Positions 1 to 64,000 of a DNA stretch of 64,000 bases are shown piece after piece (positions within the stretch are counted from its first letter, which is position 1; the number at the start of each line of letters is the position of its first letter). The notes beneath the pieces are model-generated. The model did not search any database, was not told where the DNA came from, and was given only the letters and a program-made list of their open reading frames with translations. This DNA is from an uncultured Verrucomicrobiota bacterium (GTDB taxonomy: Bacteria > Verrucomicrobiota > Kiritimatiellia > JAAZAB01): NCBI GenBank assembly GCA_964650945.1, contig CAZYXU010000003.1:1754-65753 (forward strand), written 5' to 3'. The position numbers were made by a program, and so were the translations under genes.

Positions 1-318
1 CGCAGGTGTAAGGCGACAACTTCCGGCAGCAGCAGGATATCGCAGTCCAGCATGAGCAGGTAGTCGCCGGCGGCCTGGCGGATGGCATTGTTGCGCGCCG
101 CCGCCAGCCGGTAACCCTGGTCCGGCTGCCAGACGTAGCGCACCGGGAAGGGCAGCCCGGCAAAGGCGGCTTGCATTTGCGCCGCATTTTCCGGGTTGGA
201 GCCGTCGTCCGCCACCACGGCTTCATCAACCAGCGCGCGGTTGCCGGCCAGCGCCTGGAGACAGGCCGCCAGCATGGCCGGCCGGTTATAAACGGTGATG
301 ATGGCGCTGGTTTTCACT
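1..318 (-). CDS. Family 2 glycosyltransferase (GT2), N-terminal part; the C-terminus lies beyond the window edge
   Basis: Reverse-strand translation from GTG at 318 gives VKTSAIITVYNRPAMLAACLQAL...VADDGS...QPDQGYRLAAARNNAI...LMLDCD. These are the canonical GT2 N-terminal motifs (TVYN, DDGS, DxD-like). Not in the ORF track because it runs off the window edge. Confidence 0.7.
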
Positions 319-373
319 TGAAAGAATCTCTGACTGCCGAACACTGAACACCGAACACTTTCCGGCAAGCGGC
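319..373. repeat. Short copy of the intergenic heptamer repeat family (…TCTGACTGCCGAACACTGAACACCGAACACT…)
   Basis: CCGAACACTGAACACCGAACACT is preceded by an AGAATCTCTGACT module. The same modules recur at 8800–9111, 11828–11960, 29300–29384, 35340–35410 and 40850–41160. Confidence 0.5.
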
Positions 374-2110
374 TTAACCCGCGGGTTTGCCCAGGTCCCA
401 CTGCCGCGGGGTGAGTTGTTTGGCGGTGGCGAACCGCCAGTTTTGGCCGGCGCATGTCAGGCTGGCCGTTTCGGGTTCGATCCGCAGCGCCAGCGGCGCG
501 CCGGGATGGCGGGCGTGCAGGCAATTGGCCAGCATCAGGGCTTTTTCCACGCCGTCGCCCCGGCCGAAATTCCAGACCTCGTCCGGCTGCGCCAGGCGGC
601 CGGGTTCGTCATAGATGGATGCGTCCGGCATGGCGGCCGCCTGCGCGGCAATGGCCGCGTCGGTCATTTTTTCCGTGGCCCCCAAAACCACCGGGTTGCG
701 TTCCAGGGCGGCCAGCAGAAACGGCCGGTCATCCGCCCGGTTCAAATCGCGGTAGGCGTAAAATGCCAGGTCCACGGCAGGATGATCGGGGCGGAGGACT
801 TGCAGCCGCGTCTGTAATTCCGCCCGGGTCATGTCCGGATGCAGTTCCAGGGGGGGGCGGGGCGGGGCGGGTTGCTTGGCGGCCAGGTCGGGCAGGCGCG
901 GGACCACGTGGCAGAACTTGATCAGGCTTTCGATGGCGACGGCGGCATTGAGGCAGTCCGAGGCAAAACGCCGGCGCAAATGATCCAGGTCGTCCGGGCG
1001 GTTAAAGTCGAATTTGCGGGCGCGCACAAAATCCTCCAGGTCGTTCAGGATGATGCGGCCCGGCAGCGGCTGGGGTTGAAACTCCTCCGTATCCATTTCC
1101 GCCAGCAGTCGGTCGCGGGTGGCGTCGGTCAGGCGCGCCGGGGAGTCTTGCTCGTAGATGAAGGCCCGGTCGAGGGCGATGTAATGATCCAGGCCGTGGA
1201 GCGGGCGGCGCAGTTGAAAGCATTTTTGAAATTCCCGGCTGTGCCGCAGGAAGTTGCCGAGAATTTCGACATTCAAGTCCGTGCGCAGAAAATCGCTCAG
1301 TCGGCCGGCGAAACGCGTGTAAGCCGCCGGCTCGATCGTGGCGGTCTGGAAGAGGGTGTGGATGTAACCGGTGGCGTGGGCCACGATGGTCACCCGCTCG
1401 TGTTCCAGGGCCCGGCGGGCCTGGGCGGAAAGCGCGCTGCCGTTGAACCACATGGTCTTGGTTACCAGCCGGCGGTTGTTGGTGAGAATGCCGTCATCCA
1501 AGTCCACGAAATTCTGGGAATGCAGCGGCGTGGCCAGCAGGAAGATGTTTTCCAGCGGGATGCGGCAGACGATGAACATGGCCGCGGCATACAGCACGGC
1601 CAGGGAGACGCATTCGCCCGCGCCGGTCTGGAAGCCTGGCCGGTGGCCAAAGGCGTCCATGGCCTCGACAGTCTCGGTCTTCCAGTAGGGGATCACGTCG
1701 CCATCATACTGGTCCAGCCCGAAGTGGGAGCGGATGTCGATGTCGAAGTAGTATTTATCGCCCTCGTAACCGAAGAGGGCGTTGGACTGGCGCAGGGCGT
1801 CGGGGTCCAGGAAATCGCGGAAACGCGCGATTTCGCGGGCCTTGGTGGTCAGGCCCCAGGTGTTCAGGTCCAGGTTGAAGGCATAATGGTCCATGATAAA
1901 CTGTTTGAGGCGCTGCAGCCGGCGCGCGGGCTTCAGGCGCGCCAGGTTTTTGAACCAGGGGTCATCCCGCCAGCGCCAGATGCGGGGCGACATGAGGTTG
2001 GCCAGCAGCAGGCTGTAAATCAGTTCGGGGAAGATGAAGACTTCCATGTCCGACAGCGTGATGGCTGACGACTGGCGCTGCAAATCATAGGCGGCGGTGG
2101 TTGTAGTCAT
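374..2110 (-). CDS. Hypothetical 578-aa protein, possibly with a transglutaminase-like Cys-His-Asp core
   Basis: Long ORF with a coding-like third-position GC skew. The segment GAGECVSLAVLYAAAMFIVCRIP...HSQNFVDLDDG resembles the G-x-C...GIP...H...D pattern of transglutaminase-like cysteine peptidase domains. The call is weak. It lies immediately upstream, on the same strand, of the GT2 gene. Confidence 0.45.
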   Translation of the reverse strand: MTTTTAAYDLQRQSSAITLSDMEVFIFPELIYSLLLANLMSPRIWRWRDDPWFKNLARLKPARRLQRLKQFIMDHYAFNLDLNTWGLTTKAREIARFRDFLDPDALRQSNALFGYEGDKYYFDIDIRSHFGLDQYDGDVIPYWKTETVEAMDAFGHRPGFQTGAGECVSLAVLYAAAMFIVCRIPLENIFLLATPLHSQNFVDLDDGILTNNRRLVTKTMWFNGSALSAQARRALEHERVTIVAHATGYIHTLFQTATIEPAAYTRFAGRLSDFLRTDLNVEILGNFLRHSREFQKCFQLRRPLHGLDHYIALDRAFIYEQDSPARLTDATRDRLLAEMDTEEFQPQPLPGRIILNDLEDFVRARKFDFNRPDDLDHLRRRFASDCLNAAVAIESLIKFCHVVPRLPDLAAKQPAPPRPPLELHPDMTRAELQTRLQVLRPDHPAVDLAFYAYRDLNRADDRPFLLAALERNPVVLGATEKMTDAAIAAQAAAMPDASIYDEPGRLAQPDEVWNFGRGDGVEKALMLANCLHARHPGAPLALRIEPETASLTCAGQNWRFATAKQLTPRQWDLGKPAG

Positions 2111-2158
2111 GCGGGTTCAGGGTGAATTTTCGAAGGCGCCAGGCGTCGGTGGCCGGCC

Positions 2159-3499
2159 TTAGCCGCCGCGCCCGGGCTCCCGGCGCCGGTCGAGTACGCG
2201 GCGGGCTTTGCCCAGCGAGCGCTCCAGGGTTTGGGGTTTGACCAGTTCCACGTTGACGTGGATGCCGGTGATGGAATAAATTTCGTGGGCAATGCCGCGG
2301 CGGAGCTTGTCCAGCGCCGCGAAGCTGTCGGTGAATTTTTCCGGACGCATTTCCACCCGCACGGTGATTTCATCCAGGTTCCCCGGGCGGTCCACCTCGA
2401 TCAGGTAATGCGGCGCCGTGCCGTCCACCCGGAGCAGGGCCTCCTCGATCTGCGACGGGAAGACGTTCACCCCGCGGATGATCAGCATGTCGTCGGAGCG
2501 GCCGATGATCCGGCCCATGCGCGTGCCGGTCCGCCCGCAGGCGCAGGGGGTGTCGTCGAGGCGGGTGATATCGCGGGTGCGGTAGCGCAACAGGGGCATG
2601 GCCTGCTTGGTCAGCGGGGTGATGACCAGTTCGCCCGCCGCGCCGGCCGGCACGGGCTCGAGGGTGTCGGGGTCCAGGCATTCCACCAGGAAATGATCCT
2701 CCTGGAGATGCATGCCGGCGCGCCGGCAGCATTCGCCGCTGACGCCGGGTCCCAGGACCTCGCTCAGGCCGTAATTGTTGAACGCCTGCAGGCCGAGTTC
2801 CATTTCGATCCGCCCGCGCATGTCTTCCGTCCAGGGTTCGCCGCCGAAATGGCCGTAACGCAGGCGCAGCGTGCGCGGGTCCAGCCCCTCCTGTACGGCC
2901 ACTTCGGCGATGTTCAGGGCGTAGCTGGGAGTGCAGATCAGCACGTCCGCCTGGAGGTCCGCCAGCAGCATCACCTGGCGCTGGGTGTTGCCGGCCGACA
3001 CCGGCAGCACGGCGGCGCCGACTTTTTCCACGCCGTAATGCAGGCCGAAGCCGCCGGTGAAAAGGCCGTAGCCGAAGGCGATATGCACCAGGTGTTCCGG
3101 GCGCAACCCGCCGGCCACCAGGAAACGGGCGCAGAGATTGGCCCAGTTGTCCAGATCCTCGGCGGTGTAGGCGACAATGGTCGGCTTGCCGGTAGTGCCC
3201 GAAGAGCCGTGCAGCCGCGCCAGTTTTTCGCGCGGCACGGCCAGCAGGCCGAAGGGGTAGGCGCGGCGCAAGTCTTCCTTGGTGGTGAATGGCAGGCGGC
3301 GCAGATCGTCCAGGGAACGCAGCGAGGCGGCGCTTACCCGGGCGGCGGCCAATGCGTCGCGGTAAAACGGCACCTGGCCGACGCGCGCCACGCAGTCGCG
3401 CAGCCGGCGCAATTGCAGTTCGCGCAACTGGCCGCGGGGCATGACTTCGTCCATGGACCACAGGCGGTTTTCAAAATTGTTATCCTGGGTGGCTGGCAT
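2159..3499 (-). CDS. paaK: Phenylacetate-CoA ligase (PaaK family, AMP-forming), paralog 1
   Basis: Motifs SSGTTGKPT (AMP-binding P-loop), YGLSE, and C-terminal GRSDDM..IRGVNVFPSQIE are typical of the PaaK/coenzyme F390 synthetase family. The start was moved to the internal Met (MPATQDNNF), which gives ~446 aa as expected for the family. Confidence 0.85.
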   Translation of the reverse strand: MPATQDNNFENRLWSMDEVMPRGQLRELQLRRLRDCVARVGQVPFYRDALAAARVSAASLRSLDDLRRLPFTTKEDLRRAYPFGLLAVPREKLARLHGSSGTTGKPTIVAYTAEDLDNWANLCARFLVAGGLRPEHLVHIAFGYGLFTGGFGLHYGVEKVGAAVLPVSAGNTQRQVMLLADLQADVLICTPSYALNIAEVAVQEGLDPRTLRLRYGHFGGEPWTEDMRGRIEMELGLQAFNNYGLSEVLGPGVSGECCRRAGMHLQEDHFLVECLDPDTLEPVPAGAAGELVITPLTKQAMPLLRYRTRDITRLDDTPCACGRTGTRMGRIIGRSDDMLIIRGVNVFPSQIEEALLRVDGTAPHYLIEVDRPGNLDEITVRVEMRPEKFTDSFAALDKLRRGIAHEIYSITGIHVNVELVKPQTLERSLGKARRVLDRRREPGRGG

Positions 3500-3512
3500 T
3501 ATGCGGTTCTTT

Positions 3513-3953
3513 TCAATGCGCGGACAGCCGGGCGAGTTCGGCGGAATCCAAAACCCCCACGCCGCCGTCGCGCAGGGCGTCCAGCGCAGCGTCCACATCC
3601 TCGAAGCGGAACACAATCACCGCCTTGTTGCCCCGGCCGAAGGCGAAGGCGTACATGTATTCGATGTTGATGCGGGCCTGGTCCAGCACCGCCACCACCT
3701 CCGCCAGCCCGCCCGGGCGGTCCGGCACTTCCAGGGCCAGCACTTCGGTCACCTTGACCACGCAACCGGCCTGCTCCAGCAAATCGCGCGCGCGCTCCCA
3801 TTCCCCGACCACCAGGCGCAGGATGCCGAACTGCTGGGTGTCGGCCAGGGCCATGGTAATGATATTTACCTTGGCGTCGGCCAGCGCCTTACAGGGGATG
3901 GAAAGTTGGCCGGGTTTGTTTTCCAGAAATACCGATAATTGCTTGATCTTCAT
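3513..3953 (-). CDS. ACT-domain protein (tandem ACT domains), the PaaK-associated type
   Basis: MKIKQLSVFLENKPGQL...EVLALEVPDRPGGLAEV shows two ACT-like beta-alpha-beta-beta-alpha-beta signatures. A strong RBS (AAAAGAGGGGG) sits 6 nt before ATG 3953. The gene lies between the two paaK paralogs. Confidence 0.75.
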   Translation of the reverse strand: MKIKQLSVFLENKPGQLSIPCKALADAKVNIITMALADTQQFGILRLVVGEWERARDLLEQAGCVVKVTEVLALEVPDRPGGLAEVVAVLDQARINIEYMYAFAFGRGNKAVIVFRFEDVDAALDALRDGGVGVLDSAELARLSAH

Positions 3954-4032
3954 CGCGCCCCCTCTTTTGGTTGCCATTCCGCCTTCCGCTTTTCCGTTTG
4001 CCGGCCGCCGCCACCCCCGGGTCCGGGCCGGC

Positions 4033-5361
4033 TCAACCGGCGCCGCGCTGGTCCAGCACGCGCTTGGCCTTGCCCTCGCTGCGCGGGATGGTGTGCGGCT
4101 CCACCAGCCGCACTTCCACCCGGATGTTCAAAACCTGTTCCAGCGCCTTGATCAGCTTGCGCCGCAGGGTTTCGAGCGCGCCGATGCGGTCGCTGAAAAT
4201 TTCCGGGGTGACCTCCACCTGGACCTCCATGCGGTCCAGCCCTTTTTCCCGCGTCAGCGCGATCTGGTAGTGCGGCAGTGTGCCGTCGAGCGTCAAGAGC
4301 GCCGTTTCGACCTGCGACGGGAAAACGTTGATGCCCCGGATGATGAACATGTCGTCGCTGCGGCGCGAGATGCGGCGGATGCGGCGGATGGTGCGGCCGC
4401 AGGCGCAGGTTTCGGGGATGATGGCGGTGATGTCGCGCGTGCGGTAGCGGATCATGGGCATCGCCTGCTTGCTCAAGGTGGTCAGCACCAGTTCGCCCTC
4501 CTGCCCGTCCGGCAGCGCCAGGCCGTTTTCGGGATCAACGATTTCCGGGTAGAAATGGTCTTCGAAAATGTGCAGGCCGTTGTGTTGCGCGCATTCGATG
4601 CCCACGCCGGGCCCGATGATTTCCGAAAGGCCGTAAATGTCATGCGCGCGGATGCCGGTCATGTTTTCAATGCGCTGGCGCATGGCTTCCGTCCAGGGCT
4701 CGGCGCCGAAGACGCCCACCCGCAGCGGCAGTTCGCGCAGCTTGACGCCCTGCTCCTCGGCGCGCTCCGCCAGGTGCAGGAAATAACTGGGCGTGCAGCA
4801 GATGGCCGTGACGCCGAAATCCTTGAGCACCATGATCTGGCGGTCGGTGTTACCGCCGGAAATGGGAATCACCGTGGCGCCCAGGGCCTCGGCGCCGTAA
4901 TGCGCGCCCAGGCCGCCGGTGAACAGGCCGTAGCCGTAGGCGTTTTGCACCACATCGCCTGCATGCAGTCCGCAGGCGGCGAAGGAACGCAGCATGACGC
5001 TGCTCCAGACCTCCACATCCGCGCGGGTATAGCCCACGACAATCGGCTTGCCGGTGGTGCCGCTGGAGGCGTGCAGGCGGACGATCTCCTGCATCGGGCT
5101 GGCAAACAGCCCGAACGGATAGTGATCCCGTAAATCCGTTTTCACCATGAACGGCAATTGCGCAATGTCAACCAGCGAACGCAAATCCGCCGGCGTCAGT
5201 TTGAGGGCCTGCAGGCGCTCCCGGAAGTGGGGGACATGCTGGTACGCCCGCTCCACGATCTGCCGCAGCCGGGCCAATTGCAGGTTACGCAATTGCGGGA
5301 TCGGCAGAAAATCGGGAGCGCTGGCCGGGTGGAATTTTTCCTCGCTGGAATGGATTTGCAT
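4033..5361 (-). CDS. paaK: Phenylacetate-CoA ligase (PaaK family), paralog 2
   Basis: SSGTTGKPIVVGYT, YGLSEIIGPGV and GRSDDMFIIRGINVFPSQVE motifs. It shares ~50% identity by eye with paralog 1. The start was moved to MQIHSSEEKF, which has an AAAGGA RBS. Confidence 0.85.
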   Translation of the reverse strand: MQIHSSEEKFHPASAPDFLPIPQLRNLQLARLRQIVERAYQHVPHFRERLQALKLTPADLRSLVDIAQLPFMVKTDLRDHYPFGLFASPMQEIVRLHASSGTTGKPIVVGYTRADVEVWSSVMLRSFAACGLHAGDVVQNAYGYGLFTGGLGAHYGAEALGATVIPISGGNTDRQIMVLKDFGVTAICCTPSYFLHLAERAEEQGVKLRELPLRVGVFGAEPWTEAMRQRIENMTGIRAHDIYGLSEIIGPGVGIECAQHNGLHIFEDHFYPEIVDPENGLALPDGQEGELVLTTLSKQAMPMIRYRTRDITAIIPETCACGRTIRRIRRISRRSDDMFIIRGINVFPSQVETALLTLDGTLPHYQIALTREKGLDRMEVQVEVTPEIFSDRIGALETLRRKLIKALEQVLNIRVEVRLVEPHTIPRSEGKAKRVLDQRGAG

Positions 5362-5525
5362 GCGCGCTGTCCTTTCGCCATACGGCGCCGCGGCGCCGCT
5401 TTTACGATGCCGGTTTGCCGCGCCGGCGGCAGAAATAACCGGATACGCGCCATTATAGCGCCGCCGCCCCAAAAATCCATTTTTTTATTCTTGGCGTCCG
5501 GTGATTTTTCAGGTATGTATACGGT

Positions 5526-6587
5526 ATGCAGGAAGTTAACCAGTTGAATCCGCCCCCGCTCCCGGAAGCACTGCCGGCCGCCCGCGCGCCGCGCCGCGCG
5601 GGCTGCTGGCTGGCGGTCATCCTGCTGGCGGTCCTGCTGCTGCTGAGCGCTTTTGCCAACCTGGCGTTGCTGCTGGGATTGTTTTTTGCCGGCGGACCGA
5701 TCGCCGACGGCTCGCCGGCCGCCGACGAATTCCCGGAATTCCAGGAAATCTGGTCCTATGGCGACGGCGACGTCAAGGCGGTCCGCCTGGCCTTGAACGG
5801 AGTCATCGCCCGGGAGGCCGACGGCGGTTTCTGGGATGAAGGCTTGGATCCCACGGCGGAGTTGCTGCTGCAAATCCGCGCCGCCCGCCAGGACGGCCAG
5901 GTGCGGGCCATCATCCTCGAAGTGGACTCCCCCGGCGGAGTGATGACGCCAACCGACGAGATTTACCGCGAATTGCAGGAATTCCGCGCCTCGGCGGACG
6001 ACCGCCGGGTGGTGGTGCTGGTCCGCGACCTGGCCGCTTCCGGGGCGTATTACATCGCCATGGCCTCGGACTGGATTGTCGCCGAGCCGACCGCCATCGT
6101 CGGCTCGATCGGCGTGATCATGCAAACCTTGAATTGGCAGGAACTGAGCGATAAAATCGGGATCCGCGACGTCACCATTACGGCCGGCGACAACAAGGAT
6201 TTGTTGAATCCGTTCAAGCCGGTGCAGCCGGAACATCTGGACGTCTTTCAGGAAATCCTCGATGAAATGCATGCGCGCTTTATCGCCATCGTCCAGCAAC
6301 GCCTGAAACTGGCGCCAGACGCGCTGGCGCAATTGACCGACGGCCGGGTTTTTTCCGCCAGCCTGGCCGCGGCCTCCGGCATGGTGGACCAGGTGGGTTA
6401 CTGGGAGGACGCGCTGGCCAAGGTCCATGAACTGCTGGGCACCGCGGCGGTGCGCGTGGTGCGCTATGAACAGCCGCGCGGCCTGGCCCGGTTTCTGGCC
6501 CGCTTATCCTTGCCGCTGCCCGCCATCAAATTGCCGGCGGCGCTGCGCGACCGGCATCCGCGCGTTTTGTATCTCTGGACGCCCTGA
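5526..6587 (+). CDS. sppA: Signal peptide peptidase SppA (protease IV, 36K type, S49 family)
   Basis: N-terminal TM anchor, then ...VRAIILEVDSPGG...DLAASGAYYIAMASDWIVAEPTAIVGSIGV... with the ClpP/crotonase-like S49 fold signature and catalytic Ser in the GS(G)AYY context. Confidence 0.8.
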   Translation: MQEVNQLNPPPLPEALPAARAPRRAGCWLAVILLAVLLLLSAFANLALLLGLFFAGGPIADGSPAADEFPEFQEIWSYGDGDVKAVRLALNGVIAREADGGFWDEGLDPTAELLLQIRAARQDGQVRAIILEVDSPGGVMTPTDEIYRELQEFRASADDRRVVVLVRDLAASGAYYIAMASDWIVAEPTAIVGSIGVIMQTLNWQELSDKIGIRDVTITAGDNKDLLNPFKPVQPEHLDVFQEILDEMHARFIAIVQQRLKLAPDALAQLTDGRVFSASLAAASGMVDQVGYWEDALAKVHELLGTAAVRVVRYEQPRGLARFLARLSLPLPAIKLPAALRDRHPRVLYLWTP

Positions 6588-6590
6588 GCC

Positions 6591-7328
6591 ATGATTGAAA
6601 TCATGCTGGCGGAGGTGTTTGTCAAGGCGGCGGTCTTGTGCCTGCTGCTCTACCTGTTCGCCCGCGGGGAAGCGGATTTCAATTTCCGCAAGGTGTCCAT
6701 GGTGACCGCCGGCCTGACGCTGGGCTCGCTCCTGCTGGAAGGTCTGCTCAAGGATCATCTGGGCGTGTTTGTCCTGCTCCCGATCGTCATCCTGACCGTG
6801 CTGATCCTGATGCAGTTCTGCTGGGTTACATGGTGGCAGGCGCTCCTCGTGGCCCTGCCGTTTGTCGGCGTCAGCCTGGGGATGTCGCTGGTGACGGCCG
6901 ACCTGACCGCCAGGTCCGGCGCGGCGTTCACCCGTTCCCTGACCCGCAGCGCCGTCACCCGTGATGATATTGAAGAATTAAAGAAAATGCACGCCGCCAA
7001 CACGGATTTATCGTTTCTGGAAGCGCCGGCCGCGGACGCCGCTCCCGCGGAGCTTCCGGCGGTCGCGCCGGTTGCGGCGCCGGCATCCGCGCCGCCGCCC
7101 GTAACCGTTTCCCGGTTGCCGCCGCCGGCGCGGCCTTCCAGCCGCAGTGGCGATTTCACGCTCAAGGGCATTTCCAAGGGGCCGCGCGGGCGCCTGGCCA
7201 TCATCAACCAGGTCATGCTGGGAGAGGGCGAAACGCTCGATGGGGCGCAGGTGCTGCGGATCGATCAGGACCGCGTGATTTTGCGCCGGGCGGATGAAAT
7301 TATCACGCTGCAAATGGGCGGGGATTAA
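6591..7328 (+). CDS. Hypothetical membrane protein (3–4 TM helices plus a Pro/Ala-rich linker and a small C-terminal domain)
   Basis: Only 4 nt separate its start from the sppA stop. It has hydrophobic helices, a PAPAS-rich linker, and a C-terminal GxLxGQxVLRIDQDRVILR-like beta motif. No confident family assignment. Confidence 0.5.
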   Translation: MIEIMLAEVFVKAAVLCLLLYLFARGEADFNFRKVSMVTAGLTLGSLLLEGLLKDHLGVFVLLPIVILTVLILMQFCWVTWWQALLVALPFVGVSLGMSLVTADLTARSGAAFTRSLTRSAVTRDDIEELKKMHAANTDLSFLEAPAADAAPAELPAVAPVAAPASAPPPVTVSRLPPPARPSSRSGDFTLKGISKGPRGRLAIINQVMLGEGETLDGAQVLRIDQDRVILRRADEIITLQMGGD

Positions 7329-7387
7329 CCGCCTGAATTTTGCTTGTCAATTCAATGCCAAGCTGCGCGCAGAATTCGGGCTCCGGC

Positions 7388-7912
7388 TTATTCGCCGTCA
7401 ACCGCCGCCGGGCCGCTGTCGCTGTCGCCGTTTTTTGCCCGGCGCTCCGGCCGCCGTTGCCGGCCGTTGCCGGCATGGCGTTTTTGCATGGCTTGGCGCA
7501 ACTGCTGCCAGCGCGCCTGTTGTTCCGGCGTCAGCACGCCGCGGATGGCCAGGCGCGCCTGGGTTTGTTGCCGGGTAATTTCCGCGTGGAGCTTGGCCAG
7601 GCGCTCGCCGGCGGCCATGATCGCCTGTTCATCCGCGTCCGCGTCCGCGAACAGGTTTTCCAACTCGCTTTTGGCTTGAACCCGCGCGTTGTGCAGCGCC
7701 ATCAGTTTTTCGCGGTTGGCCTGTGTCTGTTGCTGCAAGGCGGCGGCCTGCGTGGGGCTGAGCTCGAGCGCCTTGGTCAGATGCTGCAACCTGGGCCGGC
7801 TGGATTCGCCGGCGCCGTCGGCGGGCCGGGGTTCGCCGGCCCAAAGCTCCGCCGCCAGCATGCCGGCCGCGATGGCCGCTGTTACTTGAAGTTTGCCGCC
7901 TGGCATTTTCAT
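7388..7912 (-). CDS. Periplasmic LTXXQ-motif protein (CpxP/Spy family stress chaperone-like)
   Basis: Signal peptide MKMPGGKLQVTAAIAAGMLAA. Two LTxxQ-type motifs are present (LSPTQAAALQQ and LTPEQQARWQQL) in helical, Gln/Arg-rich sequence. A GGGAG RBS precedes ATG 7912. The longer ORF starting at 7945 is rejected. Confidence 0.6.
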   Translation of the reverse strand: MKMPGGKLQVTAAIAAGMLAAELWAGEPRPADGAGESSRPRLQHLTKALELSPTQAAALQQQTQANREKLMALHNARVQAKSELENLFADADADEQAIMAAGERLAKLHAEITRQQTQARLAIRGVLTPEQQARWQQLRQAMQKRHAGNGRQRRPERRAKNGDSDSGPAAVDGE

Positions 7913-7987
7913 AATTATGACTCCCGAGAATGAATCCTTCATCAAGGTTAACGTGATGCGGCTGGTTTTATTGCATCCGCAAATTCA

Positions 7988-8015
7988 TTGACACGCCCGG
8001 GCTGGTTGTTAGAAT
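7988..8015 (+). promoter_or_regulatory. Sigma70-like promoter candidate (TTGACA-16-TAGAAT) upstream of the GNAT gene
   Basis: TTGACAcgcccgggctggttgtTAGAAT read directly from the sequence. The spacing is appropriate, and it sits ~105 nt upstream of ATG 8122. Confidence 0.3.
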
Positions 8016-8121
8016 CATACCGGAAATCGGCGGCGGACGGCGCGACTCGCCGCGGACACCGGCGTCTGCCGGAATAAGCGCCCGGCCGTACAGGCGCAGG
8101 CGGCCGGCCACCTGGTTTGTT

Positions 8122-8799
8122 ATGATGGTTATCCGTCCATATCAGTCCGCCGACCGCCCGGCGGTGCGCCGGATTTGTTGCGATACCGCGGATGCCGGCC
8201 GGCCGGTGGAAGCGTTTTTCAGCGATCGGGAACTGTTTGCCGACCTGCTGACGCGCTATTATACCGATTTTGAGCCGCAATCGCTGTGGGTGGCGGCGCC
8301 GGCCGGCCGGGCCGCCGGCTATCTGGCCGGAACCATGGATACGCGCCGGGCGCAGCGGATCATGGCGCGCCGGGTCTGGCCGGCGGCCGTCGGGCGGGCG
8401 CTATGCCGGGGCGCGCTGGGGAATGTTGCGCTCTGGCGTCTGGCATGGCGGAACCGGCGCCTGCACGCGGGGGCGCAACGGGCGGCGATCGTGGATTTGC
8501 AGGCATACCCGGCGCACCTGCATGTCAATCTTGACGCGGCGGCGCGCGGATGCGGGGCGGGCCGCCGCTTGTTGGCGGCGTTTGTTGACCAGGCGCGCGG
8601 CGCCGGCGTCCCCGGGCTGCATGCCTGGGTGCGGGCGGACAATGCCGCCGGCTTGCGGTTTTTCGCGGCCGCGGGCTTCCAGGAGCTGGGCCGCTGCCCG
8701 CTGCTGCGGCGGGAGGACGGGAATTTGTTGTATACGGTGGGGCTTGGTCTGGAGTTAACGGAACGGAATTATGCGTTGCTTTCAAAAGCCAGCTTTTGA
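8122..8799 (+). CDS. GNAT-family N-acetyltransferase
   Basis: An acetyl-CoA binding-like region HVNLDAAARGCGAGRRLLAAFVDQARGAG (R/Q-x-x-G-x-G/A motif) with overall GNAT topology. Confidence 0.7.
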   Translation: MMVIRPYQSADRPAVRRICCDTADAGRPVEAFFSDRELFADLLTRYYTDFEPQSLWVAAPAGRAAGYLAGTMDTRRAQRIMARRVWPAAVGRALCRGALGNVALWRLAWRNRRLHAGAQRAAIVDLQAYPAHLHVNLDAAARGCGAGRRLLAAFVDQARGAGVPGLHAWVRADNAAGLRFFAAAGFQELGRCPLLRREDGNLLYTVGLGLELTERNYALLSKASF

Positions 8800-9111
8800 A
8801 AGCAGTGTTCGGGGTTCAGTGTTCGGTGGAATAAAACTTTATGGAGTTATTCAAATTCTGACTCTTGAATTCCGGACTGTTGTAGCGCCACGGCGTGGCG
8901 CACTCCGGTTCCAACCGAGGCGAGCGCTGGCATAGCAAATGCCGAACGCCGTTCGGCTACTACATCCCGGAACATCCGCATTATTTTACCAATAGACTTT
9001 TGAAACTGGTTCGGTTTTTTATAAGGGCAAATTGCATGAATCGCGTTTTTAGAAGGTTTTAAGGTTTACGACTTTAAGGTTTTACGGCTGAACACCGAAC
9101 ACTGAACACTT
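8800..9111. repeat. MITE-like non-coding element. It has inverted terminal heptamer arrays (GTGTTCRG / CYGAACAC) flanked by a direct TTTGAAAG repeat, and two internal perfect palindromes
   Basis: Left end: TTTTGAAAG|CAGTGTTCGGGGTTCAGTGTTCGG. Right end: CTGAACACCGAACACTGAACACT|TTTGAAAG. Internal palindromes: GCGCCACGGCGTGGCGC and GCCGAACGCCGTTCGGC. No ORF with coding character. It contains the TTCAAATTCTGACTCTTGAATTCC module shared with the other copies. Confidence 0.55.
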
Positions 9112-10560
9112 TTGAAAGAGACTCTTATGCAAACGATTAAAAAAATTTACGGTTGCTTGCAGTCGCTCGCTTTCTGCCTATGCCTGGCTCAGGCCGGTTG
9201 CCTGGCGCCGCCAAGTCCGCCGCCGGCCGGGGCCGGGGAGGCGCTTGACGCCGCCAGCGCCGGCCGTCCGCCGGCGCCGTTGCTTTTGAATGATGACGAC
9301 CGCATCATGGTGCTGGCGCCGCACCCGGATGACGAGTCGCTGGCCGCCGGCGGGCTGATCCAGCAGGCCTTGGCGCGCAAGCTGCCGGTGAAGGTGGTCT
9401 TTTTCACTTATGGCGACAATAACGAATTGTCGTTCATGCTGTATCGCAAACGCCCCGTGGTGGCGCCGTCGGAAGTGCGGCGCATGGGCGAGGTGCGCCA
9501 TGCCGAGGCCCTGCGCGCCGCCGCCGTCCTGGGACTGGCGCCCGCCGACCTGGTTTTCCTGGGCTATCCCGATTTCGGCACGCTGGATATCTGGGAGCGG
9601 CACTGGGGAGATGCGCCGGCATTTTGCAGCATGCTCACCCGCGTGCGCGCCGTGAGTTATCCCGACGCTTTCCGGCCCGGCGCCGCCTATCGCGGCGAGG
9701 AGATTTTAAGGGATTTGGAAACGCTGCTGCGGGATTTCCGGCCGACGGCCCTGCTGGTATCGCACCCCGCGGATTTCAATCCCGACCACCGGGCGCTCTA
9801 CGCCTTCACCCGCGTGGCGCTTTGGAACCTGGCGCCGGAAATTCAGCCGCGGCTGCTGCCGTTCCTGGTGCATTTCAAACAATGGCCGGCCCCGCGCGGC
9901 TATCATCCGGATGAGGGCATGACCCCGCCGCCGGATTTGCTGGCGCCGATCCAGTGGCAGACGCTTCCGCTGCCCGCCGGCGTGGCGGCGGAAAAACGCC
10001 GCGCCTTGCAGGCGCATGCCTCCCAGTATGCCTACAGCGCCAAATTCCTGGATGCGTTCGCGCGCCGCAACGAAATCTTCGGCAACCTGCCGCCGGTGCG
10101 CCTGCGGCGCGCCGCCGCGCCGGCCAGCCTGGATGCGGACGTGTCCGCGGATGAAATCCCCGAGGTTTTGACCGGGGATGAACGCGCGGAATTTGTCGGC
10201 ATCGAAAAATATTCCGCCGCGATCAGCAACGGCACGCTGTGCCTGACGCTGGACTTCCGCCGCCCCCTGACCGGCGTGGTCCAGGCGTCGGTGTTTTGCT
10301 GCGGGTACCGCGCCGATACCCCGTTCGACCGGATGCCGAAAATCCAGGTGCGCATCGGCGCCACCCGGTCGGAGTGTTTGGATGGCGGCCGGCCCCTGCC
10401 GCGCGGGGCGGTGGCGATCGAACGCCACCTGCGCCGGCTGGAGGTGAAAATCCCGCTGGCGGTCGCCGGCAATCCCGACCGGGCGCTGGTCTGCGCCCGG
10501 ACCTACCTGGAAGAATTGCCGCTGGACTGGGCCGCCTGGCGGGTGCTGGAGTTTCAATGA
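9112..10560 (+). CDS. Lipoprotein-anchored PIG-L/LmbE-family N-acetylglucosaminyl deacetylase with a C-terminal extension of unknown function
   Basis: Lipobox LAQAGC after a signal peptide. IMVLAPHPDDESLAAGG is the PIG-L zinc-binding HPDDE signature. A ~250-aa C-terminal domain has no recognised motif. Confidence 0.75.
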   Translation: MKETLMQTIKKIYGCLQSLAFCLCLAQAGCLAPPSPPPAGAGEALDAASAGRPPAPLLLNDDDRIMVLAPHPDDESLAAGGLIQQALARKLPVKVVFFTYGDNNELSFMLYRKRPVVAPSEVRRMGEVRHAEALRAAAVLGLAPADLVFLGYPDFGTLDIWERHWGDAPAFCSMLTRVRAVSYPDAFRPGAAYRGEEILRDLETLLRDFRPTALLVSHPADFNPDHRALYAFTRVALWNLAPEIQPRLLPFLVHFKQWPAPRGYHPDEGMTPPPDLLAPIQWQTLPLPAGVAAEKRRALQAHASQYAYSAKFLDAFARRNEIFGNLPPVRLRRAAAPASLDADVSADEIPEVLTGDERAEFVGIEKYSAAISNGTLCLTLDFRRPLTGVVQASVFCCGYRADTPFDRMPKIQVRIGATRSECLDGGRPLPRGAVAIERHLRRLEVKIPLAVAGNPDRALVCARTYLEELPLDWAAWRVLEFQ

Positions 10561-11819
10561 TGCATGCGATTGTTCTCTCCATCGGCGACGAGTTGGTCCT
10601 GGGCCAGGTGGCGGATACCAATGCCGGCTGGCTCAGCGCCCGGCTCGCGGAATGCGGCATCATGACCGTCTGGCACCAGGCCGTGCCGGATGACCGGGCG
10701 GCCATCGCCGCCGCGCTGCGCCGCGCGGCGGATGCGGCCGAATTGATTATCGTTTCCGGCGGATTGGGGCCGACCCCGGACGACCTGACCCGCCCCGCCC
10801 TGGCGGATGCCCTCGGGGCGCCCCTGGAATTACATGCGCCGGCGCGGGAGCAAATCGAACGGTTCTTCCGCGACCGCGGCTGGGTCATGTCGGAATCCAA
10901 TTTGACGCAAGCTATGCTGCCGCGCGGCGCGGAATCGCTGCCCAATCCGGCCGGCACCGCCCCGGGCATCTGCGCGCGGCTGGGGCCGGCGGACGTGTTT
11001 GTCGTGCCCGGCGTGCCGCGTGAAATGCGCGCGCTGTTTAATTTGCATATTGCGCCGCGCCTGCGCGCGCAATCCGGCCGGGTAATTCTGACCGCCCGGT
11101 TGGACACCTTCGGGTTGGGCGAATCGAAGGTGGCGGATAAGCTCGGGGACTTGATGCGCCGCGGCCGCAACCCCCTGGTGGGCACGACGGTCGCGGACGG
11201 CATTGTCACCGTGCGCGTGCGTGCGGATTTTCCGGATGCGGAGGCGGCGCGCGCCGCGCTTGACCGGACGGTCCGGGATGCGCGCCAATGCCTGGGGCCG
11301 GCGGTCTTCAGCGACGGCACAGTCTCCCTGGCGGAGGTGGTCGGCGATCTTTTGCGCCGCCGGCAATGGCGGTTGGCCGCGGCGGAAAGCTGCACCGGCG
11401 GCTTGCTGGGAAAAATGCTGACCGATGCCCCCGGCGCCAGCGATTTTTACCTGGGCGGCTGGGTGGTTTACGATAATGCCATGAAAACCAGCCAGTTGGG
11501 CGTGCCGGAATCCATGCTGCAAACCGCGGGCGCCGTCAGCGAGGCGGTGGTGCGGCATCTGGCCGAGGCGGCGCTCCAACGCGCCGGGGCGGATTGCGCC
11601 CTGGCCGTTTCCGGGATCGCCGGACCGGCCGGCGGCACGCCGGACAAGCCGGTGGGCACGATCTGGATCGCGCTGGGCGAGCGCTGCGGCGGCCGGATTG
11701 TCACGCAGGCGGAACGCTGGCTCTGGCCGGGCGAGCGCGCGCTGGTGCGCGACCGCGCGGCCAAAGCCGCCTTGAATATGCTGCGCTTGCGCCTGCTGGA
11801 AACTTGTCCGCCGCCATGA
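10557..11819 (+). CDS. cinA: CinA-family protein (competence/damage-inducible; NMN deamidase PncC-like C-terminal domain plus MocF-like N-terminal domain)
   Basis: MMHAIVLSIGDELVLGQVADTNAGWL (MoCF-biosynthesis-like N-terminus) and a C-terminal CinA domain (AAAESCTGGLLG). Its start ATG overlaps the previous gene's stop (ATGA), which indicates translational coupling. Confidence 0.85.
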   Translation: MMHAIVLSIGDELVLGQVADTNAGWLSARLAECGIMTVWHQAVPDDRAAIAAALRRAADAAELIIVSGGLGPTPDDLTRPALADALGAPLELHAPAREQIERFFRDRGWVMSESNLTQAMLPRGAESLPNPAGTAPGICARLGPADVFVVPGVPREMRALFNLHIAPRLRAQSGRVILTARLDTFGLGESKVADKLGDLMRRGRNPLVGTTVADGIVTVRVRADFPDAEAARAALDRTVRDARQCLGPAVFSDGTVSLAEVVGDLLRRRQWRLAAAESCTGGLLGKMLTDAPGASDFYLGGWVVYDNAMKTSQLGVPESMLQTAGAVSEAVVRHLAEAALQRAGADCALAVSGIAGPAGGTPDKPVGTIWIALGERCGGRIVTQAERWLWPGERALVRDRAAKAALNMLRLRLLETCPPP

Positions 11820-11827
11820 ATTTTGTC

Positions 11828-11960
11828 TGCTGAGTCTCTTTCAAAAGTGTTCAGTGTTCAGTGTTCGGCACCAGAGATTTTATAGTAACGCAACACATTG
11901 ATCTTGGCCGTTTGCAATTATTTTGAATTCTGACTTCTGAATCCTGAATTCATTCAAAAC
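11828..11960. repeat. Partial copy of the intergenic repeat family (GAGTCTCTTTCAAAAG–(TGTTCAG)3–…–TTGAATTCTGACTTCTGAATCCTGAATTC)
   Basis: The 20-mer GAGTCTCTTTCAAAAGTGTT is the exact reverse complement of the right end of the 8800–9111 element (AACACTTTTGAAAGAGACTC). It also shares the GAATTCAGA module. Confidence 0.5.
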
Positions 11961-12017
11961 GTGAGTTTTGAAATATGCTCTGATGCATGCTTTGCGATTA
12001 TTTGGCAGGCGATCAAA

Positions 12018-15000
12018 ATGCACAATGCCAAGTGGATTGGTTCAATCGGGTTGGCAGCGGGTTTATGGCTGACGCTGGGCTCGGGCTTAAGCCGCGCCCA
12101 GGCGCTGGTCATCCCCGCCGCCGGGCTCCGCGCCGGGGGCAACCCGCCGGGGATGATCGGCGGCCCCGGAACGCCCATCGTCGGCTGGGAGGAAATCGCG
12201 GGCTTGCCGCTCGGCGAGCAATTTCTGGGGGCGGGAGTCTTGAGCGGCGCGGTCTATGCCGTGGGCGGGATGAATGCGACTTATTCCGCCCCGCTCTATA
12301 CCAACGTCTTCCGGTATGACGGCGCCGCCTGGACGCCGGCGCCGGCGCTCCCCGGCGCCGCTTATACCCTGGCCGTGGCATGCTACAGCAATGCGCTGTA
12401 TACCCTGGGCGGCTTTGCCGGCTCCGGCACCCGTACGAATGTTTACAAGTTCGATGGCGCCGGCTGGTCCGAGGTGGCGGGGTTGCCGGCCGGCCGGGGC
12501 GCCGGCGCGGCCGCGGTCTGGAATGACGCCTTGTATTATATCGGCGGCCGCAATACCGCCGGCGCCGCCCAGACGAATGTTTACCGCTATAACGGCGCAA
12601 CCTGGAGCCAGGTGCGCGGCCTGCCCGCCCCGCGCGGCTGCCTGACCGCCAATGTCTGGAATGGCGCGCTGTATGCCGTCGGGGGCAGTGATGCGACGAA
12701 CGTTTACCAATACGACGGCACGAACTGGACGGAAACGGCGGGCTTGCCGGTCATCATGGGCTATGCGGCTTCCGGCGTCCTGGACGACGGGCTCCATGTT
12801 TTCGGCGGGGAGAGCGGCGCCGGGCAGACCAATGTGTATCGGTTTGACGGCACGAACTGGACGGCGGTTCCCGGCCTGCCCACCGCGCGCTTTGGCGTGG
12901 GCGGCGCCGTCCTCAGCAACGTCTTGTATTCCATCGGCGGGTTCGTCAGCGGTGTCTCCACCAATGTGTACCGCTCCGTGCTGACCGATTACCTGGGCGT
13001 GACGCCGTCCAACGGCGCCATGGCCGGCGGGTATGAAGTCGTGATCACCGGGACCAACCTCTCCGATGGCGCCGATGTCACCAATGTCACATTGTGCGGC
13101 GTCACCGCCGCGGTTGCCCGGGTGCATGGCGGCACCCAGATCGTGGCGATCGCCGGCGCCGGCCCGCCCGGTTTGGGCGACGTGCGCGTGTTTTCCGCAA
13201 GTTTTGGAGAATCGGTCCGCACCAATGCTTTTACATATATGGGCGCGGACATGCTCTGCCTGGGAACCAATGGCGCGGCTATCCCGAATGCGGCGCACGC
13301 CGCGGCGGAGAATGGGACGGATTTCGGCGAGCTGCCCTGGGGCGGCGCCCGCACGAATTATCTGGTGATCACTAACTCCGGCAACCAGGATTTGACGATC
13401 AACGGGATCGGCGTGCATGGCGCCGGGGCCGCTGCGTTCAAGGTTGTGTCGCCGCCGGCGCTGGTGCCGCCCGGCGGCGCATCGAATTTCGCGGCGGTGT
13501 TCGCGCCGCCCGGTCCGGGTGCGTATCCGGCAGCCTTCGGCATCGCCAATAATTCATCCAATCCCTTGTATGTGATCTACCTGGCGGGCGTAGGTGTAAA
13601 ACGTACGCAGACGTTATCGTTTTCAGCGGCAGATCACCTGGCGGTCACGGCTTCCGTGGCGTTGACGGCTTCGGCTTCATCCGGGTTGCCGGTAAGTTTT
13701 TCGGCGATGCCCCCCGGACGCATCACGGGCGGCAATATCCTCTCTTTCAACGGGACGGGCCAGGTGACTGTCGCGGCGGCGCAGGCCGGCAATGTCGATT
13801 GGCACGCCGCCGCGGCAACGCAAACAGTCCGGGTGACGCAGTATGGCCCATCCGCCGGCCGGCTGGCGGTGGAATTAACGCCGGCCGGCGGATCATGGAC
13901 CATGGTCAGCGCGCCGGCCGCGTATGTCGGGCCCTGGTCGGGAATCGGGCGCCTGGCTGCCATCCCGGCGCCGCCGGGCGGCTACCGCGTCGCCTGGGGC
14001 GCCCTGGCCGGTTATGCGCCGCCCCTGCCGCATTCCGGCGAACTGGCGCCGGGCAGCGCGTTGGTGTTCACGGGAATATACTTGCAGGTTACGGATGATC
14101 TGGCGCCGCCGCCGGGCGTGTCGGCGACGGCCGGAGTCTATACGAATTTGGTGCGGGTTTCCTGGCAGGGCGTGCCTGGCGCCGCGATTTATGAAATACG
14201 CCGCCACACCGCGAACGATCCGGCCCGCTCAAGCTGGCTGGCGGAAGTGCCGGCGGGCGCCGGAGCGCAAGCTGATGATCCCACGCCTGCAACTTATGCT
14301 TACGATGACTACGACGTTTTGCCCAACGTTTCCAGCTACTACTGGGTGCGGGCGAAAACGGCGGCGCGCATCAGCCGGTTCAGCCGGGCCGGCATGGGCT
14401 ATGCCCGGTTGGACCCCGGCGCCATGCAGGGCGTTTCAGACCTGGCGGCGGACGACCTGGTGTTTCTGCCGGTGAATCTCCAGCCCGATTCCGCCGCCGG
14501 CACAGTGTCGTTCCGACTGGCCAATTACGGGCCGGATGCCGTGAACGGCGCGGCGGTAGCGCTGGATTTCTACATGGGCGCGGCCGGCGGGGAGCTGCTG
14601 TGGATGGGCGGGGATCGCCGGAATTTCACGCTGGCGTCCGGCGCGGAAGAGTTGGTGGTGCTGGCCGCCGCCGCCCGGGGCGGCATAATCGCGCGCGGCG
14701 ATCTGCCGCATGATTCCCCGTTAACCGTGCGCGTGCGGGTGCGCCACCTGACCGCCCGGCGCGATCCCAATCCGCTGAATGACACGGCCGCCGCCGCCGG
14801 AACGGCGCGCATCCGCGCGGCCGGCGCGAGTTCCAGAGGACGCGGATTGACGGATTACGACGGCGACGGCAAGTCGGATTTGGCGGTGCTGAGCGCCGAT
14901 CGCAGCTTGTTCGTCTTCCTGGCGACCGGCGACCGGTTTGCGCAGATGCATTGGGAGGCTGGAGCCGCAGGCCCCGGTTTGTATCATGCGGCTCCCGGCG

Positions 15001-15701
15001 ATTACGACGGCGACGGCATCCTGGACCTGGGACTGTTCGATGAGGCGGCCGGAATATTTTATGTGCGCTATTCCAGCACGGGGATGGCCGCATCGGCAAC
15101 GCTGGGCGGGCCGGGTTGCCGCCCGGCCGTGGCGGATTACGACGGCGACGGCCGCAGCGATCCGGCCGTGTACCAGGCGGCGGAAGGTTATTGGACGGGT
15201 TGGTTGTCGGCGGAAAATTACTCGCAAAAGTATACCTATGCCGGCGGGCCGCGCTATGCGCCCGTGCCGGCGGATTACGATGGAGACGGGCTGGCCGATC
15301 CGGTGGCCTATTCCAGGGTCATCGGCGCCTGGGCGGGCCGGCTCTCCGGACTGGGATATCAGCCCGTCGCCTTGCTTTCCGGCGTGCCGGATGCGCAGGC
15401 CGTGCCGGGCGATTACGACGGGGACGGCCTGGCGGACCTGGCGCTATACCAGGCTGCCGGCGGACAATGGCTGGTGCGTCTCTCCAATCACGGCGCGTGG
15501 GATGTTTCCGCCGCGCTGGTCCTGGGCGGCCCCGGTTACGTTCCCGTGCCGGGCGATTACGACGGCGACGGTCTGTCCGATCCCGCGGTTTACAGCGCCG
15601 CGGCCGGCGGGGTTTGGCGGGGATTGTTGTCTGCGCAGGGATACGCTCCGGAAATTGAAGGCTATTTCGGCGGTATGGATTACGAGCCGATGTTTGAATA
15701 A
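12018..15701 (+). CDS. Large secreted protein: N-terminal Kelch-repeat beta-propeller, IPT/TIG domain, and C-terminal FG-GAP/VCBS-type (integrin-alpha-like) repeats
   Basis: Signal peptide MHNAKWIGSIGLAAGLWLTLGSGLSRAQA. Six or more Kelch-like repeats are present (…ALYxxGG…TNVYxYDGxxW…). The TIG-like segment is GGYEVVITGTNLSDGADVTNVTLCGV. Seven DYDGDG(K/R/L)SD…Y repeats sit near the C-terminus. The start was moved from 11961 to the Met preceding the signal peptide. Confidence 0.75.
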   Translation: MHNAKWIGSIGLAAGLWLTLGSGLSRAQALVIPAAGLRAGGNPPGMIGGPGTPIVGWEEIAGLPLGEQFLGAGVLSGAVYAVGGMNATYSAPLYTNVFRYDGAAWTPAPALPGAAYTLAVACYSNALYTLGGFAGSGTRTNVYKFDGAGWSEVAGLPAGRGAGAAAVWNDALYYIGGRNTAGAAQTNVYRYNGATWSQVRGLPAPRGCLTANVWNGALYAVGGSDATNVYQYDGTNWTETAGLPVIMGYAASGVLDDGLHVFGGESGAGQTNVYRFDGTNWTAVPGLPTARFGVGGAVLSNVLYSIGGFVSGVSTNVYRSVLTDYLGVTPSNGAMAGGYEVVITGTNLSDGADVTNVTLCGVTAAVARVHGGTQIVAIAGAGPPGLGDVRVFSASFGESVRTNAFTYMGADMLCLGTNGAAIPNAAHAAAENGTDFGELPWGGARTNYLVITNSGNQDLTINGIGVHGAGAAAFKVVSPPALVPPGGASNFAAVFAPPGPGAYPAAFGIANNSSNPLYVIYLAGVGVKRTQTLSFSAADHLAVTASVALTASASSGLPVSFSAMPPGRITGGNILSFNGTGQVTVAAAQAGNVDWHAAAATQTVRVTQYGPSAGRLAVELTPAGGSWTMVSAPAAYVGPWSGIGRLAAIPAPPGGYRVAWGALAGYAPPLPHSGELAPGSALVFTGIYLQVTDDLAPPPGVSATAGVYTNLVRVSWQGVPGAAIYEIRRHTANDPARSSWLAEVPAGAGAQADDPTPATYAYDDYDVLPNVSSYYWVRAKTAARISRFSRAGMGYARLDPGAMQGVSDLAADDLVFLPVNLQPDSAAGTVSFRLANYGPDAVNGAAVALDFYMGAAGGELLWMGGDRRNFTLASGAEELVVLAAAARGGIIARGDLPHDSPLTVRVRVRHLTARRDPNPLNDTAAAAGTARIRAAGASSRGRGLTDYDGDGKSDLAVLSADRSLFVFLATGDRFAQMHWEAGAAGPGLYHAAPGDYDGDGILDLGLFDEAAGIFYVRYSSTGMAASATLGGPGCRPAVADYDGDGRSDPAVYQAAEGYWTGWLSAENYSQKYTYAGGPRYAPVPADYDGDGLADPVAYSRVIGAWAGRLSGLGYQPVALLSGVPDAQAVPGDYDGDGLADLALYQAAGGQWLVRLSNHGAWDVSAALVLGGPGYVPVPGDYDGDGLSDPAVYSAAAGGVWRGLLSAQGYAPEIEGYFGGMDYEPMFE

Positions 15702-15828
15702 CCCCCATCGCCCGTCCAGGCGGGGCATGCCAAAGATAAATCTCCCTCGCCCTCGTACGCATATGTGCAACGAGAGGCGGAACGCCGCGCGGGGAGGAGC
15801 CGGGCCGGCTGATCTCCCGGCAGAGGAG

Positions 15829-16914
15829 CTAGCTCCGCAACGGCAATTGCACTTCCCGGCGGGTTTTCCACGACCGGTAAATGGCCAGGATCAATTCTAC
15901 GGCCCGGCGTGCCTCCGGGCCGGGCACCATGGGCTCGGTGTTCCGGCGGATGGCGCGGCAAAAATCCCGCACTTGCAGCGTATGCCCGTCGGACGACAGC
16001 GCGGTGTGGTCGCTGGCCAATTTGCCGTAGGCGTCTCCGCCGGTTTTCCGCCGGTTGAATTTTTCGCCGAGGTTGACCGGCTGCGGCTCGTGCTTGCCCT
16101 TGATCAGGCGGGCGGTCCAGCATTTGACCGGGCCGTCCCCCAGGATAATCGAGCCGCGTTCGCCGTGGATCATCGTTTTGCAGCCCATGCCGGGCACCAC
16201 GGAGGTGGTGCCGATGATATTGCCCAGGGCGCCGTTTTTGAAGCGGACGACGGAGACGGAGGTGTCCTCAACCTCAATCTGGCGCACCAGGCGGTCGGTG
16301 TAGGTGAAGACGCTCGCGGCATCGCCCATCAGCCAGAGCAGCAGGTCAATGCCATGCACGGCCTGGTTCATCAAGGCGCCGCCGCCGTCGAGTTTCCAGG
16401 TGCCGCGCCAGCCGGCGGAACGGAAATAGGCGGGGGACCGGTAGTATTTCTGGTGGCAGTCGCCCAGCACCAGCTTGCCCAGCAGGCCCCGCCGCAGCGC
16501 CTGCTTGGCGAGCAGGCTGTCGGTGTCGGTGCGTTTCTGGAAAATACAGCCCAGCTTGACGCCGGCCCGGTCGCAGGCTTCGATCATGCGGTCCATGCTG
16601 GCCAGCGTGATATCCAGGGGCTTTTCGCTGAGCACGTGCCGGCCGGCTTTGGCGGCGTCAATCGCGCCCTGGTGGTGCAGTCCGGAAGGCGTGCAGACGC
16701 TGACCGCCTGGATGCCGGGCTCCCGGCGCAGCATTTCACGGTGGCTGGTGTAGAAGCGGGCCTTGGATCCATGCTCGCGCAAAACCTTTTCGCGGCGCGG
16801 GTCAATATCGCAGACGGCAAGCAATTCCGCTTCCGGGGCGTTGTTGACGGCCTTGGCGTGATGCGGGCCGATGACCCCGTAACCGATGATTCCCCAGCCG
16901 ATTTTTCCGCTCAT
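15829..16914 (-). CDS. Gfo/Idh/MocA-family NAD(P)-dependent oxidoreductase
   Basis: N-terminal Rossmann motif GIIGYGVIGPHHAKA, the EKP motif (VLSEKPLDITL), and a C-terminal GFO_IDH_MocA_C-like domain. Confidence 0.85.
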   Translation of the reverse strand: MSGKIGWGIIGYGVIGPHHAKAVNNAPEAELLAVCDIDPRREKVLREHGSKARFYTSHREMLRREPGIQAVSVCTPSGLHHQGAIDAAKAGRHVLSEKPLDITLASMDRMIEACDRAGVKLGCIFQKRTDTDSLLAKQALRRGLLGKLVLGDCHQKYYRSPAYFRSAGWRGTWKLDGGGALMNQAVHGIDLLLWLMGDAASVFTYTDRLVRQIEVEDTSVSVVRFKNGALGNIIGTTSVVPGMGCKTMIHGERGSIILGDGPVKCWTARLIKGKHEPQPVNLGEKFNRRKTGGDAYGKLASDHTALSSDGHTLQVRDFCRAIRRNTEPMVPGPEARRAVELILAIYRSWKTRREVQLPLRS

Positions 16915-17139
16915 GATTTCCCTTGCATGTGTTGTGATTGCCTTAAATCAGCGGCGGCGGGCCGCGGCCGGGACGGCCCGGCGGTGGTTGCCGCTCAGGC
17001 CGTATTGTACCGCCAGCCGGCGCGGCATGTAATGCGACCAAAAATAGTTTAAAATCAGGATATTGTCAACATCCCAGAAATACTGTTTTTTTACTTGCAA
17101 AGCCGGGGGGGATTGCATACAGTATTGGCAGTATTTCCG

Positions 17140-17216
17140 GGGGGAGTAGCTCAATTGGTTAGAGTCCCAGACTGTCGATCTGGTTGTTGCGGGTTCGAGT
17201 CCCGTCTCTCCCGCCA
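17140..17216 (+). tRNA. tRNA-Asp (anticodon GUC)
   Basis: Cloverleaf folded by hand. Acceptor GGGGGAG/CTCTCCC, D-arm GCTC…GAGT, anticodon stem CCAGA/TCTGG with loop CTGTCGA (anticodon GTC), T-arm GCGGG-TTCGAGT-CCCGT, discriminator G, and an encoded CCA. Confidence 0.9.
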
Positions 17217-17377
17217 CGGATTGCCGGTCCGACACCCATGCGCCCGCCCCAGCGCGCACGGCATCCGCCGGCAGCAAATACGGCGCTGGCAGCCTTGGCG
17301 CGCGTCTTTGACCGGTCGGATTTTTCTGCTGCAAGCCAGGCTTGGCGCTGCGCCGGCAGGCTGGCGCCGGCATTCAT

Positions 17378-17453
17378 GGCGATGTAGCTCAGTTGGTAGA
17401 GCGGAGGACTCATAAGCCTTAGGTCCGGGGTTCGAATCCCCGCGTCGCCACCA
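17378..17453 (+). tRNA. tRNA-Met (anticodon CAU; elongator Met versus lysidine-modified Ile2 cannot be distinguished)
   Basis: Acceptor GGCGATG/CGTCGCC, D-arm GCTC-AGTTGGTA-GAGC, anticodon loop CTCATAA, T-arm CGGGG-TTCGAAT-CCCCG, and an encoded CCA. One A·G mismatch at 31·39 in the anticodon stem. Confidence 0.85.
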
Positions 17454-17478
17454 TATCGAATATGCTTGAGGTAGATTT

Positions 17479-18354
17479 GTGACCACCAAAGACAAGCCCG
17501 AATCCAACGGCAATAATCATCCCCTGATCAATCAGCTTGTGCAACTGCAGGAGCTGATTCTGGTGCATTCCGAGCAGGAAGCATCCATGTCCGATAAATA
17601 TACTTCGCAGTTGGACAGCTCCATCAATGCCTTGCGCGCTTCCCTGCCGGATGAAACCCAGCAGCTCTTTCAGAAAATCGAAAAACGCGATGTGCTGGCG
17701 ATCGTGCCGATTTCCAATAATGTCTGCTCGGGCTGCGGCCTCTCCCTGCCGGTCAGTTTGATTTATGCCGTGCGCGCGGGCGAAAAGCTCTTCCAGTGCC
17801 CCAATTGCGCGCGCATCCTGTATTATCCCGAGGTGCGCTCGCGGCGCATCAGCAAGAAGGCCGGCGGGCGCGCCATGCCGCGGCGCACCGGCATTGCCCG
17901 GTTCACCTCGCAGTCGCTGATGCTGCCGGAACTGCAATCCACGGAGCGCGACAAGGTCATCGAGGAAATGGCCATGCGCATGGAGTTGGAAGGCTTTGTG
18001 GATAACGGCGCCAAGCTGATTACCGCCGCCTTGGAACGCGAATCCATCATCAATACGGCCGTGGAGCATGGGCTGGCCTTCCCGCACGTGCGCGGGGTGG
18101 AAGGCGGCGGGTTGACCCTCGCGCTGGGAATCAACCGCAAGGGCGTGCGCTTCGATTCCGCCGGACGCGGCTTGACCCATATCGTCTTTTTTATCGTCAT
18201 CCCCACCGCCGCCAGCGTGTTTTACCTGCGGCTGTTGTCCGGCTTGACCCAGACCTTCTTCAAAAAAGACGCGCGCGAAAAATTGCTGGCCGCGCAAACC
18301 CCGGACGAATTATGGAGCGTGCTGGTGAAAACCACGCGCTACACCATCAAGTAG
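17479..18354 (+). CDS. Fusion protein: N-terminal coiled-coil plus C4 zinc-ribbon (COG1579-like), C-terminal PTS EIIA type-2 (EIIA-Ntr/PtsN-like) domain
   Basis: CSGCG…(19 aa)…CPNC zinc ribbon after a predicted helical segment. The C-terminus has GLAFPHVRGVEGGGLTLALGI…THIVFFIV, the PTS_EIIA_2 signature with the conserved phosphorylatable His in the (A/L)(I/F)PH context. Confidence 0.7.
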   Translation: MTTKDKPESNGNNHPLINQLVQLQELILVHSEQEASMSDKYTSQLDSSINALRASLPDETQQLFQKIEKRDVLAIVPISNNVCSGCGLSLPVSLIYAVRAGEKLFQCPNCARILYYPEVRSRRISKKAGGRAMPRRTGIARFTSQSLMLPELQSTERDKVIEEMAMRMELEGFVDNGAKLITAALERESIINTAVEHGLAFPHVRGVEGGGLTLALGINRKGVRFDSAGRGLTHIVFFIVIPTAASVFYLRLLSGLTQTFFKKDAREKLLAAQTPDELWSVLVKTTRYTIK

Positions 18355-18366
18355 CTTCCGCGCGGT

Positions 18367-18759
18367 TCAATCGAAGTAGATGTCCACCGTGTAGCTGTAG
18401 CTGTCGAACCAGCGCACGCGCATCACGGTGAGCTTGCCTTCCAGAATGTCCACGTCATCGCGATAGCTGCGGCTGCCGTGGCGTTCCTGGATGACCACGC
18501 GGTGCACCCCGGGATTCAGATCGTAAGCCTCGTAGTCATAGGTGCTCACCCGGTTGGATTCAATCCCGTTGATGAACACCTCCAGGCGGTCGCCGGTGTG
18601 GTTGTCCACGATCAGGCTTCCCAGGCCGGCCGGCGGCTTGTGGCTGAAGGAGTCGTCTTCGCAGCCGGCGGCCATGAAGGCCAGGGCGGCGGCGAGCATG
18701 GCCGCGGCGGCCTTTAAAATCCGGCCGGCGGCGGGTGGGGTGGCGCAGGTTTGCTTCAT
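18367..18759 (-). CDS. Small lipoprotein, hypothetical
   Basis: Signal peptide plus lipobox MAAGC. An AGGAG RBS lies 9 nt upstream of ATG 18759. The track's longer start (18804) would overlap trkA. Confidence 0.55.
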   Translation of the reverse strand: MKQTCATPPAAGRILKAAAAMLAAALAFMAAGCEDDSFSHKPPAGLGSLIVDNHTGDRLEVFINGIESNRVSTYDYEAYDLNPGVHRVVIQERHGSRSYRDDVDILEGKLTVMRVRWFDSYSYTVDIYFD

Positions 18760-18800
18760 ATGCGTGCTCCTGTCCGGGGTTGGCTGCCGTCCTCCCGCCG

Positions 18801-19472
18801 TCATGGCAGGTCTTTTTCAAGTTGGCGCAATTTTTCATCGGCGCCGAAAACCACCAGGGTATCGCCCAGTTCGATCATGTCGTCCGCGTTGGGGATGATG
18901 ATCGTCTCCTGGGCGCCATCCGGCTGGCGGGCGCGGCGCAATACCAGAATGGTGACGCCGAAATCATGGCGGATATTGGACTCGGCGATAGTCTTGCCGA
19001 TGAAACTCAACGGCGCGCTGATTTCCAGCACGCTGGCCCCGGCGGAAACCTCCATGTAATCCAGCACGGAAGGCGAAACCAGGGTGCGCGCCAGGCGGGT
19101 GGCCATGTCGCGGTCGGGGAAAATAATGCGGTCGGCGCCGACGCGTTTCAGCACCTTGCCGTGCACTTCGCCGGAAGCCTTGGCCACGACCCAGGGGATT
19201 TTCATCTCCTTCAAGGTGAGAGTGGCGAGAATGCTGCTTTCGAGGTCGGAACCGACGGCGACGACGGCAATGTCGCAATCCTGAAATCCGGCGGCTTCCA
19301 GGGCGCCTTCCTCGGTGGCGTCGCCTTCCATAGCCTTGGCCACGATGCCGGCCATGTCATCCACCACATCGCGGTCGCGGTCCAGCAGGATGACTTCCAC
19401 GCCCCGCTCCGCCAGCGCCGATGCCAGGCTTGCCCCAAAACGGCCGCCGCCAACAATGCCGATTCTTTTCAA
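18801..19472 (-). CDS. trkA: Trk system potassium uptake protein TrkA (single RCK/TrkA-N plus TrkA-C)
   Basis: GIVGGGRFGASLASALAERGVEVILLDRD Rossmann NAD-binding motif and a C-terminal TrkA_C domain. Confidence 0.85.
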   Translation of the reverse strand: MKRIGIVGGGRFGASLASALAERGVEVILLDRDRDVVDDMAGIVAKAMEGDATEEGALEAAGFQDCDIAVVAVGSDLESSILATLTLKEMKIPWVVAKASGEVHGKVLKRVGADRIIFPDRDMATRLARTLVSPSVLDYMEVSAGASVLEISAPLSFIGKTIAESNIRHDFGVTILVLRRARQPDGAQETIIIPNADDMIELGDTLVVFGADEKLRQLEKDLP

Positions 19473-19649
19473 ATTACACCTTTGCGTGCCGGTGGCCGCC
19501 GCGGCGGCGGCCGGATTTTTGCCGCATTATCGGGCTTTTGGACAATGATGGCCGGAACGGGCGCTGAAATCAAGTTAAAAGTCAGGTTAACCGCCGGCAT
19601 TCCCAGGCGGCTGCCCCCGGCCTGATCCGCCGCCGGCAACCTTGATCGC

Positions 19650-21026
19650 TTATCCCACCATGACATCCTCTTCCGGGTGGCGCACCAGGAAGCGGACGCT
19701 TTTGATGCTTACCAGCATGGCAATGGTGAGCGGGCCGGCGCGGCCGATGAACATGCAGCCGGCCATCAAAGCCAGGCCGGCGCGGGAGAGCAGGGGGATG
19801 ATGCCGGTGGAAAGACCGACGGTGCCGAAGGCCGAGACGGTGTCAAACATCAGAAAATCGGTGGAAAACACCCCCGTTTGGAGGCGGGCATGTTCGGTGA
19901 GCAGGAGCAGGCCGTAAAAACCGGTGAGGAGCAGGGCGCTGAGCATGAAAATCGCCAGGGCTTCCTTGGTGTTGCGGACGGACACGATCCGGTTCAACAA
20001 CACCGAGTCCCGGCGGCCGCGGATCATGGTCATGGTGGCGGCCAGCAGGACGGCGGCGGTAGTGGTTTTAATGCCGCCGGCGGTGGAACCGGGCGATCCG
20101 CCGATGAACATCAGGACCATGTTAAGGAAACGCGTGGCCGGCCGGACCTCCGCCAGTTCCACCAGGTTAAAACCGGCCGTGCGCGCCGTAATCGAATGAA
20201 AAATCGCATCCATGATTTTGTCCGGCCAGGGGAGCGCGGCCAGGCTCTGCCGCCACTCCAGCGCCGCGAAGCCCAGGGCGCCGCCTGCCAGGAGCAGCGC
20301 GGAGGAAAGCAAAACGATTTTGGTGTGCAGCATCAGATGGCCGCGTTGCAGGCGGTTGCGCCGCCAGAATTGGTAGAGGCTGATATCGTAAAGCGCTATA
20401 AATCCCAGGCCGCCGATGACAATCAGCGCCGCCATCACCGCCAGGATGACCGGATCCTGGCGATAATTCGTCAAACTGTCATGAAACAGGCTGAAGCCGG
20501 CGTTGCAGTAGGCGCTGACGGCGTGGAAAATACCGTTGAAAACGGCGCGCGGGATGGATTGCGCATGCGCGGCGTAAAAACGCCAGGCGAGCGCCGCCGC
20601 GCCGCCGCCTTCCAAAAGCAGCGTGAACTGGATGGACCGGCGCAAAAGCATTCTGAGATTGCGCGCTTCGTCCAGGCGCAGCACGTCCATCAACGCCAAC
20701 TCGCCCTGCATACTCATGTGCCGCCCGGCCAGACTCAGCAAAAAAGTGCCCAGCAACATGAATCCCATGCCGCCGGCCTGGATCAGGCACAGCAGGATGA
20801 TTTGGCCGAAGATGGTGTAATGTTCCGGGACGATCACCACGGCGTGGCCGGTGACGCAGACGGCGCTGGTGGCCATGAAGAAAGCCGTCAGCGGATCGGG
20901 CAGCGATATGCCGCGGTTGGCCCAGGGCAGCATCAGGCATAACGTGCCCAGCAAGATCGCCAGCCCCATGGCTTTGACCACAAACCATTGCGGCTTCGCT
21001 CTTTCTTCTTGCTTTATGGCAGGCAT
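19650..21026 (-). CDS. trkH: Trk/Ktr-family potassium transporter TrkH (membrane subunit)
   Basis: Multiple M1-P-M2 repeats with selectivity-filter-like GFS/GGS motifs (SAVCVTG, AYCNAGFSL, TARTAGFN, TVSAFGTVGLSTG). ATG at 21026 was chosen. The track start 21056 is a TTG. Confidence 0.85.
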   Translation of the reverse strand: MPAIKQEERAKPQWFVVKAMGLAILLGTLCLMLPWANRGISLPDPLTAFFMATSAVCVTGHAVVIVPEHYTIFGQIILLCLIQAGGMGFMLLGTFLLSLAGRHMSMQGELALMDVLRLDEARNLRMLLRRSIQFTLLLEGGGAAALAWRFYAAHAQSIPRAVFNGIFHAVSAYCNAGFSLFHDSLTNYRQDPVILAVMAALIVIGGLGFIALYDISLYQFWRRNRLQRGHLMLHTKIVLLSSALLLAGGALGFAALEWRQSLAALPWPDKIMDAIFHSITARTAGFNLVELAEVRPATRFLNMVLMFIGGSPGSTAGGIKTTTAAVLLAATMTMIRGRRDSVLLNRIVSVRNTKEALAIFMLSALLLTGFYGLLLLTEHARLQTGVFSTDFLMFDTVSAFGTVGLSTGIIPLLSRAGLALMAGCMFIGRAGPLTIAMLVSIKSVRFLVRHPEEDVMVG

Positions 21027-21075
21027 GCTTCCTATAGTATTGCCTTTGACAGCCAATAGTCAAGGTTATCCGGCG

Positions 21076-21831
21076 ATGTTGGAGGCGGTGCGCATAGTTC
21101 TAACCCGGCCGATTTACAGCGGCAATATCGGCGCAGTCTGCCGGGTGATGGCCAATATGGGGCTTTCCGACCTGGTGCTTGCGGGCGCCGGGATCGCCGA
21201 TCCGGTGGAGGCCCGCAAGATGGCCTGCGGAGCCCGGGATGTCCTGGAAGCCTGCCGCCAGGTCGGCGATCTGGCCGCCGCCGTGGCCGATTGCACGCTG
21301 GTGATCGGCGCAACCGCCCGGGAAGGCTTGTACCGCCAGCATTGCCGGACGCCGCGGGAATGGGCGCCGGAAATTCTGGCGGCGGCCCAATCCGGGCGCG
21401 TGGCGCTGGTGTTTGGCCCGGAGGACAATGGCCTGAACAACAACGAGATTGCGCTTTGCACACGGCTCATGCGCATTCCTTCGTCGCCGGCGTATGCGTC
21501 GTTGAACCTCTCGCACGCGGTGATGATTTGCGCCTATGAGCTGTTCGTGGCGGCCGGCGTGTTTACGCTGCCGGCGGAGAAATCGGTCGAGGCGCTGTCC
21601 GCCAAGAAAGAGCGGATGTTTGCTTTGTGGGAGCGGATGCTGTTGAAAATCGGTTTCATGGAGCCGGTGATGGCGGCCCACATGATGCAGGGGGTGCGGC
21701 GGATTTTTACCCGCGGGCGCCTGTCGGACGACGATGTGCGGATTTTAATGGGCATTGCCCGGCAGGTGGAATGGTATGCCGACAAACGCAAACAATCCCG
21801 GGCGGCTCACGGCGCGGCAGACGGCGCCTGA
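21076..21831 (+). CDS. SpoU/TrmH-class RNA 2'-O-methyltransferase (TrmJ-like)
   Basis: IVLTRPIYSGNIGAVCRVMANMG (SPOUT N-terminal motif), LVFGPEDNGL, and IPSSPAYASLNLSHAVMICAYE (SPOUT knot motifs). The ~90-aa C-terminal extension is typical of TrmJ. Confidence 0.8.
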   Translation: MLEAVRIVLTRPIYSGNIGAVCRVMANMGLSDLVLAGAGIADPVEARKMACGARDVLEACRQVGDLAAAVADCTLVIGATAREGLYRQHCRTPREWAPEILAAAQSGRVALVFGPEDNGLNNNEIALCTRLMRIPSSPAYASLNLSHAVMICAYELFVAAGVFTLPAEKSVEALSAKKERMFALWERMLLKIGFMEPVMAAHMMQGVRRIFTRGRLSDDDVRILMGIARQVEWYADKRKQSRAAHGAADGA

Positions 21832-21889
21832 AGCCGGCGCGCCGGCCGGCGCCGCCCGCCCGACACGCGCGGCGCCCCGGCGCCGGCGG

Positions 21890-22450
21890 ATGCTGTGGCT
21901 GGCGCTGCTGCTGTTGCTCGCGGGGGCGGCGGGCTGGCCGGTGGCGCGCCGGCTTTTGACTTGGGATAATTTCGGAGTGGTGGAGCCCGGCTGGATCTAC
22001 CGCAGCGGCCAATTACAGCCGTCCCAACTGGAAAAATTAATCGTCCGTTATCAAATTAAAACCATTATTAAAACCAATCTTCCCGAATTGCCGCTGCCCG
22101 CCATGGCGCGGGAACAAGCCGTCTGCGACCGGCATAATGTCAAGGTGGTGCGGTTGATCATGCCGGGCGATGGGCGCGGCGAATTTACGCAATACGACCA
22201 GGCGCTGACGTGGTTGCGCGACCGCCGGAATCTGCCGGCGCTGATCACCTGCGCGCGCGGCACCCACCGCACCGGCGCCGTTGTCGCCGCTTACCGGGTG
22301 CTGCTCCAGCACTGGCCGGTCCGCGCGGCGCTGGCGGAAATGGAACGCTACCGGTTTGACCCCGGCGGGCAGTACGGCGGCGGCGGGGAACATCCATTGC
22401 TGGCGCATTTGCGCGCCTATTTTAAGGAGCGGACCGCCCATGAACAATAA
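21890..22450 (+). CDS. Cys-based protein tyrosine/dual-specificity phosphatase-like protein with an N-terminal membrane anchor
   Basis: CX5R P-loop ITCARGTHRTG read directly. An N-terminal hydrophobic segment MLWLALLLLLAGAAGW is present. The alternative start at 21755 would overlap trmJ. Confidence 0.65.
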   Translation: MLWLALLLLLAGAAGWPVARRLLTWDNFGVVEPGWIYRSGQLQPSQLEKLIVRYQIKTIIKTNLPELPLPAMAREQAVCDRHNVKVVRLIMPGDGRGEFTQYDQALTWLRDRRNLPALITCARGTHRTGAVVAAYRVLLQHWPVRAALAEMERYRFDPGGQYGGGGEHPLLAHLRAYFKERTAHEQ

Positions 22451-23072
22451 ACCGCGGCTCGGAGTTTTCGGCGGCACTTTCAACCCGGTGCACCTGGGGC
22501 ACTTGATCGCCGCCCAGGATGCCGCCGACGCCTTTGACCTGGCGCGGGTATTGTTTGTTCCCTGCGATCGCCCGCCGCATAAGCCGGCCCACCAGTTGGC
22601 GCCCGCCGCGCACCGGGCGGCCATGCTCGAGGCGGCGCTGGAAGGCAGCCTGTTTTTTGAAGTCTGCGATCTGGAAGTCCGCCGCGGCGGCACCAACTAT
22701 TCCATTGACACCATCCGGGAATTGACCCGGCGCCACCCGGAGCATGAACTGTGCTTTATCATCGGCGCCGATACGCTGCTGGAATTGCACGCCTGGAAAT
22801 CCATCGGCGAATTGCTGGAGCTGTGCACTTTCCTCACGCTGGCCCGGCCGGGATATGCCGTGACGCCGGCGCTGGCGGACCGGTTGCAATTGCCGGCGCC
22901 CTGGCCGGAGAAACTCCTGGCCAACCTGGCCACGGGCCACCAGGTGGACATCTCCGCTTCCGACATCCGTTACCGCGTGGCGGAAGGCCTGCGGATCACC
23001 TACCTCACACCCCCGGCGGTGGAAATGTACATCGCGGAGCATCGTTTGTATGACAATCAAAACTGCCGATGA
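22440..23072 (+). CDS. nadD: Nicotinate-nucleotide adenylyltransferase NadD
   Basis: GVFGGTFNPVHLGH (the (H/T)xGH nucleotidyltransferase motif), and SASDIR (the ISSTxxR-like motif). The conserved nadD–rsfS neighbourhood is present. Confidence 0.85.
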   Translation: MNNKPRLGVFGGTFNPVHLGHLIAAQDAADAFDLARVLFVPCDRPPHKPAHQLAPAAHRAAMLEAALEGSLFFEVCDLEVRRGGTNYSIDTIRELTRRHPEHELCFIIGADTLLELHAWKSIGELLELCTFLTLARPGYAVTPALADRLQLPAPWPEKLLANLATGHQVDISASDIRYRVAEGLRITYLTPPAVEMYIAEHRLYDNQNCR

Positions 23073-23460
23073 AAATTCCGGCGCCCGCGCCCTGCTGGAC
23101 TGGATCGCGGACGCGTTAGTGGAAAAACAAGGGCGCGAGATCATGGCCTTTGACGCGCGCAACCTTGCGGGCGTGACGGATTATTACCTGCTGGTCTCCG
23201 CGCTTTCCGCCCCGCACGTCAAGGCGTTGTTCAATGCCGTCCGGCTGGCGTTGAAGGCGCGCGGGGTGGCGTGCTACCGCAAGTCCGGCACGCCGGAGAG
23301 CGGTTGGATTGTCGCCGATTACCTGGACGTGGTGCTGCACATTTTCAACCGGGAAACGCGCGGCTATTATGCCCTGGAAGAATTATGGGCGGATGTTCCG
23401 CGGGTGGAGCTCAAATCAGCAGCCCCTCCAGCAGCATCAACTCCAGCTCCAACGGGCTGA
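23050..23460 (+). CDS. rsfS: Ribosome silencing factor RsfS (Iojap family)
   Basis: ALVEKQGREIMAFDARNLAGVTDYYLLVSALSAPHVKAL…WIVADYLDVVLHIF, the Iojap/DUF143 core. It lies directly downstream of nadD with an overlap. Confidence 0.8.
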   Translation: MTIKTADENSGARALLDWIADALVEKQGREIMAFDARNLAGVTDYYLLVSALSAPHVKALFNAVRLALKARGVACYRKSGTPESGWIVADYLDVVLHIFNRETRGYYALEELWADVPRVELKSAAPPAASTPAPTG

Positions 23461-23926
23461 CCGTTCCGGTCAGCTCGTGCGCGCGCCGGATTTCCACTAC
23501 GCTTTCCGTCAGGATCGTTTCAAGCAGCGGGTCGTCGTCCGCCGTCACGGCCGGCGCGGCCGCCAGGCCGGGCGGCGCCGGCGCGGCCGGCCGGTTGCCG
23601 TGCAGCAGCAGCCAGCCGGCGCCCGCGAGCAACACCGCCAGGATGGCGGCGGCTTGCAGCAGGCGCGGCCGCCAAAACACCGCGGCCTGGGCGGGCGCGG
23701 CGGCCGGCCGATGCGCGCGGATCATGGCCTGAATGCCGGCGATGGTAGCCGGAGCCGGCTGCGCGGCAGCCGGCTGATGGAGCCGGCTGATTTCAGCCAG
23801 ATTGCGCTGGAAACCCCGGCAGTCTCCGCAAGCCTGGAGATGTCGTTCCAGGCGGCGCCGGCGCCATCTGCCCAATTCGCCGCTGGCTTCCAGCAAAATT
23901 AATTTCTGCCAGGTTTGACATTGCAT
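23411..23926 (-). CDS. Membrane-anchored zinc-binding (ZAS-type, HxxxCxxC) anti-sigma factor
   Basis: HLQACGDCR zinc-finger motif near the N-terminus, followed by a TM segment LLQAAAILAVLLAGAGWLLL. An AGGAG RBS lies 7 nt before ATG 23926. It is immediately downstream of the ECF sigma gene. Confidence 0.6.
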   Translation of the reverse strand: MQCQTWQKLILLEASGELGRWRRRRLERHLQACGDCRGFQRNLAEISRLHQPAAAQPAPATIAGIQAMIRAHRPAAAPAQAAVFWRPRLLQAAAILAVLLAGAGWLLLHGNRPAAPAPPGLAAAPAVTADDDPLLETILTESVVEIRRAHELTGTVSPLELELMLLEGLLI

Positions 23927-24043
23927 GGCCTGCTCCTGTTTTTCGATTGCGTGTTGATATCGCCGGCCCGGCATGGCGGCCAGGGGCCTGGCCGCCCTAC
24001 CCATGGAAACGCCCTTGCGCTCGTCCCCGGCATCCGGCAGAGG

Positions 24044-24613
24044 TTAATCGTCAAGTTTTAAGGTGCTCCTTAATTTTACCAGCGCGTACTGCATGCGCGC
24101 CAGGGCGGTGTTGATGGATACCCCCTGGACGGCGGCGATTTCCTTAAAAGACAGCCCGCCGTCCAGACGCAATTGGAAAACCTCGCGCTGTTCCGCCGGC
24201 AGGGCGCGCGCGGCCTCTTCCAGGCGGGCGCGCAAATCACGGTCCGCCACGCGGAAGTCCGGTCCCGGCGCGGCGTCCGGCAGGATGTCCTGCAGCGTGC
24301 CGCCGGCTTCGTTCGGCCGGTCCAGGCTGGCGATGTCGCGCCAGGCCCGCCGGCGGTCAATCATCAGGTTGCGGGCGATCCGGAACAGCCACGCGGAGAA
24401 ACATTGGTCATGATAGCGGTCGATGTTTTTCACGATCCGCAGCCAGGTTTCCTGGTAGATATCCTCGGCTTCCTGACGGCTGGCAGTCGCCTTGCAGATA
24501 AAGCCGAACAGCCGTTGCTGGTAACGCTCCACAAGTTCCTCCATCGCCTCCGGGGCGCCGCGGCGGTAGCGCTGAATCAGCTGAAAATCAGTTTGATGGC
24601 TGGGGCCGCTCAT
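24044..24613 (-). CDS. ECF-subfamily RNA polymerase sigma-70 factor
   Basis: Region 2 (YQETWLRIVKNIDRY…WLFRIARNLMIDRRR) and region 4 HTH (REVFQLRLDGGLSFKEIAAVQGVSINTALARMQYALVKLR). Confidence 0.85.
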   Translation of the reverse strand: MSGPSHQTDFQLIQRYRRGAPEAMEELVERYQQRLFGFICKATASRQEAEDIYQETWLRIVKNIDRYHDQCFSAWLFRIARNLMIDRRRAWRDIASLDRPNEAGGTLQDILPDAAPGPDFRVADRDLRARLEEAARALPAEQREVFQLRLDGGLSFKEIAAVQGVSINTALARMQYALVKLRSTLKLDD

Positions 24614-24620
24614 GCCTTGT

Positions 24621-24646
24621 CACGCTCCCTAAGAGGTAAACGTTCC
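24621..24646 (-). promoter_or_regulatory. Candidate ECF-type autoregulated promoter (GGAAC-N17-CGTG) immediately upstream of the ECF sigma gene
   Basis: Reverse strand reads GGAACgtttacctcttagggagCGTGacaaggcATG. The GGAAC -35 and CGT -10 core are typical of ECF promoters. The very short leader implies the annotated start may be slightly misplaced, or the mRNA is near-leaderless. Confidence 0.3.
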
Positions 24647-24695
24647 ATCTGGAGTTTTATTGTTTGCGGCGGCGCCGCGCTCCGGCGCGCCGGCC

Positions 24696-25397
24696 TTATC
24701 CGCCGGCCAGGTTCCGCGCGGCTTGCCAGGCCCCCCCGGCGGCCTGCCGGATGGCGGTCCAGACGGTCTGGGCGTCCAGGGCCAGTTGCCTGGTCCAGAC
24801 GGGCAGGGGCGCGCCTGAAAGCAGCGCGGTCAACAGCAACAATCCGAGGAGATTGCCGCAAAAAATCAAGCTGTAGGGGAAAATCCACCCGTAACCGCGC
24901 AGGTCGCTCTGGCGGCGGAAAAGCGCGTGCAACGTGAAGGTGTAATGGAAGCCCAGGCTGGCGCCGATCGCGCCCAGCCAGATCCAGCGCCCGGCGTCCG
25001 GGCCCCGGAACCAGGAGTAAATCCAGTAGGCCAGCAAAATCAGGACGGTGTAGAACGGGAAAAAATACGGCGCCAGGGCCACCAGGAAATTATGTTCGGA
25101 AAGTTTGACATAGCCGCCGGCGCGGGAAACGCGCAGGCCGCACAGCCGGGCGCCCATGGCCGCGCCCCACAAGGCATGCGTCATTTCATGGGCCAGGACG
25201 TAAATCCGCGCCGGCGCCGGGAGCAGCAGCGCCACTACCAGCCAGAGGCTGAATCCGCCGGCCAGCGCCAGGATGGCGCACGGGCCGCTGCCATCCGGCA
25301 CGGACCACCAGTTCCCCAGCAGGATGCACCAGGCGCGGGCGATGACCGCCGCCGCCGGCAGCAGCCAGACTCCCAGCAATGAATATAACCAGCGCAT
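24696..25397 (-). CDS. Polytopic membrane protein with an HExxH zinc-metalloprotease motif, a possible small intramembrane (site-2-like) protease
   Basis: HEMTHAL is embedded at the edge of a hydrophobic helix, with 6 or more predicted TM segments. It is co-directional with and adjacent to the ECF sigma / anti-sigma pair. Confidence 0.45.
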   Translation of the reverse strand: MRWLYSLLGVWLLPAAAVIARAWCILLGNWWSVPDGSGPCAILALAGGFSLWLVVALLLPAPARIYVLAHEMTHALWGAAMGARLCGLRVSRAGGYVKLSEHNFLVALAPYFFPFYTVLILLAYWIYSWFRGPDAGRWIWLGAIGASLGFHYTFTLHALFRRQSDLRGYGWIFPYSLIFCGNLLGLLLLTALLSGAPLPVWTRQLALDAQTVWTAIRQAAGGAWQAARNLAGG

Positions 25398-25416
25398 GGA
25401 TTTTGGGCCGCGGGCT

Positions 25417-25959
25417 TTAACCGCCTTCTGCGTAATCCAGCCCCGCATGCAAGGCGCGCAGGTTCACCGCCAGCAAGTCCGCCTGGCCGGCGCCGGCAAA
25501 GTTTTTGCGGATGGCTTGCTCCAGATCCGCGGTTTTAAACAAAGGCTTGTGCCGCAGGAACGCCCCCAGCATCACCAGGTTGGCGGCGCGCGGGTTGCCG
25601 GCCTTGTCGGCCAGGGCGCTGGCAGGGATGGCGATCAGCGTCTGGCCCGGCCGGGCGGCGACATGACAGAGCGAGCTGTTGATCAGCGCCAGGCCGCTGG
25701 GAGCCAGCCGGTTCAGGACTTCCGTTGCCCCGTGTTGATTCATCAGGATCAGAATGTCGGCGCGCTCGGCGCAAGGCGAGGCGATTTCACGGGCCGACAG
25801 GATGACCTCGCAATGCGAGGCGCCGCCGCGGACTTCGGCGCCGTAGGCCGGGAAAAACGTCACGTGCGGCACCTGGCCGGCGGCCACGCGGGCGATTAAT
25901 TTGCCCAGCAGGATGATGCCCTGCCCGCCGGCGCCGGCAATGATGATGCGCTCAAGCAT
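25417..25959 (-). CDS. 2-oxoacid:ferredoxin oxidoreductase, gamma subunit
   Basis: IIIAGAGGQGIILLGKLIARVA (POR/KOR gamma N-terminal glycine-rich motif). Fourth gene of a delta-alpha-beta-gamma set. Confidence 0.85.
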   Translation of the reverse strand: MLERIIIAGAGGQGIILLGKLIARVAAGQVPHVTFFPAYGAEVRGGASHCEVILSAREIASPCAERADILILMNQHGATEVLNRLAPSGLALINSSLCHVAARPGQTLIAIPASALADKAGNPRAANLVMLGAFLRHKPLFKTADLEQAIRKNFAGAGQADLLAVNLRALHAGLDYAEGG

Positions 25960-26719
25960 TTTGCACGACTCCCTCCTGGCGGAACACGCGCGCGGGAAAG
26001 GCGGCGCGCATTTTGTCGCGGACGAAACGCAGCGAATCGGCGGCGGACCGCCGGAAATAAGTCGGGCAGGGCGAGAGGATTTCGACGAAACTGTAGCCCT
26101 TGCCCTGGATTTGGGCGGTGAAGGCGGTGGTGAGGGCTTTTTGCATCTGCATCACCCCGCGCACGCCGTCCAGCGCCACGCGCTCGATGTAATAGGGGGC
26201 TTCCAGGGTATTCAGCAGTTCGCACATGCGCAGGTGATGGCCCATGGTGGCCGGATCGCGGCCGACGGGACAGGTGGCGGTCGTCTGGCCGGGCAGGGTG
26301 GTGGGGGCCATCTGCCCGCCGGTCATGCCATAGACGGTGTTGTTGACGAAGATGACGGTGATGTTTTCGCCGCGGTTGGCGGCATGCACGGTTTCCGTCA
26401 GCCCGATGGCGGCCAGGTCGCCGTCGCCCTGGTAGGAAAACACGATGCGGTCGGGCAGGGCGCGCTTGATGCCGGTGGCGACGGCGGCGGCGCGGCCGTG
26501 CGCCGCTTCGGAGATGTCGCAACGCAGGTAAAAATAGGCGAAGACGGCGCACCCCACCGGCGCAACGCCGACCGTGCGTTCGCGGATGCCCAGGTTGTCC
26601 AGCACCTGCGCCAGGCATTTGTGCGCGAAACTATGGCCGCAGCCGGCGCAATAATGCATCGGTTTGGCCGTCAGCGCGCCGGGCCGTCCGTAGAGGATTT
26701 TTTTTGAATTTTTATGCAT
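25952..26719 (-). CDS. 2-oxoacid:ferredoxin oxidoreductase, beta subunit (TPP-binding)
   Basis: CAGCGH (Cys cluster), GDGDLAAIG (TPP-binding GDG motif), and VIFVNNTVYGMTGGQ. Start taken at MHKNSKK. Confidence 0.85.
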   Translation of the reverse strand: MHKNSKKILYGRPGALTAKPMHYCAGCGHSFAHKCLAQVLDNLGIRERTVGVAPVGCAVFAYFYLRCDISEAAHGRAAAVATGIKRALPDRIVFSYQGDGDLAAIGLTETVHAANRGENITVIFVNNTVYGMTGGQMAPTTLPGQTTATCPVGRDPATMGHHLRMCELLNTLEAPYYIERVALDGVRGVMQMQKALTTAFTAQIQGKGYSFVEILSPCPTYFRRSAADSLRFVRDKMRAAFPARVFRQEGVVQNA

Positions 26720-26729
26720 GCTTACCGCT

Positions 26730-27827
<1,098 letters not shown>

Positions 27828-28062
27828 TTTGTTCGATTTCTATGGCCGCATCCGGACAGATAATGGCGCATTGCCGGCAGCCGATGCAGGTCCCGCCATG
27901 GATGAATTGCGCCACCGGCTGCCCCTGTTGGTTGTAGGCGTGGGCCAGGCTCAGCGACTTGCGGGGGCAAACCTCGATGCATAATCCGCAACCCTTGCAA
28001 TAAATTTTGCTGATGGTGACTTTAAAGGCCATGCCGGCAACCGTAAATTCAAAAGACCCGAT

Positions 28063-28090
28063 TGACTTTATCTAAAACATCCGGATAATC
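28063..28090 (+). promoter_or_regulatory. Sigma70-like promoter candidate (TTGACT-17-ATAATC) for serC, with a ~130-nt leader
   Basis: Read directly: TTGACTttatctaaaacatccggATAATC, with spacing 17. Confidence 0.35.
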
Positions 28091-28223
28091 ATGGCATTGC
28101 CGCGGTAAATTGTCCAGAAATTTCGGCGCGGAGTTTGGTCTTGTGTTTTTTTGCGGAAATCAATACGATTTCCCGACGCACGCTACTTGGCGTGTTCACC
28201 CGACTAAGCATGGAGGAAAAGTC

Positions 28224-29300
28224 ATGGCGCGTATTTTTAATTTTAACGCCGGTCCCGCCACCCTGCCCCTGGAAGTCCTGGAAGAGGCCCAACGCGATTT
28301 GCTGGATTTTCAGGGCACCGGCATGTCGCTGATCGAGAGCAGTCACCGCGGCAAGGCTTACGATGCCGTCCATGCCGAGGCCGTCGCCAATTACCGCCAA
28401 CTGTTGCATTGCCCCGAAGATTATGCCGTGCTGTTCCTCCCCGGCGGCGCCAGCATGCAGTTTGCCATGCTGCCGCTGAACCTCCTGCCGGCCGGCCAGA
28501 CCGCCGATTACATTAATTCGGGCGCCTGGGCGTCGAAAGCGATCAAGGAAGCCAAGCTGGTCGGGAAGGTCAACATCGCCGCCGACACCGGCAAGGCCCA
28601 GCCCGCGCGCCTGCCGGCGGCGGGCGAATTGCAACTGACGCCGGGCGCCGCCTATGTGCATCTGACGTCCAACGAAACCATTGCCGGCACGCAATGGAAA
28701 ACCTTTCCGCAAACCGCCGCGCCGTTGGTGGCGGACATGTCGTCCGACATCCTTTCCCGGCCGTTCGACATCCGGCAATTCGGCATGATTTACGCCGGCG
28801 CCCAGAAAAACATCGGCCCGTCCGGCATCGCCCTGGTGGCGCTGCGCAAGGATCTGGCGGCGCGCGCGCCGGCCAACCTCCCGGTGATGCTGCGCTATCA
28901 GACCCATATCGAGGAAAATTCGCTTTACAACACCCCGCCCACCTTCAGCATCTACCTGATGATGCTGGTGTCGCGCTGGCTGCTGAAAAACGGCCCGGAG
29001 ACGGTTTACCGCCGCAATCGCGAAAAGGCGGATAAGATTTATGCCGCCATCGACGCCACGGAGTTTTACCGCGGGACGGCCGTCCGGGAGTTTCGCTCGG
29101 ACATGAACATTACCTTCCGTTTGCCCAGCGAGCCGCTGGAGGAGCAGTTCGTCAAGGAAGCCTCCCGGCAGGGCATGTCCGGACTGAAGGGACATCGGTC
29201 GGTAGGCGGCGTCCGGGCTTCGGTTTACAATGCCCTGCCCATGGAAGGCGCCCAGGCGCTGGCGGACTTCATGCGCGAATTTGCGCGCAAAAACGGGTAA
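28224..29300 (+). CDS. serC: Phosphoserine aminotransferase SerC
   Basis: MARIFNFNAGPATLP N-terminus, the PLP-lysine region GMIYAGAQKNIGPSGIALV, and overall class-V aminotransferase architecture. Confidence 0.9.
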   Translation: MARIFNFNAGPATLPLEVLEEAQRDLLDFQGTGMSLIESSHRGKAYDAVHAEAVANYRQLLHCPEDYAVLFLPGGASMQFAMLPLNLLPAGQTADYINSGAWASKAIKEAKLVGKVNIAADTGKAQPARLPAAGELQLTPGAAYVHLTSNETIAGTQWKTFPQTAAPLVADMSSDILSRPFDIRQFGMIYAGAQKNIGPSGIALVALRKDLAARAPANLPVMLRYQTHIEENSLYNTPPTFSIYLMMLVSRWLLKNGPETVYRRNREKADKIYAAIDATEFYRGTAVREFRSDMNITFRLPSEPLEEQFVKEASRQGMSGLKGHRSVGGVRASVYNALPMEGAQALADFMREFARKNG

Positions 29301-29384
29301 ACACCGGAACCAATTTCAAAACTCGCGTTTTAAAGGAATTCAGAATTCAGGCGTCAGAATTCAGAATAAAACGGAGCGATATAA
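29300..29384. repeat. Copy of the GAATTCAGAAT module of the intergenic repeat family (GAATTCAGAATTCAGGCGTCAGAATTCAGAAT)
   Basis: It is the reverse complement of the TTGAATTCTGACTTCTGAATCCTGAATTC module at 11925–11955 and 8850–8880. It is preceded by TTTCAAAAC. Confidence 0.4.
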
Positions 29385-29998
29385 TGCGCAGCGTGCCATA
29401 TTCACATCTCGCGGGCATAGCGCTGCTGGCTGGCGCGGCGGCTTTCCTGGCCGGCTGCGCCACCACCAAGGCCGTGCGCGAAACGCGGCCGGTGGAATAC
29501 GTGGTGATGGTCCGCGCCGACCTTCCCTGGCAGAACAGCGGCATTACGGTGCGCGAGGGCGAGGTGCTGCATTGCCTGGCGGAGGGCAAGTGGAGCGATG
29601 ATTTTGGCGTTTACGGCCCGGCGGGCGATCCGGAACACCCGCGCGATAATTTCGGCGTGAATGCCCCGGGGAACGGTTTGCTGTTGCGCCTCAGCGGGCA
29701 GACCAACCGGGTCTATTTTATCGGCGCCCAGGCCGATATAGTGGCCGAGCGCTCCGGGCATGTTTACCTGCGGGGCAATGCCGCCCTCGCGCCGGGCGCC
29801 CGGGGACAGCTCAAGGTCACCCTCATGCCCGCCCCGGATGCCGACGGCGACGGCCTGTCGGATTACGAGGAAATCCAGCTCTGGCGCACCGATCCGCGCC
29901 GGCGCGATAGCAACGGCGCCGGGTTCGGCGACGCCGCCATCGTCAGCGACCGGCGCAGCCGCCCCGGCGGCGGCGTCTTGAAGCCCGCGGTCAATTGA
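29384..29998 (+). CDS. Lipoprotein, hypothetical, with a C-terminal thrombospondin-type-3-like Ca-binding motif
   Basis: Lipobox LAGC. DADGDGLSDYEE matches the DxDxDGxxDxxE calcium-binding loop. Confidence 0.5.
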   Translation: MRSVPYSHLAGIALLAGAAAFLAGCATTKAVRETRPVEYVVMVRADLPWQNSGITVREGEVLHCLAEGKWSDDFGVYGPAGDPEHPRDNFGVNAPGNGLLLRLSGQTNRVYFIGAQADIVAERSGHVYLRGNAALAPGARGQLKVTLMPAPDADGDGLSDYEEIQLWRTDPRRRDSNGAGFGDAAIVSDRRSRPGGGVLKPAVN

Positions 29999-30115
29999 TT
30001 GCGTCCCGCGGCTGCCGCCGCCCTGTAAAACCAGCCGGCCTTTGATTTAATTTGCAATTGCCGGGCGTGCCGTGCTAACATGTCCACTCTTTTACACGCA
30101 ACTGTTGGAGGGGAA

Positions 30116-31183
30116 ATGAAGAAAACCTATAAAATCGCGGTATTGCCCGGCGATGGCACCGGCACGGAAGTGGTCAACGAAGGCGTCAAGGTCTTGAAAG
30201 CCGCTGCCGCCCGCTTCAATTTCGGACTGGATTTGCATGCTTACGATCTGGGCGGCGCGCGTTACCTGGCTACCGGCGAGACCGTACCGGATTCCGTGCT
30301 GGCGGAATTGCGCAAGTATGACGCGATTTTCCTGGGAGCCATCGGCCATCCGGACGTCAAACCCGGCATCCTGGAAAAGGGCATCCTGCTCCGCCTGCGT
30401 TTCGAACTCGATCAATACATCAACCTGCGCCCGGTAAAGTTGTATCCCGGCGTGGATTCCCCTTTGAAAAACAAGGGGCCGGCGGAAATCGATTACGTGG
30501 TCGTGCGCGAAAACACCGGCGGGTTGTACACCGGCGTGGGCGGCATCTCGATGAAGGGCACGCCCCAGGAAGTGGCGGTGCAAAACATGGTCTATTCCCG
30601 GTTCCAGGTGGACCGCTGCCTCAAGTATGCCTTTGAATACGCCCGGCGGCGCAACAAGCGCAAAACCCTCGCCCTGTGCGGCAAGACCAATGTTTTGACC
30701 TACGTGTTCGACCTGTGGGAACGGGCCTTCCATGAAATGGGAGCAAGCGATTTCAGCGATATCAAGCGCGAGTATTTCCACGTGGACGCCACCTGCATGT
30801 GGATGGTGAAGAATCCGGAGTGGTTCGATGTGATTGTCACCGAAAACATGTTCGGCGACATCATTACCGACTTGGGCGCCATCACCCAGGGCGGCATGGG
30901 CATTGCCGCCGGCGGCAACATCAATCCCGAGGGGGTGAGCATGTTCGAGCCCATCGGCGGGTCCGCGCCCAAATATACCGGCCAAAACGTCATCAACCCG
31001 CTGGCGGCGATTTGCGCCGGCGCCATGATGCTGGCCGAATTGGGCGAAATGGACGCGAGCCAGGCGATCGAAAAGTCGGTGATGCAGGTCACCGCCCATA
31101 AAATCAAAAACCTGGGCGCCGGTAAAATGGGGTATTCCACCACCCAGGTGGGCGACATGGTGGCACAGGGCGTGGCGGGTTAG
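30116..31183 (+). CDS. Isocitrate/isopropylmalate dehydrogenase-family enzyme (3-isopropylmalate or tartrate dehydrogenase-like)
   Basis: IAVLPGDGTGTEV, NLRP, and the GSAPKYTGQNVINPLAAI (family signature NLxGDxxSDxxA-like region). Substrate is not assignable. Start moved to MKKTYKIAVL, which has a GGAGGGG RBS. Confidence 0.8.
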   Translation: MKKTYKIAVLPGDGTGTEVVNEGVKVLKAAAARFNFGLDLHAYDLGGARYLATGETVPDSVLAELRKYDAIFLGAIGHPDVKPGILEKGILLRLRFELDQYINLRPVKLYPGVDSPLKNKGPAEIDYVVVRENTGGLYTGVGGISMKGTPQEVAVQNMVYSRFQVDRCLKYAFEYARRRNKRKTLALCGKTNVLTYVFDLWERAFHEMGASDFSDIKREYFHVDATCMWMVKNPEWFDVIVTENMFGDIITDLGAITQGGMGIAAGGNINPEGVSMFEPIGGSAPKYTGQNVINPLAAICAGAMMLAELGEMDASQAIEKSVMQVTAHKIKNLGAGKMGYSTTQVGDMVAQGVAG

Positions 31184-31195
31184 GATGGGTGCAAG

Positions 31196-32203
31196 ATGAA
31201 ACAATATCGTGTAGGCGTGGTCGGTATCGGCGCGGTCGGGACGGAGATGGTGCGGGTGCTGCGGCAGCGTAAATTTCCGGCCGCCGAAATCCGGATCATC
31301 GCGCGGACCGCGCGCACCGAGGTGATTGACGGCGAAAACTACTCCGTGGCGGCCGCCGCGCCCGACGCTTTCGACGGGTTGGATTTCGCTTTCTTTGCCG
31401 GGACGGAAGGCGCCAAGGGCGCCTCGCAGCAGTTTGGCTGGCCGGCGGTGGAAAAGGGCGTGGTGGTGATCGACAATGGCGACGATTACCGCATGGACTC
31501 CCGCGTGCCGCTGGTGATCCCGGAGATCAATGCCGCGGCCCTGGCCAAGCACCAGGGGTTGATCGCCAATCCGAATTGCAGCACCATCATTGCGTTGATG
31601 GCGGTGGCCCCGTTGTACCGCGCCGCCCGTGTCCGCCGCTTCATCGCCAGCACTTACCAGGCGGTTTCCGGCACCGGCCGGCAGGCGCTGGAGGAATTGG
31701 AGCAGCAAGCCCGGGATTATGCCGCCGGCCAGCCCTTGCGGCATGCGGTCTATCCGCACCAGATCGCCTTCAACCTGATTCCCAAGATCGGCGGGGTCAA
31801 GCCGGGCTGCGCCGGGCAGACCAGCGAAGAAGTCAAAATGCTCAACGAGAGCCGCAAAATCCTGGGCGACAAGAAATTGCGCGTCAGCGCCACCTGTGTG
31901 CGCGTGCCGGTGATGAACGGCCACTGCGAGGCCTTGAACCTGGAGTTTGACCGCCCGATGGAACCGGAGGAGGCGCGGGAAATCCTGTCCAAAGCGCCGG
32001 GCGTGGTCCTGGCGGATGATTTGGAGCGCGACGATTACCCCATGCCCATCCGGGCGGCGGGCCAGGATAATGTCCTCGTCGGCCGCATCCGGCGCGACGA
32101 CAGCGTGAAAAACGGGTTGGCCCTGTTTGTCTCCGGCGACAACATCCGCAAGGGCGCCGCGACCAATGCCGTGCAGATTGCCGAGCAACTGATCCAGCCG
32201 TGA
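31196..32203 (+). CDS. asd: Aspartate-semialdehyde dehydrogenase
   Basis: VGVVGIGAVGTEM Rossmann motif, the NPNCSTI active-site Cys motif, and a C-terminal dimerisation domain. Confidence 0.9.
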   Translation: MKQYRVGVVGIGAVGTEMVRVLRQRKFPAAEIRIIARTARTEVIDGENYSVAAAAPDAFDGLDFAFFAGTEGAKGASQQFGWPAVEKGVVVIDNGDDYRMDSRVPLVIPEINAAALAKHQGLIANPNCSTIIALMAVAPLYRAARVRRFIASTYQAVSGTGRQALEELEQQARDYAAGQPLRHAVYPHQIAFNLIPKIGGVKPGCAGQTSEEVKMLNESRKILGDKKLRVSATCVRVPVMNGHCEALNLEFDRPMEPEEAREILSKAPGVVLADDLERDDYPMPIRAAGQDNVLVGRIRRDDSVKNGLALFVSGDNIRKGAATNAVQIAEQLIQP

Positions 32204-32207
32204 CGGG

Positions 32208-32375
32208 TTATTCGGTGAAAATGGGCAACGCCGGGGCGCCTTCCCAGTTCTGCGGGGTGTTCCACGGCATGGAATTGTCCGAGGTGTCGGTGGTGGCGCA
32301 GCCGCCCAGCAATCCCGCCGCCAGCAGCAACAAGATGGCGCATACCAGGCGGGCGTTGTCTTGCAGGACTTGCAT
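32208..32375 (-). CDS. Small (55 aa) lipoprotein, not in the ORF track
   Basis: Reverse strand: MQVLQDNARLVCAILLLLAAGLLGGCATTDTSDNSMPWNTPQNWEGAPALPIFTE*. It has a signal peptide and an LGGC lipobox. It fills the gap between asd and the next reverse-strand gene. Confidence 0.45.
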   Translation of the reverse strand: MQVLQDNARLVCAILLLLAAGLLGGCATTDTSDNSMPWNTPQNWEGAPALPIFTE

Positions 32376-32377
32376 GT

Positions 32378-33256
32378 TTATAACATGATGTTGTCGCCCT
32401 CGCGCGGCGCGAGTTTCTGCCAGTCAACCAGGATTTCGGCGATGGCCATGTTTTCCACCACGCTTTCCACGCGCACCTTGCCCACCAGTTGATCGGCCCG
32501 GTGAACCAGGAATTCCAGCTTGGGGGCGATGGGCGTCATGTTATCCTTGTCGAATCCCAGCACCACGAAATTCCATTCGGGATTGGCGAAGAGCACCACC
32601 CCCAACTGGCCCTGGGACAACTGGGCCTTGCTGGCCTCGGGGTTGGCGCGCGCTTCCAGGTCGGTCACCTTCTGTTGCAGCCCGGCGATTTGATCCTGGA
32701 GACTGCGCTTCTGGATTTCCAGGTCGTCAATCGCCACTTTCAGCGTGTCCACGCGTCCGTTCAACTCTTTTTCGGAGCGCTCCATGGCGCGGATCGTGTT
32801 GTCGCGCTCGGCCACGGAGGCTTGCAGCCCGGTAATGCTTTCATCGCGCTCCTGAATGGTGGTGCGCGCGCCGGCCAGGTCGCTTTTCGTGGCGCGCAGG
32901 TCTTCCGTGGTCTGCGCCAGCGTATCCTTGGTCTCCCCCAGGACGCGGCGGGTATCGTTCAGGCGCGCCAACTGGTTCTGGGCGGCGACCGTGAGCTGGC
33001 TGAGCGGGGCGTCCATGGGGGCGGGGCCGCCGGCGGGATTTTTAAAGGCTTTGAGCTGGTCCTCGGCGATCACGACAAATGCCGGATTGTCATCGCTTTG
33101 CTCAACGGTGGCGGCAATCTGCCGCACGGCGGTTTCCAGTTTCTGGGTGCGGCCCTTCAGCTCCTCGCGCTGCGGAAACAGGCGGATGCCGAACCATAAC
33201 GCGGCCGCGCTGGCCAGCAACAACAAGATCAATACGAGTTTTAAAAAGGTTTGCAT
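32378..33256 (-). CDS. Single-pass membrane coiled-coil protein, hypothetical
   Basis: N-terminal TM FLKLVLILLLLASAAALWF and a long heptad-like region rich in L/E/Q/R. GGAGG RBS before ATG 33256. Confidence 0.5.
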   Translation of the reverse strand: MQTFLKLVLILLLLASAAALWFGIRLFPQREELKGRTQKLETAVRQIAATVEQSDDNPAFVVIAEDQLKAFKNPAGGPAPMDAPLSQLTVAAQNQLARLNDTRRVLGETKDTLAQTTEDLRATKSDLAGARTTIQERDESITGLQASVAERDNTIRAMERSEKELNGRVDTLKVAIDDLEIQKRSLQDQIAGLQQKVTDLEARANPEASKAQLSQGQLGVVLFANPEWNFVVLGFDKDNMTPIAPKLEFLVHRADQLVGKVRVESVVENMAIAEILVDWQKLAPREGDNIML

Positions 33257-33409
33257 AAATTCCACGCCTCCGTCCCGGTCCATGGACCCCCATCCAACTG
33301 GCATTCACATTGTATCAACTTGCGGCCGGGATACAACGATTATTTTACGCACAGGAAAAATTTGTCCGGCGGCTGGCGCTCGCCTCCCGGGGCCGCGCAA
33401 AACCGCCCG

Positions 33410-35335
33410 TCAATCCGGACGTTCCACGATCCGGATGGACTTGATGCGCACGTCGCCCTGGCCGGTATAATATACCCGCGGTTCGATGCTGAAAAAATCG
33501 TCCGCCTCGAAATCCAGTGCCTGCGCGCCTTGCGCGCCGGCCGGGACCGTGCGTTCGGCCAGCACCCGGCGGCCGCTGTCGGCGCTGACATCCAGCACCG
33601 CCGGCGGGCCGCCGCCGCCGGCTTCCATTTCGAAGAGCGCGGTGAAGCGGCCGGGGAAAACGTACCGGTAGTTGCCGAAAACCAGCTTGCCCTTGCGGTC
33701 GCGGCCGGCGCGGGCCACGCGCTCTGTCGGGGCGTCATCCGCGGCCCGGACGTCCGTGCCGGTCTGCCGGTGCGCCCGGGCCGGGCTGATGGACACCGCG
33801 TAGGGTTCGTTGCGGTCCATGGGCCGCAACTCCGGCGGGGCGCCGCCGGCCAGCCGGAACGGCCGGCGGTTTTTAAAATAACGGACTGCCGCCACTTCGG
33901 CGCCATCCGCGGCCAGCATGACCAGCGGCGCGCTGTTCAAGCCGTGCGGGTTGGCGGTGGCGAAGTCCAGGGGGTGATCGCCCTGCCAGCCTTGGTTGAC
34001 CATGAACACCAGCGCATCCGCCGGCGCGCGCGCAATCGTCGCCAGCAATGCCCGGCGCGGTTCGATCGTTTCCCGCAAAGCGTGCGCCGCCTTCAAACTG
34101 AAACGGACCGGTCCGGCCAGCACCGCCAACGCCAGCGCCAGGACGGTCCAGCGGCGGATGGCCGGGGTCCGGGCCGACATACCCCACAACCGGCCGGCGC
34201 CCGCGGCCGCGCCGGCGATAATGAACGGCAGGATTTCGAAATAATACCCCGGCCCGGTTTCGTGCGGGCCGCGATGGAAAAAGAAAAGATAACCCGCCGG
34301 CACGGCGATCACCGGGCCGGCCAGGATCAGCCAGCGGCTTCGCGGCCGGCCGGCCAGCAGCAGGCCGGCCCATAAGAGCAATCCGCCCGGGAATCCCCAG
34401 AGCCAGCCATCCGCCAGACGCAGGTTGTTTTGTAATATCTTCCATCCCTTGGCCAGGGTGTGCAGGCCGTAATGGCGCTGGCCGAAACCCAGCGCCTCCA
34501 GCGGCTCGTAATACAGGTAGGTCATCTTGAACGGGTTGCCCAGGATAAGGTGATTGTAAAACAGCAGGGCCGCCGCGCCGGCCGCGGCGCCGCCGGCAAA
34601 TAATGCCGCCCCGCGCAAGGTGCGCTCGTCGCGCCGGACAGCCAGCGTCCACAGCGCGTCCACCCCGAACGGCAGCGCCATCAGCAGCGCCGTATAAGTG
34701 CGGTTGACGCATAAAAATCCCCAGGCCAGCCCGGCCAGCAAGGCCGCGCCGGGCCGGCCGGACCGCCGCCACCAGAGGTGGCAAACCAGCAGGCCGGCGA
34801 CCGCGAGAAGTCCGCTGGTATGACTGAGCAGCGTGGCAAAGGTGAATAAAAACCAGGGGCTGATCAACAACAGGACTCCGGCAAACATTCCGGCGGTTGC
34901 CGGGGCGCCGGCTGCGGCCGGGGTGCCGGCTGCGGCCGGGGTGCCGGCTGCGGCCGGGGCGGCGGCCAGGGCGGCGGCCAGGGCGATGAGCAACAGCGCC
35001 AGGCCGGCGCCAAAAAACACGCTGAAGTAAGGACTGCCCGCCCAGGCCCCGGGCAGCAGGAACAAAGCATGGCCGGGCGGGTAGCGGGAAACCCAGCCGG
35101 TTGCGCGCTCCATGATATTCATCTTATGGGAGAGCAGGGGCGCGAAGGGGGGGCAGGGCCGGCTGAACCCGCCTTCCAGAAAAGTGTTGACCTGGAAAAT
35201 ATAACTCTGCTCGTCGGTGGTCAGGGGTGTGCGGCATAGAACGCGGTTGGCGAGTTGCTGGACAACGATCCCGGCCGCCGCGGCCAGGGCCAGGAGCGCC
35301 AGTCCGCAAATGATTTTTTTTAGTTGCGGATTCAA
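33410..35335 (-). CDS. ArnT/PMT-like (GT39/GT83, PMT_2-type) polyprenyl-phosphate-sugar-dependent glycosyltransferase with a C-terminal soluble domain
   Basis: First periplasmic loop TTDEQSYIFQVNTFLEGG matches the DE(x)Y…L catalytic motif of ArnT/PMT enzymes. About 11 TM helices. Contains a perfect 18-bp ×3 tandem repeat (AAAGTP). Confidence 0.7.
   Translation of the reverse strand: MNPQLKKIICGLALLALAAAAGIVVQQLANRVLCRTPLTTDEQSYIFQVNTFLEGGFSRPCPPFAPLLSHKMNIMERATGWVSRYPPGHALFLLPGAWAGSPYFSVFFGAGLALLLIALAAALAAAPAAAGTPAAAGTPAAAGAPATAGMFAGVLLLISPWFLFTFATLLSHTSGLLAVAGLLVCHLWWRRSGRPGAALLAGLAWGFLCVNRTYTALLMALPFGVDALWTLAVRRDERTLRGAALFAGGAAAGAAALLFYNHLILGNPFKMTYLYYEPLEALGFGQRHYGLHTLAKGWKILQNNLRLADGWLWGFPGGLLLWAGLLLAGRPRSRWLILAGPVIAVPAGYLFFFHRGPHETGPGYYFEILPFIIAGAAAGAGRLWGMSARTPAIRRWTVLALALAVLAGPVRFSLKAAHALRETIEPRRALLATIARAPADALVFMVNQGWQGDHPLDFATANPHGLNSAPLVMLAADGAEVAAVRYFKNRRPFRLAGGAPPELRPMDRNEPYAVSISPARAHRQTGTDVRAADDAPTERVARAGRDRKGKLVFGNYRYVFPGRFTALFEMEAGGGGPPAVLDVSADSGRRVLAERTVPAGAQGAQALDFEADDFFSIEPRVYYTGQGDVRIKSIRIVERPD
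34900..34960. repeat. In-frame 18-bp tandem repeat (GGGGTGCCGGCTGCGGCC, ~3.5 copies) inside the GT39-like gene
   Basis: Read directly. It encodes (P)AAAGT repeats in a predicted loop. Confidence 0.6.
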
Positions 35336-35339
35336 AGCC

Positions 35340-35410
35340 GATCGTTATCCTGCCTGTTGAATTCTGCCCCCGAATACTGCCCCCCGCGAACACTGACCAC
35401 CGAACACTCC
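35340..35410. repeat. Degenerate copy of the intergenic repeat family (TTGAATTCTGCC…CGAACACTGACCACCGAACACT)
   Basis: Both modules are present between two reverse-strand genes. Confidence 0.4.
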
Positions 35411-35416
35411 GCCGAG

Positions 35417-37210
35417 TCATGCCCCCTTCAGCCACCCCCGCCCGCAATACCAGCGCGCGGTTTCCACCAGGCCGTCGGCATCGGGATGGCGCGGCTGATA
35501 GCCCAGGCGCTCGCGCAGTTTGGCGGTGTTGAACGAGCGGTCCTTGGTGAAAAACGCCAGCCGGCGCCGGTGGATCGGCGGCTCGATCCCCAACCGCCGG
35601 CAAACCGCCTCGCAGAGATCGGCGGCCCAGAAGAACGGCGCCGCGGGCAGGCGGATCACCCGCAGGTTGCGGCCCAGTGCCCGCGCCACGATCCGCGCCA
35701 TCCGCTCCAGGGTGATGCATTCGGGATTGCCGCAGATGAAGACTTCGCCCAGGGCCGCCGGATGGGTGGCGGCCAGGACGATGACATTGGTCAGGTCGTC
35801 CACATGGATCAGGTGGTAAAGCCCGGGGCTGTGGCCGAGCATGATCATCCACGGCCGCGCCGCCATCCGGAAGAATTTCAGCAGGCGGGTGTCGCCCGGG
35901 CCGTAAATGGCCGCCGGACGGATGACGGTGAAGGGCAGGTTGTTGGCGCGGGCAAAATCAATCAGCCAGGTTTCCGCCTCCGCCTTGGTGCGCTGGTAAA
36001 TGTCGCCGGGATGCATGGGCGTGGTTTCATCCGCCGGGGGATGTTCGATGTGGCCCAGGACGCCCACGGTGGAGACATGGATGAAACGCTGGAAGCCGGG
36101 ATTGCGCAGCGCGGCCCGGGCCAGTAGTTGGGTGCTGGTGACATGCACCCTGGTGTACATTTCATCCTGGTAGCGTGCTTCGCGGAAGGCGGCCGCCACA
36201 TGGAAGATGTAGCTTACATCCCGGGCGGCGGCTTCCACCACCGCCGGATCATAGACGTCGCCGCGGAACCACGTGATGGGCAAGTCGCGGAATTGTTCAA
36301 GATTGGACGAGGCGCGGGCGATGGCCCGTACAGCCAGGCCGGCATTGACCAGCTTGCGGGTCAGCACCGCGCCGGTAAACCCCGTGGCGCCGGTTACGAG
36401 CACGGAGGCGCCCGCGGGTATGGCGCAGGGCGGCGAAGCCTTGCTGAAGAGCGGTGTAAAAACCTTTTCGGCATTCCGCTCCATGTGGAGAATTATCGGG
36501 GAGCCGAAAAGGCGGGTCAAACCGATGCTCCCCGGCAGCCATTCCAGGGCCCGGGAAAGCCCGCGGCATTGCAAAATACGGTGCAGCACCATCGGCCAGA
36601 AAAACTGGCCGGCGCGGCGGCGCGGGCGGAATGCGGCGCGGGCAAAGGCGGCGGCGATTTCCGCGTGGCGGAACAGCCGGAAAGTGCGGGTGTTGCCCTC
36701 CAGCTTGCGCTTGGCGGGAAACAGCCACTCGGCCAGGCAGTTCAGGCTCTGGCTGGTAGGGTAGTCCACCACCGCCGCGGTTTGCGCCACCCGGCATAAT
36801 TCTGCAATCAGCGCCGGCCAGCGCTCCCCGCAATGCATCAGCAGCCGCACGCACACCACCGCCGCGAATTCGCGGTCGGCGAAAGGCAGCGCCAGGGGGT
36901 CGGCCCGCAGAAATTCGCATTGCCCGGCGCGCACGAGTCCGTCTATCCGCCGGCGGCAGGATGGATCGCTGCCGGTAACGGTCACCCGGTATCCCGCCCG
37001 GACGAGCGCCCCGGCCAGTTGGCCGTGGCCGCCGCCCACCTCCAGCACGGCGCTGCCGCGCGGGAGGGAAGCCAGGCATTTTAAGACCAGGCGTTCCTGG
37101 ACCTGGAGCATCCAGGCGCCGCTGGGGCCGGCGAACCGCGCGGCATAGCCGTCCGAGGCGGTTTCAATGTCGGCGTCAAGGCGGGGCGGATTGGTTTGAG
37201 TGGCGTCCAT
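35417..37210 (-). CDS. Bifunctional fusion: class-I SAM-dependent methyltransferase (N-terminal) plus NAD-dependent epimerase/dehydratase SDR (C-terminal)
   Basis: VLEVGGGHGQLAGALVRAGYRVTVTGSDPS (MTase motif I). VLVTGATGFTGAVLTRKL (SDR TGxxGxxG) and YQRTKAEAE (YxxxK catalytic dyad). No stop codon between the two domains. Start ATG at 37210 (MDATQTNPP). The upstream part of the track ORF is rejected. Confidence 0.7.
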   Translation of the reverse strand: MDATQTNPPRLDADIETASDGYAARFAGPSGAWMLQVQERLVLKCLASLPRGSAVLEVGGGHGQLAGALVRAGYRVTVTGSDPSCRRRIDGLVRAGQCEFLRADPLALPFADREFAAVVCVRLLMHCGERWPALIAELCRVAQTAAVVDYPTSQSLNCLAEWLFPAKRKLEGNTRTFRLFRHAEIAAAFARAAFRPRRRAGQFFWPMVLHRILQCRGLSRALEWLPGSIGLTRLFGSPIILHMERNAEKVFTPLFSKASPPCAIPAGASVLVTGATGFTGAVLTRKLVNAGLAVRAIARASSNLEQFRDLPITWFRGDVYDPAVVEAAARDVSYIFHVAAAFREARYQDEMYTRVHVTSTQLLARAALRNPGFQRFIHVSTVGVLGHIEHPPADETTPMHPGDIYQRTKAEAETWLIDFARANNLPFTVIRPAAIYGPGDTRLLKFFRMAARPWMIMLGHSPGLYHLIHVDDLTNVIVLAATHPAALGEVFICGNPECITLERMARIVARALGRNLRVIRLPAAPFFWAADLCEAVCRRLGIEPPIHRRRLAFFTKDRSFNTAKLRERLGYQPRHPDADGLVETARWYCGRGWLKGA

Positions 37211-37215
37211 AAAGG

Positions 37216-38292
37216 TCACAAGGCATCCAGTAACTGGCGCACTTCCGCGGCCAGGTCGCGGGCCGCTTCCCGCCGCATGCGGGCGCGCTGCGCAGCCAGG
37301 ACGGTCTGGCGCAACGGCTCGTCCGTCAGGACGCGGTGCATCAAGGCCGCCAGTTCGGGCGCCGATAAATCCGCGTATAGCACGCCGGCGCCGTCCAGCG
37401 CTTCGGGCATGCCGCCGGCACGGCGCGCCAGCACCGGCACGTCGGCATGCATGGCTTCCAGCAGCGGCAGGCAGTAGCCCTCGTGGGCGCTGGGGCAGAC
37501 ATACAGGTCCGCCACCCGGTAATAGGCCGCCAGGCCGGCGGCGGCGGCAAAGCCTTCGAAGCAGACGTTCGGCAGGTCCAGGTCTCCCGCCAGCATGCGC
37601 AGCATGGTGCAATAGCGCGGAGCGCTGCGGTTGGATCCGACAAGCAACAGGCGGCTGAACGGGTTCAGCGCCTTGTGATACCAGGCGAAGGCCTGGATCA
37701 AATCTTCCACGCGCTTGTTGGGGGCGATCCGGCCCACGAAGAGGATGTTTTTCAGCCGGTTGCGCGGCCCGGAGAATTTCCGCATGATCAACGGCTCCGG
37801 GGCGGCATCCAGGGGGGCGGGGTCGAAAATCAACGGCAACACCCGCACGTTTGCAATGCCCAGCGCCGCCAATTCGGCGGCATTGAACCGGGATACCGTC
37901 CACACCGCCGCCGCGCCGCGCGCCGTTGCCGGCAGCCGCGCGCGCGCCTCCTCCAGGCGCGCGCGGAGGCCGTCGTCATAGCCGTCAAAATAATCGGCCG
38001 GCGTGATGTTGTGGTAAACCAGGATGCGGGCGGCGGGGCTGGCGAGGAAAACCTCCGCCGCCGGCGAGGCGATGCCGTAGTGGTGCAGGCAGATATCCTC
38101 CGGCGCGCCGCGGTATTCCGCCAGCGGCCGGCAATCCGCGCGTAAAGACGGCGAAACGCAGCGCATGTCGGCGTAAATCTCCGCGGGATGGCCCCCGTCC
38201 CGGAAAATCCTGCGCAGACAGACGGCCATGTGCGAAATGGCGTCGCCATCGGCATACCCGGCCAGTAACTGGTCAATGCGTTTTTTTTGCAT
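37216..38292 (-). CDS. GT4-family (glycosyl transferase group 1) glycosyltransferase
   Basis: EGYCLPLLEAMHADVPVLA (EX7E motif) and a C-terminal GT-B Rossmann domain. Its stop is 3 nt from the next gene's start. Confidence 0.75.
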   Translation of the reverse strand: MQKKRIDQLLAGYADGDAISHMAVCLRRIFRDGGHPAEIYADMRCVSPSLRADCRPLAEYRGAPEDICLHHYGIASPAAEVFLASPAARILVYHNITPADYFDGYDDGLRARLEEARARLPATARGAAAVWTVSRFNAAELAALGIANVRVLPLIFDPAPLDAAPEPLIMRKFSGPRNRLKNILFVGRIAPNKRVEDLIQAFAWYHKALNPFSRLLLVGSNRSAPRYCTMLRMLAGDLDLPNVCFEGFAAAAGLAAYYRVADLYVCPSAHEGYCLPLLEAMHADVPVLARRAGGMPEALDGAGVLYADLSAPELAALMHRVLTDEPLRQTVLAAQRARMRREAARDLAAEVRQLLDAL

Positions 38293-38315
38293 GTTATGTT
38301 GTTTGACGCTTTGAA

Positions 38316-38759
38316 CTAACGCCGGTCCGCTGCCAGGCGCTGTTCCAGTTTTTCCACCCGCGCGCGCAACTCGTCCGTCTCCCGGCAACGCAACTGCCAT
38401 TCGTTTTCCAGCGCCTGGGTGAACAGGCCGTTGATCAGGTTCTGTCGGAACGCGATCCGGTCGTGCTGGTAGCGCAGCAGCTTCCAGAGCAGGCGTTTGA
38501 CGCGCTGTAAACACCCGCCGGCCGCGCCCGGCCGGCGGGGGATTTCAAAATCCAGCGTATCCACGGCGTCCCGGTAGCGCAGCAGCCGCAGAAAATTCGC
38601 GTGGTACCCGGCGTCGGAGTCCGCGCCGGCCAGGGCCGGCGCGCCGATTTCCGGGGAAACCGCGCTGGGTTGCCGGCGGCTGCGCCGCAGGCAGTCAGCC
38701 GCCTGGCGCACCTGTTCCGCCAGGTCCGGGCGGTCCTGTCCGGCAACGCTGATAGCCAT
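38316..38759 (-). CDS. Hypothetical protein, helical / coiled-coil
   Basis: GGGAGG RBS 10 nt before ATG 38759. Its start lies 2 nt after the stop of the DUF368 gene. Confidence 0.45.
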   Translation of the reverse strand: MAISVAGQDRPDLAEQVRQAADCLRRSRRQPSAVSPEIGAPALAGADSDAGYHANFLRLLRYRDAVDTLDFEIPRRPGAAGGCLQRVKRLLWKLLRYQHDRIAFRQNLINGLFTQALENEWQLRCRETDELRARVEKLEQRLAADRR

Positions 38760-38761
38760 GT

Positions 38762-39736
38762 TCAATGCCTCCCGATGCGGGCGCATAAACGCACAAACGG
38801 ATTCTTGCGCGTTTGCGCATGATCCAGGGCGCTGATGAGGATGAAGCCCAGCAGGCAGAGCGCGAGCGCCTCCCAGAAGACGGCGCCCGTAAAATCCGGC
38901 ATGACGTTGATTTCACGGATGGGGACGGCCTGCCCGTGCCGGTCAACGATGGTTTCGAGCACTTCCTTGAACGGCCAGATTTTACGCAGCGAGCCCAGCA
39001 TGAATCCCGTCAACAGCGCGATCGTGGCCTGGTGGTAATGGCGCAGGAGCCAGCTCAGGAAGCGGACGAACCCGATGATGCCCGCCGCGATGCCCGCCGC
39101 CACCGGCAACAATCCCAGGATGTCCAGGGTTTTGATCTGCTCCAGGACGTAATTGTATTGCCCCATGATCAGCAGGATGAACGAGCCGGAAATGCCGGGC
39201 AGGATCATCGCGATCACCGCCACCACGCCGCTGGCGAATAAAATCAAGGGGGTATGCGGCATTTCCCGCGGCACCATCCCGATCAAGATCCAGGCCAGGA
39301 CCGTGCCCAGCAGGAGCGCTGCAAGCGTGCCGACCCCCCAGCGCAGTTCGACGCTGATGGAAACGATGGAGGCCAGGATCAGGCCGAAGAAAAAAGCATA
39401 CAACAAGACGGTTTGATACGTCAGCAGCCAACTGATCAGGCCGGCCAGGGCAAAGATTGCCAGCGCCAGGCCGGCGCCCAGCGGCAGCAGGAACCGCCAG
39501 GGCACATGGTCGAGCGCCGCGCGGAACCGGCCGCGCAACAGTAATTGCGCCAAACGCAGGTCGAAAGTCTTGATGGCATCGAGCAATTCCTCGTAAATGC
39601 CCATGATGAACGCCATTGTGCCGCCGGAGACGCCCGGGATGACATTGGCCGCGCCGGTCACCAGGCCGGCAAAAACCAGGTAAGCGTAATTTTTCCAGGT
39701 CCGCGCGCGTTTCCGTTCCGGTTCCAACTGGCTCAT
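38762..39736 (-). CDS. DUF368-family membrane protein (PopT-type candidate undecaprenyl-phosphate translocase)
   Basis: Internally duplicated signature IPGVSGGTMAF … LPGISGSFILL within ~8 TM helices, the hallmark of DUF368. Confidence 0.75.
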   Translation of the reverse strand: MSQLEPERKRARTWKNYAYLVFAGLVTGAANVIPGVSGGTMAFIMGIYEELLDAIKTFDLRLAQLLLRGRFRAALDHVPWRFLLPLGAGLALAIFALAGLISWLLTYQTVLLYAFFFGLILASIVSISVELRWGVGTLAALLLGTVLAWILIGMVPREMPHTPLILFASGVVAVIAMILPGISGSFILLIMGQYNYVLEQIKTLDILGLLPVAAGIAAGIIGFVRFLSWLLRHYHQATIALLTGFMLGSLRKIWPFKEVLETIVDRHGQAVPIREINVMPDFTGAVFWEALALCLLGFILISALDHAQTRKNPFVRLCARIGRH

Positions 39737-40054
39737 AATGTATAATTCATCCTTTTAATGTTTTCAACATGCCGGCGGCAGTTTATAATGTCTTCCATGC
39801 AAACGCAAAACAAAATCATCGGCCGGCCCCGCCGGCCACGGCTGCGTCATGCTTGCGGCTCACCAGGGACGGTTCGCCCCACCAAAGGCAAATATGGCCA
39901 AAATGGTGGGGCGAGGCGCCCCGGCCGAGCCGTCTTTTCCGAGTTTGACGCAGCCCTGCCGCGCCGGCCGGCGGCGTGCCATGCCGCGCGTCTCTACACC
40001 GCCCCGACCACGGCGCTCCTGTGCCAGACATTGCTGGCGGCGGAAAACACCGCC

Positions 40055-40825
40055 GTGACCCTGCCGTCCAAGGGCGCGCGCTGGGCGCGCCTGACGGTGT
40101 TTTGCCCGTCGCCCGCGGCGGCGCGCCGGCTGGCGGCCCGGCTGCGCGGCTGGCTGGACGGCCTGCCGGGACCGGCCGGGCGCGTGCAGTGCGTCCGCCT
40201 GCCGGCGGCCGATTGGCGGGAAAACTGGAAACGCTTTTTTCCGGCGCGCCGGGTGTCGCCGCGGCTGGTGGTCCGGCCGCCCTGGCGCAGTTTTCCGGCG
40301 CGGCCGGGCGATTGTGTGATCGAATTGAATCCGGGCTTGAGTTTCGGCACCGGCCTGCATCCCACGACGCGCGGCTGTCTGCGCCTGCTGGACGAATTTG
40401 ACGCCGCCGCGCCGGGCGGCTCTTTTCTGGATATCGGCTGCGGATCGGGCATCCTGGCGATTGCCGCCGCGCGCCTGGGTTGCCGGCCGGTGCTGGCGCT
40501 GGATCATGACCCGCAGGCCGTGCGCGCCGCCCGGCAAAACCGCCAGGCCAACGGGCTGGACCGCCGGATTGTCATCCGGCGGGCCGATGTCCGGCGGTTG
40601 GACAACTTCCCGGCCTGCGATCTGGTGGCCGCCAACCTGCTGGCGGGATTGCTGATTGAAGCCGCCCCGCAAATCAGCCGCCTGGCGGCGCGGCATTTGA
40701 TTGTTGCCGGGATTTTACGCCCGCAATACGCCGCGGTGCGCCGCGCCTACCAGCGGCAGGGATTCCGCGAAATCCGCGCCATCCCCGATGGCGAATGGCA
40801 GACCGGCGGATTCGTCCGCCGGTAG
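40055..40825 (+). CDS. prmA: Ribosomal protein L11 methyltransferase PrmA (short, Thermus-like form)
   Basis: DWRENWKRFF (the conserved W-x-x-x-W motif), ELNPGLSFGTGLHPTTRGCL and FLDIGCGSGILAIAA (SAM motif I). The start is uncertain. GTG 40055 gives 256 aa. The track ORF from 39758 begins with an Arg-rich, non-coding-like N-terminus. Confidence 0.65.
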   Translation: MTLPSKGARWARLTVFCPSPAAARRLAARLRGWLDGLPGPAGRVQCVRLPAADWRENWKRFFPARRVSPRLVVRPPWRSFPARPGDCVIELNPGLSFGTGLHPTTRGCLRLLDEFDAAAPGGSFLDIGCGSGILAIAAARLGCRPVLALDHDPQAVRAARQNRQANGLDRRIVIRRADVRRLDNFPACDLVAANLLAGLLIEAAPQISRLAARHLIVAGILRPQYAAVRRAYQRQGFREIRAIPDGEWQTGGFVRR

Positions 40826-40849
40826 GGGAAATTTGTTTTGCGCCAGGCC

Positions 40850-41160
40850 GGCAAAAATGACATAATTACCGAACCCCGAACCACCGAACCACTGAACCCC
40901 GAACCACCGAACCACTGAACCCCGAACCACCGAACCACTGAACCCCGAACCACCGAACCACTGAACCCTGAACCACGAACCACTGAACCCTGAACCCTGA
41001 ACCCCGAACCCCGAACACCGAACCCCGAACCCCGAACCACCGAACCCCGAACCACTGAACCACCGAACCCCTAAAACCGAACCCCGAACACCGAACACTG
41101 AACACCGAACACTGAACCCCGAACACTGAACCCCGAACCCCGAACCACCGAACACTGAAC
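40850..41160. repeat. ~310-bp degenerate microsatellite of ~39 tandem CYGAACM(C) heptamer/octamer units (VNTR-like)
   Basis: Read directly: ccgaaccccgaaccaccgaaccactgaaccccgaacc…gaacactgaacacg. Same unit as the TIR heptamers of the 8800–9111 element. It lies between prmA and mlaE. Confidence 0.9.
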
Positions 41161-41188
41161 ACGTTGTCGAGAGATTGGATTAAGACGC

Positions 41189-42331
41189 ATGCCTGCATCA
41201 GGGCCCAATCCGGATATGATTGACTGCCGGCGCATGCCGGACGGGACGCTGGCGGTGCGGCTCGCCGGCCCTTGGTTATGCGCGGCCGGCCTGCCGGCCG
41301 TCGAACCCGTCCGCCGGGCGCTGGCGGCGGGCGGCGCGCGGCGGGTGGTTTTGGATGGCGCGGCCATCGCCAGGTGGGATAGCGCCCTGCTGGTTTTTAC
41401 GCGCGCGGTGATCGGGCTCGGCCGGATGGCGGGCGCGCCCGTGGAAATCCAAAATATGCCCCGGGGCGCCGCGGAACTGCTGCGCCTCGCGGAGGCCGTG
41501 CCCGCCGGCGCCGGCTTGCGCCCGGGGCCGGAACGCGTTGCCTGGCTGGCGCGGGTGGGGCAATCGGCCGTCCGGTTTTGGACTGACAGCCGGGCGACCC
41601 TGGCCTTTCTGGGCGAATCGGTGATGGTTTTTGGACGGCTGCTGCGCGGGCGCATCCGGTGGCGGCGCCGGGATTTCTGGGTGGTGGTCCAGGATTGCGG
41701 GCCGGCGGCGCTGCCGATTGTCACGGTCATCAGCCTGCTGGTCGGCACCATCCTGGCTTTCCTGGGCGCGCTGCAACTCAAGCTGTTTGGCGCCGAAATT
41801 TACATCGCCGACCTGGTGGGCGTGGGCATGGTGCGCGAAATGGGCTCGCTGATGACGGGCATCATCATGGCCGGCCGCACCGGGGCCGCCTTTGCCGCGC
41901 ATCTGGGCACGATGCAGGTCAACGAGGAGATTGACGCGCTGCGGACCATGGGGTTTGATCCGATGGAATTTCTGGTGCTGCCGCGGGAATTGGCGCTGAT
42001 CCTGATGATGCCGCTGCTGGCGACTTACGCGAATTTCGTCGGCATCCTCGGCGGGGCGCTGGCGGGGGTGCTGCTGTTTGACCTGACTTTTGCGCAGTAT
42101 TACACGCAGACGGTTAACGCCGTGACCATCCCGGCCGTGGCGTCGGGCGTGATCAAGAGCTCCGTCTATGGCGTCCTGATCGCCTTTTCAGGCTGCATGC
42201 AAGGCATGTTTTGCGGCCGCAGCGCCTCCGCCGTGGGCGCGGCGACGACGGCGGCGGTGGTCAATGCGATCGTTTACATCATTGTGGCCGACGCGGTGAT
42301 TTCCGTGATCTACACCCTGGTGGGATTTTAA
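41189..42331 (+). CDS. mlaE: MlaE-family ABC transporter permease with an N-terminal STAS (anti-sigma-antagonist-like) domain
   Basis: The N-terminal ~110 aa is STAS-like (VVLDGAAIARWDSALLVF). The C-terminal has MlaE/YrbE permease TM helices and the EIDALRTMG motif. Confidence 0.8.
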   Translation: MPASGPNPDMIDCRRMPDGTLAVRLAGPWLCAAGLPAVEPVRRALAAGGARRVVLDGAAIARWDSALLVFTRAVIGLGRMAGAPVEIQNMPRGAAELLRLAEAVPAGAGLRPGPERVAWLARVGQSAVRFWTDSRATLAFLGESVMVFGRLLRGRIRWRRRDFWVVVQDCGPAALPIVTVISLLVGTILAFLGALQLKLFGAEIYIADLVGVGMVREMGSLMTGIIMAGRTGAAFAAHLGTMQVNEEIDALRTMGFDPMEFLVLPRELALILMMPLLATYANFVGILGGALAGVLLFDLTFAQYYTQTVNAVTIPAVASGVIKSSVYGVLIAFSGCMQGMFCGRSASAVGAATTAAVVNAIVYIIVADAVISVIYTLVGF

Positions 42332-42332
42332 C

Positions 42333-43091
42333 ATGGGCGACGCCGGCATTCAGATTGAAGTGCAGGGGCTGACGATGGCCTACGGCAGCCGGGTAATCCA
42401 GCGCGGCATGGATTTCACCGTCAAGCGGGGCGAGGTGTTCGTGGTCATGGGCGGCAGCGGCTGCGGCAAAAGCACCCTGCTGCGCCATATGGTGGGATTG
42501 CAGCCGCCGGCCGCCGGCCGGATTTTATACGACGGCGCCAGTTTCTGGGATGCGGATGAAGCGCAGCGCAGCGCCATCCTGCGCCGGATCGGCATCCTCT
42601 ACCAGGGCGGCGCGTTGTGGAGTTCGCTGACCCTGGCCGAGAATATCGCCGTGCCGCTGGAAGCCTATACCCGGCTGACCCCGGCGCAAATCCGCGAACT
42701 CGCCGCGTACAAACTGGCGCTGGTGGGGCTGGCCGGATTTGAAGATTATTACCCGTCGGAAATCAGCGGCGGCATGCGCAAACGCGCCGGCCTGGCGCGC
42801 GCCATGGCCCTGGACCCCGAAATCCTGTTTTGCGACGAGCCTTCGGCCGGGCTCGACCCGGTCAGCGCGCGGCTGCTGGACGATCTGATCCTGGAGTTGC
42901 GCGCGAGCCTGGGCGCGACCTTCGTGGTGGTGACGCACGAACTGGCCAGCATTTTCGCCATCGGCGGCGACGGCGTATTTTTGGACGCGGAGACCATGTC
43001 AATCATCGCCCGGGGCGCGCCGCGCGTCCTGCTGGATTCCTGCCCGGAAGCCAAGGTGCAGAAATTCCTGCGCCGGGGACCGGCGGCGTGA
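42333..43091 (+). CDS. mlaF: MlaF-type ABC transporter ATP-binding protein
   Basis: Walker A GGSGCGKST, ABC signature ISGGMRKRAGLARAMA, and Walker B ILFCDEPSAGLD. Confidence 0.85.
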   Translation: MGDAGIQIEVQGLTMAYGSRVIQRGMDFTVKRGEVFVVMGGSGCGKSTLLRHMVGLQPPAAGRILYDGASFWDADEAQRSAILRRIGILYQGGALWSSLTLAENIAVPLEAYTRLTPAQIRELAAYKLALVGLAGFEDYYPSEISGGMRKRAGLARAMALDPEILFCDEPSAGLDPVSARLLDDLILELRASLGATFVVVTHELASIFAIGGDGVFLDAETMSIIARGAPRVLLDSCPEAKVQKFLRRGPAA

Positions 43092-43119
43092 GCGGGCTGC
43101 ATTTCAAGGAGCGCACAAT

Positions 43120-44073
43120 ATGATCAAGCAACCCAACCCGGCCCTTATCGGCGCTTTTGTGCTGGGGGCGGCGGCGCTGGCGGTCATCGGGCTGCTGCTT
43201 TTCGGCGGCGGCCGGTTTTTCGACCAGACGTTCGATTGCGTCATGTATTTCGACGAAACCATTGACGGCCTGGAGGCCGGCGCGCCGGTGGATTTTCAGG
43301 GCGTGCGCATCGGCACGGTCAAGGAAGTGCGGCTGGTCTTCGACCTCGGCCGGGAAAGCCGGGTGAACCGCCCCGTGATCATGCGCATCGAGAATAGCCG
43401 GATCACCACCACCGGCGACCGCCAGGGGTTGCCGGCGGAAGCGGTGCTGGAACACCTGGTGCGGGAATCCGGGCTGCGCGCGCAACTGGCCATGCAAAGC
43501 ATCCTGACCGGCAAATTGAAGGTCGAACTGGGGTTTCATCCCGGCACGCCCGTGGCGCGGAAGGCCTTGCATCCCTCCGTCTGGGAGATGCCGACGATCG
43601 TGTCGCCGCTGCAGCGCCTCAGCGATGAAGTGGCGCGGATGCCGCTGGCCGACATCGTTTCCGAGACCCACAAGATCATCAAGGGCCTGGCCGAGATTGT
43701 CAACTCGACGGATACCCGGAATACCATGCGCAATCTTAACGACACCCTGGCCAAGCTGCAAACCGTGCTCGGCCGGATGGATGATGAAATCGGGCCGCTG
43801 TTCCAGAAATCCGGCGGCGCCATGGATGCGGCCGGCGCCTCGTTGCGCTCCATGCAGACGGTGCTGGGCAAGCTGGAACAGCAGCTTGATCCGTTGTTGC
43901 AGTCGCTGCAGGCCTCCGCGGACAATGCCAACCGCCTGCTGGACGACCAGTCGCCGTGGCGGTATGAAATGCAGCGCCTGGCCAGGGAATTGTCCGAGAC
44001 CAGCCGGTCGGTGCGCTGGCTGGCCGACTACCTGGAACGGCATCCCGAGGCTTTGTTGCGCGGCAAGCATTAA
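43120..44073 (+). CDS. mlaD: MlaD/MCE-domain protein
   Basis: N-terminal TM, then MCE domain (GLEAGAPVDFQGVRIGTVKEVRL), then a long C-terminal helical region. Confidence 0.8.
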   Translation: MIKQPNPALIGAFVLGAAALAVIGLLLFGGGRFFDQTFDCVMYFDETIDGLEAGAPVDFQGVRIGTVKEVRLVFDLGRESRVNRPVIMRIENSRITTTGDRQGLPAEAVLEHLVRESGLRAQLAMQSILTGKLKVELGFHPGTPVARKALHPSVWEMPTIVSPLQRLSDEVARMPLADIVSETHKIIKGLAEIVNSTDTRNTMRNLNDTLAKLQTVLGRMDDEIGPLFQKSGGAMDAAGASLRSMQTVLGKLEQQLDPLLQSLQASADNANRLLDDQSPWRYEMQRLARELSETSRSVRWLADYLERHPEALLRGKH

Positions 44074-44115
44074 AACCAATGCCGGATTAGATCGAACTGA
44101 CGATGGGAGGAGTAT

Positions 44116-44754
44116 ATGCTGATTTCGAACGTTACACGCTGGCTGCCGTCCGCCTTCATGGCGGCCGGATGCGTCTGGCTTGCCGGTTGCGCCACCAGCC
44201 GCGAGCCGCAATATTTTTTGCTGTCAGACGGCGCCCCGCCGCCCGCTGCCGGCGTCATGCATTTGCCGGAGCCGGCGCGCGTCATCCAGCTTTCGCCCAT
44301 CCGGCTGCCGGCCTATCTCGATCGGCCCCAGATTGTCACCCGGCCGGCGCCATGGCAGATTCAAACCAGCGATTTCCACCGGTGGGGGATGCCGCTCGAC
44401 GGCGCGGTGACGGATCTCCTGGCCGCCGTGCTGGCGGGAGCATTGCCCGCGGCGGCGGTGGCAACCGCGCCGCCGCCCGCCGCCCCGCCCGCCGGCCGCC
44501 GCCCCGCGGCCTGCCGGGTGCGGGTGGAGATTGACCGCCTGGACGGCGCCCTGGGCGGCGAGGTTGTCCTGGCGGCGCGCTGGACGGTGACGGCGGAACC
44601 GGGGGCGCCGGGGGCTGAGGCGCCGGCGCTGCGGCGCGCGGCGCATTGCCGCCAGCCGACGTCCGGCCCGGGTTATGACGCCTACGTCCAGGCCATCGGT
44701 GCGGCGGTGGCGCGGTTGGGCCAAGAGCTTGCCGCCAGTCTCAGTGAGCCTTAA
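44116..44754 (+). CDS. ABC-transport auxiliary lipoprotein (PqiC/YmbA-like, DUF330)
   Basis: Lipobox LAGC. Its position directly after mlaEFD is typical of PqiC-like components. Its sequence is Pro/Ala-rich with low motif content. Confidence 0.55.
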   Translation: MLISNVTRWLPSAFMAAGCVWLAGCATSREPQYFLLSDGAPPPAAGVMHLPEPARVIQLSPIRLPAYLDRPQIVTRPAPWQIQTSDFHRWGMPLDGAVTDLLAAVLAGALPAAAVATAPPPAAPPAGRRPAACRVRVEIDRLDGALGGEVVLAARWTVTAEPGAPGAEAPALRRAAHCRQPTSGPGYDAYVQAIGAAVARLGQELAASLSEP

Positions 44755-47144
44755 AGCTTGAACCTGATCCGGAAAACCGTGCCGGCCGCGCGGTCCACCT
44801 CAATGGCGCCCTGAAGCTGCTTTTGCGCCAGCATGCTCACCAGCCGCAAGCCGAGGGTGGGGCTGGCGCTCCAGTCCATGCCGGCGGGCAAACCACATCC
44901 GTTGTCGGCGACGGTCAGCAGGCATTCCCCGTTGGCTTGCGCGGCTTGCACCTTGATGACCGGCGGCGGGGCGCCGGGTGGGCGCGCGGCGCCGGCCGGG
45001 AAAGCGTGCTTGAAGGCGTTGGTGACCAGTTCGTTGACTATCAGCCCGCAGGGCACGGCGGTATCCAGGCTGACCGTAATCTCCCCCGCATCCACCAGGA
45101 TTTGCACGCCGTCGCGGATGGCAAAGGATTCCCGCAACGACGCCGCCAGGCTTTGGAAATATTCCTGCAACTTGATTTTGCTCAAGTTTTCGGATTGATA
45201 CAGCATTTCATGCAGGATGGCGATGGCGCGGATGCGGCGGCCCAGTTCCGGCAGCAGGGCGGCGTCCGGCAGCCGGCCCGGCGCGTGTTGCTGTAAATTA
45301 ATCAGCCCGACAATCACCGCCAGGTTGTTTTTAACGCGGTGATGCACTTCGCGCAGCAGCACCTCTTTCTCCGCCAGCAGCTCCTTCAGAATCCGGGCGT
45401 TTTCCCGCAGGGCGAGTTCCTGCTTCTTGGGCGCGGTGATATCCCAGAAAAATGCGGCAAAACGGTTTTGCCCGACCTGGCAGGCGCTCACCTGGTAATG
45501 GCGCTGGGACGGTTCGAAAAATATCTCGAAGGCGGCGGGTTCGCCGGTGAGCGCCACCTTGCCGTAGGTGGCGATCAGGTGGGTCTTTTCAATCCCGGGG
45601 TGGATTTGGGTAACGCGTTTGCCCAGCACATCCTTGAGCTTCAACCCCGTATGCGTTTCAAAGGCCGGGTTGGCCTTCAGGAAAATGTAATCCGCCGGGC
45701 GCCCTTGCGCGTCCAGGACGATTTCGTGGATGGCAATGGCCGAGAGGGAGTTGGTGAATAATTCGCGGAGTTGCCGCTCGCTGTCCCGCAATTCCCTTTC
45801 CAGGCGGTATTGCGCGGTGATGTCGCGGAACACCAGCACGACGCCGAAGATATCGCCGTTGGCGTCCTGAATCGGGGCGGCGCTGTCGGCAATTTGATAT
45901 TCGGCGCCATGCCGGCCGATGAGGGTGGTGTGATTGGCCAGGCCGACAATCTTGCCGTCCTTCAGCACTTTGGCCACGGGGTCGGGCATGGCCGCGCGGG
46001 TCTGGGCGTTGACGATTTTAATGATTTCCCCCAATGGTCGCCCTTCGGCCTCCGCCAGCGTCCAGCCGGTGAGGCGCTGGGCCACCAGGTTCATGCGCGC
46101 AACCTGTCCGGCGGCGTTGGTGGCGATGACCGCGTCCCCGATGGATTCCAGCGTGATCCGCAGGTGTTCCTCGCGGTGATGCAGGGCCTGCTCCGCCGCC
46201 TGGCGCTGCGTCAGTTCGACGCGCAGGCCGGCCGTGGCCGCCGCGATGCGGCGGCGCAGGGTATGCGCCCAGGCCAGGATGGCCAGCAGCAGCAGGCCGA
46301 TGGGCGCGAGAAAAATCAGCAGGTAGCGGGCCGCTTCGCCGATCGCGCCGCGGCGGGTGTAGCCGCCGAACCACCGGTCGTGGATTTGCTGGTAACGCCC
46401 GCTGGCGCGCAGCAGCAGCAGACCCTCGTCCAGCCGGGCCAGCAGGCTTTCACCGCCCTTGCGGCCGGCAAAACAATAATCGGTCTGATGGATGGCCGGA
46501 CCCGCCGGACGCAGGCCGTCCAAGCCATGCTTGTTGATCAGGTACAGCGCCGGCAATTTGGCCAGCAGCGCGCAATCGTGCCGGCCGTCCGCCAGCAGGC
46601 GCAGCGCGTCAATCGGATCGTTGACGGCGATGATATTCAGCGACAGGCTTTGCCCCAGCAGAAAATCGTGCATGATGTCGCCCTGCTGGACAATCACCTC
46701 GCGGCCTTTCAGGTCTTCAAGGCCCTTGATGGGTGAATCGCGGCGGGTGAAAATCGCGTGGGCCACGCTGATGAACGGGGCGGAAAAAATGAATTTCCGG
46801 CTGCGTTCGGCGGAATAATACATGCCGATCATCACGTCGGCCTCGCCGTCTTCCAGGCGGCGGAGCGCCGCGGTCCACGTGTCCAGCCGGATGCTGGGGC
46901 GGATATCCATCACCTCACAGACTTCGCGAAACAAGTCCACGTTGAAGCCGGTGGGCTGGCCCTGGTCGTCCAAAAATTCGTAGGGCGGGTAATTGTGGTC
47001 GCTGGCCGCGCGGATGTTTTCCGCGGCGTCCGCGCGGGCCGCCAGGGCCAGCAGCGCCATCCCGGCGATGGCCCGCCAAAGCGGCGGGCGCCCCCGGCGG
47101 GCATGGCGGATAGTCCGGTCGGTATTGAACTTTACCAGACGCAT
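44751..47144 (-). CDS. Sensor histidine kinase: periplasmic type-3 solute-binding domain, TM, 2–3 PAS domains, and HisKA_2/HWE-type kinase core
   Basis: N-terminal signal/TM then an SBP_bac_3-like region (RPSIRLDTWTAALRRLEDGEADVMIGMYYSAER). PAS segments follow. The H-box is VHHRVKNNLAVIVGLINLQ, and there is a C-terminal HATPase (TNAFKHAFP…DNGCGLP). Confidence 0.8.
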   Translation of the reverse strand: MRLVKFNTDRTIRHARRGRPPLWRAIAGMALLALAARADAAENIRAASDHNYPPYEFLDDQGQPTGFNVDLFREVCEVMDIRPSIRLDTWTAALRRLEDGEADVMIGMYYSAERSRKFIFSAPFISVAHAIFTRRDSPIKGLEDLKGREVIVQQGDIMHDFLLGQSLSLNIIAVNDPIDALRLLADGRHDCALLAKLPALYLINKHGLDGLRPAGPAIHQTDYCFAGRKGGESLLARLDEGLLLLRASGRYQQIHDRWFGGYTRRGAIGEAARYLLIFLAPIGLLLLAILAWAHTLRRRIAAATAGLRVELTQRQAAEQALHHREEHLRITLESIGDAVIATNAAGQVARMNLVAQRLTGWTLAEAEGRPLGEIIKIVNAQTRAAMPDPVAKVLKDGKIVGLANHTTLIGRHGAEYQIADSAAPIQDANGDIFGVVLVFRDITAQYRLERELRDSERQLRELFTNSLSAIAIHEIVLDAQGRPADYIFLKANPAFETHTGLKLKDVLGKRVTQIHPGIEKTHLIATYGKVALTGEPAAFEIFFEPSQRHYQVSACQVGQNRFAAFFWDITAPKKQELALRENARILKELLAEKEVLLREVHHRVKNNLAVIVGLINLQQHAPGRLPDAALLPELGRRIRAIAILHEMLYQSENLSKIKLQEYFQSLAASLRESFAIRDGVQILVDAGEITVSLDTAVPCGLIVNELVTNAFKHAFPAGAARPPGAPPPVIKVQAAQANGECLLTVADNGCGLPAGMDWSASPTLGLRLVSMLAQKQLQGAIEVDRAAGTVFRIRFKL

Positions 47145-47254
47145 GGGCTTAACCTTGTGAGTTTAAGGAGCCAGTCCGCGCCTAATCAAACCGTACTGCA
47201 TACCGAAGGATAATGCCGGAAGGGAACGGTGTCAAATGCAAAATCCGCCGTGGA

Positions 47255-48592
47255 TCAGCCGGCTTTGCCGGCCGGGCGGATGTAACCCCATTCCACCAGG
47301 CGTTGATAGGCATGCTGGGCCTGCTCGCCTTCCGAGGCCTGCTGCAGAAATTCCTGGTAGCAGCGGGCGGCTTCGGCCTTGCGCCCCATGTTTTCCAGGG
47401 CGAATCCGCGGAAAAACGAATTTAACGGGTTGCCGGGGAGCAGGCTGTTATAACGGGTGAAATTTTCCAGGGCCGCGGCGTACCGGCGGTTGCCCAGACA
47501 GGCCAGGCCGGCAATGTGCCAGGCCTGGGCTTCGCGCGGATAAATTTGACGCGCTTCCTCGGCCAGCGACTGGGCATCGGCGGGACGTTGCTGCGCCAGG
47601 CGGCATTTGGCCAGCATCAGCAAGGCGGTGTAATCGCCCGGGGCCAGGCGCCGGGCGGCTTCCAGTTGCGGCGCGGCCTGGTCGGGTTTGCCTTGGGCCA
47701 GCGCGAGGTCGCCGTTCTGCATCATTTGAATGGCTTCCTTTTGCGCGCGGATGGCGGCGGTCAGGTCGAGATAACGCTCGCGGTTTTCCGGCTGCGCCCG
47801 CCGGTCGCGGTATTGGGCTTCCACCAGTTCCGACGCGGTCCGGTAGCGTTCCTCGCTCATCGGGTGGGTGGCGAACATGAGTTCAATCAGGCCGGGCTTG
47901 CTCTTGGAGAGTTGGCGCAGGAGGTCCATCAGGGCGATGCAGCCGTTGGGATTGTAGCCCGCGCGCGTCATGTATTCCAGCCCCAGGGCGTCGGCCTGGC
48001 GCTCGTCATCCCGGCTGTAGCGCGCCAGCCACGCGCCGCCGGCCACCATGCCGACGCCGGCGGCGATGTTGGCGTATTCCTCGTGCTGGGATTGCACGTA
48101 GGTGTTGACGCCCGCCATCACCATCCCGGCCAGCATGCTGCGGGTGAGGTTGCTGCCCGTATGGCGGGAGCAGACGTGGCCGATCTCATGGCCCAGCACG
48201 GCCGCCAGCTCGTCCTCGCTCTCCATGGCCAGCAGCATGCCGCGCGTGACCGCCATGGTGCCGGCCGGAAATGTGTAGGCGTTGACGTAGGTGGCATTGA
48301 CCCCCTGGCAGGCGTAGGGCCGGCCGGGGCGGTGGGAATGCGCGGCCAGTTTTTTGCAGACTTGCGCCAGATAAGCGTTCAGGGCGGCATCCTGGCTGAT
48401 GCCGTAATCGGCCGAGAATTGGTGCGGAGCGTTTTGCCGGTCAATGTCAATTTCGCCGGATTCGGACAACAGCATCAGTTGCTTGCGGCCGGTGACGGGG
48501 TTGGTGGCGCAGCCGGCGCAGAACCCGGCCAGGGCGCCGGCAGAGACGGCGATAAAATCGCGGCGGCCGATTGTTTTTGGACGCAACAACAT
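47255..48592 (-). CDS. BepA-like M48-family zinc metalloprotease with C-terminal TPR repeats, a Tat-signal lipoprotein
   Basis: GHEIGH (HExxH). N-terminal RRDFIAVSAGALAGFCAGCA is a twin-arginine motif plus lipobox. Three or more TPR-like repeats are C-terminal. GGGGGAAAAG RBS before ATG 48592. Confidence 0.8.
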   Translation of the reverse strand: MLLRPKTIGRRDFIAVSAGALAGFCAGCATNPVTGRKQLMLLSESGEIDIDRQNAPHQFSADYGISQDAALNAYLAQVCKKLAAHSHRPGRPYACQGVNATYVNAYTFPAGTMAVTRGMLLAMESEDELAAVLGHEIGHVCSRHTGSNLTRSMLAGMVMAGVNTYVQSQHEEYANIAAGVGMVAGGAWLARYSRDDERQADALGLEYMTRAGYNPNGCIALMDLLRQLSKSKPGLIELMFATHPMSEERYRTASELVEAQYRDRRAQPENRERYLDLTAAIRAQKEAIQMMQNGDLALAQGKPDQAAPQLEAARRLAPGDYTALLMLAKCRLAQQRPADAQSLAEEARQIYPREAQAWHIAGLACLGNRRYAAALENFTRYNSLLPGNPLNSFFRGFALENMGRKAEAARCYQEFLQQASEGEQAQHAYQRLVEWGYIRPAGKAG

Positions 48593-48656
48593 CTTGGCTT
48601 TTCCCCCGCGTTCTGCTAAATTCAGACGACATACCCATAGCACAATTGCCGCTTGA

Positions 48657-50009
48657 ATGCAAACCGCTTTTAACATCCTGGTCATCGAGGACGATCCCGA
48701 CGGCCGGCAGTCGGTCACCGATGCGCTGGAGTCCGCCGGGCACCAGGTTGCCGCCGCCGCCGCCGGCGCCGCCGGCCTGGCCGCGCTCGCCGCCGGCCGG
48801 TTTGACCTGGTCCTTTCGGATGTGCGCCTGCCGGATTTGGACGGGCTGGAGGTGCTCGCGCGCATCCGCCAGCGCGATGCGGCCATCCCGGTGCTGCTGA
48901 TGACGGCCTACGGCTCGGTGGCCACCGCCGTTGCCGCCCTGCAGGCGGGCGCGTATGACTACATTCTGAAACCGCTGGACCTGGCGGATTTGCAGGCCAA
49001 GGTGGCGCGGGCGGGGGAGACCGTCCGCCTGCGCGCGGAAGTCGGCCGGCTGCAGGCGGCCTTGTCCGCCCGCAATGGTGCGCGGCCGCTGGTGTTCGCC
49101 TCCGACCGGATGCGGGCGGTATTGGAACGGGTGCGGGCCGTGGCCTCCACGCGGGCGACGGTTTTGATTGTCGGCGAAAGCGGGGTGGGCAAGGAGTTGA
49201 TCGCGCGCGAATTGCACTTTGGCGGCGCGCGCGCGGCCGCGCCCTTCGTGGCGGTCAATTGCGGCGCGCTGTCGGAGTCGCTGCTGGAGTCGGAATTGTT
49301 CGGCCATGAAAAGGGCGCCTTCACCGGGGCGGCGGAACGGCATCCCGGGGCGTTTGAGCGCGCGCAGGACGGCACGTTGTTCCTGGATGAAATCGGCATC
49401 GCGCCCCCGCGCGTGCAGGAGCGCCTCTTGCGGGTGCTGGAGGAAAAGGAAATCACGCGGCTGGGCGGCCGGCAGACCGTGCCGCTGGATGTGCGGATTA
49501 TCGCGGCTTCCAACCAGGATTTGCACGTGCTGGCGGCGGAGCGGCAATTCCGGCGCGACCTGCTCTACCGCTTGCAGGTGGTGACCATTGCCGTGCCCCC
49601 CTTGCGGGAGCGGCCGGCGGACGTGCGGCCGCTGGCCGACCATTTCATCGCCATGGCCTGCGCGGAGCATGGCCGGCATCTCGAGGGCGCGGCGCCGGAT
49701 TATTACGCGCGGCTGGAGCAATACGCCTGGCCGGGCAACGTCCGCGAATTAAAACATGCGGTGGAGGCTTCCGTGCTGATGGCCGCGACCCCGCGGCTGA
49801 CGGGCGCCGACCTGCAACTGGGCGCCGCCGCGCCGCCGGCCGCGGCGCCCCCCATTCCCCCCGGCCTGACGCTGGCGGAAATCGAGCGCGTGGCATTGTT
49901 GCAGGCCCTGCGACGGCACCAGGGCAGCCGCGTGGCGGCGGCGGCGGAATTAGGGGTCGCCGTCCGCACGATCCAGCGAAAAATCCGGGACTACGCCCTG
50001 CCGTTTTAG
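48657..50009 (+). CDS. Sigma-54-dependent response regulator (NtrC family: receiver plus AAA+ sigma54-activation plus Fis-type HTH)
   Basis: Receiver (ILVIEDDPDG…DLVLSDVRLPDLDG), Walker A GESGVGKE, GAFTGA motif (EKGAFTGAAER), and a C-terminal HTH. Confidence 0.85.
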   Translation: MQTAFNILVIEDDPDGRQSVTDALESAGHQVAAAAAGAAGLAALAAGRFDLVLSDVRLPDLDGLEVLARIRQRDAAIPVLLMTAYGSVATAVAALQAGAYDYILKPLDLADLQAKVARAGETVRLRAEVGRLQAALSARNGARPLVFASDRMRAVLERVRAVASTRATVLIVGESGVGKELIARELHFGGARAAAPFVAVNCGALSESLLESELFGHEKGAFTGAAERHPGAFERAQDGTLFLDEIGIAPPRVQERLLRVLEEKEITRLGGRQTVPLDVRIIAASNQDLHVLAAERQFRRDLLYRLQVVTIAVPPLRERPADVRPLADHFIAMACAEHGRHLEGAAPDYYARLEQYAWPGNVRELKHAVEASVLMAATPRLTGADLQLGAAAPPAAAPPIPPGLTLAEIERVALLQALRRHQGSRVAAAAELGVAVRTIQRKIRDYALPF

Positions 50010-50566
50010 GAAAGATGCTGCCAGAGGATGCGCGCGCCGATGCCGATCAGGACCAGCCCGCCGGCGATTTCAATCTTGTTTTCGAAGCAATGCCCGAACC
50101 GCTCGCCGATGAACACCCCGGCCAGCGACATGGCGAAGGTGATGGCGCCGATCACCAGCGCCGGCGCGATAATCGCCACCCGCAGCATGGAGAGGCTGAA
50201 CCCGACCGCCAGGGCGTCAATACTGGTGGCCACCGCGAGCGTCAGCAGCAACTGCATACCCAGCGGCCGGTGGCGGTGTTCGGCCTTTTCCAGCGCGAAC
50301 GCTTCGTAAATCATTTTTCCGCCGATGAACGTCAACAAGCCGAAGGCGATCCAGTGGTCCACGGCGGCGACCGCATCCCGCACGCCGCGCCCGCCGAGCC
50401 AGCCCAGGATGGGCATGAGCATCTGGGCCAGGCCGAAACAGGCGGCGATGCGCAGGGCATAGCCGATGCGCAGGGTCCGCCGGACGGCGCAGCCGCTGGC
50501 GATGGCGACGGCGAAAGCATCCAGGGACAAGCCCAGGGAGATGGCGATGAGTTCGAAAACCTTCAT
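50006..50566 (-). CDS. mntP: Manganese efflux pump MntP
   Basis: Duplicated DUF204 halves with LSLDAFAVAIASG and TSIDALAVGFSLS motifs. Confidence 0.85.
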   Translation of the reverse strand: MKVFELIAISLGLSLDAFAVAIASGCAVRRTLRIGYALRIAACFGLAQMLMPILGWLGGRGVRDAVAAVDHWIAFGLLTFIGGKMIYEAFALEKAEHRHRPLGMQLLLTLAVATSIDALAVGFSLSMLRVAIIAPALVIGAITFAMSLAGVFIGERFGHCFENKIEIAGGLVLIGIGARILWQHLS

Positions 50567-51945
50567 GTGTGTTGTTCGATGAATTCCCGCACGCTGGCGG
50601 GCGCGGCGGGGCGGACGGTGCGCCGCTGCGGCAATTGCGCCAGGCCGTCCAGCGCGGGATGGCGCGCCAGATCGCGCCCGGTGGCCTGGCGGATGGCGGC
50701 GCCGAACTTGGCGGGGTGGGCGGTGGCCAGGCAGATCATCGGCTCGTCCGGATGCAAAAATTGTTGCGCGACATGCACGCCCGCGGCCGTGTGCGGATCG
50801 AGCAGGTAACCGTGGCGCGCGTGGCAGGCGCGGATGGCGGCAAGCGTGGCGGCGGTGTCCGCCGACCCGGCGCAGAACAGCGGATCGATCGCGCCGTCCG
50901 GGCCGGCCGGCAATTCCAGCCGGCCGGTTTGGGCGAAGGTTTGCATCCGCCGCCGCAGCGCGCCGGCATCGCCGTTCAGCCGGTAGTAAAGATAACGTTC
51001 GAAATTGCTGGCCACCTGGATGTCCATGGACGGGCTGATGGTGGCCTGAACCGCGCCGCGCTGGTACACGCCGGTCTGGAAGAAGCGCGCGAGAATGGCG
51101 TTTTCATTGGTCGCCAGGATGAGCCGGCGGATGGGCAGCCCCATGCGCCCGGCGATGTAGCCGGCGAAGATGTCGCCGAAATTACCCGTGGGCACGGCAA
51201 ACCGGACGCCGGCGCAGCCGGTTTCGTCCATCACCCGGAAGGCGGCGTAAAAGTAATAGACCACCTGGGCCAGGATGCGCGCCCAGTTGATGGAGTTGAC
51301 CGCGCCCAGGCAGCGGCGGTCGCGGAACGGCAGGTCGCCCAGCAGCGTCTTGACGATCTGCTGGCAATCGTCAAACGTCCCCTGCAGCGCCAGCGTAAAA
51401 ACATTGGCATCCGGCACGGTGATCATCTGGAGTTCCTGCGACGGGCTGACCCGGCCGTCCGGGTAGAGGACGAAGATGCGGATGCGTTCGCGGCCCTTGA
51501 CGCCGTGGACCGCCGCGCTCCCGGTGTCGCCGCTGGTGGCGGCGATGATGTTCAATTGGCCCCCGGTGCCTTGCAGGAGATACTCGAAGAGGCCGCCGAG
51601 GAATTGCAATGCCAGATCCTTGAAGGCCAGGGTGGGGCCGTGGAACAACTCCAGCAGATGCAGCTCGCCCAGCCGCCGGACCGGCGTGATTTCCGGGTGG
51701 GTGAAGGCGGCGCACGCGGTGTGCACCAGCCGGCGCAGGTCCGCCGCCGGCAGGTCGGTGTAAAGCCGCATGATTTCGCAGGCCAGTTCCGGGTAGGGCA
51801 ACGCGCGCCAGGCCGGCAGATGTTGGCGGACATCGGGGATGGATTCCGGCAGGAACAGGCCGCCATCGCGGGCCAGGCCGGCGAGCACGGCCCCGGAAAA
51901 GTCGGCGGCATCGCCGCCGCGGGTACTGATGTAGCGCATAATCAC
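50563..51945 (-). CDS. thrC: Threonine synthase ThrC (long form)
   Basis: MRYISTRGG N-terminus and PLP-lysine region FKDLALQF. The GTG start overlaps the stop of the upstream kinase gene (GTGA). Confidence 0.85.
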   Translation of the reverse strand: MIMRYISTRGGDAADFSGAVLAGLARDGGLFLPESIPDVRQHLPAWRALPYPELACEIMRLYTDLPAADLRRLVHTACAAFTHPEITPVRRLGELHLLELFHGPTLAFKDLALQFLGGLFEYLLQGTGGQLNIIAATSGDTGSAAVHGVKGRERIRIFVLYPDGRVSPSQELQMITVPDANVFTLALQGTFDDCQQIVKTLLGDLPFRDRRCLGAVNSINWARILAQVVYYFYAAFRVMDETGCAGVRFAVPTGNFGDIFAGYIAGRMGLPIRRLILATNENAILARFFQTGVYQRGAVQATISPSMDIQVASNFERYLYYRLNGDAGALRRRMQTFAQTGRLELPAGPDGAIDPLFCAGSADTAATLAAIRACHARHGYLLDPHTAAGVHVAQQFLHPDEPMICLATAHPAKFGAAIRQATGRDLARHPALDGLAQLPQRRTVRPAAPASVREFIEQHT

Positions 51946-54900
51946 TCCCAGTTTTGACGGCCGTGATGCGGCCGCCAGGGCAGGCCGTTGACCGCGGCCA
52001 GGGCGGGCATCTGGCGCAGAATTTCCGCGAAAACACGGTCGGTGTCCCGCTGGTGGCGGAAGGGCTGGTAATCCAGCCAGATTTCCTCGATGGGCGCGTG
52101 TTGCAGGGGGGAAAGGTCTTTAATGGCGGTCTGCTTGATGTTCAAGGTGCGCAATGGCATGCCGCGCAGCGCCAGGATGTTCTTGATTTCCGTCCCGCTG
52201 ATGTCCAGGTGTTTCAACGGCATGCCGTGAATCTGCGTCAGATCGTTGACCTTGGTGGCGGCCAGATCGAGCCGCTCGAGGGGCATGTTCGCCAGGGGGC
52301 GCAAGTCCCAGACTGCCGTCTCGCGCACGTCCAGCGCGCTCAACGGCATGCCCGCCAGCGGGGCCAGGTCGCGGATCAGGGTGCGGGCGGCCCGCAAATC
52401 CGTCAGGGGCTTGCCGCGCAGCACGCCGAGGTCGGCGATTTCGGTCTGGGTCAGGTTCAGTTCCCGCAAAGGCATCGCGCGCAGCGGGGCGAGATCCCGC
52501 AGCTTGACGTAGCTCAAGTCGAGCGCTGTCAGGCGCAGGTCGGCCAGCGGCCCGATGTCGGTCACGTCGGTTTGCGTCAGGCTCAGCCGGGTCAGCGACA
52601 GCATGCCGGTGATGGGCTCCAGATCCTTGACGCGGGTGTGCCCCAGATAGAGGGTTTGCAGGGGCAGGTTGCGCAGCGGTTCCAGGTCGTCCAATGGCGC
52701 CAGAATGACGGCGTCCGACCGGTCGGCCGGCCGCTTGCCGCCGGCGATCAGTTCCCGCAGGGTGGTCAGTTGCGCCAGCGGTTGCAGGGTCCGTAAATTG
52801 GCAGAGATGATTTCCAGGCGGACAGGCTGGCCCTGCGGGTCGGTTTGACAGACGATTTCACTTTCCCGCAAGCCGGGATTGTGATTGAGCAGGCTGTTTT
52901 TCAGGTAACCAGGCGTATCGCGTCCGCCGCCGTTTTCCGCCTCCCGCCCGGCGCCGGCGTCGCTCCCGGCGGCCGCGCCGGCGGCGGCCGCGGCCGGATG
53001 GGATTCCGCGGCTTTCCATAGCGGCTCGGCCTGCCTGACGCAATCGGTGCCGGCATAACGGGTCTGGAACATAGCGGCGGCCTGGCGCAGGAATTGCGCC
53101 TCCAGCGGCGATAATTTGCGCTGTTTCAACAGGGCGGCAAGCTGGGCGGACTGGGGCGGCGGATCGTCGAGTTTGATCTGGACGCGCCCCAGGATGAGGG
53201 CCAGTTCCATCCAGGCGGCCTGTTCCTGCTGACGGTGGCGCTGCTGCGCCACGGCGGCGTTCAAGGCCGGCCCCAGCAACTCGCCGGCGCCTTCAAAGGC
53301 GCGTTCGGCCGCGTCAAAATTATTTTCCCGCATGGCCAGCATGCCCCGCAGCAGGGCCGTCTCGGGTGTGGCGGACGTCCCCAGCCGCTCCTGCTTTTCG
53401 ATGAGAGTCAGATCGGCCAGGCGCAGTTGCTGGGGTTGAATGGCATAACCGCCGCCGACAGGGCTGATTTTTTCGGCCAGGATGACGCCGTCGGCCACCT
53501 CCCGGACGGTAAGTTTTTCCACGCCCCGCGTCAGGCGGAGGTCGAGCGTCTGGCCCTTTTGAGGAAGAAAAGACGCAAGCAGGCGCCGGTCCAGTTCCGC
53601 GGCCGCCTGGCAGATTGACGCCAACTCGCGCAGTTGCGGACGGCGGTCCGCCAGTTGATTGTCGGCGCCGGCCGCCTGCAGGCGCTCCAGGATGGGGTCG
53701 AAGTTTTCCGTGAGCACGGCGGCGGTGACCTCGTCGAGGATTTGCTGCCATTGGCGGTCCAGCTCCTGCTGGCGCGATTGCTTGGCCGTCAGGTGTTCCG
53801 CGGCGCGGGCTTGCCATGTTTCGGCGCGGGCTCGGCGCTGCTGGGCGGTTTCGGCAGCCAATTCGCCGGCATAGCCGGATAAAAGCGCGGCTGCCTCCGC
53901 GTAATGCTGGCGCGCGGCCAGTTGTCCGGCCTGGTCGTTCAAGGTCTGCATGATCCGGTTGATGGCCCGATTCTTGGCCTGGCGCACTTTCTGGACTTCA
54001 TCCAGCGCCAGGGCGGCGTAGCGTGTGCCCCGGGTATCGGCGGCCACCTGCTCGAATTTACGGATGGCCTGGTTGTATTGCCCGGGATTTTCCGTCAGCC
54101 ACTGCAAGGTGTTGTCATACAGTTCGCGCGCCAGCTTTTCGCGTTCGTCGTCCGGGGCGGCGGGCGTGGTGGCGGCGGGCGGCGGCGCCGCCGGGGCGGC
54201 CCCTTGCGCGGCGGCCGCGCTTGCCGCGGCGCGGTCCGGCGCGCGCCAGCGGCGCAGGACCAGGCCGGCCAGCGCCAGGACGGCCAGGACCAGGATGGCG
54301 GCGATGATTTTCTCGAATTGCATCCGGCGGTTGACGATGCGGGGGCTGGGGATCGGGGCCGCGGCGCGCGCGCGGGGCCGCGGATGCGGCGATGTCGCCA
54401 GCCAGTAACCTTGCAGGTAACGCCTTTCCGGCAGACCGTCGGTGCGCTGGGTGTCTTCCTGGTCGAGCAGCCGGTAGATGTCCCGCAGGTGCTGGGCGCG
54501 CAATTGACAGCGCCGGACGGTGCTGGCCTTCGCCTGGCGGAAATCTCCCAGCGGCAGTTTTTCCGATCGGACTTGGATGATATCCTGGATGACCGCCCCC
54601 CAGTCCGCCTGGCGGTCGGCGGGGTCCTTATACATCATCTTTTCTATCAGGCAGGCGGAGCCGGTGGCAATCGCGGGGTGGATTTCCTGGGGATCGGGGA
54701 TGGTGTCCGTGATCTGGCGGTCCATGATTTCATGGGGCGGCAGCGACTCGAAAGGCATCTTGCCGGTCAGGCAGTGGTACAAGGTGGCGCCCAGGGCGTA
54801 AATATCGGTGCGGCAATCCAGGCTGCTGTCGCCGCGGGCCTGTTCGGGGGCGATGTAATTCGGGGTGCCGAAAATGGAGCCGGTCTCGCCGCTGTCGGCC

Positions 54901-55388
54901 ACGGAGCGGATGCTTTTGGCCAGTCCCAGGTCGGCGACCTTGATCGAGCCGTCGCTGTCAATGATGATGTTGTCGGGCTTGACGTCGCAATGGATGATGC
55001 GATCGTGTTCCCACGCGTATTTCAAGGCATCGGACACGCTTTGGGCGATGAGCAGGGCGTTTTCCTGGGAAATCCGCTGCTTGCGCCGGATCCAGTGGGC
55101 CACGCTGTAGCCGGAAACGAATTCCATGACAAAATAATAAATGCCGTCATCCGTTTTGCCGAAGTCATACACCTGGACGATGTTGGGATGCTTGAGGCTG
55201 GCGGTGATGCGGGCTTCGCTGATGAACTTGTCGATGTCGCCCGGCTCGCGCGCGAGGTTGGGCGGAAGGGTTTTTAAAGCCACAATGCGCTCGAGCGAGA
55301 TCTGGCGCGCCTTGTAAACTGTGCTCATGCCGCCGCGCGGCAGGATTTCGAGGATTTCAAACCCGGTGAATTTAGGCGCGTCGTCCAT
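51942..55388 (-). CDS. Ser/Thr protein kinase (Hanks-type) plus TM plus helical/TPR-like region plus C-terminal leucine-rich-repeat (LRR) domain
   Basis: Kinase subdomains: GGMSTVYKARQ (Gly loop), ALK (VAIK-like), HCDVKPDNIII (catalytic loop), DLGLA (DFG-like), and GTPNYIAPE (APE). TM helix IIAAILVLAVLALAGLVL at ~aa 375. The C-terminus has ~12 LxxLxLxxTxIxDLxPL repeats. Confidence 0.8.
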   Translation of the reverse strand: MDDAPKFTGFEILEILPRGGMSTVYKARQISLERIVALKTLPPNLAREPGDIDKFISEARITASLKHPNIVQVYDFGKTDDGIYYFVMEFVSGYSVAHWIRRKQRISQENALLIAQSVSDALKYAWEHDRIIHCDVKPDNIIIDSDGSIKVADLGLAKSIRSVADSGETGSIFGTPNYIAPEQARGDSSLDCRTDIYALGATLYHCLTGKMPFESLPPHEIMDRQITDTIPDPQEIHPAIATGSACLIEKMMYKDPADRQADWGAVIQDIIQVRSEKLPLGDFRQAKASTVRRCQLRAQHLRDIYRLLDQEDTQRTDGLPERRYLQGYWLATSPHPRPRARAAAPIPSPRIVNRRMQFEKIIAAILVLAVLALAGLVLRRWRAPDRAAASAAAAQGAAPAAPPPAATTPAAPDDEREKLARELYDNTLQWLTENPGQYNQAIRKFEQVAADTRGTRYAALALDEVQKVRQAKNRAINRIMQTLNDQAGQLAARQHYAEAAALLSGYAGELAAETAQQRRARAETWQARAAEHLTAKQSRQQELDRQWQQILDEVTAAVLTENFDPILERLQAAGADNQLADRRPQLRELASICQAAAELDRRLLASFLPQKGQTLDLRLTRGVEKLTVREVADGVILAEKISPVGGGYAIQPQQLRLADLTLIEKQERLGTSATPETALLRGMLAMRENNFDAAERAFEGAGELLGPALNAAVAQQRHRQQEQAAWMELALILGRVQIKLDDPPPQSAQLAALLKQRKLSPLEAQFLRQAAAMFQTRYAGTDCVRQAEPLWKAAESHPAAAAAGAAAGSDAGAGREAENGGGRDTPGYLKNSLLNHNPGLRESEIVCQTDPQGQPVRLEIISANLRTLQPLAQLTTLRELIAGGKRPADRSDAVILAPLDDLEPLRNLPLQTLYLGHTRVKDLEPITGMLSLTRLSLTQTDVTDIGPLADLRLTALDLSYVKLRDLAPLRAMPLRELNLTQTEIADLGVLRGKPLTDLRAARTLIRDLAPLAGMPLSALDVRETAVWDLRPLANMPLERLDLAATKVNDLTQIHGMPLKHLDISGTEIKNILALRGMPLRTLNIKQTAIKDLSPLQHAPIEEIWLDYQPFRHQRDTDRVFAEILRQMPALAAVNGLPWRPHHGRQNWE

Positions 55389-55436
55389 GCTGGGCTGGTG
55401 CCGGATTGGCGGAAGTGTTTGACAGATCAATATGTT

Positions 55437-55467
55437 TTTGATTCATTGTGTGGGTAGCATTATAAAT
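55437..55467 (+). promoter_or_regulatory. Sigma70-like promoter candidate (TTGATT-17-TATAAA)
   Basis: Read directly in an AT-rich patch: TTGATTcattgtgtgggtagcatTATAAAt. It is oriented toward the small ORF and the AstE-family gene. Confidence 0.35.
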
Positions 55468-55530
55468 GCCATGCACAACAGGGTCAATTTATTTAAACGC
55501 CGGTCTGCCCGGCGGCGGCGCGGGCAGGCG

Positions 55531-55656
55531 ATGGTGGAATACGCCGTGGTGGCCGGCATGCTGGTGGCCGTCTGGTTCATGCTGACGCTGTTTTTACGCG
55601 TGTTCGGCGAATACGGCGCGCGGATTCTGGATATGGTCGCCGCGGATTATCCGTGA
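55531..55656 (+). CDS. Possible small hydrophobic peptide (41 aa), very tentative
   Basis: MVEYAVVAGMLVAVWFMLTLFLRVFGEYGARILDMVAADYP, one predicted TM helix downstream of the promoter candidate. No RBS was verified. Confidence 0.25.
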   Translation: MVEYAVVAGMLVAVWFMLTLFLRVFGEYGARILDMVAADYP

Positions 55657-55702
55657 GCCGGGCGGAAGACTGCATTCAAAGGCTGCCTTGACCGGGGGAA
55701 AT

Positions 55703-56791
55703 ATGACAAAAAAAATCGTCCAACCGCCAACCATCACCATCCGGCGCCGGCCGGGCAAACATAAATCTTTTTTGGAAACGGGGCATTACGTCCAGTCGGT
55801 CAAGGTGCGTTTGCCCGTCCTGACCGTTACCGGCGCGCGGCCCGGCCCGTTGGCGGTGATCATGGCCGGCCAGCATGGCCGGGAATTGAACGGGGTGGCG
55901 GCGATCGAGCGGGTTTTCAACGAACTGGACCCGCAGTCCCTCAAGGGGACGGTGGTTTTCCTGCCAGTCTTGAACCCGCTGGCCGTCCTCACCCGGCGCC
56001 AGGATTATCCCGTCGAGGAATTCCGCTACCGCCGCATGGGACTGAACATGCTGACGCCCCGGCCGGCGGGGCCGGACCGCAATTACAACATGGATTTATG
56101 CTGGTTGGAGCGGCCCACGGCCGACAGCTATGTTTTTGCCGTCACCGGGGCGGTTTGGCAGACCTGGCTGCGGCATGCCGACTGGAGCATTGACCTGCAT
56201 GGCTGGTCGGACGCCTTTACCCCGCTGGCATGGAGCATGCGCCCCTATGCCGGTTTCCTGCGCAATTTCGGCTTGCCCTGGCACCAATTGCGCGCGCCGC
56301 GGTTGAACGACCCGGATGCGGGCATGACATTGACCCGCACTTATGCGGCCGGCATTCCCCATATTGTCGCGGAACTGCCCCCGCAGAATATTATTGACCC
56401 GGTGAGCATGGCCTATGGCCGCCGGGGCATCCTGAACAGCCTGAAATTCACCGGCATGCTTGCCGGCCGGCCGGAATTGCCGCCGCTGCAATATGAACTG
56501 CGGCAGGGCGACAAGGATGCCGTCATCGTGACGGGGGCGGAAGGCCTGCTGATCGGCGAAATCCCCACCGGCGCCTGGGCGCGCAAGGGGCAGCTTGTAG
56601 CGCGGGTCTTTTCGCTGGAAACCTTTGAGACGGTCTGGAGTTTCACCGCGCCCTTTGACGGCCTGGTGTTTTCCAGCGGGCGTGGCTTGTGGGGCGAGGA
56701 TATCCGCGAGCAGGCGGTGGTCTACCCGCGGATGCGTGTGGGAATGATGCGCAAGGTGGCGCAGGTGATCCGTAATCGAGGAGCAAAATAA
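55703..56791 (+). CDS. Succinylglutamate desuccinylase / aspartoacylase (AstE/AspA) family zinc hydrolase
   Basis: GPLAVIMAGQHGRELNGVAAI (Zn-binding His/Glu region of the M14-like AstE_AspA fold) and later DLHG. Its size (~360 aa) fits the family. Confidence 0.7.
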   Translation: MTKKIVQPPTITIRRRPGKHKSFLETGHYVQSVKVRLPVLTVTGARPGPLAVIMAGQHGRELNGVAAIERVFNELDPQSLKGTVVFLPVLNPLAVLTRRQDYPVEEFRYRRMGLNMLTPRPAGPDRNYNMDLCWLERPTADSYVFAVTGAVWQTWLRHADWSIDLHGWSDAFTPLAWSMRPYAGFLRNFGLPWHQLRAPRLNDPDAGMTLTRTYAAGIPHIVAELPPQNIIDPVSMAYGRRGILNSLKFTGMLAGRPELPPLQYELRQGDKDAVIVTGAEGLLIGEIPTGAWARKGQLVARVFSLETFETVWSFTAPFDGLVFSSGRGLWGEDIREQAVVYPRMRVGMMRKVAQVIRNRGAK

Positions 56792-56792
56792 A

Positions 56793-57824
56793 ATGCAAGC
56801 CAGGCATTCGGCTTACCGGGCGGCGGGCGTGGATATCGAAAATAAAATGCGCGCCTTGCGCGCCGTGAAACGGCTGGTCAGCGCCACGCGCACCCCGGGG
56901 GTCTTGAGCGAAATCGGCTCTTTCGGCGGCATGTTTGCCGCGCCGGGCCGCGACCAGGTGCTGCTGGCCAGCACCGACGGCGTGGGCACCAAGTTGAAGG
57001 TGGCCGGGCTGGCCGGCCGGCATGGCACGGTCGGCCAGGATCTGGTTAACCATTGCGTGAACGACATCCTCGTCCATGGCGCCGTCCCGTTGTTCTTCCT
57101 GGATTATTTCGGCGTGGCCGGCTTCAACGGCCGGGTTTTCCAGGCCGTGATGCGCGGACTCTGCCGCGCCTGCCGCGCGAATGGCTGCGCCCTGCTGGGC
57201 GGCGAGACCGCGGAAATGCCGGGATTGTATCCGCCCGGCGAATACGACCTGGTCGGCACCATCGTCGGCGCCGTGGACCGGAAACAATTGATCACCGGCG
57301 CCCACATCCGCCCCGGCGATGTGCTTTTGGGATTGCCGTCTTCCGGCCTGCATACCAACGGTTTTTCCCTGGCGCGGCGCATTATTTTCGAGACCGCCGG
57401 CTTGCGGCCGGGGGACCGGCTGCCGGGAACCGGGCGGCGGGTGGCGGACGTGTTGTTGAGCGTCCACCGCAGTTATTTGAAGCCGGTGCAGGCCTTGCGG
57501 CGTTCCGTGCGCGTGCTGGGGATGGCCCATATCACCGGCGGCGGGTTTGTGGATAACGTTCCGCGCATGCTGCCGGCGGATACGGACGCGGTGATTGACT
57601 GCCGCGCCTGGCGCGTGCCGGCGGTTTTCCGGTTTTTACAGGAACGCGGCGCCGTGGAAACGGAGGAGATGTACCGCGTTTTCAACATGGGCATCGGCAT
57701 GGCGATCGCGATCCGGGCGGCCGACCTGGCGGCGGCGCGCCGGACGCTGGCCGCCCACGGGGCGCCGGCCAAGGTGATCGGGCGGGTGGAAAAAGGTTCC
57801 CGCAAAGCGCGCCTGCGCTTTTAA
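56793..57824 (+). CDS. purM: Phosphoribosylformylglycinamidine cyclo-ligase (AIR synthetase) PurM
   Basis: YRAAGVDIE…GGFGGMF…LVASTDGVGTK…HCVNDILVHGA, the classical PurM motifs. Confidence 0.9.
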   Translation: MQARHSAYRAAGVDIENKMRALRAVKRLVSATRTPGVLSEIGSFGGMFAAPGRDQVLLASTDGVGTKLKVAGLAGRHGTVGQDLVNHCVNDILVHGAVPLFFLDYFGVAGFNGRVFQAVMRGLCRACRANGCALLGGETAEMPGLYPPGEYDLVGTIVGAVDRKQLITGAHIRPGDVLLGLPSSGLHTNGFSLARRIIFETAGLRPGDRLPGTGRRVADVLLSVHRSYLKPVQALRRSVRVLGMAHITGGGFVDNVPRMLPADTDAVIDCRAWRVPAVFRFLQERGAVETEEMYRVFNMGIGMAIAIRAADLAAARRTLAAHGAPAKVIGRVEKGSRKARLRF

Positions 57825-57863
57825 CGGCGGCGCCTGATGCGATTTTGCCGTTGCCGCCGCCGT
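57806..57863. terminator. Two stem-loops between convergent genes (AAAGCGC-gcct-GCGCTTTT overlapping the purM stop, and ACGGCGGCG…CGCCGCCGT). A candidate bidirectional terminator
   Basis: Inverted repeats read directly. The first is followed by TTTT. Confidence 0.4.
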
Positions 57864-58981
57864 CAGGGTTTTTCGCCGAGGTAAATGACCGCGGCCATGC
57901 CCTTTTCCGGCTGGCAGACGATGCGGTCGTGCCGGACGGCGATGATGCGCTGGGCCTTGGCCCGGGCCAGCCCCTGGCCGGCGGCCAGGTGCAGGCTGTA
58001 GGAGAGTTTTTCCCCGGGCGCCAGCGCCACCACGGCTTCCGGATCATCCCAATACCGGGCATCCAGTTCGCGCGAGACGCCGACTTCCAGCAGGTAATCG
58101 CCGTCCCGCCGCAGCACGCAATAGTAAGGCGAGGGCTGGAAACGCGGGCCGATTTTGATTTCCGAGGCTTGAAAGACCACAAAATTTTCAGTCCGGTCGT
58201 TGCCCACCACCAGCCAGTTGGCGGGAATGAAGGCGTAGGCGAAATCGCCGCGTTTCTCCCCGGGCGCTTTCGGGGCGAACGTGTCCATCCCGGGTATCGG
58301 CCAGGCGGTCCAACTGTGCGGGGTGACGCCGGCGGCCGTCAGGGCCGGCCATTGGAAGTCGCTGATCCAGCAGCGCTCGGCGGGCGCCCAGATGTAGTCG
58401 CCTTCCCGGTAGGCGCCTTCCGGCGCCAGCCGGGCATGGGCCACGAACATCAGGCGCGCCGGATGTTCGCCGGTGTTTTCAATCAGAAAATCGGTCTGCA
58501 GGCGGCTGCTGCCCTCCGTCCCGGTGACGGTGGCGCTGAATCCCAGGCGCGCCGGCGCGCCGGACAGCGGGTCGTTGTAGGCAATCGCGGTACGGGCGAC
58601 CAGGGTGGCCAGACCGTCCTTGACGGCGGCGGAGGTCTCCCAGACCGCCGTGTTCAAGTAGCCCTTGGAAGCCAGGCGGTCCGGGATGCCGCCCACGCAG
58701 GGCAGGCAAAGCTGGATGCCGTCGCGGCTGCGGAAACTGGCGGCCACGTCGGGCTTGCGCACCAGGATGTTTTTGCCGGACGGTTTGTATTCGTAGTAAA
58801 GCGGAAACATGGCCTGGGCGGGCGCGAACACCGCTTGGTAATAGGCGTTTTCCAGGTGATACAACTTGGCGCCGGCTTCCTCCGTCTCCGTGAGCTTGAT
58901 GCGCGCGGCGCCGCCGGGCGTTGCGCCGGCTGCCAAACCGATTCCCATAAGACATAATCCTTGTAATAGATTTTGACGCAT
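57863..58981 (-). CDS. Secreted hypothetical protein (signal peptide, ~370 aa)
   Basis: N-terminal MRQNLLQGLCLMGIGLAAGATPGGAA signal peptide. Trp/Tyr-rich, beta-rich composition. No confident motif. Confidence 0.5.
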   Translation of the reverse strand: MRQNLLQGLCLMGIGLAAGATPGGAARIKLTETEEAGAKLYHLENAYYQAVFAPAQAMFPLYYEYKPSGKNILVRKPDVAASFRSRDGIQLCLPCVGGIPDRLASKGYLNTAVWETSAAVKDGLATLVARTAIAYNDPLSGAPARLGFSATVTGTEGSSRLQTDFLIENTGEHPARLMFVAHARLAPEGAYREGDYIWAPAERCWISDFQWPALTAAGVTPHSWTAWPIPGMDTFAPKAPGEKRGDFAYAFIPANWLVVGNDRTENFVVFQASEIKIGPRFQPSPYYCVLRRDGDYLLEVGVSRELDARYWDDPEAVVALAPGEKLSYSLHLAAGQGLARAKAQRIIAVRHDRIVCQPEKGMAAVIYLGEKP

Positions 58982-59286
58982 AGCTTGTCCTTTGTCGGCC
59001 CGGACCTCCCGGGAATAAATCGTCTTTCATTGTAAACATCCGGCATGATTTTTCAATGGTATAATTTTTGCGCGGATTGGGACGCCGGCCCGGCGGGTGG
59101 GCGGACTTGCCGGCCGCCGCCGGTGGGAAGCGCGGCTTGCCCTGCGCAATCCTGTCGAGCATGATCAAGGGTTAAGTGTAAACATCTCGATTTTATCACG
59201 TTGCCATTTTCCAGGGATTTATTTATAGTCCGATAAGCGACATTGGATAATGCAATACCTGAACGACTTCTTCCAACGAGGCGCCC

Positions 59287-59844
59287 ATGACAGCGGGCTT
59301 TATTCCTAGACACGGCGGCTACCAAGACTTGCTCTCCTACCGAAAGTCGCTGATCGTCTATGACGCGACGGTGCGGTTCTGCGAGCGGTTCCTGAATCGG
59401 CGCGACCGCACGATCGACCAGATGGTGCAGGCCGCGCGGTCCGGCAAGCAGAACATTGTCGAGGGCAGCATGGCTTCCGGAACCTCCAAGGAGACCGAGA
59501 TCAAGCTGATGAACGTCGCCCGCGCGAGTCTCGAAGAACTGCTCGAAGACTACCGCGACTATCTGCGCGTGGGCGGCCACCCCCTGTGGGACAAGGGCTC
59601 CAAGGAGGCGCTCTTTGTGCGCAAACTGGGCAGACAAGCAAATGAGTCCTATGAGACTTATAGGACCTATATCGACACCCGCCCGGCCGAGGTGGTCGCC
59701 AATATCCTCGTGTGCCTAATCCACCAGACCAACTATTTGCTGGACCAGCAGATCAGGCAACTGGAACAGGCCTTCCTGCAAGAGGGCGGACTGCGCGAAC
59801 GCATGACCCGCGCCCGGATCGAGGCCCGTAGTCGTACGATGTAA
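59287..59844 (+). CDS. Hypothetical protein, predicted helical (four-helix-bundle-like), in a compositionally atypical AT-rich islet
   Basis: GC content of the gene (~56%) and flanks (~42–50%) is far below the window average. It uses rare codons (AGA, CTA, ATA). The protein is helical with no catalytic motif. Confidence 0.5.
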   Translation: MTAGFIPRHGGYQDLLSYRKSLIVYDATVRFCERFLNRRDRTIDQMVQAARSGKQNIVEGSMASGTSKETEIKLMNVARASLEELLEDYRDYLRVGGHPLWDKGSKEALFVRKLGRQANESYETYRTYIDTRPAEVVANILVCLIHQTNYLLDQQIRQLEQAFLQEGGLRERMTRARIEARSRTM

Positions 59845-60048
59845 GCTGCTTTTATCCGGACGTTCACCGACGCGGAAGACCAGGCGCTCCGCGCCATGAA
59901 GCAACGCTGGAAAACCGAGTTTGAAACTGGTCCATGGTAAAATTTACTGGCATCCGCCGGCAGACTTGTTATGTTACCCGCGGAATTGAGCCGCCCGGGT
60001 CCGGCGGCGTGGGATTGGATTTGGCACAGGCTGCGGGAGGATAAAAAT

Positions 60049-60555
60049 ATGCCGGCGCGTAAACAAAAAAAAGCCGCCATCCGGATTCGTCCGGCGGGCT
60101 TCGGCGACGCGGGGGAAATCTACCGCATCATCAAGGAGCATCCGCGCGAAGTCCTGGCGCGTTCGGTGAGCGACATCGTCCAGAATATCGACCGGTTCCT
60201 GGTGGCGGAAACCGGCGGGCGGATTGCCGGCACGGCCTCCTGGCAGATTCTCCCGGAAATCGGCCGCGCGGCGGAGCCTTCGATCGAAATCAAATCCGTG
60301 GCCGTATCCCGCGAATTTCAGCGCCGCGGGGTGGGGGATAAACTGGTGCGGGCGGTCATCCGCCATGTGCGCGCCTATCGCCCGGCGCAATTGGTGGTGT
60401 TGACGTTTTCGCCGGAATATTTCCGCCGGTTCGGCTTCCGTGAGACGCCCAAGGAAAAATTGATGCACAAGCTCTACATGGGTTGCGTCAACTGCACCAA
60501 GTATGACTCGCCCTTCACCTGCCCGGAAGTCGCCATGACCATCGGCTTGCGCTAG
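60049..60555 (+). CDS. GNAT-family acetyltransferase with a C-terminal Cys-rich tail
   Basis: VAVSREFQRRGVGDKLV (acetyl-CoA-binding Q/R-x-x-G-x-G/A motif). GGAGG RBS 9 nt before ATG 60049. The tail is CVNCTKYDSPFTCPE. Confidence 0.7.
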   Translation: MPARKQKKAAIRIRPAGFGDAGEIYRIIKEHPREVLARSVSDIVQNIDRFLVAETGGRIAGTASWQILPEIGRAAEPSIEIKSVAVSREFQRRGVGDKLVRAVIRHVRAYRPAQLVVLTFSPEYFRRFGFRETPKEKLMHKLYMGCVNCTKYDSPFTCPEVAMTIGLR

Positions 60556-63500
60556 CCGCCCAGGCGGCGCAGTTGCTCGCCGGCGGGCTTGGCGGCCGGA
60601 TATTTGGCGTAATTGTCCACGACGCGCTTGTACATCTCCTTGGCCTTGTTGACGTCGCCCACCAGTTCGCAGGCGCGGCCAAGCTGCCAGTAGGCTTCGG
60701 AGACGTATTCGGGGTAGGCTTCGAAGAGCACCGTTACCTTGGTCAGGTTTTCGGAAGCCACCTTGACGATCCCCTGCCAGGTTTGGTCGCCGGCGCGTTT
60801 CAGGCGTTCCGCCCGGGCCAGTTGGCAGCGCGCCACGCCCAGGGAGGCCGCCAGGCGCGCTTCACCCGTTTCCTCGTTGAAGACTTCCGTGAATTTTTGT
60901 TCGGCGGCTTCGTAATCCTCTTTGATTTCCAGGATGGCGGCCAGCTTCACCCGGCCCTGTTTGCCGGGCTTGAACCACGGGAATTCCTCCAGGACTTTTT
61001 TAAAGTTGGCCTCGGCTTCCCCGTAATTTTTCTCCAGGTACTTGATGTCGGCCAGGCCGAACCAGGCCGGCGCCTGGGCGATTTGGTCTTCGGGGAAGTC
61101 CGCGATAATCTTGTTGTAAATCTTTTCGGCTTCGGCCAGGTTGCCGGCATCTTTCAGGGCGCCGGCGTAGTCGGAAAGCATGGACGGGGAGAGCCGCACT
61201 TCCGGCTGGATGGCCAGCGATTCCTTGAAGGCTTCCAGCGCCTTAGTCTCCTCGCGGTTTTTCATGCAGTAACTGCCGTAGCTGAAAGACAACTGCGCCT
61301 GCAGGTCGGCATTGTCCTTGTGCCGGCCGCGGGCTTCCTGGAAATAGGCGGCGGCCTCCTCGGACGTCATCTGCTTGCTGCGCACCAGTTCGAAGATGCT
61401 GGCGGCGATGCCCGGGATGGCTTCCAGGGCCTTGTCCGAAGCGGGATATTGCGCGAGCAGGTCCTCGAATTTGCGCGCGGCGGCCAGGCGGGTTTCGCGG
61501 TACGCCTTGCGCTGCTCCTCGGGCAGGACGGTCGGCACGCCCATCTTCTCGGCCTTCTCGTTGAGCGCCTGGCCGGCAAACAGGAGACATTCCGGCGCGC
61601 GGTCGGAGTTGGGATTGGATTCCAGCGCCTTGCCGAAGTTGGCGACGGCGTCATCGAATGCGCCGTCTTTTTTGGCGATGAAACCGAGCCAGAAATAGGC
61701 GTCGGTGGCAATCGGCCGGTCGGGGAACAATTGCAGGATTTCGCGCATGACGGCGGCCATCTCTTCGAACTGCTCCTTCTCGAAGTGCATCACGCCGATC
61801 TGGAACATGGCGGTTGGCGCGGTTTCGTGCTCCGGATGGTCCTTGGCCACCTGGCGCAGCACGGCCTGGGCTTCGTCAAACCGGCCGGTGCTGTTGAGGG
61901 CCATACCCAGTTGATACATGGCGTACGGGCGCAGTTGGCTGTCCTTCTGCTGCTCGATAAACTGCTGGAAATGCTTGATGGCGTCATCGGTTTTTTTCAA
62001 ATTCACCAGCAGGGCGCCCTTTTGGTAGGCAACCTCGTCCACGTTGGCGTAATGCTCCGTTTTCTCGGGGAAACGCTTGAGCAGGTCGGTCAGGGTGGCC
62101 AGTCCGGCTTCGCCTTCATTCAGCGCGGCTTGGCTCATGCCTTTGTAGTACAAAGATGTGGGCAGGTACTTGCCCTCGGGGAATTTGGCGGCATATTGAT
62201 CCGCGGTGGTCTGGACGTCGGCGAAACGGCCCAGCATGTATTCGGCGGTGCATTTCAAATAGAGGGCTTCCTCGAAGGTTTTCGAGGCCGGATAGTCTTC
62301 CACGCTGCGGGTAAGCTGGGCGAGGGCCGGTTCCAGGTCGCCTTGCATGAGGAAGAGCTGGCCGACGGCCAGGTTGACGTTTTCCGCGATGGGGTCCATG
62401 CCGAAGGATTGCTGGAAGGCGGTGAATTCGCGCGCGGCGTCCGCGGCCTGGCGTTCTTCGATGAAGGCGTTGATCAGCAGCAGATTGGCTTGCATTTTCT
62501 GGAGGTCCTGCGTGAAATTCATCAGGTGGCGGCAGATGATGCGCACCTCGTCGAAATGCTTCATGCGGTAAAAAGCTTCGCTGATGCGCAGGTAGGCGGC
62601 GATCATCCGGTCGGGGCTTTCGTTGACGGTGGCGAGCTGGGCGCCGAGGCGGCTCAATTCCGCCTTGGTCAGGGCGGTGTCCTCCTGCTTGGCCATCTGG
62701 GCGGCGAGTTTGGATTGCAGTTCATCGAGCGACTTGCGCAGGCTTTGCTGCACCTCGGCCTTGGCGCGCACTTCCCGGAAATACTGGATGGCTTCCAGAT
62801 ACAAGCCGGCGGAAAACCAGGTTTCCGCCAGCGCGAAGGTGCTGTCATTGGCCATGGCCAGGTTGCCTTGCTGCTTGGCCAACTGGTTGAAAATCTCGCG
62901 GGCTTTGTCCATGAAGGGCTTGGCCTCGTCCCGTTTGCCCTCCTTGATGCGGGCCAGGCCCTGCTGGCTGAAGACGCTGGCCAGCAGATAGTAGGCGTCA
63001 ATCGCGGTGGGGGAAGTCCGATGATTGGCGATCACGCCTTTCAGGTCGGTTTCAGCCTTGTCCATCTGTCCGTCCAGGTAGTAGGCGTAGGCGCGGCCGT
63101 AAAGCGATTGAGGGATGTAGGCGCTTTTGGGAAAATCAACCTGGAAGCGGCTGTGCAGCTTCAGGGATTCCGCGATGTTTTTTTTGCGGTCGGCCGAACC
63201 GTCCGGCTGGGTGTCGGCGAGGCGGGCGTGGCATTCGGCCATCAGGAAGATGGATTGCTGCTTGATCCCTTCGCTCGGCGCGCGGGCGCCGGAAAGGTCC
63301 AGGAAGAGCGGGATGGCCTTGTCGAACGCGCCCACCAGGTAGTAGGCCCAGCCCAGCTCGAATTTGATGGACATGATGTTTTCATAAGTCATGCCGGTGG
63401 CCACGATCTTTTCGTAGACGCGGATGGCTTCGGGATAACGGCCGGCATTCATGGCCTCCTCGCCGGCGACGGCCATCTCGTCGAACGACTGCGCGGGGGC

Positions 63501-63569
63501 GGACAGGACGGCCAGGGTGGCCAACATGCTCAAGGTGACGGTCAAGGCGCGGTTTTTTTTATCGCTCAT
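60552..63569 (-). CDS. Secreted tetratricopeptide-repeat (TPR) protein, 1005 aa
   Basis: Signal peptide MSDKKNRALTVTLSMLATLAVLSAPAQS. More than 20 TPR-like 34-aa repeats (W/Y-x-x-G…A-x-x-x-F…P) run throughout. Confidence 0.8.
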   Translation of the reverse strand: MSDKKNRALTVTLSMLATLAVLSAPAQSFDEMAVAGEEAMNAGRYPEAIRVYEKIVATGMTYENIMSIKFELGWAYYLVGAFDKAIPLFLDLSGARAPSEGIKQQSIFLMAECHARLADTQPDGSADRKKNIAESLKLHSRFQVDFPKSAYIPQSLYGRAYAYYLDGQMDKAETDLKGVIANHRTSPTAIDAYYLLASVFSQQGLARIKEGKRDEAKPFMDKAREIFNQLAKQQGNLAMANDSTFALAETWFSAGLYLEAIQYFREVRAKAEVQQSLRKSLDELQSKLAAQMAKQEDTALTKAELSRLGAQLATVNESPDRMIAAYLRISEAFYRMKHFDEVRIICRHLMNFTQDLQKMQANLLLINAFIEERQAADAAREFTAFQQSFGMDPIAENVNLAVGQLFLMQGDLEPALAQLTRSVEDYPASKTFEEALYLKCTAEYMLGRFADVQTTADQYAAKFPEGKYLPTSLYYKGMSQAALNEGEAGLATLTDLLKRFPEKTEHYANVDEVAYQKGALLVNLKKTDDAIKHFQQFIEQQKDSQLRPYAMYQLGMALNSTGRFDEAQAVLRQVAKDHPEHETAPTAMFQIGVMHFEKEQFEEMAAVMREILQLFPDRPIATDAYFWLGFIAKKDGAFDDAVANFGKALESNPNSDRAPECLLFAGQALNEKAEKMGVPTVLPEEQRKAYRETRLAAARKFEDLLAQYPASDKALEAIPGIAASIFELVRSKQMTSEEAAAYFQEARGRHKDNADLQAQLSFSYGSYCMKNREETKALEAFKESLAIQPEVRLSPSMLSDYAGALKDAGNLAEAEKIYNKIIADFPEDQIAQAPAWFGLADIKYLEKNYGEAEANFKKVLEEFPWFKPGKQGRVKLAAILEIKEDYEAAEQKFTEVFNEETGEARLAASLGVARCQLARAERLKRAGDQTWQGIVKVASENLTKVTVLFEAYPEYVSEAYWQLGRACELVGDVNKAKEMYKRVVDNYAKYPAAKPAGEQLRRLGG

Positions 63570-63734
63570 GGTTGCGGTCCTCCATTGGATGGGTCTGTTA
63601 TTGCCTGTTATTAATACACATTTTTGCGCGCAGCGCGAGATTTTTTTTCAACCGCATTTTTTTCTGTTTGACAGATAGTCGTATCTGGATTACGTTAAGC
63701 ATCAGGAATTTTCAATTTCCGGAGAATGCAAGCC

Positions 63735-64000
63735 ATGCCAACGACCATGCGGCGCATTGTTTTCCGACCGGGCTGGGCCGCCGGCCTGGCGGCGGCCGTC
63801 TGGCTTGCCGCCGGGGCGCTGGCGTCGCGGGCCGAGGATGTGGTGATCACCCGCCAGCAGACTTACCGCGGCACGGTCAAGTCGGTCACCAGCGACGGCA
63901 TCCAGTTCGAGCTGCCGGGGAAGGGCGTGATCACCATTCCCCGCGCGGCGGTGACCCAGATGCGGGTGGCCGAGCCGCCGGGCATCGCGCGCGGCATTGC
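63735..64000 (+). CDS. Secreted hypothetical protein, 5' part only. The window ends inside the gene
   Basis: ATG 63735, signal peptide MPTTMRRIVFRPGWAAGLAAAVWLAAGALASRA. Confidence 0.4.
   Translation, partial: MPTTMRRIVFRPGWAAGLAAAVWLAAGALASRAEDVVITRQQTYRGTVKSVTSDGIQFELPGKGVITIPRAAVTQMRVAEPPGIARGI

Follow-up and report, generated by a model that had tools for sequence, protein, structure and literature searches.

An intergenic tandem array between prmA and the mla operon of an uncultured Kiritimatiellia bacterium is, on balance, best explained as a recently hyper-expanded, strand-specific leader repeat, and mla expression is expected to fall with its length. The array was found in a stretch of 64,000 nt (the window, to which all positions refer), where it occupies positions 40869-41160 of the plus strand with its units arranged head-to-tail. 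The size of 292 bp rests on one complete array from a metagenome-assembled contig and could be collapsed or mis-sized. The original prediction had been an array of about 310 bp starting at 40850, but the 19 bp at the left turned out not to be repetitive.

Splitting the array on GAAC yielded 39 phased units, in agreement with the roughly 39 degenerate units that had been predicted. The description as a heptamer array was only partly right. It fits 24 of the units and the period of 7 reported by Tandem Repeats Finder (40869-41153, 38.9 copies, consensus CCGAACC, score 299), but 13 octamers are mixed in. The units are GAACCCC (13 copies), GAACCACC (7 copies), GAACCACT (6 copies), GAACACT (4 copies), GAACCCT and GAACACC (3 copies each), and a few odd ones. 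The same program also reported a period of 23 (40871-41160, 13.2 copies, score 368). This higher-order unit consists of GAACCCC, GAACCACC, and GAACCACT (7 + 8 + 8 bp), and four perfect copies of it occupy the first 92 bp (40871-40962, plus strand). These four copies are the youngest part of the array. The composition of the plus strand is 47% C, 35% A, 13% G, and 5% T. The three-unit GAAC pattern GAACNNNGAACNNNGAAC has 19 matches in the window, compared with 0.01 expected by chance, and 0.01 matches were expected in shuffles for a looser, GAAY-phased regular expression of the array. The array is a real, non-random tandem repeat of 7- and 8-nt units.

Other kinds of elements were considered and rejected. 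A CRISPR array would contain spacers, and there are none. Only a single CCCCTAAAACC unit speaks for a telomere-like repeat, and the array lies within a syntenic locus. A MITE or an insertion sequence does not fit either, as the array is built purely from direct repeats and has no inverted termini. A DNA search of a plasmid collection revealed nothing similar to the array. Literature searches with the repeat sequence itself and for tandem repeats in Kiritimatiellota yielded no bacterial report of the former and nothing on the latter.

Both neighbouring genes are located on the plus strand, with the end of prmA at 40825 and the start of mlaE at 41189, exactly as had been proposed. The start of prmA (39797-40825; L11 methyltransferase, PF06325) was placed by comparison with relatives, and 43 nt (40826-40868) lie between its stop codon and the array. 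The first operon gene after the array, mlaE (41189-42331), encodes an MlaE permease (PF02405) with a fused STAS-like N-terminus. It is followed on the same strand by the genes for the MlaF ATPase (42333-43091), MlaD (43120-44073), and an ABC_trans_aux/PqiC-like lipoprotein (44116-44754). The suggested STAS::mlaEFD-pqiC operon was recovered with respect to MlaE, MlaF, MlaD, and ABC_trans_aux, whereas the STAS part corresponds to a weak precomputed hit in relatives. The closest named PrmA homologue is 77% identical and stems from Kiritimatiellia, and MlaE shares about 60% identity with proteins of Kiritimatiellae MAGs. The mlaE start at 41189 was preferred over a later start in the public annotation because conservation in relatives extends over the first 15 residues and over the 15 bp that precede the ATG. 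The end of the array is separated from this ATG by 28 nt. The respective segment, GTTGTCGAGAGATTGGATTAAGACGC (41161-41188, plus strand), is also found conserved in array-free relatives and presumably serves as the native translation initiation region of mlaE.

Comparison with relatives gave information about the age and the origin of the array. In L085 (a 611-kb contig of GCA_040767085.1), L087, and L083/L084, which have about 80% identical coding DNA, both flanks are kept and no repeat is present. The intergenic spacer of these relatives is 84-111 bp long, and their conserved flanks are TTTTGCGCC...GGCAAAAATGACATRAT on the left side and GGATTAAGRCGYATG on the right side. A contig from another sample, L086 (SRR27370453), encodes an MlaE that is 97% identical, and the array is present at its mlaE junction. 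This contig starts inside the array with ACTGAACACCGAACACTGAACACTGAACAC, which is followed by TTTGTCGAGAGAGTGGATTAAGACGCATG. A contig break at such a position is typical of a long repeat. The last four units are GAACCCC GAACCCC GAACCACC GAACACT in the window and ACT GAACACC GAACACT GAACACT in L086. As two assemblies contain the array, it is no artefact of a single one, and its presence in both strains indicates that it predates their split.

The search for further strains was less productive. An exact-protein look-up of the window MlaE, in its 380-aa and 365-aa forms, and of MlaF yielded no match, and the sole contigs of the exact strain (L081, L082) end inside prmA, short of the array. None of the GTDB species representatives is close to the window MlaE; a GTDB scan with this protein gave a best identity of 63% and the repeat in none of 80 loci. 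A search for PrmA homologues revealed no further strain above 81% identity, and the next relative, with a 77% identical PrmA, has no mla operon at the corresponding position.

The array is thus a young, lineage-specific expansion, which is in line with the proposed runaway expansion of a smaller module, as three relatives of about 80% identity have the same flanks without an array. Recent growth by slippage or unequal exchange is suggested by the perfect 23-bp copies, the mixture of 7- and 8-bp units, and the absence from relatives. The four perfect copies are compatible with the notion of a slippage-prone array as well as with unequal exchange.

A promoter-like block is located between prmA and the array (40838-40866, plus strand). 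It comprises TTGCGC (40838-40843) and CATAAT (40861-40866), which are separated by a 17-nt spacer, and a TG at 40858-40859. The block TTGCGC-17-TGaCATAAT is conserved together with mla in relatives, and the array begins 2 bp after it. It is also kept in L083/L084, in which the upstream DNA is not prmA. Because the block travels with mla, it is unlikely to be a terminator of prmA, and its conservation suggests that it is an extended -10-like promoter. Its -35 element matches three of six consensus positions and is below the sigma-70 threshold of the consensus promoter scan, which called no promoter in the region 40600-41400. The same scan found no terminator-like site between prmA and the array. 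A TATAAT box similar to the block at the array side precedes prmA, which indicates that sigma-70-like -10 boxes occur in this organism. The array should be transcribed in sense on the mla mRNA, either from the block or by read-through from prmA. As it is located downstream of the -10-like box, a change in array length would alter the length of the leader, not the spacing of the promoter.

The properties of the array RNA are unusual for the window. The sense RNA has a minimum free energy of -3.9 kcal/mol over 292 nt. The mean for 318 other 292-nt segments from both strands of the window is -124.6 kcal/mol (standard deviation 17.6), and the least stable of them has -73.2 kcal/mol. The array RNA together with the initiation region folds with -11.8 kcal/mol and a nearly empty centroid, and this weak folding is explained by the composition (z = 0.11). 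When 340-600 nt of G-rich flank were included, the pairing probability was 0.29-0.31 inside the array compared with 0.65 outside. The array contains the 78-nt windows with the highest difference between C and G of the whole 64 kb (C 0.49-0.51, G 0.12-0.13), and its YC-dinucleotide density is 0.253, compared with 0.141 for the plus strand of the window. The sense strand contains no ATG, GTG, or TTG and 14 stop codons that are distributed over all three frames. The array RNA is therefore predicted to act as a single-stranded spacer without translational activity, with the native initiation region next to the start codon preserved.

On the antisense strand, 21 start codons and a single stop codon were counted. 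The antisense RNA has a folding energy of -79 kcal/mol and folds better than shuffled sequences (z = -3.0). One canonical four-tract G-quadruplex motif is present on the minus strand (40988-41012), and the total number of such motifs in the 64 kb is four. Three minus-strand ORFs of 102-146 aa with GSGF/VRGS repeats cross the array, and none of them has a Pfam match at E<=0.1. These spurious ORFs result from the presence of start codons and the near absence of stop codons on the antisense strand. Spurious repeat ORFs had been postulated for both strands, but they are confined to the minus strand, as the plus strand is closed by stop codons in all three frames. An Rfam search of the region 40500-41500 gave nothing above threshold, and in the whole window only two tRNAs were detected.

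The window contains five short GAACACY-type arrays in addition to the long one. A short sister element at 9087-9124 (plus strand) consists of three GAACACY units (9088-9110) and CTTTTGAAAGAGACTC. It ends 2 nt before the ATG of a PIG-L deacetylase gene (9127), and its units end 16 nt before it. The element is one arm of a 38-nt inverted repeat. The second arm, 95% complementary, is found at 11832-11869 on the minus strand, with units at 11846-11866, just past the stop codon of cinA (11819). The array GAACACT GAACCCC GAACACT (8803-8828, minus strand) is located just past the stop codon of a GNAT acetyltransferase gene, and GAACACT GAACACC GAACACT (339-359, plus strand) faces the stop codon of a minus-strand gene. 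Between two minus-strand genes, at 35350-35410 (plus strand), the unit recurs in the degenerate forms GAATTCTG..., GAATACTG..., and GAACACTGACCACCGAACAC, with the array copy at 35388-35407. Only one other stretch of the window is more C-rich and G-poor. Inverted units are indeed present at 8803-8828 and 9088-9110, so that the long array shares its unit with the termini of an element at 8800-9111, as had been noticed before. A CTTTTGAAAG motif is attached to several of the heptamer arrays in the window. Of the six arrays, the copy at 9088-9110 and the long array point at a nearby start codon, and the remaining four are directed at the stop codon of a convergent gene. Other heptamers form short GAATTCA/GAATTCT arrays at 11920-11951 and 29336-29367, and relatives carry the further units CGACACT, TTCAACA, CAATCCA, and GAATTCA/CGCCAAGA. 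These additional arrays in the window and in relatives indicate that short intergenic arrays of 7-8-bp units are a habit of the lineage.

The heptamer is not confined to this lineage. An exact search with GAACACYGAACACYGAACAC retrieved at least 120 metagenome contigs and 44 viral contigs, and among these listed matches the loci have unrelated flanks and GC contents between 0.30 and 0.75. Matches at contig ends that have CCCTGAA or CCCTAAA units may in part be eukaryotic telomere-like DNA. After the removal of duplicates, the matches listed comprised 165 arrays, 104 of which have at least 450 nt on both sides. Among these 104, a forward ORF of at least 100 aa starts within 120 nt downstream in 65 cases and within 35 nt in 43 cases, whereas the reverse orientation was found in 28 and 8 cases, respectively. 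With stricter ORF definitions, the same 104 listed arrays include 34 with a same-strand start within 35 nt downstream and 12 with such a start at 36-120 nt. A convergent stop codon is faced within 60 nt by 21 of them, a divergent start lies within 120 nt of 8, and a same-strand stop lies within 60 nt upstream of 30.

Many arrays among the matches listed reach to 1-9 nt from the ATG, and a Shine-Dalgarno-like 4-mer was found in 10 of the 53 that are closely followed by an ORF start. No enrichment of -10-like boxes over the control flank was observed upstream of the listed metagenome arrays, and therefore we do not claim that arrays generally begin at transcription starts. The arrays listed are typically 20-48 bp long and the longest has 265 bp, so that the 292-bp array of the window is at the extreme of the size distribution of the family.

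The closest known counterpart is the TAACTGA direct repeat of marine Beggiatoaceae, Cyanobacteria, and Bacteroidetes (MacGregor 2015, PMC4679880), of which 169 sets were found in one Beggiatoaceae genome. Most of these repeats are oriented forward and precede, by a few to some tens of nt, start codons that usually have no Shine-Dalgarno motif. No RNA structure is predicted for them, and all forward frames are interrupted by stop codons. The copy number rises to 43 in some Bacteroidetes and Cyanobacteria, the intergenic regions of close relatives are shorter and repeat-free, and contigs end inside the arrays (PMC4679880). The similarities are extensive, and of the features described for the TAACTGA repeats only the unit sequence does not recur here. 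Both systems consist of intergenic heptamer direct repeats at many loci of a genome (here six arrays in 64 kb), and the mla array is likewise in forward orientation 28 nt before an ATG, free of structure, and stopped in all sense frames. It shares with the TAACTGA repeats the great length, the existence of relatives without an array, and a contig that is broken inside the repeat (L086), and a ...CTGA core is common to both (ACACTGA versus TAACTGA). In contrast, the present unit, CYGAACM(M), is C-rich and has octamers mixed in (GAACCCC, GAACCACY, GAACACY), and the host belongs to the high-GC Kiritimatiellia (PVC), which are absent from MacGregor's study. In addition, most of the short copies in the window face stop codons instead of start codons, and the mla array stops 28 nt short of the ATG, with the native initiation region preserved. 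By analogy, the mla array would work like the TAACTGA class, but by its sequence it does not belong to this class.

The one heptamer repeat of a 5'-UTR that is known to have been dissected by experiment is (ATCTTTC)n upstream of hmw1A and hmw2A of H. influenzae, for which more units lead to lower expression (PMC12721329). These repeats pair with a G-rich region, and the resulting long hairpin is cut by RNase III (PMC12721329). They are the best experimental model for the tuning of expression by such an array, as the mla array, too, would be a heptamer SSR of a 5'-UTR, between a putative promoter (the promoter-like block) and the start codon. However, the mla array is structure-free and lacks a pairing partner, so that a hairpin of the hmw type cannot form, and the present organism is not a host-adapted pathogen.

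A further comparison concerns the general class of long simple sequence repeats (LSSRs). According to Mrázek et al. 2007, as far as their work is quoted in PMC4679880, heptanucleotides are the most abundant LSSR unit in prokaryotes, and slippage was proposed as their origin. The array agrees with this class, as represented there, in having tandem units of 5-11 nt beyond chance expectation, in its non-coding position, in the sporadic distribution over lineages, and in the presumed polymerase slippage. LSSR is a descriptive category, however, and in the part quoted it does not predict the strand bias and the start codon proximity of the present heptamer family.

Resemblances can also be seen at the level of RNA composition and of genome organization. 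Rut sites in long bacterial 5'-UTRs mediate Rho-dependent attenuation. The mla array resembles them, in composition only, in being an untranslated, unstructured, C-rich, and G-poor RNA of at least 80 nt with dense YC dinucleotides. Natural rut sites are not tandem repeats, which is a difference from the mla array. The cyanobacterial STRR heptamers CCCCAGT, TTGGTCA, and CAACAGT were reportedly described by Mazel and coworkers in 1990. As in the present lineage, several different heptamers form tandem intergenic repeats within one lineage, but the sequences and the phylum differ.

We propose the following scenario for the mla locus. Short three-unit CYGAACM(M) repeats would populate the intergenic regions of this Kiritimatiellia genome as well as those of many bacteria and phages, and short arrays of this class may provide an open leader for Shine-Dalgarno-independent initiation. 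In the short mla leader, such an array would have grown by replication slippage or unequal exchange in registers of 7/8 bp and 23 bp. The resulting 292-nt array would add a long untranslated, YC-rich stretch with the compositional hallmarks of a rut site. A longer array would then lead to lower mla expression, and the favoured route is premature Rho-dependent termination, because about 290 nt of the RNA are untranslated, YC-rich, and G-poor, which is an argument from composition. The locus could thereby act as a heritable, length-tunable attenuator. The tolerance of the array in its present orientation would be due to the lack of structure and of start codons, the closure of all frames, and the intact initiation region. 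It is not required for mla function, since three relatives do without it. A role as a leader cannot explain every copy of the repeat, since four of the six arrays in the window face convergent stop codons. A much wider version of this scenario is rather doubtful in our estimation: CYGAACM, TAACTGA, and other ...CTGA heptamers might all be widespread strand-specific, cis-acting RNA leaders that recruit ribosomes, or a conserved protein that binds single-stranded RNA (for example S1 or a Csp), without a Shine-Dalgarno motif, with the mla array among them as a heritable, length-tunable attenuator of lipid transport at the outer membrane of Kiritimatiellia. Such a leader class would span phyla with GC contents from 30% to 75% as well as phages.

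The main rival of a length-dependent leader repeat is a neutral runaway microsatellite, i.e., a slippage seed that expanded in a dispensable leader without a meaningful effect on mla. We regard this as a serious possibility, albeit the less probable of the two. It would account for the absence of the array from three close relatives with conserved flanks, for the degenerate units with their mixture of 7 and 8 bp, and for the extreme size in comparison with the 20-48 bp that are typical among the matches listed. The translational inertness would explain tolerance without any function, and heptamers are the commonest unit of prokaryotic long SSRs in the account of Mrázek et al. 2007 that is given in PMC4679880. 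What shifts the balance is the expectation, derived from knowledge of Rho and of 5'-UTR length, that the addition of 292 nt of C-rich RNA to a leader of about 50 nt would hardly be neutral for expression. A neutral microsatellite would also leave the orientation bias of the family toward start codons (43 versus 8 among the matches listed) without an explanation.

The remaining explanations are less likely than a neutral by-product. An element that acts at the DNA level is improbable, be it a platform for a sequence-specific DNA-binding protein or non-B DNA, with a G-quadruplex on the minus strand and an i-motif on the plus strand, that would hinder transcription or replication and render the site fragile. 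One of the four G4 motifs of the 64 kb lies within the array (40988-41012, minus strand), the antisense strand folds better than shuffles (z = -3.0), and the units are regularly spaced. However, this is a single motif in 292 bp, most units (GAACCACC, GAACACT) have no G3 or C3 tracts, no candidate binding protein was identified, and the orientation bias of the family relative to the coding direction points to a constraint at the level of RNA or translation. The position upstream of an envelope-related operon and the fact that short tandem units are the usual substrate of phase variation (PMC4679880, PMC12721329) would be compatible with a contingency locus, in which the unit number shifts the distance between promoter elements, or that between an activator site and the promoter, and thereby switches mla on and off. 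This is very improbable, as the sole conserved promoter-like block is located wholly upstream of the array (its -10 box ends at 40866) and the 28 bp between array and ATG are too short for a promoter plus leader. Mixed units of 7 and 8 bp and a size of 292 bp are also unsuited to fine spacing, and for this environmental organism no host-driven selection is known. Even less credit can be given to an assembly artefact or to a part of a repetitive minus-strand protein with GSGF/VRGS repeats, although the source is a metagenome-assembled contig and three ORFs of 102-146 aa run through the array. The independent L086 assembly (SRR27370453) contains the same array-mlaE junction, and synteny with relatives is preserved on both sides. 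As to the ORFs, none matches Pfam at E<=0.1, they overlap the conserved end of prmA or the start of mlaE, and their existence is solely due to the lack of stop codons on the antisense strand.

The mla array belongs to a known kind of element, of which it is an extreme example in a new lineage and with a different unit. For this uncultured PVC bacterium, the array provides a strain marker that evolves fast, a site at which short-read assemblies are likely to break, and a plausible cis-modifier of an envelope lipid-transport operon. For the heptamer family, the most interesting by-product is the distribution of GAACACY across metagenomes and phages, which is directed toward start codons: among the matches listed, the arrays point toward a nearby start codon about five times more often than away from it. 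This start-directed family extends the little-followed TAACTGA observation of 2015, and it suggests that heptamer leaders free of structure and of start codons are a general feature of genes without a Shine-Dalgarno motif.

The original prediction had placed an element with inverted termini of the CYGAACM heptamer at 8800-9111. Heptamer triplets in inverted orientation are indeed located at both of its ends, and the region (8775-9111) is composite. It also includes a perfect hairpin of 13 bp (TGCTTTCAAAAGC/GCTTTTGAAAGCA) where a GNAT acetyltransferase gene ends, GAATTC-type heptamers, the palindrome GCCGAACGCCGTTCGGC, and four octamers AAGGTTTT at 9053-9084.

A 38-nt inverted repeat (GCTGAACACCGAACACTGAACACTTTTGAAAGAGACTC), the arms of which are located at 9087-9124 and 11832-11869 and are 95% complementary, encloses a two-gene unit, in which a gene for a PIG-L deacetylase (9127-10560) is followed by cinA, which ends at 11819. 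Transcription of both arms could allow the mRNA to base-pair between its 5′- and 3′-ends, across the initiation region. Another possibility is that the arms are markers of a mobile or invertible segment of 2.7 kb.

A second composite structure, an intergenic module of about 160 bp at 11831-11988, is built from GAATTCW heptamers, a hairpin (TTCAAAAC-GTGA-GTTTTGAA), a spacer, GAACACY heptamers, and CTTTTGAAAGAGACTC. It is 87% identical to positions 49-214 of locus L159 (metagenome contig Ga0172380_10145617), where the gene context differs from that in the window, and an incomplete copy is present at 29312-29367. The module has the behavior of an intergenic cassette that is dispersed or mobile. 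Degenerate versions of the CYGAACM heptamer (GAATTCTGCCCCC, GAATACTGCCCCCC, and GAACACTGACCACCGAACAC) were also found at 35350-35410, the window's second-ranking stretch for C-rich, G-poor composition. This stretch lies between two minus-strand genes, and the degenerate units are oriented in reverse to both of them.

At about 39853-39980, the prmA gene itself carries about 126 nt (42 amino acids) of inserted, in-frame sequence that relatives lack. Direct repeats resembling CGCCGGCC border the insertion, which harbors a hairpin with a 10-bp stem (CGCCCCACCA...TGGTGGGGCG). Two short-read contigs of the same strain (L081 and L082) terminate within the insertion, at 39865-39881, suggesting that the strain is heterogeneous or that a small element has been inserted. 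Downstream of prmA, the gene order varies. In the window and in the relative L085, the mla operon and the adjoining PAS histidine kinase gene are located between prmA and an ExbD/ExbB/TPR cluster. In another Kiritimatiellia relative (L252-L255, PrmA 77% identical), they are missing and the cluster follows prmA directly, so that the mla block looks like an insertion or rearrangement within the genus.

On the viral contig L228 (IMG/VR 3300027730_000053), (GAACGCY)n and (GAACACY)n units are mixed in an array longer than 200 bp (minus-strand offsets 2723-2931, plus-strand matches at about 10726-10864). A second, separate array of four units on this contig ends 6 nt before an ATG. Long arrays of the GAACACY heptamer family are thus present in phage genomes as well.

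In relatives, other units of 7-8 bp (CGACACT, TTCAACA, CAATCCA, CACGAAGG, CTTGGTGG, and CGCCAAGA) form short arrays between genes. Such arrays are located at 3688-3742 and 6328-6348 of L083, at 107-130 and 281-303 of L084, and at 12463-12487 and 16230-16256 of L252. Several families of repeat units thus exist side by side in this Kiritimatiellia lineage, similarly to the cyanobacterial STRR repeats, for which several unit families also coexist.

What the first reader, a model, noticed from the sequence alone, without database searches (positions are those of the whole stretch)
51942..55388. Receptor-like Ser/Thr kinase: cytoplasmic Hanks kinase, single TM, long extracytoplasmic helical region, C-terminal LRR domain. 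Translationally overlapped with thrC
The 1148-aa protein has all Hanks kinase subdomains at the N-terminus, one TM helix, a ~400-aa Ala/Gln-rich helical segment, and ~12 leucine-rich repeats at the C-terminus. This is an inverted-topology analogue of plant LRR receptor kinases, with the ligand-binding LRR module outside the cell. Such bacterial LRR-kinases are rare and uncharacterised.

Its stop codon overlaps the GTG start of threonine synthase (GTGA). This implies co-transcription of a signalling kinase with thrC. ThrC's product Thr and substrate O-phosphohomoserine are obvious candidates for regulation by Ser/Thr phosphorylation.
Basis: partly seen in the sequence, partly recalled or inferred. 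Interest (0 to 1): 0.6.

Follow-up and report, generated by a model that had tools for sequence, protein, structure and literature searches.

The report
Bacterial membrane kinase with LRR sensor
This is a real gene for a membrane-spanning signalling kinase with a leucine-rich-repeat sensor facing the periplasm. It belongs to a large, unstudied family found across Verrucomicrobia-type (PVC) bacteria, and its tight link to the threonine synthase gene is a feature of one lineage rather than of the family.

Summary
The 1148-aa ORF (51942-55388, minus strand) is a real gene. It has an N-terminal PknB-like Hanks kinase, one TM helix, a ~400-aa helical domain with no known family, and a C-terminal internalin/Roco-type LRR of about 10-12 units of 21 aa.

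All catalytic residues are invariant in 89 homologues, so it is probably active. The catalytic loop is the non-RD variant HCD(I/V)KPDN.

The family is not rare. 89 of the best 150 cluster representatives share the architecture, and at least 589 HCD-kinase loci occur in PVC genomes (Verrucomicrobiota, Kiritimatiellia, Lentisphaerae). I found no paper describing it.

The order kinase, TM, sensor is the normal bacterial one, not an inversion. In these diderm bacteria the LRR is periplasmic, not outside the cell.

thrC most likely starts at ATG 51939, 2 nt after the kinase stop, not at the overlapping GTG. A compact kinase-thrC-mntP operon is real and is conserved in one clade (7 loci). It is absent from 13 other full-length homologue loci, so a dedicated ThrC-regulating role is unsupported.

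Best reading: a periplasm-sensing receptor Ser/Thr kinase with unknown ligand and substrates.

The parts
55459..55487 (-). Sigma-70-like promoter TTGACC-17 nt-TATAAT, about 70 nt upstream of the kinase ATG
   Evidence: 11 of 12 consensus matches. Both hexamers are invariant in L001-L003, within an intergenic region that is 89% identical.
55389..55458 (-). Conserved 5' leader of the kinase gene. It contains an in-frame TTG at 55430 and an out-of-frame ATG that opens a short uORF.
   Evidence: Its nucleotide conservation exceeds synonymous-site conservation inside the gene, which is about 0.44-0.72.
51942..55388 (-). Coding sequence of the 1148-aa kinase-TM-helical domain-LRR protein, stop codon included
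54579..55367 (-). Cytoplasmic Hanks-type kinase domain (residues ~8-270), with non-RD catalytic loop HCDVKPDN, DLG, and Gly loop PRGGMSTV
   Evidence: Pfam PF00069 scores 163.3 bits against a cut-off of 31.7. The nearest solved structure is M. tuberculosis PknB, E 1.5e-46. K39, E58, H133, C134, D135, N140, D153, G155, T175, P181, E182, D195 and R259 are invariant in 89 homologues.
54312..54578 (-). Arg-rich cytoplasmic juxtamembrane segment (residues 271-359), with a near-invariant Ser289-Thr290
   Evidence: S289 is kept in 85 of 89 and T290 in 81 of 89 homologues, while the segment overall is only about 20% identical. Treating these as phospho-sites is inference.
54249..54311 (-). Single transmembrane helix (residues ~360-380, KIIAAILVLAVLALAGLVL)
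   Evidence: Kyte-Doolittle 19-residue peak of 2.82. It is the only such segment in this protein and in all 89 homologues.
54147..54248 (-). Ala/Pro/Thr-rich linker after the TM helix (residues 381-414)
   Evidence: Composition. pLDDT is below 50.
52989..54146 (-). Family-specific periplasmic 'mid' domain (residues ~415-800): TPR-like helical hairpins, long helices, and a helical bundle
   Evidence: AlphaFold2 pLDDT is about 85-93. No Pfam family matched in 43 members. No PDB fold match better than E 0.09. The PDB profile search gave only weak helical-repeat hits. Conserved motifs include Y506, G508, R518, F607, G622, E664, R668 and G670.
53421..53549 (-). Four-strand small beta-barrel inserted in the mid domain (residues ~614-656)
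   Evidence: Strands E220-262 of model m06f830b1d178. Local Foldseek matches to Sm/SH3-like barrels (Gemin6/7, Hfq) have probability 0.9-0.98 but E about 0.6-1, so this is only suggestive.
52908..52988 (-). Low-complexity Ala/Gly linker (residues ~801-827)
   Evidence: Composition. pLDDT is 24-42.
51969..52907 (-). Internalin/Roco-type LRR solenoid with caps (residues ~828-1140). Nine clean 21-22-aa units lie at residues 910-1099.
   Evidence: Pfam LRR_4. Chlorobium Roco LRR 5il7 at E 2.4e-41 and internalin A at 1.3e-27 by sequence. Foldseek to InlA at E 9e-13, rmsd 3.0 over 280 columns. Repeat HMM count of 10.
51937..51949 (-). Kinase-thrC junction: GGGAG (Shine-Dalgarno-like, 51949-51945), TGA stop (51944-51942), TT, then ATG (51939-51937)
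   Evidence: Junctions in relatives range from a 4-nt overlap to a 6-nt gap.
50563..51939 (-). thrC (threonine synthase, 458 aa from the ATG)
   Evidence: TIGR00260 scores 268.9 bits against a cut-off of 167.1. Pfam Thr_synth_N, PALP and THR4_C.
50006..50566 (-). mntP-like manganese efflux gene. Its ATG overlaps the thrC stop (ATGA).
   Evidence: NCBIfam MntP at E 3.5e-39, but below the curated cut-off. Pfam Mntp is recorded for the orthologues. The same 4-nt overlap occurs in L001, L002, L006 and L007.

Best explanation
The gene encodes a genuine, probably catalytically active, single-pass membrane Ser/Thr kinase.

Shown:
- It belongs to a family specific to PVC-group bacteria, marked by a non-RD catalytic loop HCD(I/V)KP(D/E)N and DLG in place of DFG.
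- Domain order is: PknB-like kinase, juxtamembrane segment with a conserved Ser-Thr, one TM helix, Pro/Ala linker, a ~400-aa family-specific helical domain with a small beta-barrel, then an internalin/Roco-type LRR solenoid.
- It is the first gene of a compact kinase-thrC-mntP unit behind a conserved sigma-70-like promoter.
- That gene order is conserved only in the window's own clade.

Inferred:
- The kinase needs cytoplasmic ATP and there is only one TM helix, so the C-terminal ~770 residues lie in the periplasm.
- A periplasmic ligand binds the LRR/mid ectodomain. Internalin-type LRRs usually bind proteins or peptides.
- Binding changes the oligomeric state of the receptor.
- This permits trans-autophosphorylation, possibly on the juxtamembrane Ser289/Thr290, followed by phosphorylation of unknown cytoplasmic targets.
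- Co-expression with thrC and mntP is a lineage-specific operon arrangement, not a dedicated threonine-pathway control circuit.
For: - Real gene and domains.
- Catalytic residues invariant in 89 homologues of 28-74% identity.
- Kinase nearest to PknB, PknA, PknE and StkP, not to plant RLKs.
- One TM helix in every member.
- Ectodomain models are confident within each domain.
- LRR matches internalin A and the CtRoco LRR by sequence and by fold.
- The sensor side evolves faster than the kinase, as expected for a ligand-binding module. Median identity to the window protein is 52% for the kinase, 26% for the mid domain and 35% for the LRR. LRR unit number varies from 5 to 15.
- Family size and taxonomy.
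- Diderm envelope genes (MlaE, MlaD, BamD-like TPR) are in the window.
- Kinase followed by a C-terminal TM is the commonest bacterial STK layout.
- Operon evidence: a strong promoter, conserved in relatives, only upstream of the kinase; a 2-nt kinase-thrC spacer and a 4-nt thrC-mntP overlap; tight junctions in L001, L002, L006 and L007.
- The thrC link is clade-specific. It is present in the window, L001-L003, L005, L006 and L007 and absent in 13 other full-length homologue loci, whose neighbours are MtnA/flavoprotein or Gly-zipper/MatE/SSF genes. The synteny groups largely follow the kinase tree; one group-B locus (L008) falls outside its clade.
Against: - There is no experimental evidence for activity, topology, ligand or substrates.
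- The first glycine of the Gly-rich loop is Pro in this clade (14 of 89 members), which could lower ATP affinity.
- The charge bias around the TM helix is weak (3.4 versus 2.9 K+R), so topology rests on the ATP argument.
- Inter-domain geometry is uncertain (pTM 0.41), and the alignment used for the models had only 6 sequences.
- Keeping a tight kinase-thrC-mntP junction while the kinase diverged to ~39% identity could reflect selection for co-expression that I cannot exclude.
- No PP2C phosphatase or FHA partner lies nearby in the part of the window scanned, roughly 38.7-63.6 kb.
Confidence: 0.7

Rival explanations
1. One reading: the kinase is a dedicated regulator of threonine biosynthesis. 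It phosphorylates ThrC, or responds to threonine or O-phosphohomoserine, which would explain the translational coupling to thrC.
For: - The kinase-thrC junction is tight.
- It is conserved in seven loci of one clade, spanning kinase identity down to ~39% and ThrC identity of 64-68%.
- A single strong promoter lies upstream of the kinase.
- No elevated synonymous-site conservation, which would hint at an embedded thrC promoter, is seen at the kinase 3' end.
Against: - 13 other full-length homologue loci, including L030, the sister of the thrC clade, have unrelated neighbours.
- The same operon carries mntP, so it is functionally mixed.
- The sensor is periplasmic, whereas threonine intermediates are cytoplasmic.
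- A full-text search found no precedent for regulation of ThrC by a Ser/Thr kinase.
- No threonine-type leader or riboswitch was found.
Confidence: 0.1
2. It is the PVC counterpart of PASTA kinases (PknB, PrkC, StkP): a housekeeping monitor of the cell envelope or cell division. The mid/LRR ectodomain would read a periplasmic envelope component rather than an external signal.
For: - The kinase domain is closest to PknB, PknA and StkP.
- The family is broadly distributed in PVC lineages, apparently inherited vertically, and sits among housekeeping genes.
- A short HCD-kinase paralogue lies directly upstream of ddl-ftsQ in L058.
Against: - There are no PASTA repeats, and the NF033483 score of 278.5 is below its cut-off of 450.
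- The ddl-ftsQ adjacency was seen in only 1 of 85 loci.
- Internalin-type LRRs are known as protein binders, not peptidoglycan binders (established knowledge of the internalin family).
- There are no functional data.
Confidence: 0.2
3. It is a pseudokinase or scaffold: the kinase fold is kept, but the protein signals without phosphotransfer.
For: - The Gly-loop first glycine is replaced by Pro.
- The HRD arginine is replaced by Cys and the DFG Phe by Leu.
Against: - The beta3 Lys, alphaC Glu, catalytic Asp and Asn, and the metal-binding Asp are all invariant in 89 homologues.
- By the criteria used for bacterial pseudokinases, which require loss of the VAIK Lys, HRD Asp or DFG Asp, it is a canonical kinase.
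- Non-RD kinases such as the plant receptor EFR are active (paper listed).
Confidence: 0.05
4. It is an anti-phage defence kinase of the PD-T4-6 or Stk2 type, or a surface adhesin using its internalin-like LRR.
For: PADLOC PD-T4-6 models match the kinase domain at E 4e-76. The LRR resembles internalins.
Against: - The PADLOC hits cover only the generic kinase domain and have no curated cut-off.
- The neighbourhood is housekeeping and syntenic across relatives, not a defence island.
- The family tree largely tracks the synteny groups, suggesting vertical descent.
- There is no signal peptide or cell-wall anchor, and the internalin NCBIfam scores are far below their cut-offs, for example 48.5 against 1050.
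Confidence: 0.03

Closest known systems
PASTA receptor kinases: PknB (M. tuberculosis), PrkC (B. subtilis), StkP (S. pneumoniae)
   Same: They share the N-terminal cytoplasmic Hanks kinase, juxtamembrane segment, single TM helix and C-terminal extracytoplasmic repeat sensor. The kinase domain is the closest solved relative (PknB, E 1.5e-46). The best NCBIfam hit is also this family.
   Different: The sensor is a new helical domain plus an LRR instead of PASTA repeats. The catalytic loop is HCD (non-RD) rather than HRD, and DLG replaces DFG. The host is diderm, so the sensor is periplasmic. The score is below the family cut-off (278.5 against 450).
Plant LRR receptor kinases, especially the non-RD pattern-recognition receptors FLS2, EFR and XA21
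   Same: They combine an LRR ectodomain, a single TM helix and a Ser/Thr kinase. From my own knowledge (Dardick and Ronald 2006), these plant receptors also carry a non-RD catalytic loop of the HCD type. A paper on the non-RD receptor EFR is listed.
   Different: The order along the chain is opposite: in plants it runs signal peptide, LRR, TM, kinase. Plant LRRs are 24-residue repeats, against the 21-22-residue internalin type here. The kinase here is of PknB lineage, with no plant RLK among the best 60 PDB hits. The resemblance is therefore convergent, not homologous.
Chlorobium tepidum Roco protein (bacterial LRRK2 homologue), LRR domain
   Same: It is the best solved match to the LRR by sequence (5il7, E 2.4e-41) and among the best by fold.
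   Different: The Roco LRR is cytosolic and is followed by Roc-COR GTPase domains. Neither is present here. There is no TM helix in Roco.
Listeria internalins (InlA, InlB, InlH)
   Same: The LRR subtype and curvature are shared (Foldseek to InlA: E 9e-13, rmsd 3.0 over 280 columns).
   Different: Internalins are secreted or wall-anchored adhesins with a signal peptide, N-cap and IR domain, and no kinase. NCBIfam internalin scores are far below their cut-offs.
LRR-containing bacterial STK noted in the 2005 survey of prokaryotic kinase architectures (P. aeruginosa gi|9948555; PMC1262709)
   Same: It is a Hanks kinase fused to LRRs in a bacterium, and it is uncharacterised.
   Different: It comes from a different phylum. 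I did not compare the sequences. No HCD signature or mid domain is reported for it.

Membership tests
Hanks-type (eukaryotic-like) Ser/Thr protein kinases | Pfam PF00069 match above the gathering score | tested here: met
   163.3 bits against a cut-off of 31.7, covering residues 11-260
Hanks-type (eukaryotic-like) Ser/Thr protein kinases | Catalytic residues present: beta3 Lys, alphaC Glu, catalytic-loop Asp and Asn, DFG Asp, APE Glu | tested here: met
   K39, E58, D135, N140, D153 and E182 are present and invariant in 89 homologues
Hanks-type (eukaryotic-like) Ser/Thr protein kinases | Phosphotransfer activity | not testable with these tools
   Needs an in vitro autophosphorylation assay
RD kinases (Arg before the catalytic Asp) | HRD motif | tested here: not met
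   The loop is HCDVKPDN. HCD is found in nearly all full-length relatives among the best 150 hits. The 89-member set was selected for HCD, so invariance of the Cys is by construction.
PASTA kinases (NCBIfam NF033483, PknB/Stk1) | Whole-protein score at or above the curated cut-off | tested here: not met
   278.5 bits against a cut-off of 450. The match covers residues 10-382 only.
PASTA kinases (NCBIfam NF033483, PknB/Stk1) | Extracytoplasmic PASTA repeats | tested here: not met
   No PASTA family among the Pfam hits at E up to 0.1, nor in 43 family members
PASTA kinases (NCBIfam NF033483, PknB/Stk1) | N-terminal kinase, single TM helix, C-terminal sensor | tested here: met
Plant LRR receptor kinases (RLK/Pelle) | Signal peptide and LRR ectodomain N-terminal to the TM helix, kinase C-terminal | tested here: not met
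   The order here is kinase (8-270), TM (360-380), LRR (828-1140)
Plant LRR receptor kinases (RLK/Pelle) | Kinase domain of the RLK/Pelle lineage | tested here: not met
   The best solved relatives are bacterial (PknB, PknA, PknE, StkP), followed by animal AGC and CAMK kinases. No plant RLK is in the best 60.
Roco proteins (LRR-Roc-COR) | Roc GTPase and COR domains | tested here: not met
   No such Pfam hits. Only the LRR matches.
Internalins | NCBIfam internalin models at or above the cut-off; signal peptide and N-cap | tested here: not met
   InlH scores 48.5 against 1050 and InlA 40.9 against 1600. The N-terminus is a kinase domain.
PVC 'HCD' kinase-mid-LRR family (defined here, alignment A4) | HCD[IV]KP[DE]N loop, single TM helix at ~300-360, mid-domain HMM match, C-terminal 21-aa LRRs, total length ~1000-1260 aa | tested here: met
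   The window protein is the reference sequence. 89 members were found. Mid-domain HMM and LRR hits occur in 18 or more genome loci.
PD-T4-6 anti-phage kinase (PADLOC) | HMM match | tested here: inconclusive
   E 4e-76, but only over the generic kinase domain and with no curated cut-off
PD-T4-6 anti-phage kinase (PADLOC) | Defence-island context or phage protection | tested here: not met
   The context is purM, an astE-like gene, thrC, mntP, a sigma-54 regulator and an M48 peptidase, syntenic in relatives. Phage protection itself is not testable here.

The most novel reading that the evidence does not exclude
This protein represents an undescribed family, found across PVC-group bacteria, of non-RD (HCD) receptor Ser/Thr kinases. 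Its periplasmic ectodomain, a new ~400-aa helical and beta-barrel module plus an internalin-type LRR, would bind a protein or peptide ligand. That would make it a convergent bacterial counterpart of plant LRR pattern-recognition receptors. In the window's clade, the conserved fusion into a kinase-thrC-mntP operon would then reflect a real circuit tying envelope or periplasmic sensing to threonine supply and Mn2+ homeostasis. Hanks kinases and their PP2C phosphatases are often Mn2+-dependent.
Probability: 0.15. Interest if true: 0.65.

Novelty: new variant of a known kind. Interest (0 to 1): 0.4.

Why it matters
Receptor-type Hanks kinases are well studied only with PASTA (PknB, PrkC, StkP) and a few other sensors, almost all in Actinobacteria and Firmicutes.

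These groups are important in gut, rumen, marine and soil carbohydrate turnover. The family has three distinctive features:
- a conserved non-RD catalytic loop;
- a ~400-aa periplasmic domain with no Pfam or PDB relative;
- an LRR module whose repeat number varies between members.

It offers a tractable case of convergent LRR-kinase receptor design between bacteria and plants, and a new sensor domain to characterise.

It is not a surprise in kind, though. Genome surveys have listed LRR-STK fusions since 2005, and the layout is the standard bacterial one. The proposed link to threonine synthase, which was the more eye-catching claim, is not supported beyond one clade's operon structure.

Tried and rejected
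- The search for homologous proteins with the ectodomain, with the mid region and with a mid-domain profile returned only 2-6 close relatives. The word index was saturated by LRR and Ala/Gln-rich words. The exhaustive representative search was what revealed the family.
- The listing of cluster members gave no names or accessions.
- The look-up of encoding contigs could not locate P0001 itself. The organism is inferred only from relatives labelled 'uncultured Verrucomicrobiota'.
- The GTG start and GTGA overlap were rejected, because the GTG is out of frame in L001 and L002 and MRYISTRGG is the conserved N-terminus.
- I looked for an embedded thrC promoter through synonymous-site conservation at the kinase 3' end. 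There is no signal: 0.68 in the last 40 codons against 0.44-0.72 elsewhere. This is not conclusive.
- The positive-inside rule as topology evidence gave only a weak bias.
- The Rfam scan of 49800-56000 found nothing.
- A defence-system reading from the PADLOC hits was rejected as generic kinase similarity.
- No PP2C or FHA partner was found in the part of the window scanned, roughly 38.7-63.6 kb.
- Literature searches for bacterial LRR-kinases in Verrucomicrobia and for ThrC phosphorylation found nothing relevant, apart from the 2005 survey.


Full report
**Observation**

The minus strand carries an ORF ending at 51942. From ATG 55388 it encodes 1148 aa, and the longest-ORF call from TTG 55430 gives 1162 aa. 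An identical 1148-aa protein exists in NCBI-derived data (P0001), and close relatives begin with the same MDDAPKF.

The ORF has the codon-position GC signature of real genes in this 65% GC window, with GC3 0.81 and GC2 0.45.

Pfam finds Pkinase at residues 11-260 (E 9.5e-48) and LRR_4. A motif scan finds VALK (K39), HCDVKPDN (D135, N140), DLG (D153) and APE (180-182). It also finds a single hydrophobic segment at about residues 360-380, with a Kyte-Doolittle peak of 2.82.

The C-terminus holds nine clean 21-22-residue LxxLxLxxTxIxDLxPLxxMP units at residues 910-1099. Degenerate and capping units extend this from about residue 856, and a repeat HMM counts 10 units.

**The thrC junction**

The sequence reads ...TGG GAG TGA TT ATG CGC TAC.... 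GTGA is there, but the ATG at 51939 is the better start for three reasons:
- It gives MRYISTRGG, the N-terminus called for ThrC in relatives (458 aa).
- It has GGGAG 5 nt upstream.
- In L001 and L002 the GTG is out of frame with thrC.

So thrC most likely starts 2 nt after the kinase stop and there is no overlap.

The coupling is still tight, and it is conserved. L001 and L002 have 4-nt gaps, L006 a 6-nt gap and L007 an ATGA overlap. thrC and mntP overlap by ATGA in all of these loci.

The only strong sigma-70-like promoter in the region (TTGACC-17-TATAAT, 11 of 12 matches) lies at 55487-55459, upstream of the kinase. It sits in an intergenic stretch that is 89% identical across four genomes. 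That is more conserved than synonymous sites inside the gene. A kinase-thrC-mntP operon is the likely transcription unit, but this is not proven.

**What the protein is**

The kinase domain is closest to M. tuberculosis PknB (E 1.5e-46), followed by S. aureus Stk1, PknA, PknE and StkP. No plant receptor kinase appears among the best 60 solved structures. The NCBIfam PASTA-kinase model matches only residues 10-382 and scores below its cut-off.

The LRR is of the internalin/Roco type. By sequence it matches the Chlorobium Roco LRR (5il7, E 2.4e-41) and internalin A (1.3e-27). By fold it matches InlA at E 9e-13, rmsd 3.0 over 280 columns.

AlphaFold2 models of residues 395-1148 and 410-850 have mean pLDDT of 77-78. 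The helical region scores about 85-93 and the LRR 80-94. The mid region consists of:
- TPR-like hairpins;
- two very long helices;
- a four-strand small beta-barrel at residues ~614-656;
- a further helical bundle.

This mid region has no known relative by any test I could run:
- No Pfam match in 43 family members.
- No PDB fold match better than E 0.09.
- Only weak helical-repeat hits in a profile search of PDB.

**The family**

The exhaustive search of 1.84 billion cluster representatives showed that this is a large family. Among the best 150 hits, 89 are 1000-1260 aa long, carry HCD[ILVM]KPxN near residue 130, and have exactly one hydrophobic segment near residues 300-360.

In their alignment, K39, E58, H133, D135, K137, N140, D153, G155, T175, P181, E182, D195 and R259 are invariant. 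S289 and T290 in the juxtamembrane segment are nearly invariant, and the mid domain carries its own conserved motifs. C134 is also invariant, but the set was selected for HCD, so that is by construction.

The first-reader refutation test, loss of catalytic residues in orthologues, therefore fails. The kinase is most likely active.

One deviation is that the first glycine of the Gly-rich loop is Pro in this clade, in 14 of 89 members.

Median identity to the window protein is 52% in the kinase, 20% in the juxtamembrane segment, 26% in the mid domain and 35% in the LRR. LRR unit number ranges from 5 to 15. A conserved catalytic module joined to a fast-evolving sensor is the expected pattern for a receptor.

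**Distribution**

Almost all are in Verrucomicrobiota, Kiritimatiellia and Lentisphaerae/Victivallales MAGs, with a few in Planctomycetota.

Among the 80 loci kept, HCD kinases fall into these classes:
- about 1100-1200 aa: kinase, TM, mid domain, LRR (18 or more loci);
- about 670-790 aa: kinase, TM, mid domain, no LRR;
- about 300 aa: soluble kinase only;
- about 540-760 aa: other forms without a mid-domain match.

So 'rare' is wrong for this superphylum. 'Uncharacterised' is right. No paper I could find describes the family. A 2005 survey noted an LRR-STK in P. aeruginosa (PMC1262709). The 2025 atlas of bacterial STKs does not mention LRR or PVC lineages in its main text.

**Topology and setting**

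The atlas reports that a kinase followed by a C-terminal TM helix is the commonest bacterial layout, found in 25 of 42 families, in contrast to eukaryotic receptor kinases. The 'inverted topology' is therefore the bacterial norm.

With one TM helix and an ATP-dependent N-terminal domain, the C-terminal ~770 residues must be extracytoplasmic. The window encodes MlaE, MlaD, an Mla-type ABC ATPase and a BamD/YfiO-like TPR protein, as expected for a diderm cell. The LRR therefore faces the periplasm, not the outside. The charge bias at the TM helix is weak, so this rests on inference.

**The thrC link**

tblastn of the window's neighbours against 85 loci finds thrC immediately downstream only in L001-L003, L005, L006 and L007, as in the window itself.

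Thirteen other loci with full-length homologues have other neighbours. One group has a convergent MtnA/IF-2B gene with an upstream flavoprotein. Another has Gly-zipper, MatE and SSF genes with an upstream PAS histidine kinase.

In a neighbour-joining tree the thrC-linked loci form one clade. Its sister, L030, lacks thrC. The other synteny groups largely follow the tree as well, apart from one group-B locus, L008. The adjacency arose once and persisted. It is not a property of the family.

The operon also includes an Mn2+ exporter, no riboswitch or leader was found, and no literature precedent links ThrC to a Ser/Thr kinase. A dedicated ThrC-regulating role remains possible within this clade, but I rate it at about 0.1.

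**Mechanism proposed**

The steps below are inferred. A periplasmic ligand binds the LRR/mid ectodomain, probably a protein or peptide given the internalin-type LRR. Binding changes receptor oligomerisation. The PknB-like, non-RD kinase then trans-autophosphorylates, possibly at the conserved juxtamembrane Ser-Thr, and phosphorylates unknown cytoplasmic substrates.

A variant worth testing is that this is the PVC functional analogue of PASTA kinases, monitoring the envelope.

The pseudokinase, defence (the PADLOC PD-T4-6 hits cover only the generic kinase domain) and adhesin readings are unlikely.

**Comparison and novelty**

It works like PknB-class receptor kinases, but it fails the PASTA-kinase membership tests. 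It resembles plant LRR-RKs in composition and in the non-RD HCD loop. However, it has the opposite chain order, a different LRR class and a bacterial kinase lineage, so that resemblance is convergence.

It is best filed as a new variant of a known kind, the bacterial receptor Hanks kinases. Interest is moderate (0.4). The family and its mid domain are new and widespread, but the architecture class is expected and the thrC story is weak.

Noticed in passing
L035, L036, L040, L041, L051, L053, L056-L059, L061, L062, L064-L066, L069, L071-L073, L082 (e.g. L058 3439-6876); in the window, compare 48657-50009 (+): A three-gene cassette recurs in Kiritimatiellia and Lentisphaerae MAGs: a PAS histidine kinase, then a sigma-54 NtrC-type response regulator, then a ~300-aa soluble HCD Ser/Thr kinase. 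All are on one strand with gaps of tens of nt or less, often behind an AMP-ligase gene. The regulator-kinase pair is in 20 or more of the 80 loci, and the histidine kinase was detected in most of them. In the window, a sigma-54 response regulator 42-46% identical to that one lies two genes from the kinase, convergent with mntP. This may point to crosstalk between HCD kinases and sigma-54 activators.
   Followed up: partly
window 55389-55545 (-): The divergent intergenic region is 89% identical across four genomes whose kinase proteins are only ~70% identical. The conserved part includes the -35 and -10 hexamers and a ~65-nt leader. The leader holds an in-frame TTG (CTG or GTG in relatives) 14 codons upstream of the ATG, and an out-of-frame ATG opening a ~24-codon uORF that overlaps the kinase start. 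No Rfam match.
   Followed up: partly
window 55531-55656 (+): A 41-aa hydrophobic small ORF (MVEYAVVAGMLVAVWFMLTLFL...) lies divergent from the kinase. Relatives have a gene called in the same place (41-59 aa in L001-L003). It has no Pfam match. A TadE-like gene lies upstream of the kinase in L006.
   Followed up: partly
L016, L018, L019, L027 (and P0127, P0132, P0140, P0142, P0143, P0149): HCD kinases of about 670-790 aa carry the TM helix and the mid domain but no LRR. The mid domain thus appears to be the core periplasmic module, with the LRR as an add-on.
   Followed up: partly
L058 6887-8634: In one Kiritimatiellia MAG the short HCD kinase is followed directly by ddl and an ftsQ-like POTRA gene, which is the end of the division and cell-wall cluster. 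This was not seen in the other loci.
   Followed up: yes
window 50006-50009: The 3' ends of mntP (minus strand) and the sigma-54 response regulator gene (plus strand, ending at 50009) overlap by 4 nt. No terminator-like site was found between them.
   Followed up: no
L003 and L005: These two relatives' assemblies have many fragmented genes: the kinase, thrC, mntP, the regulator and purM are each split into pieces. This looks like frameshift errors rather than pseudogenes. The 823-aa P0005 and 522-aa P0004 are therefore truncation artefacts.
   Followed up: partly
L012, L062, L069, L079, L083-L085: PVC-type HCD kinase loci sit in MAGs labelled Pseudomonadales, Methanomethylophilaceae archaeon, Lachnospira hominis, Chloroflexia/Anaerolineae and Spongiibacteraceae. 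For L062 and L069, which carry the full HK, sigma-54 regulator and kinase cassette, mis-binning or contamination is likely.
   Followed up: no
window 38762-48583 and 60552-63569: Context genes in the window:
- an undecaprenyl-phosphate translocase-like gene;
- an Mla-type operon (MlaE, ABC ATPase, MlaD);
- an SBP_bac_3-PAS-HWE histidine kinase (797 aa);
- an M48 peptidase with TPR repeats;
- a 1005-aa TPR protein with a BamD/YfiO-like segment.
   Followed up: partly
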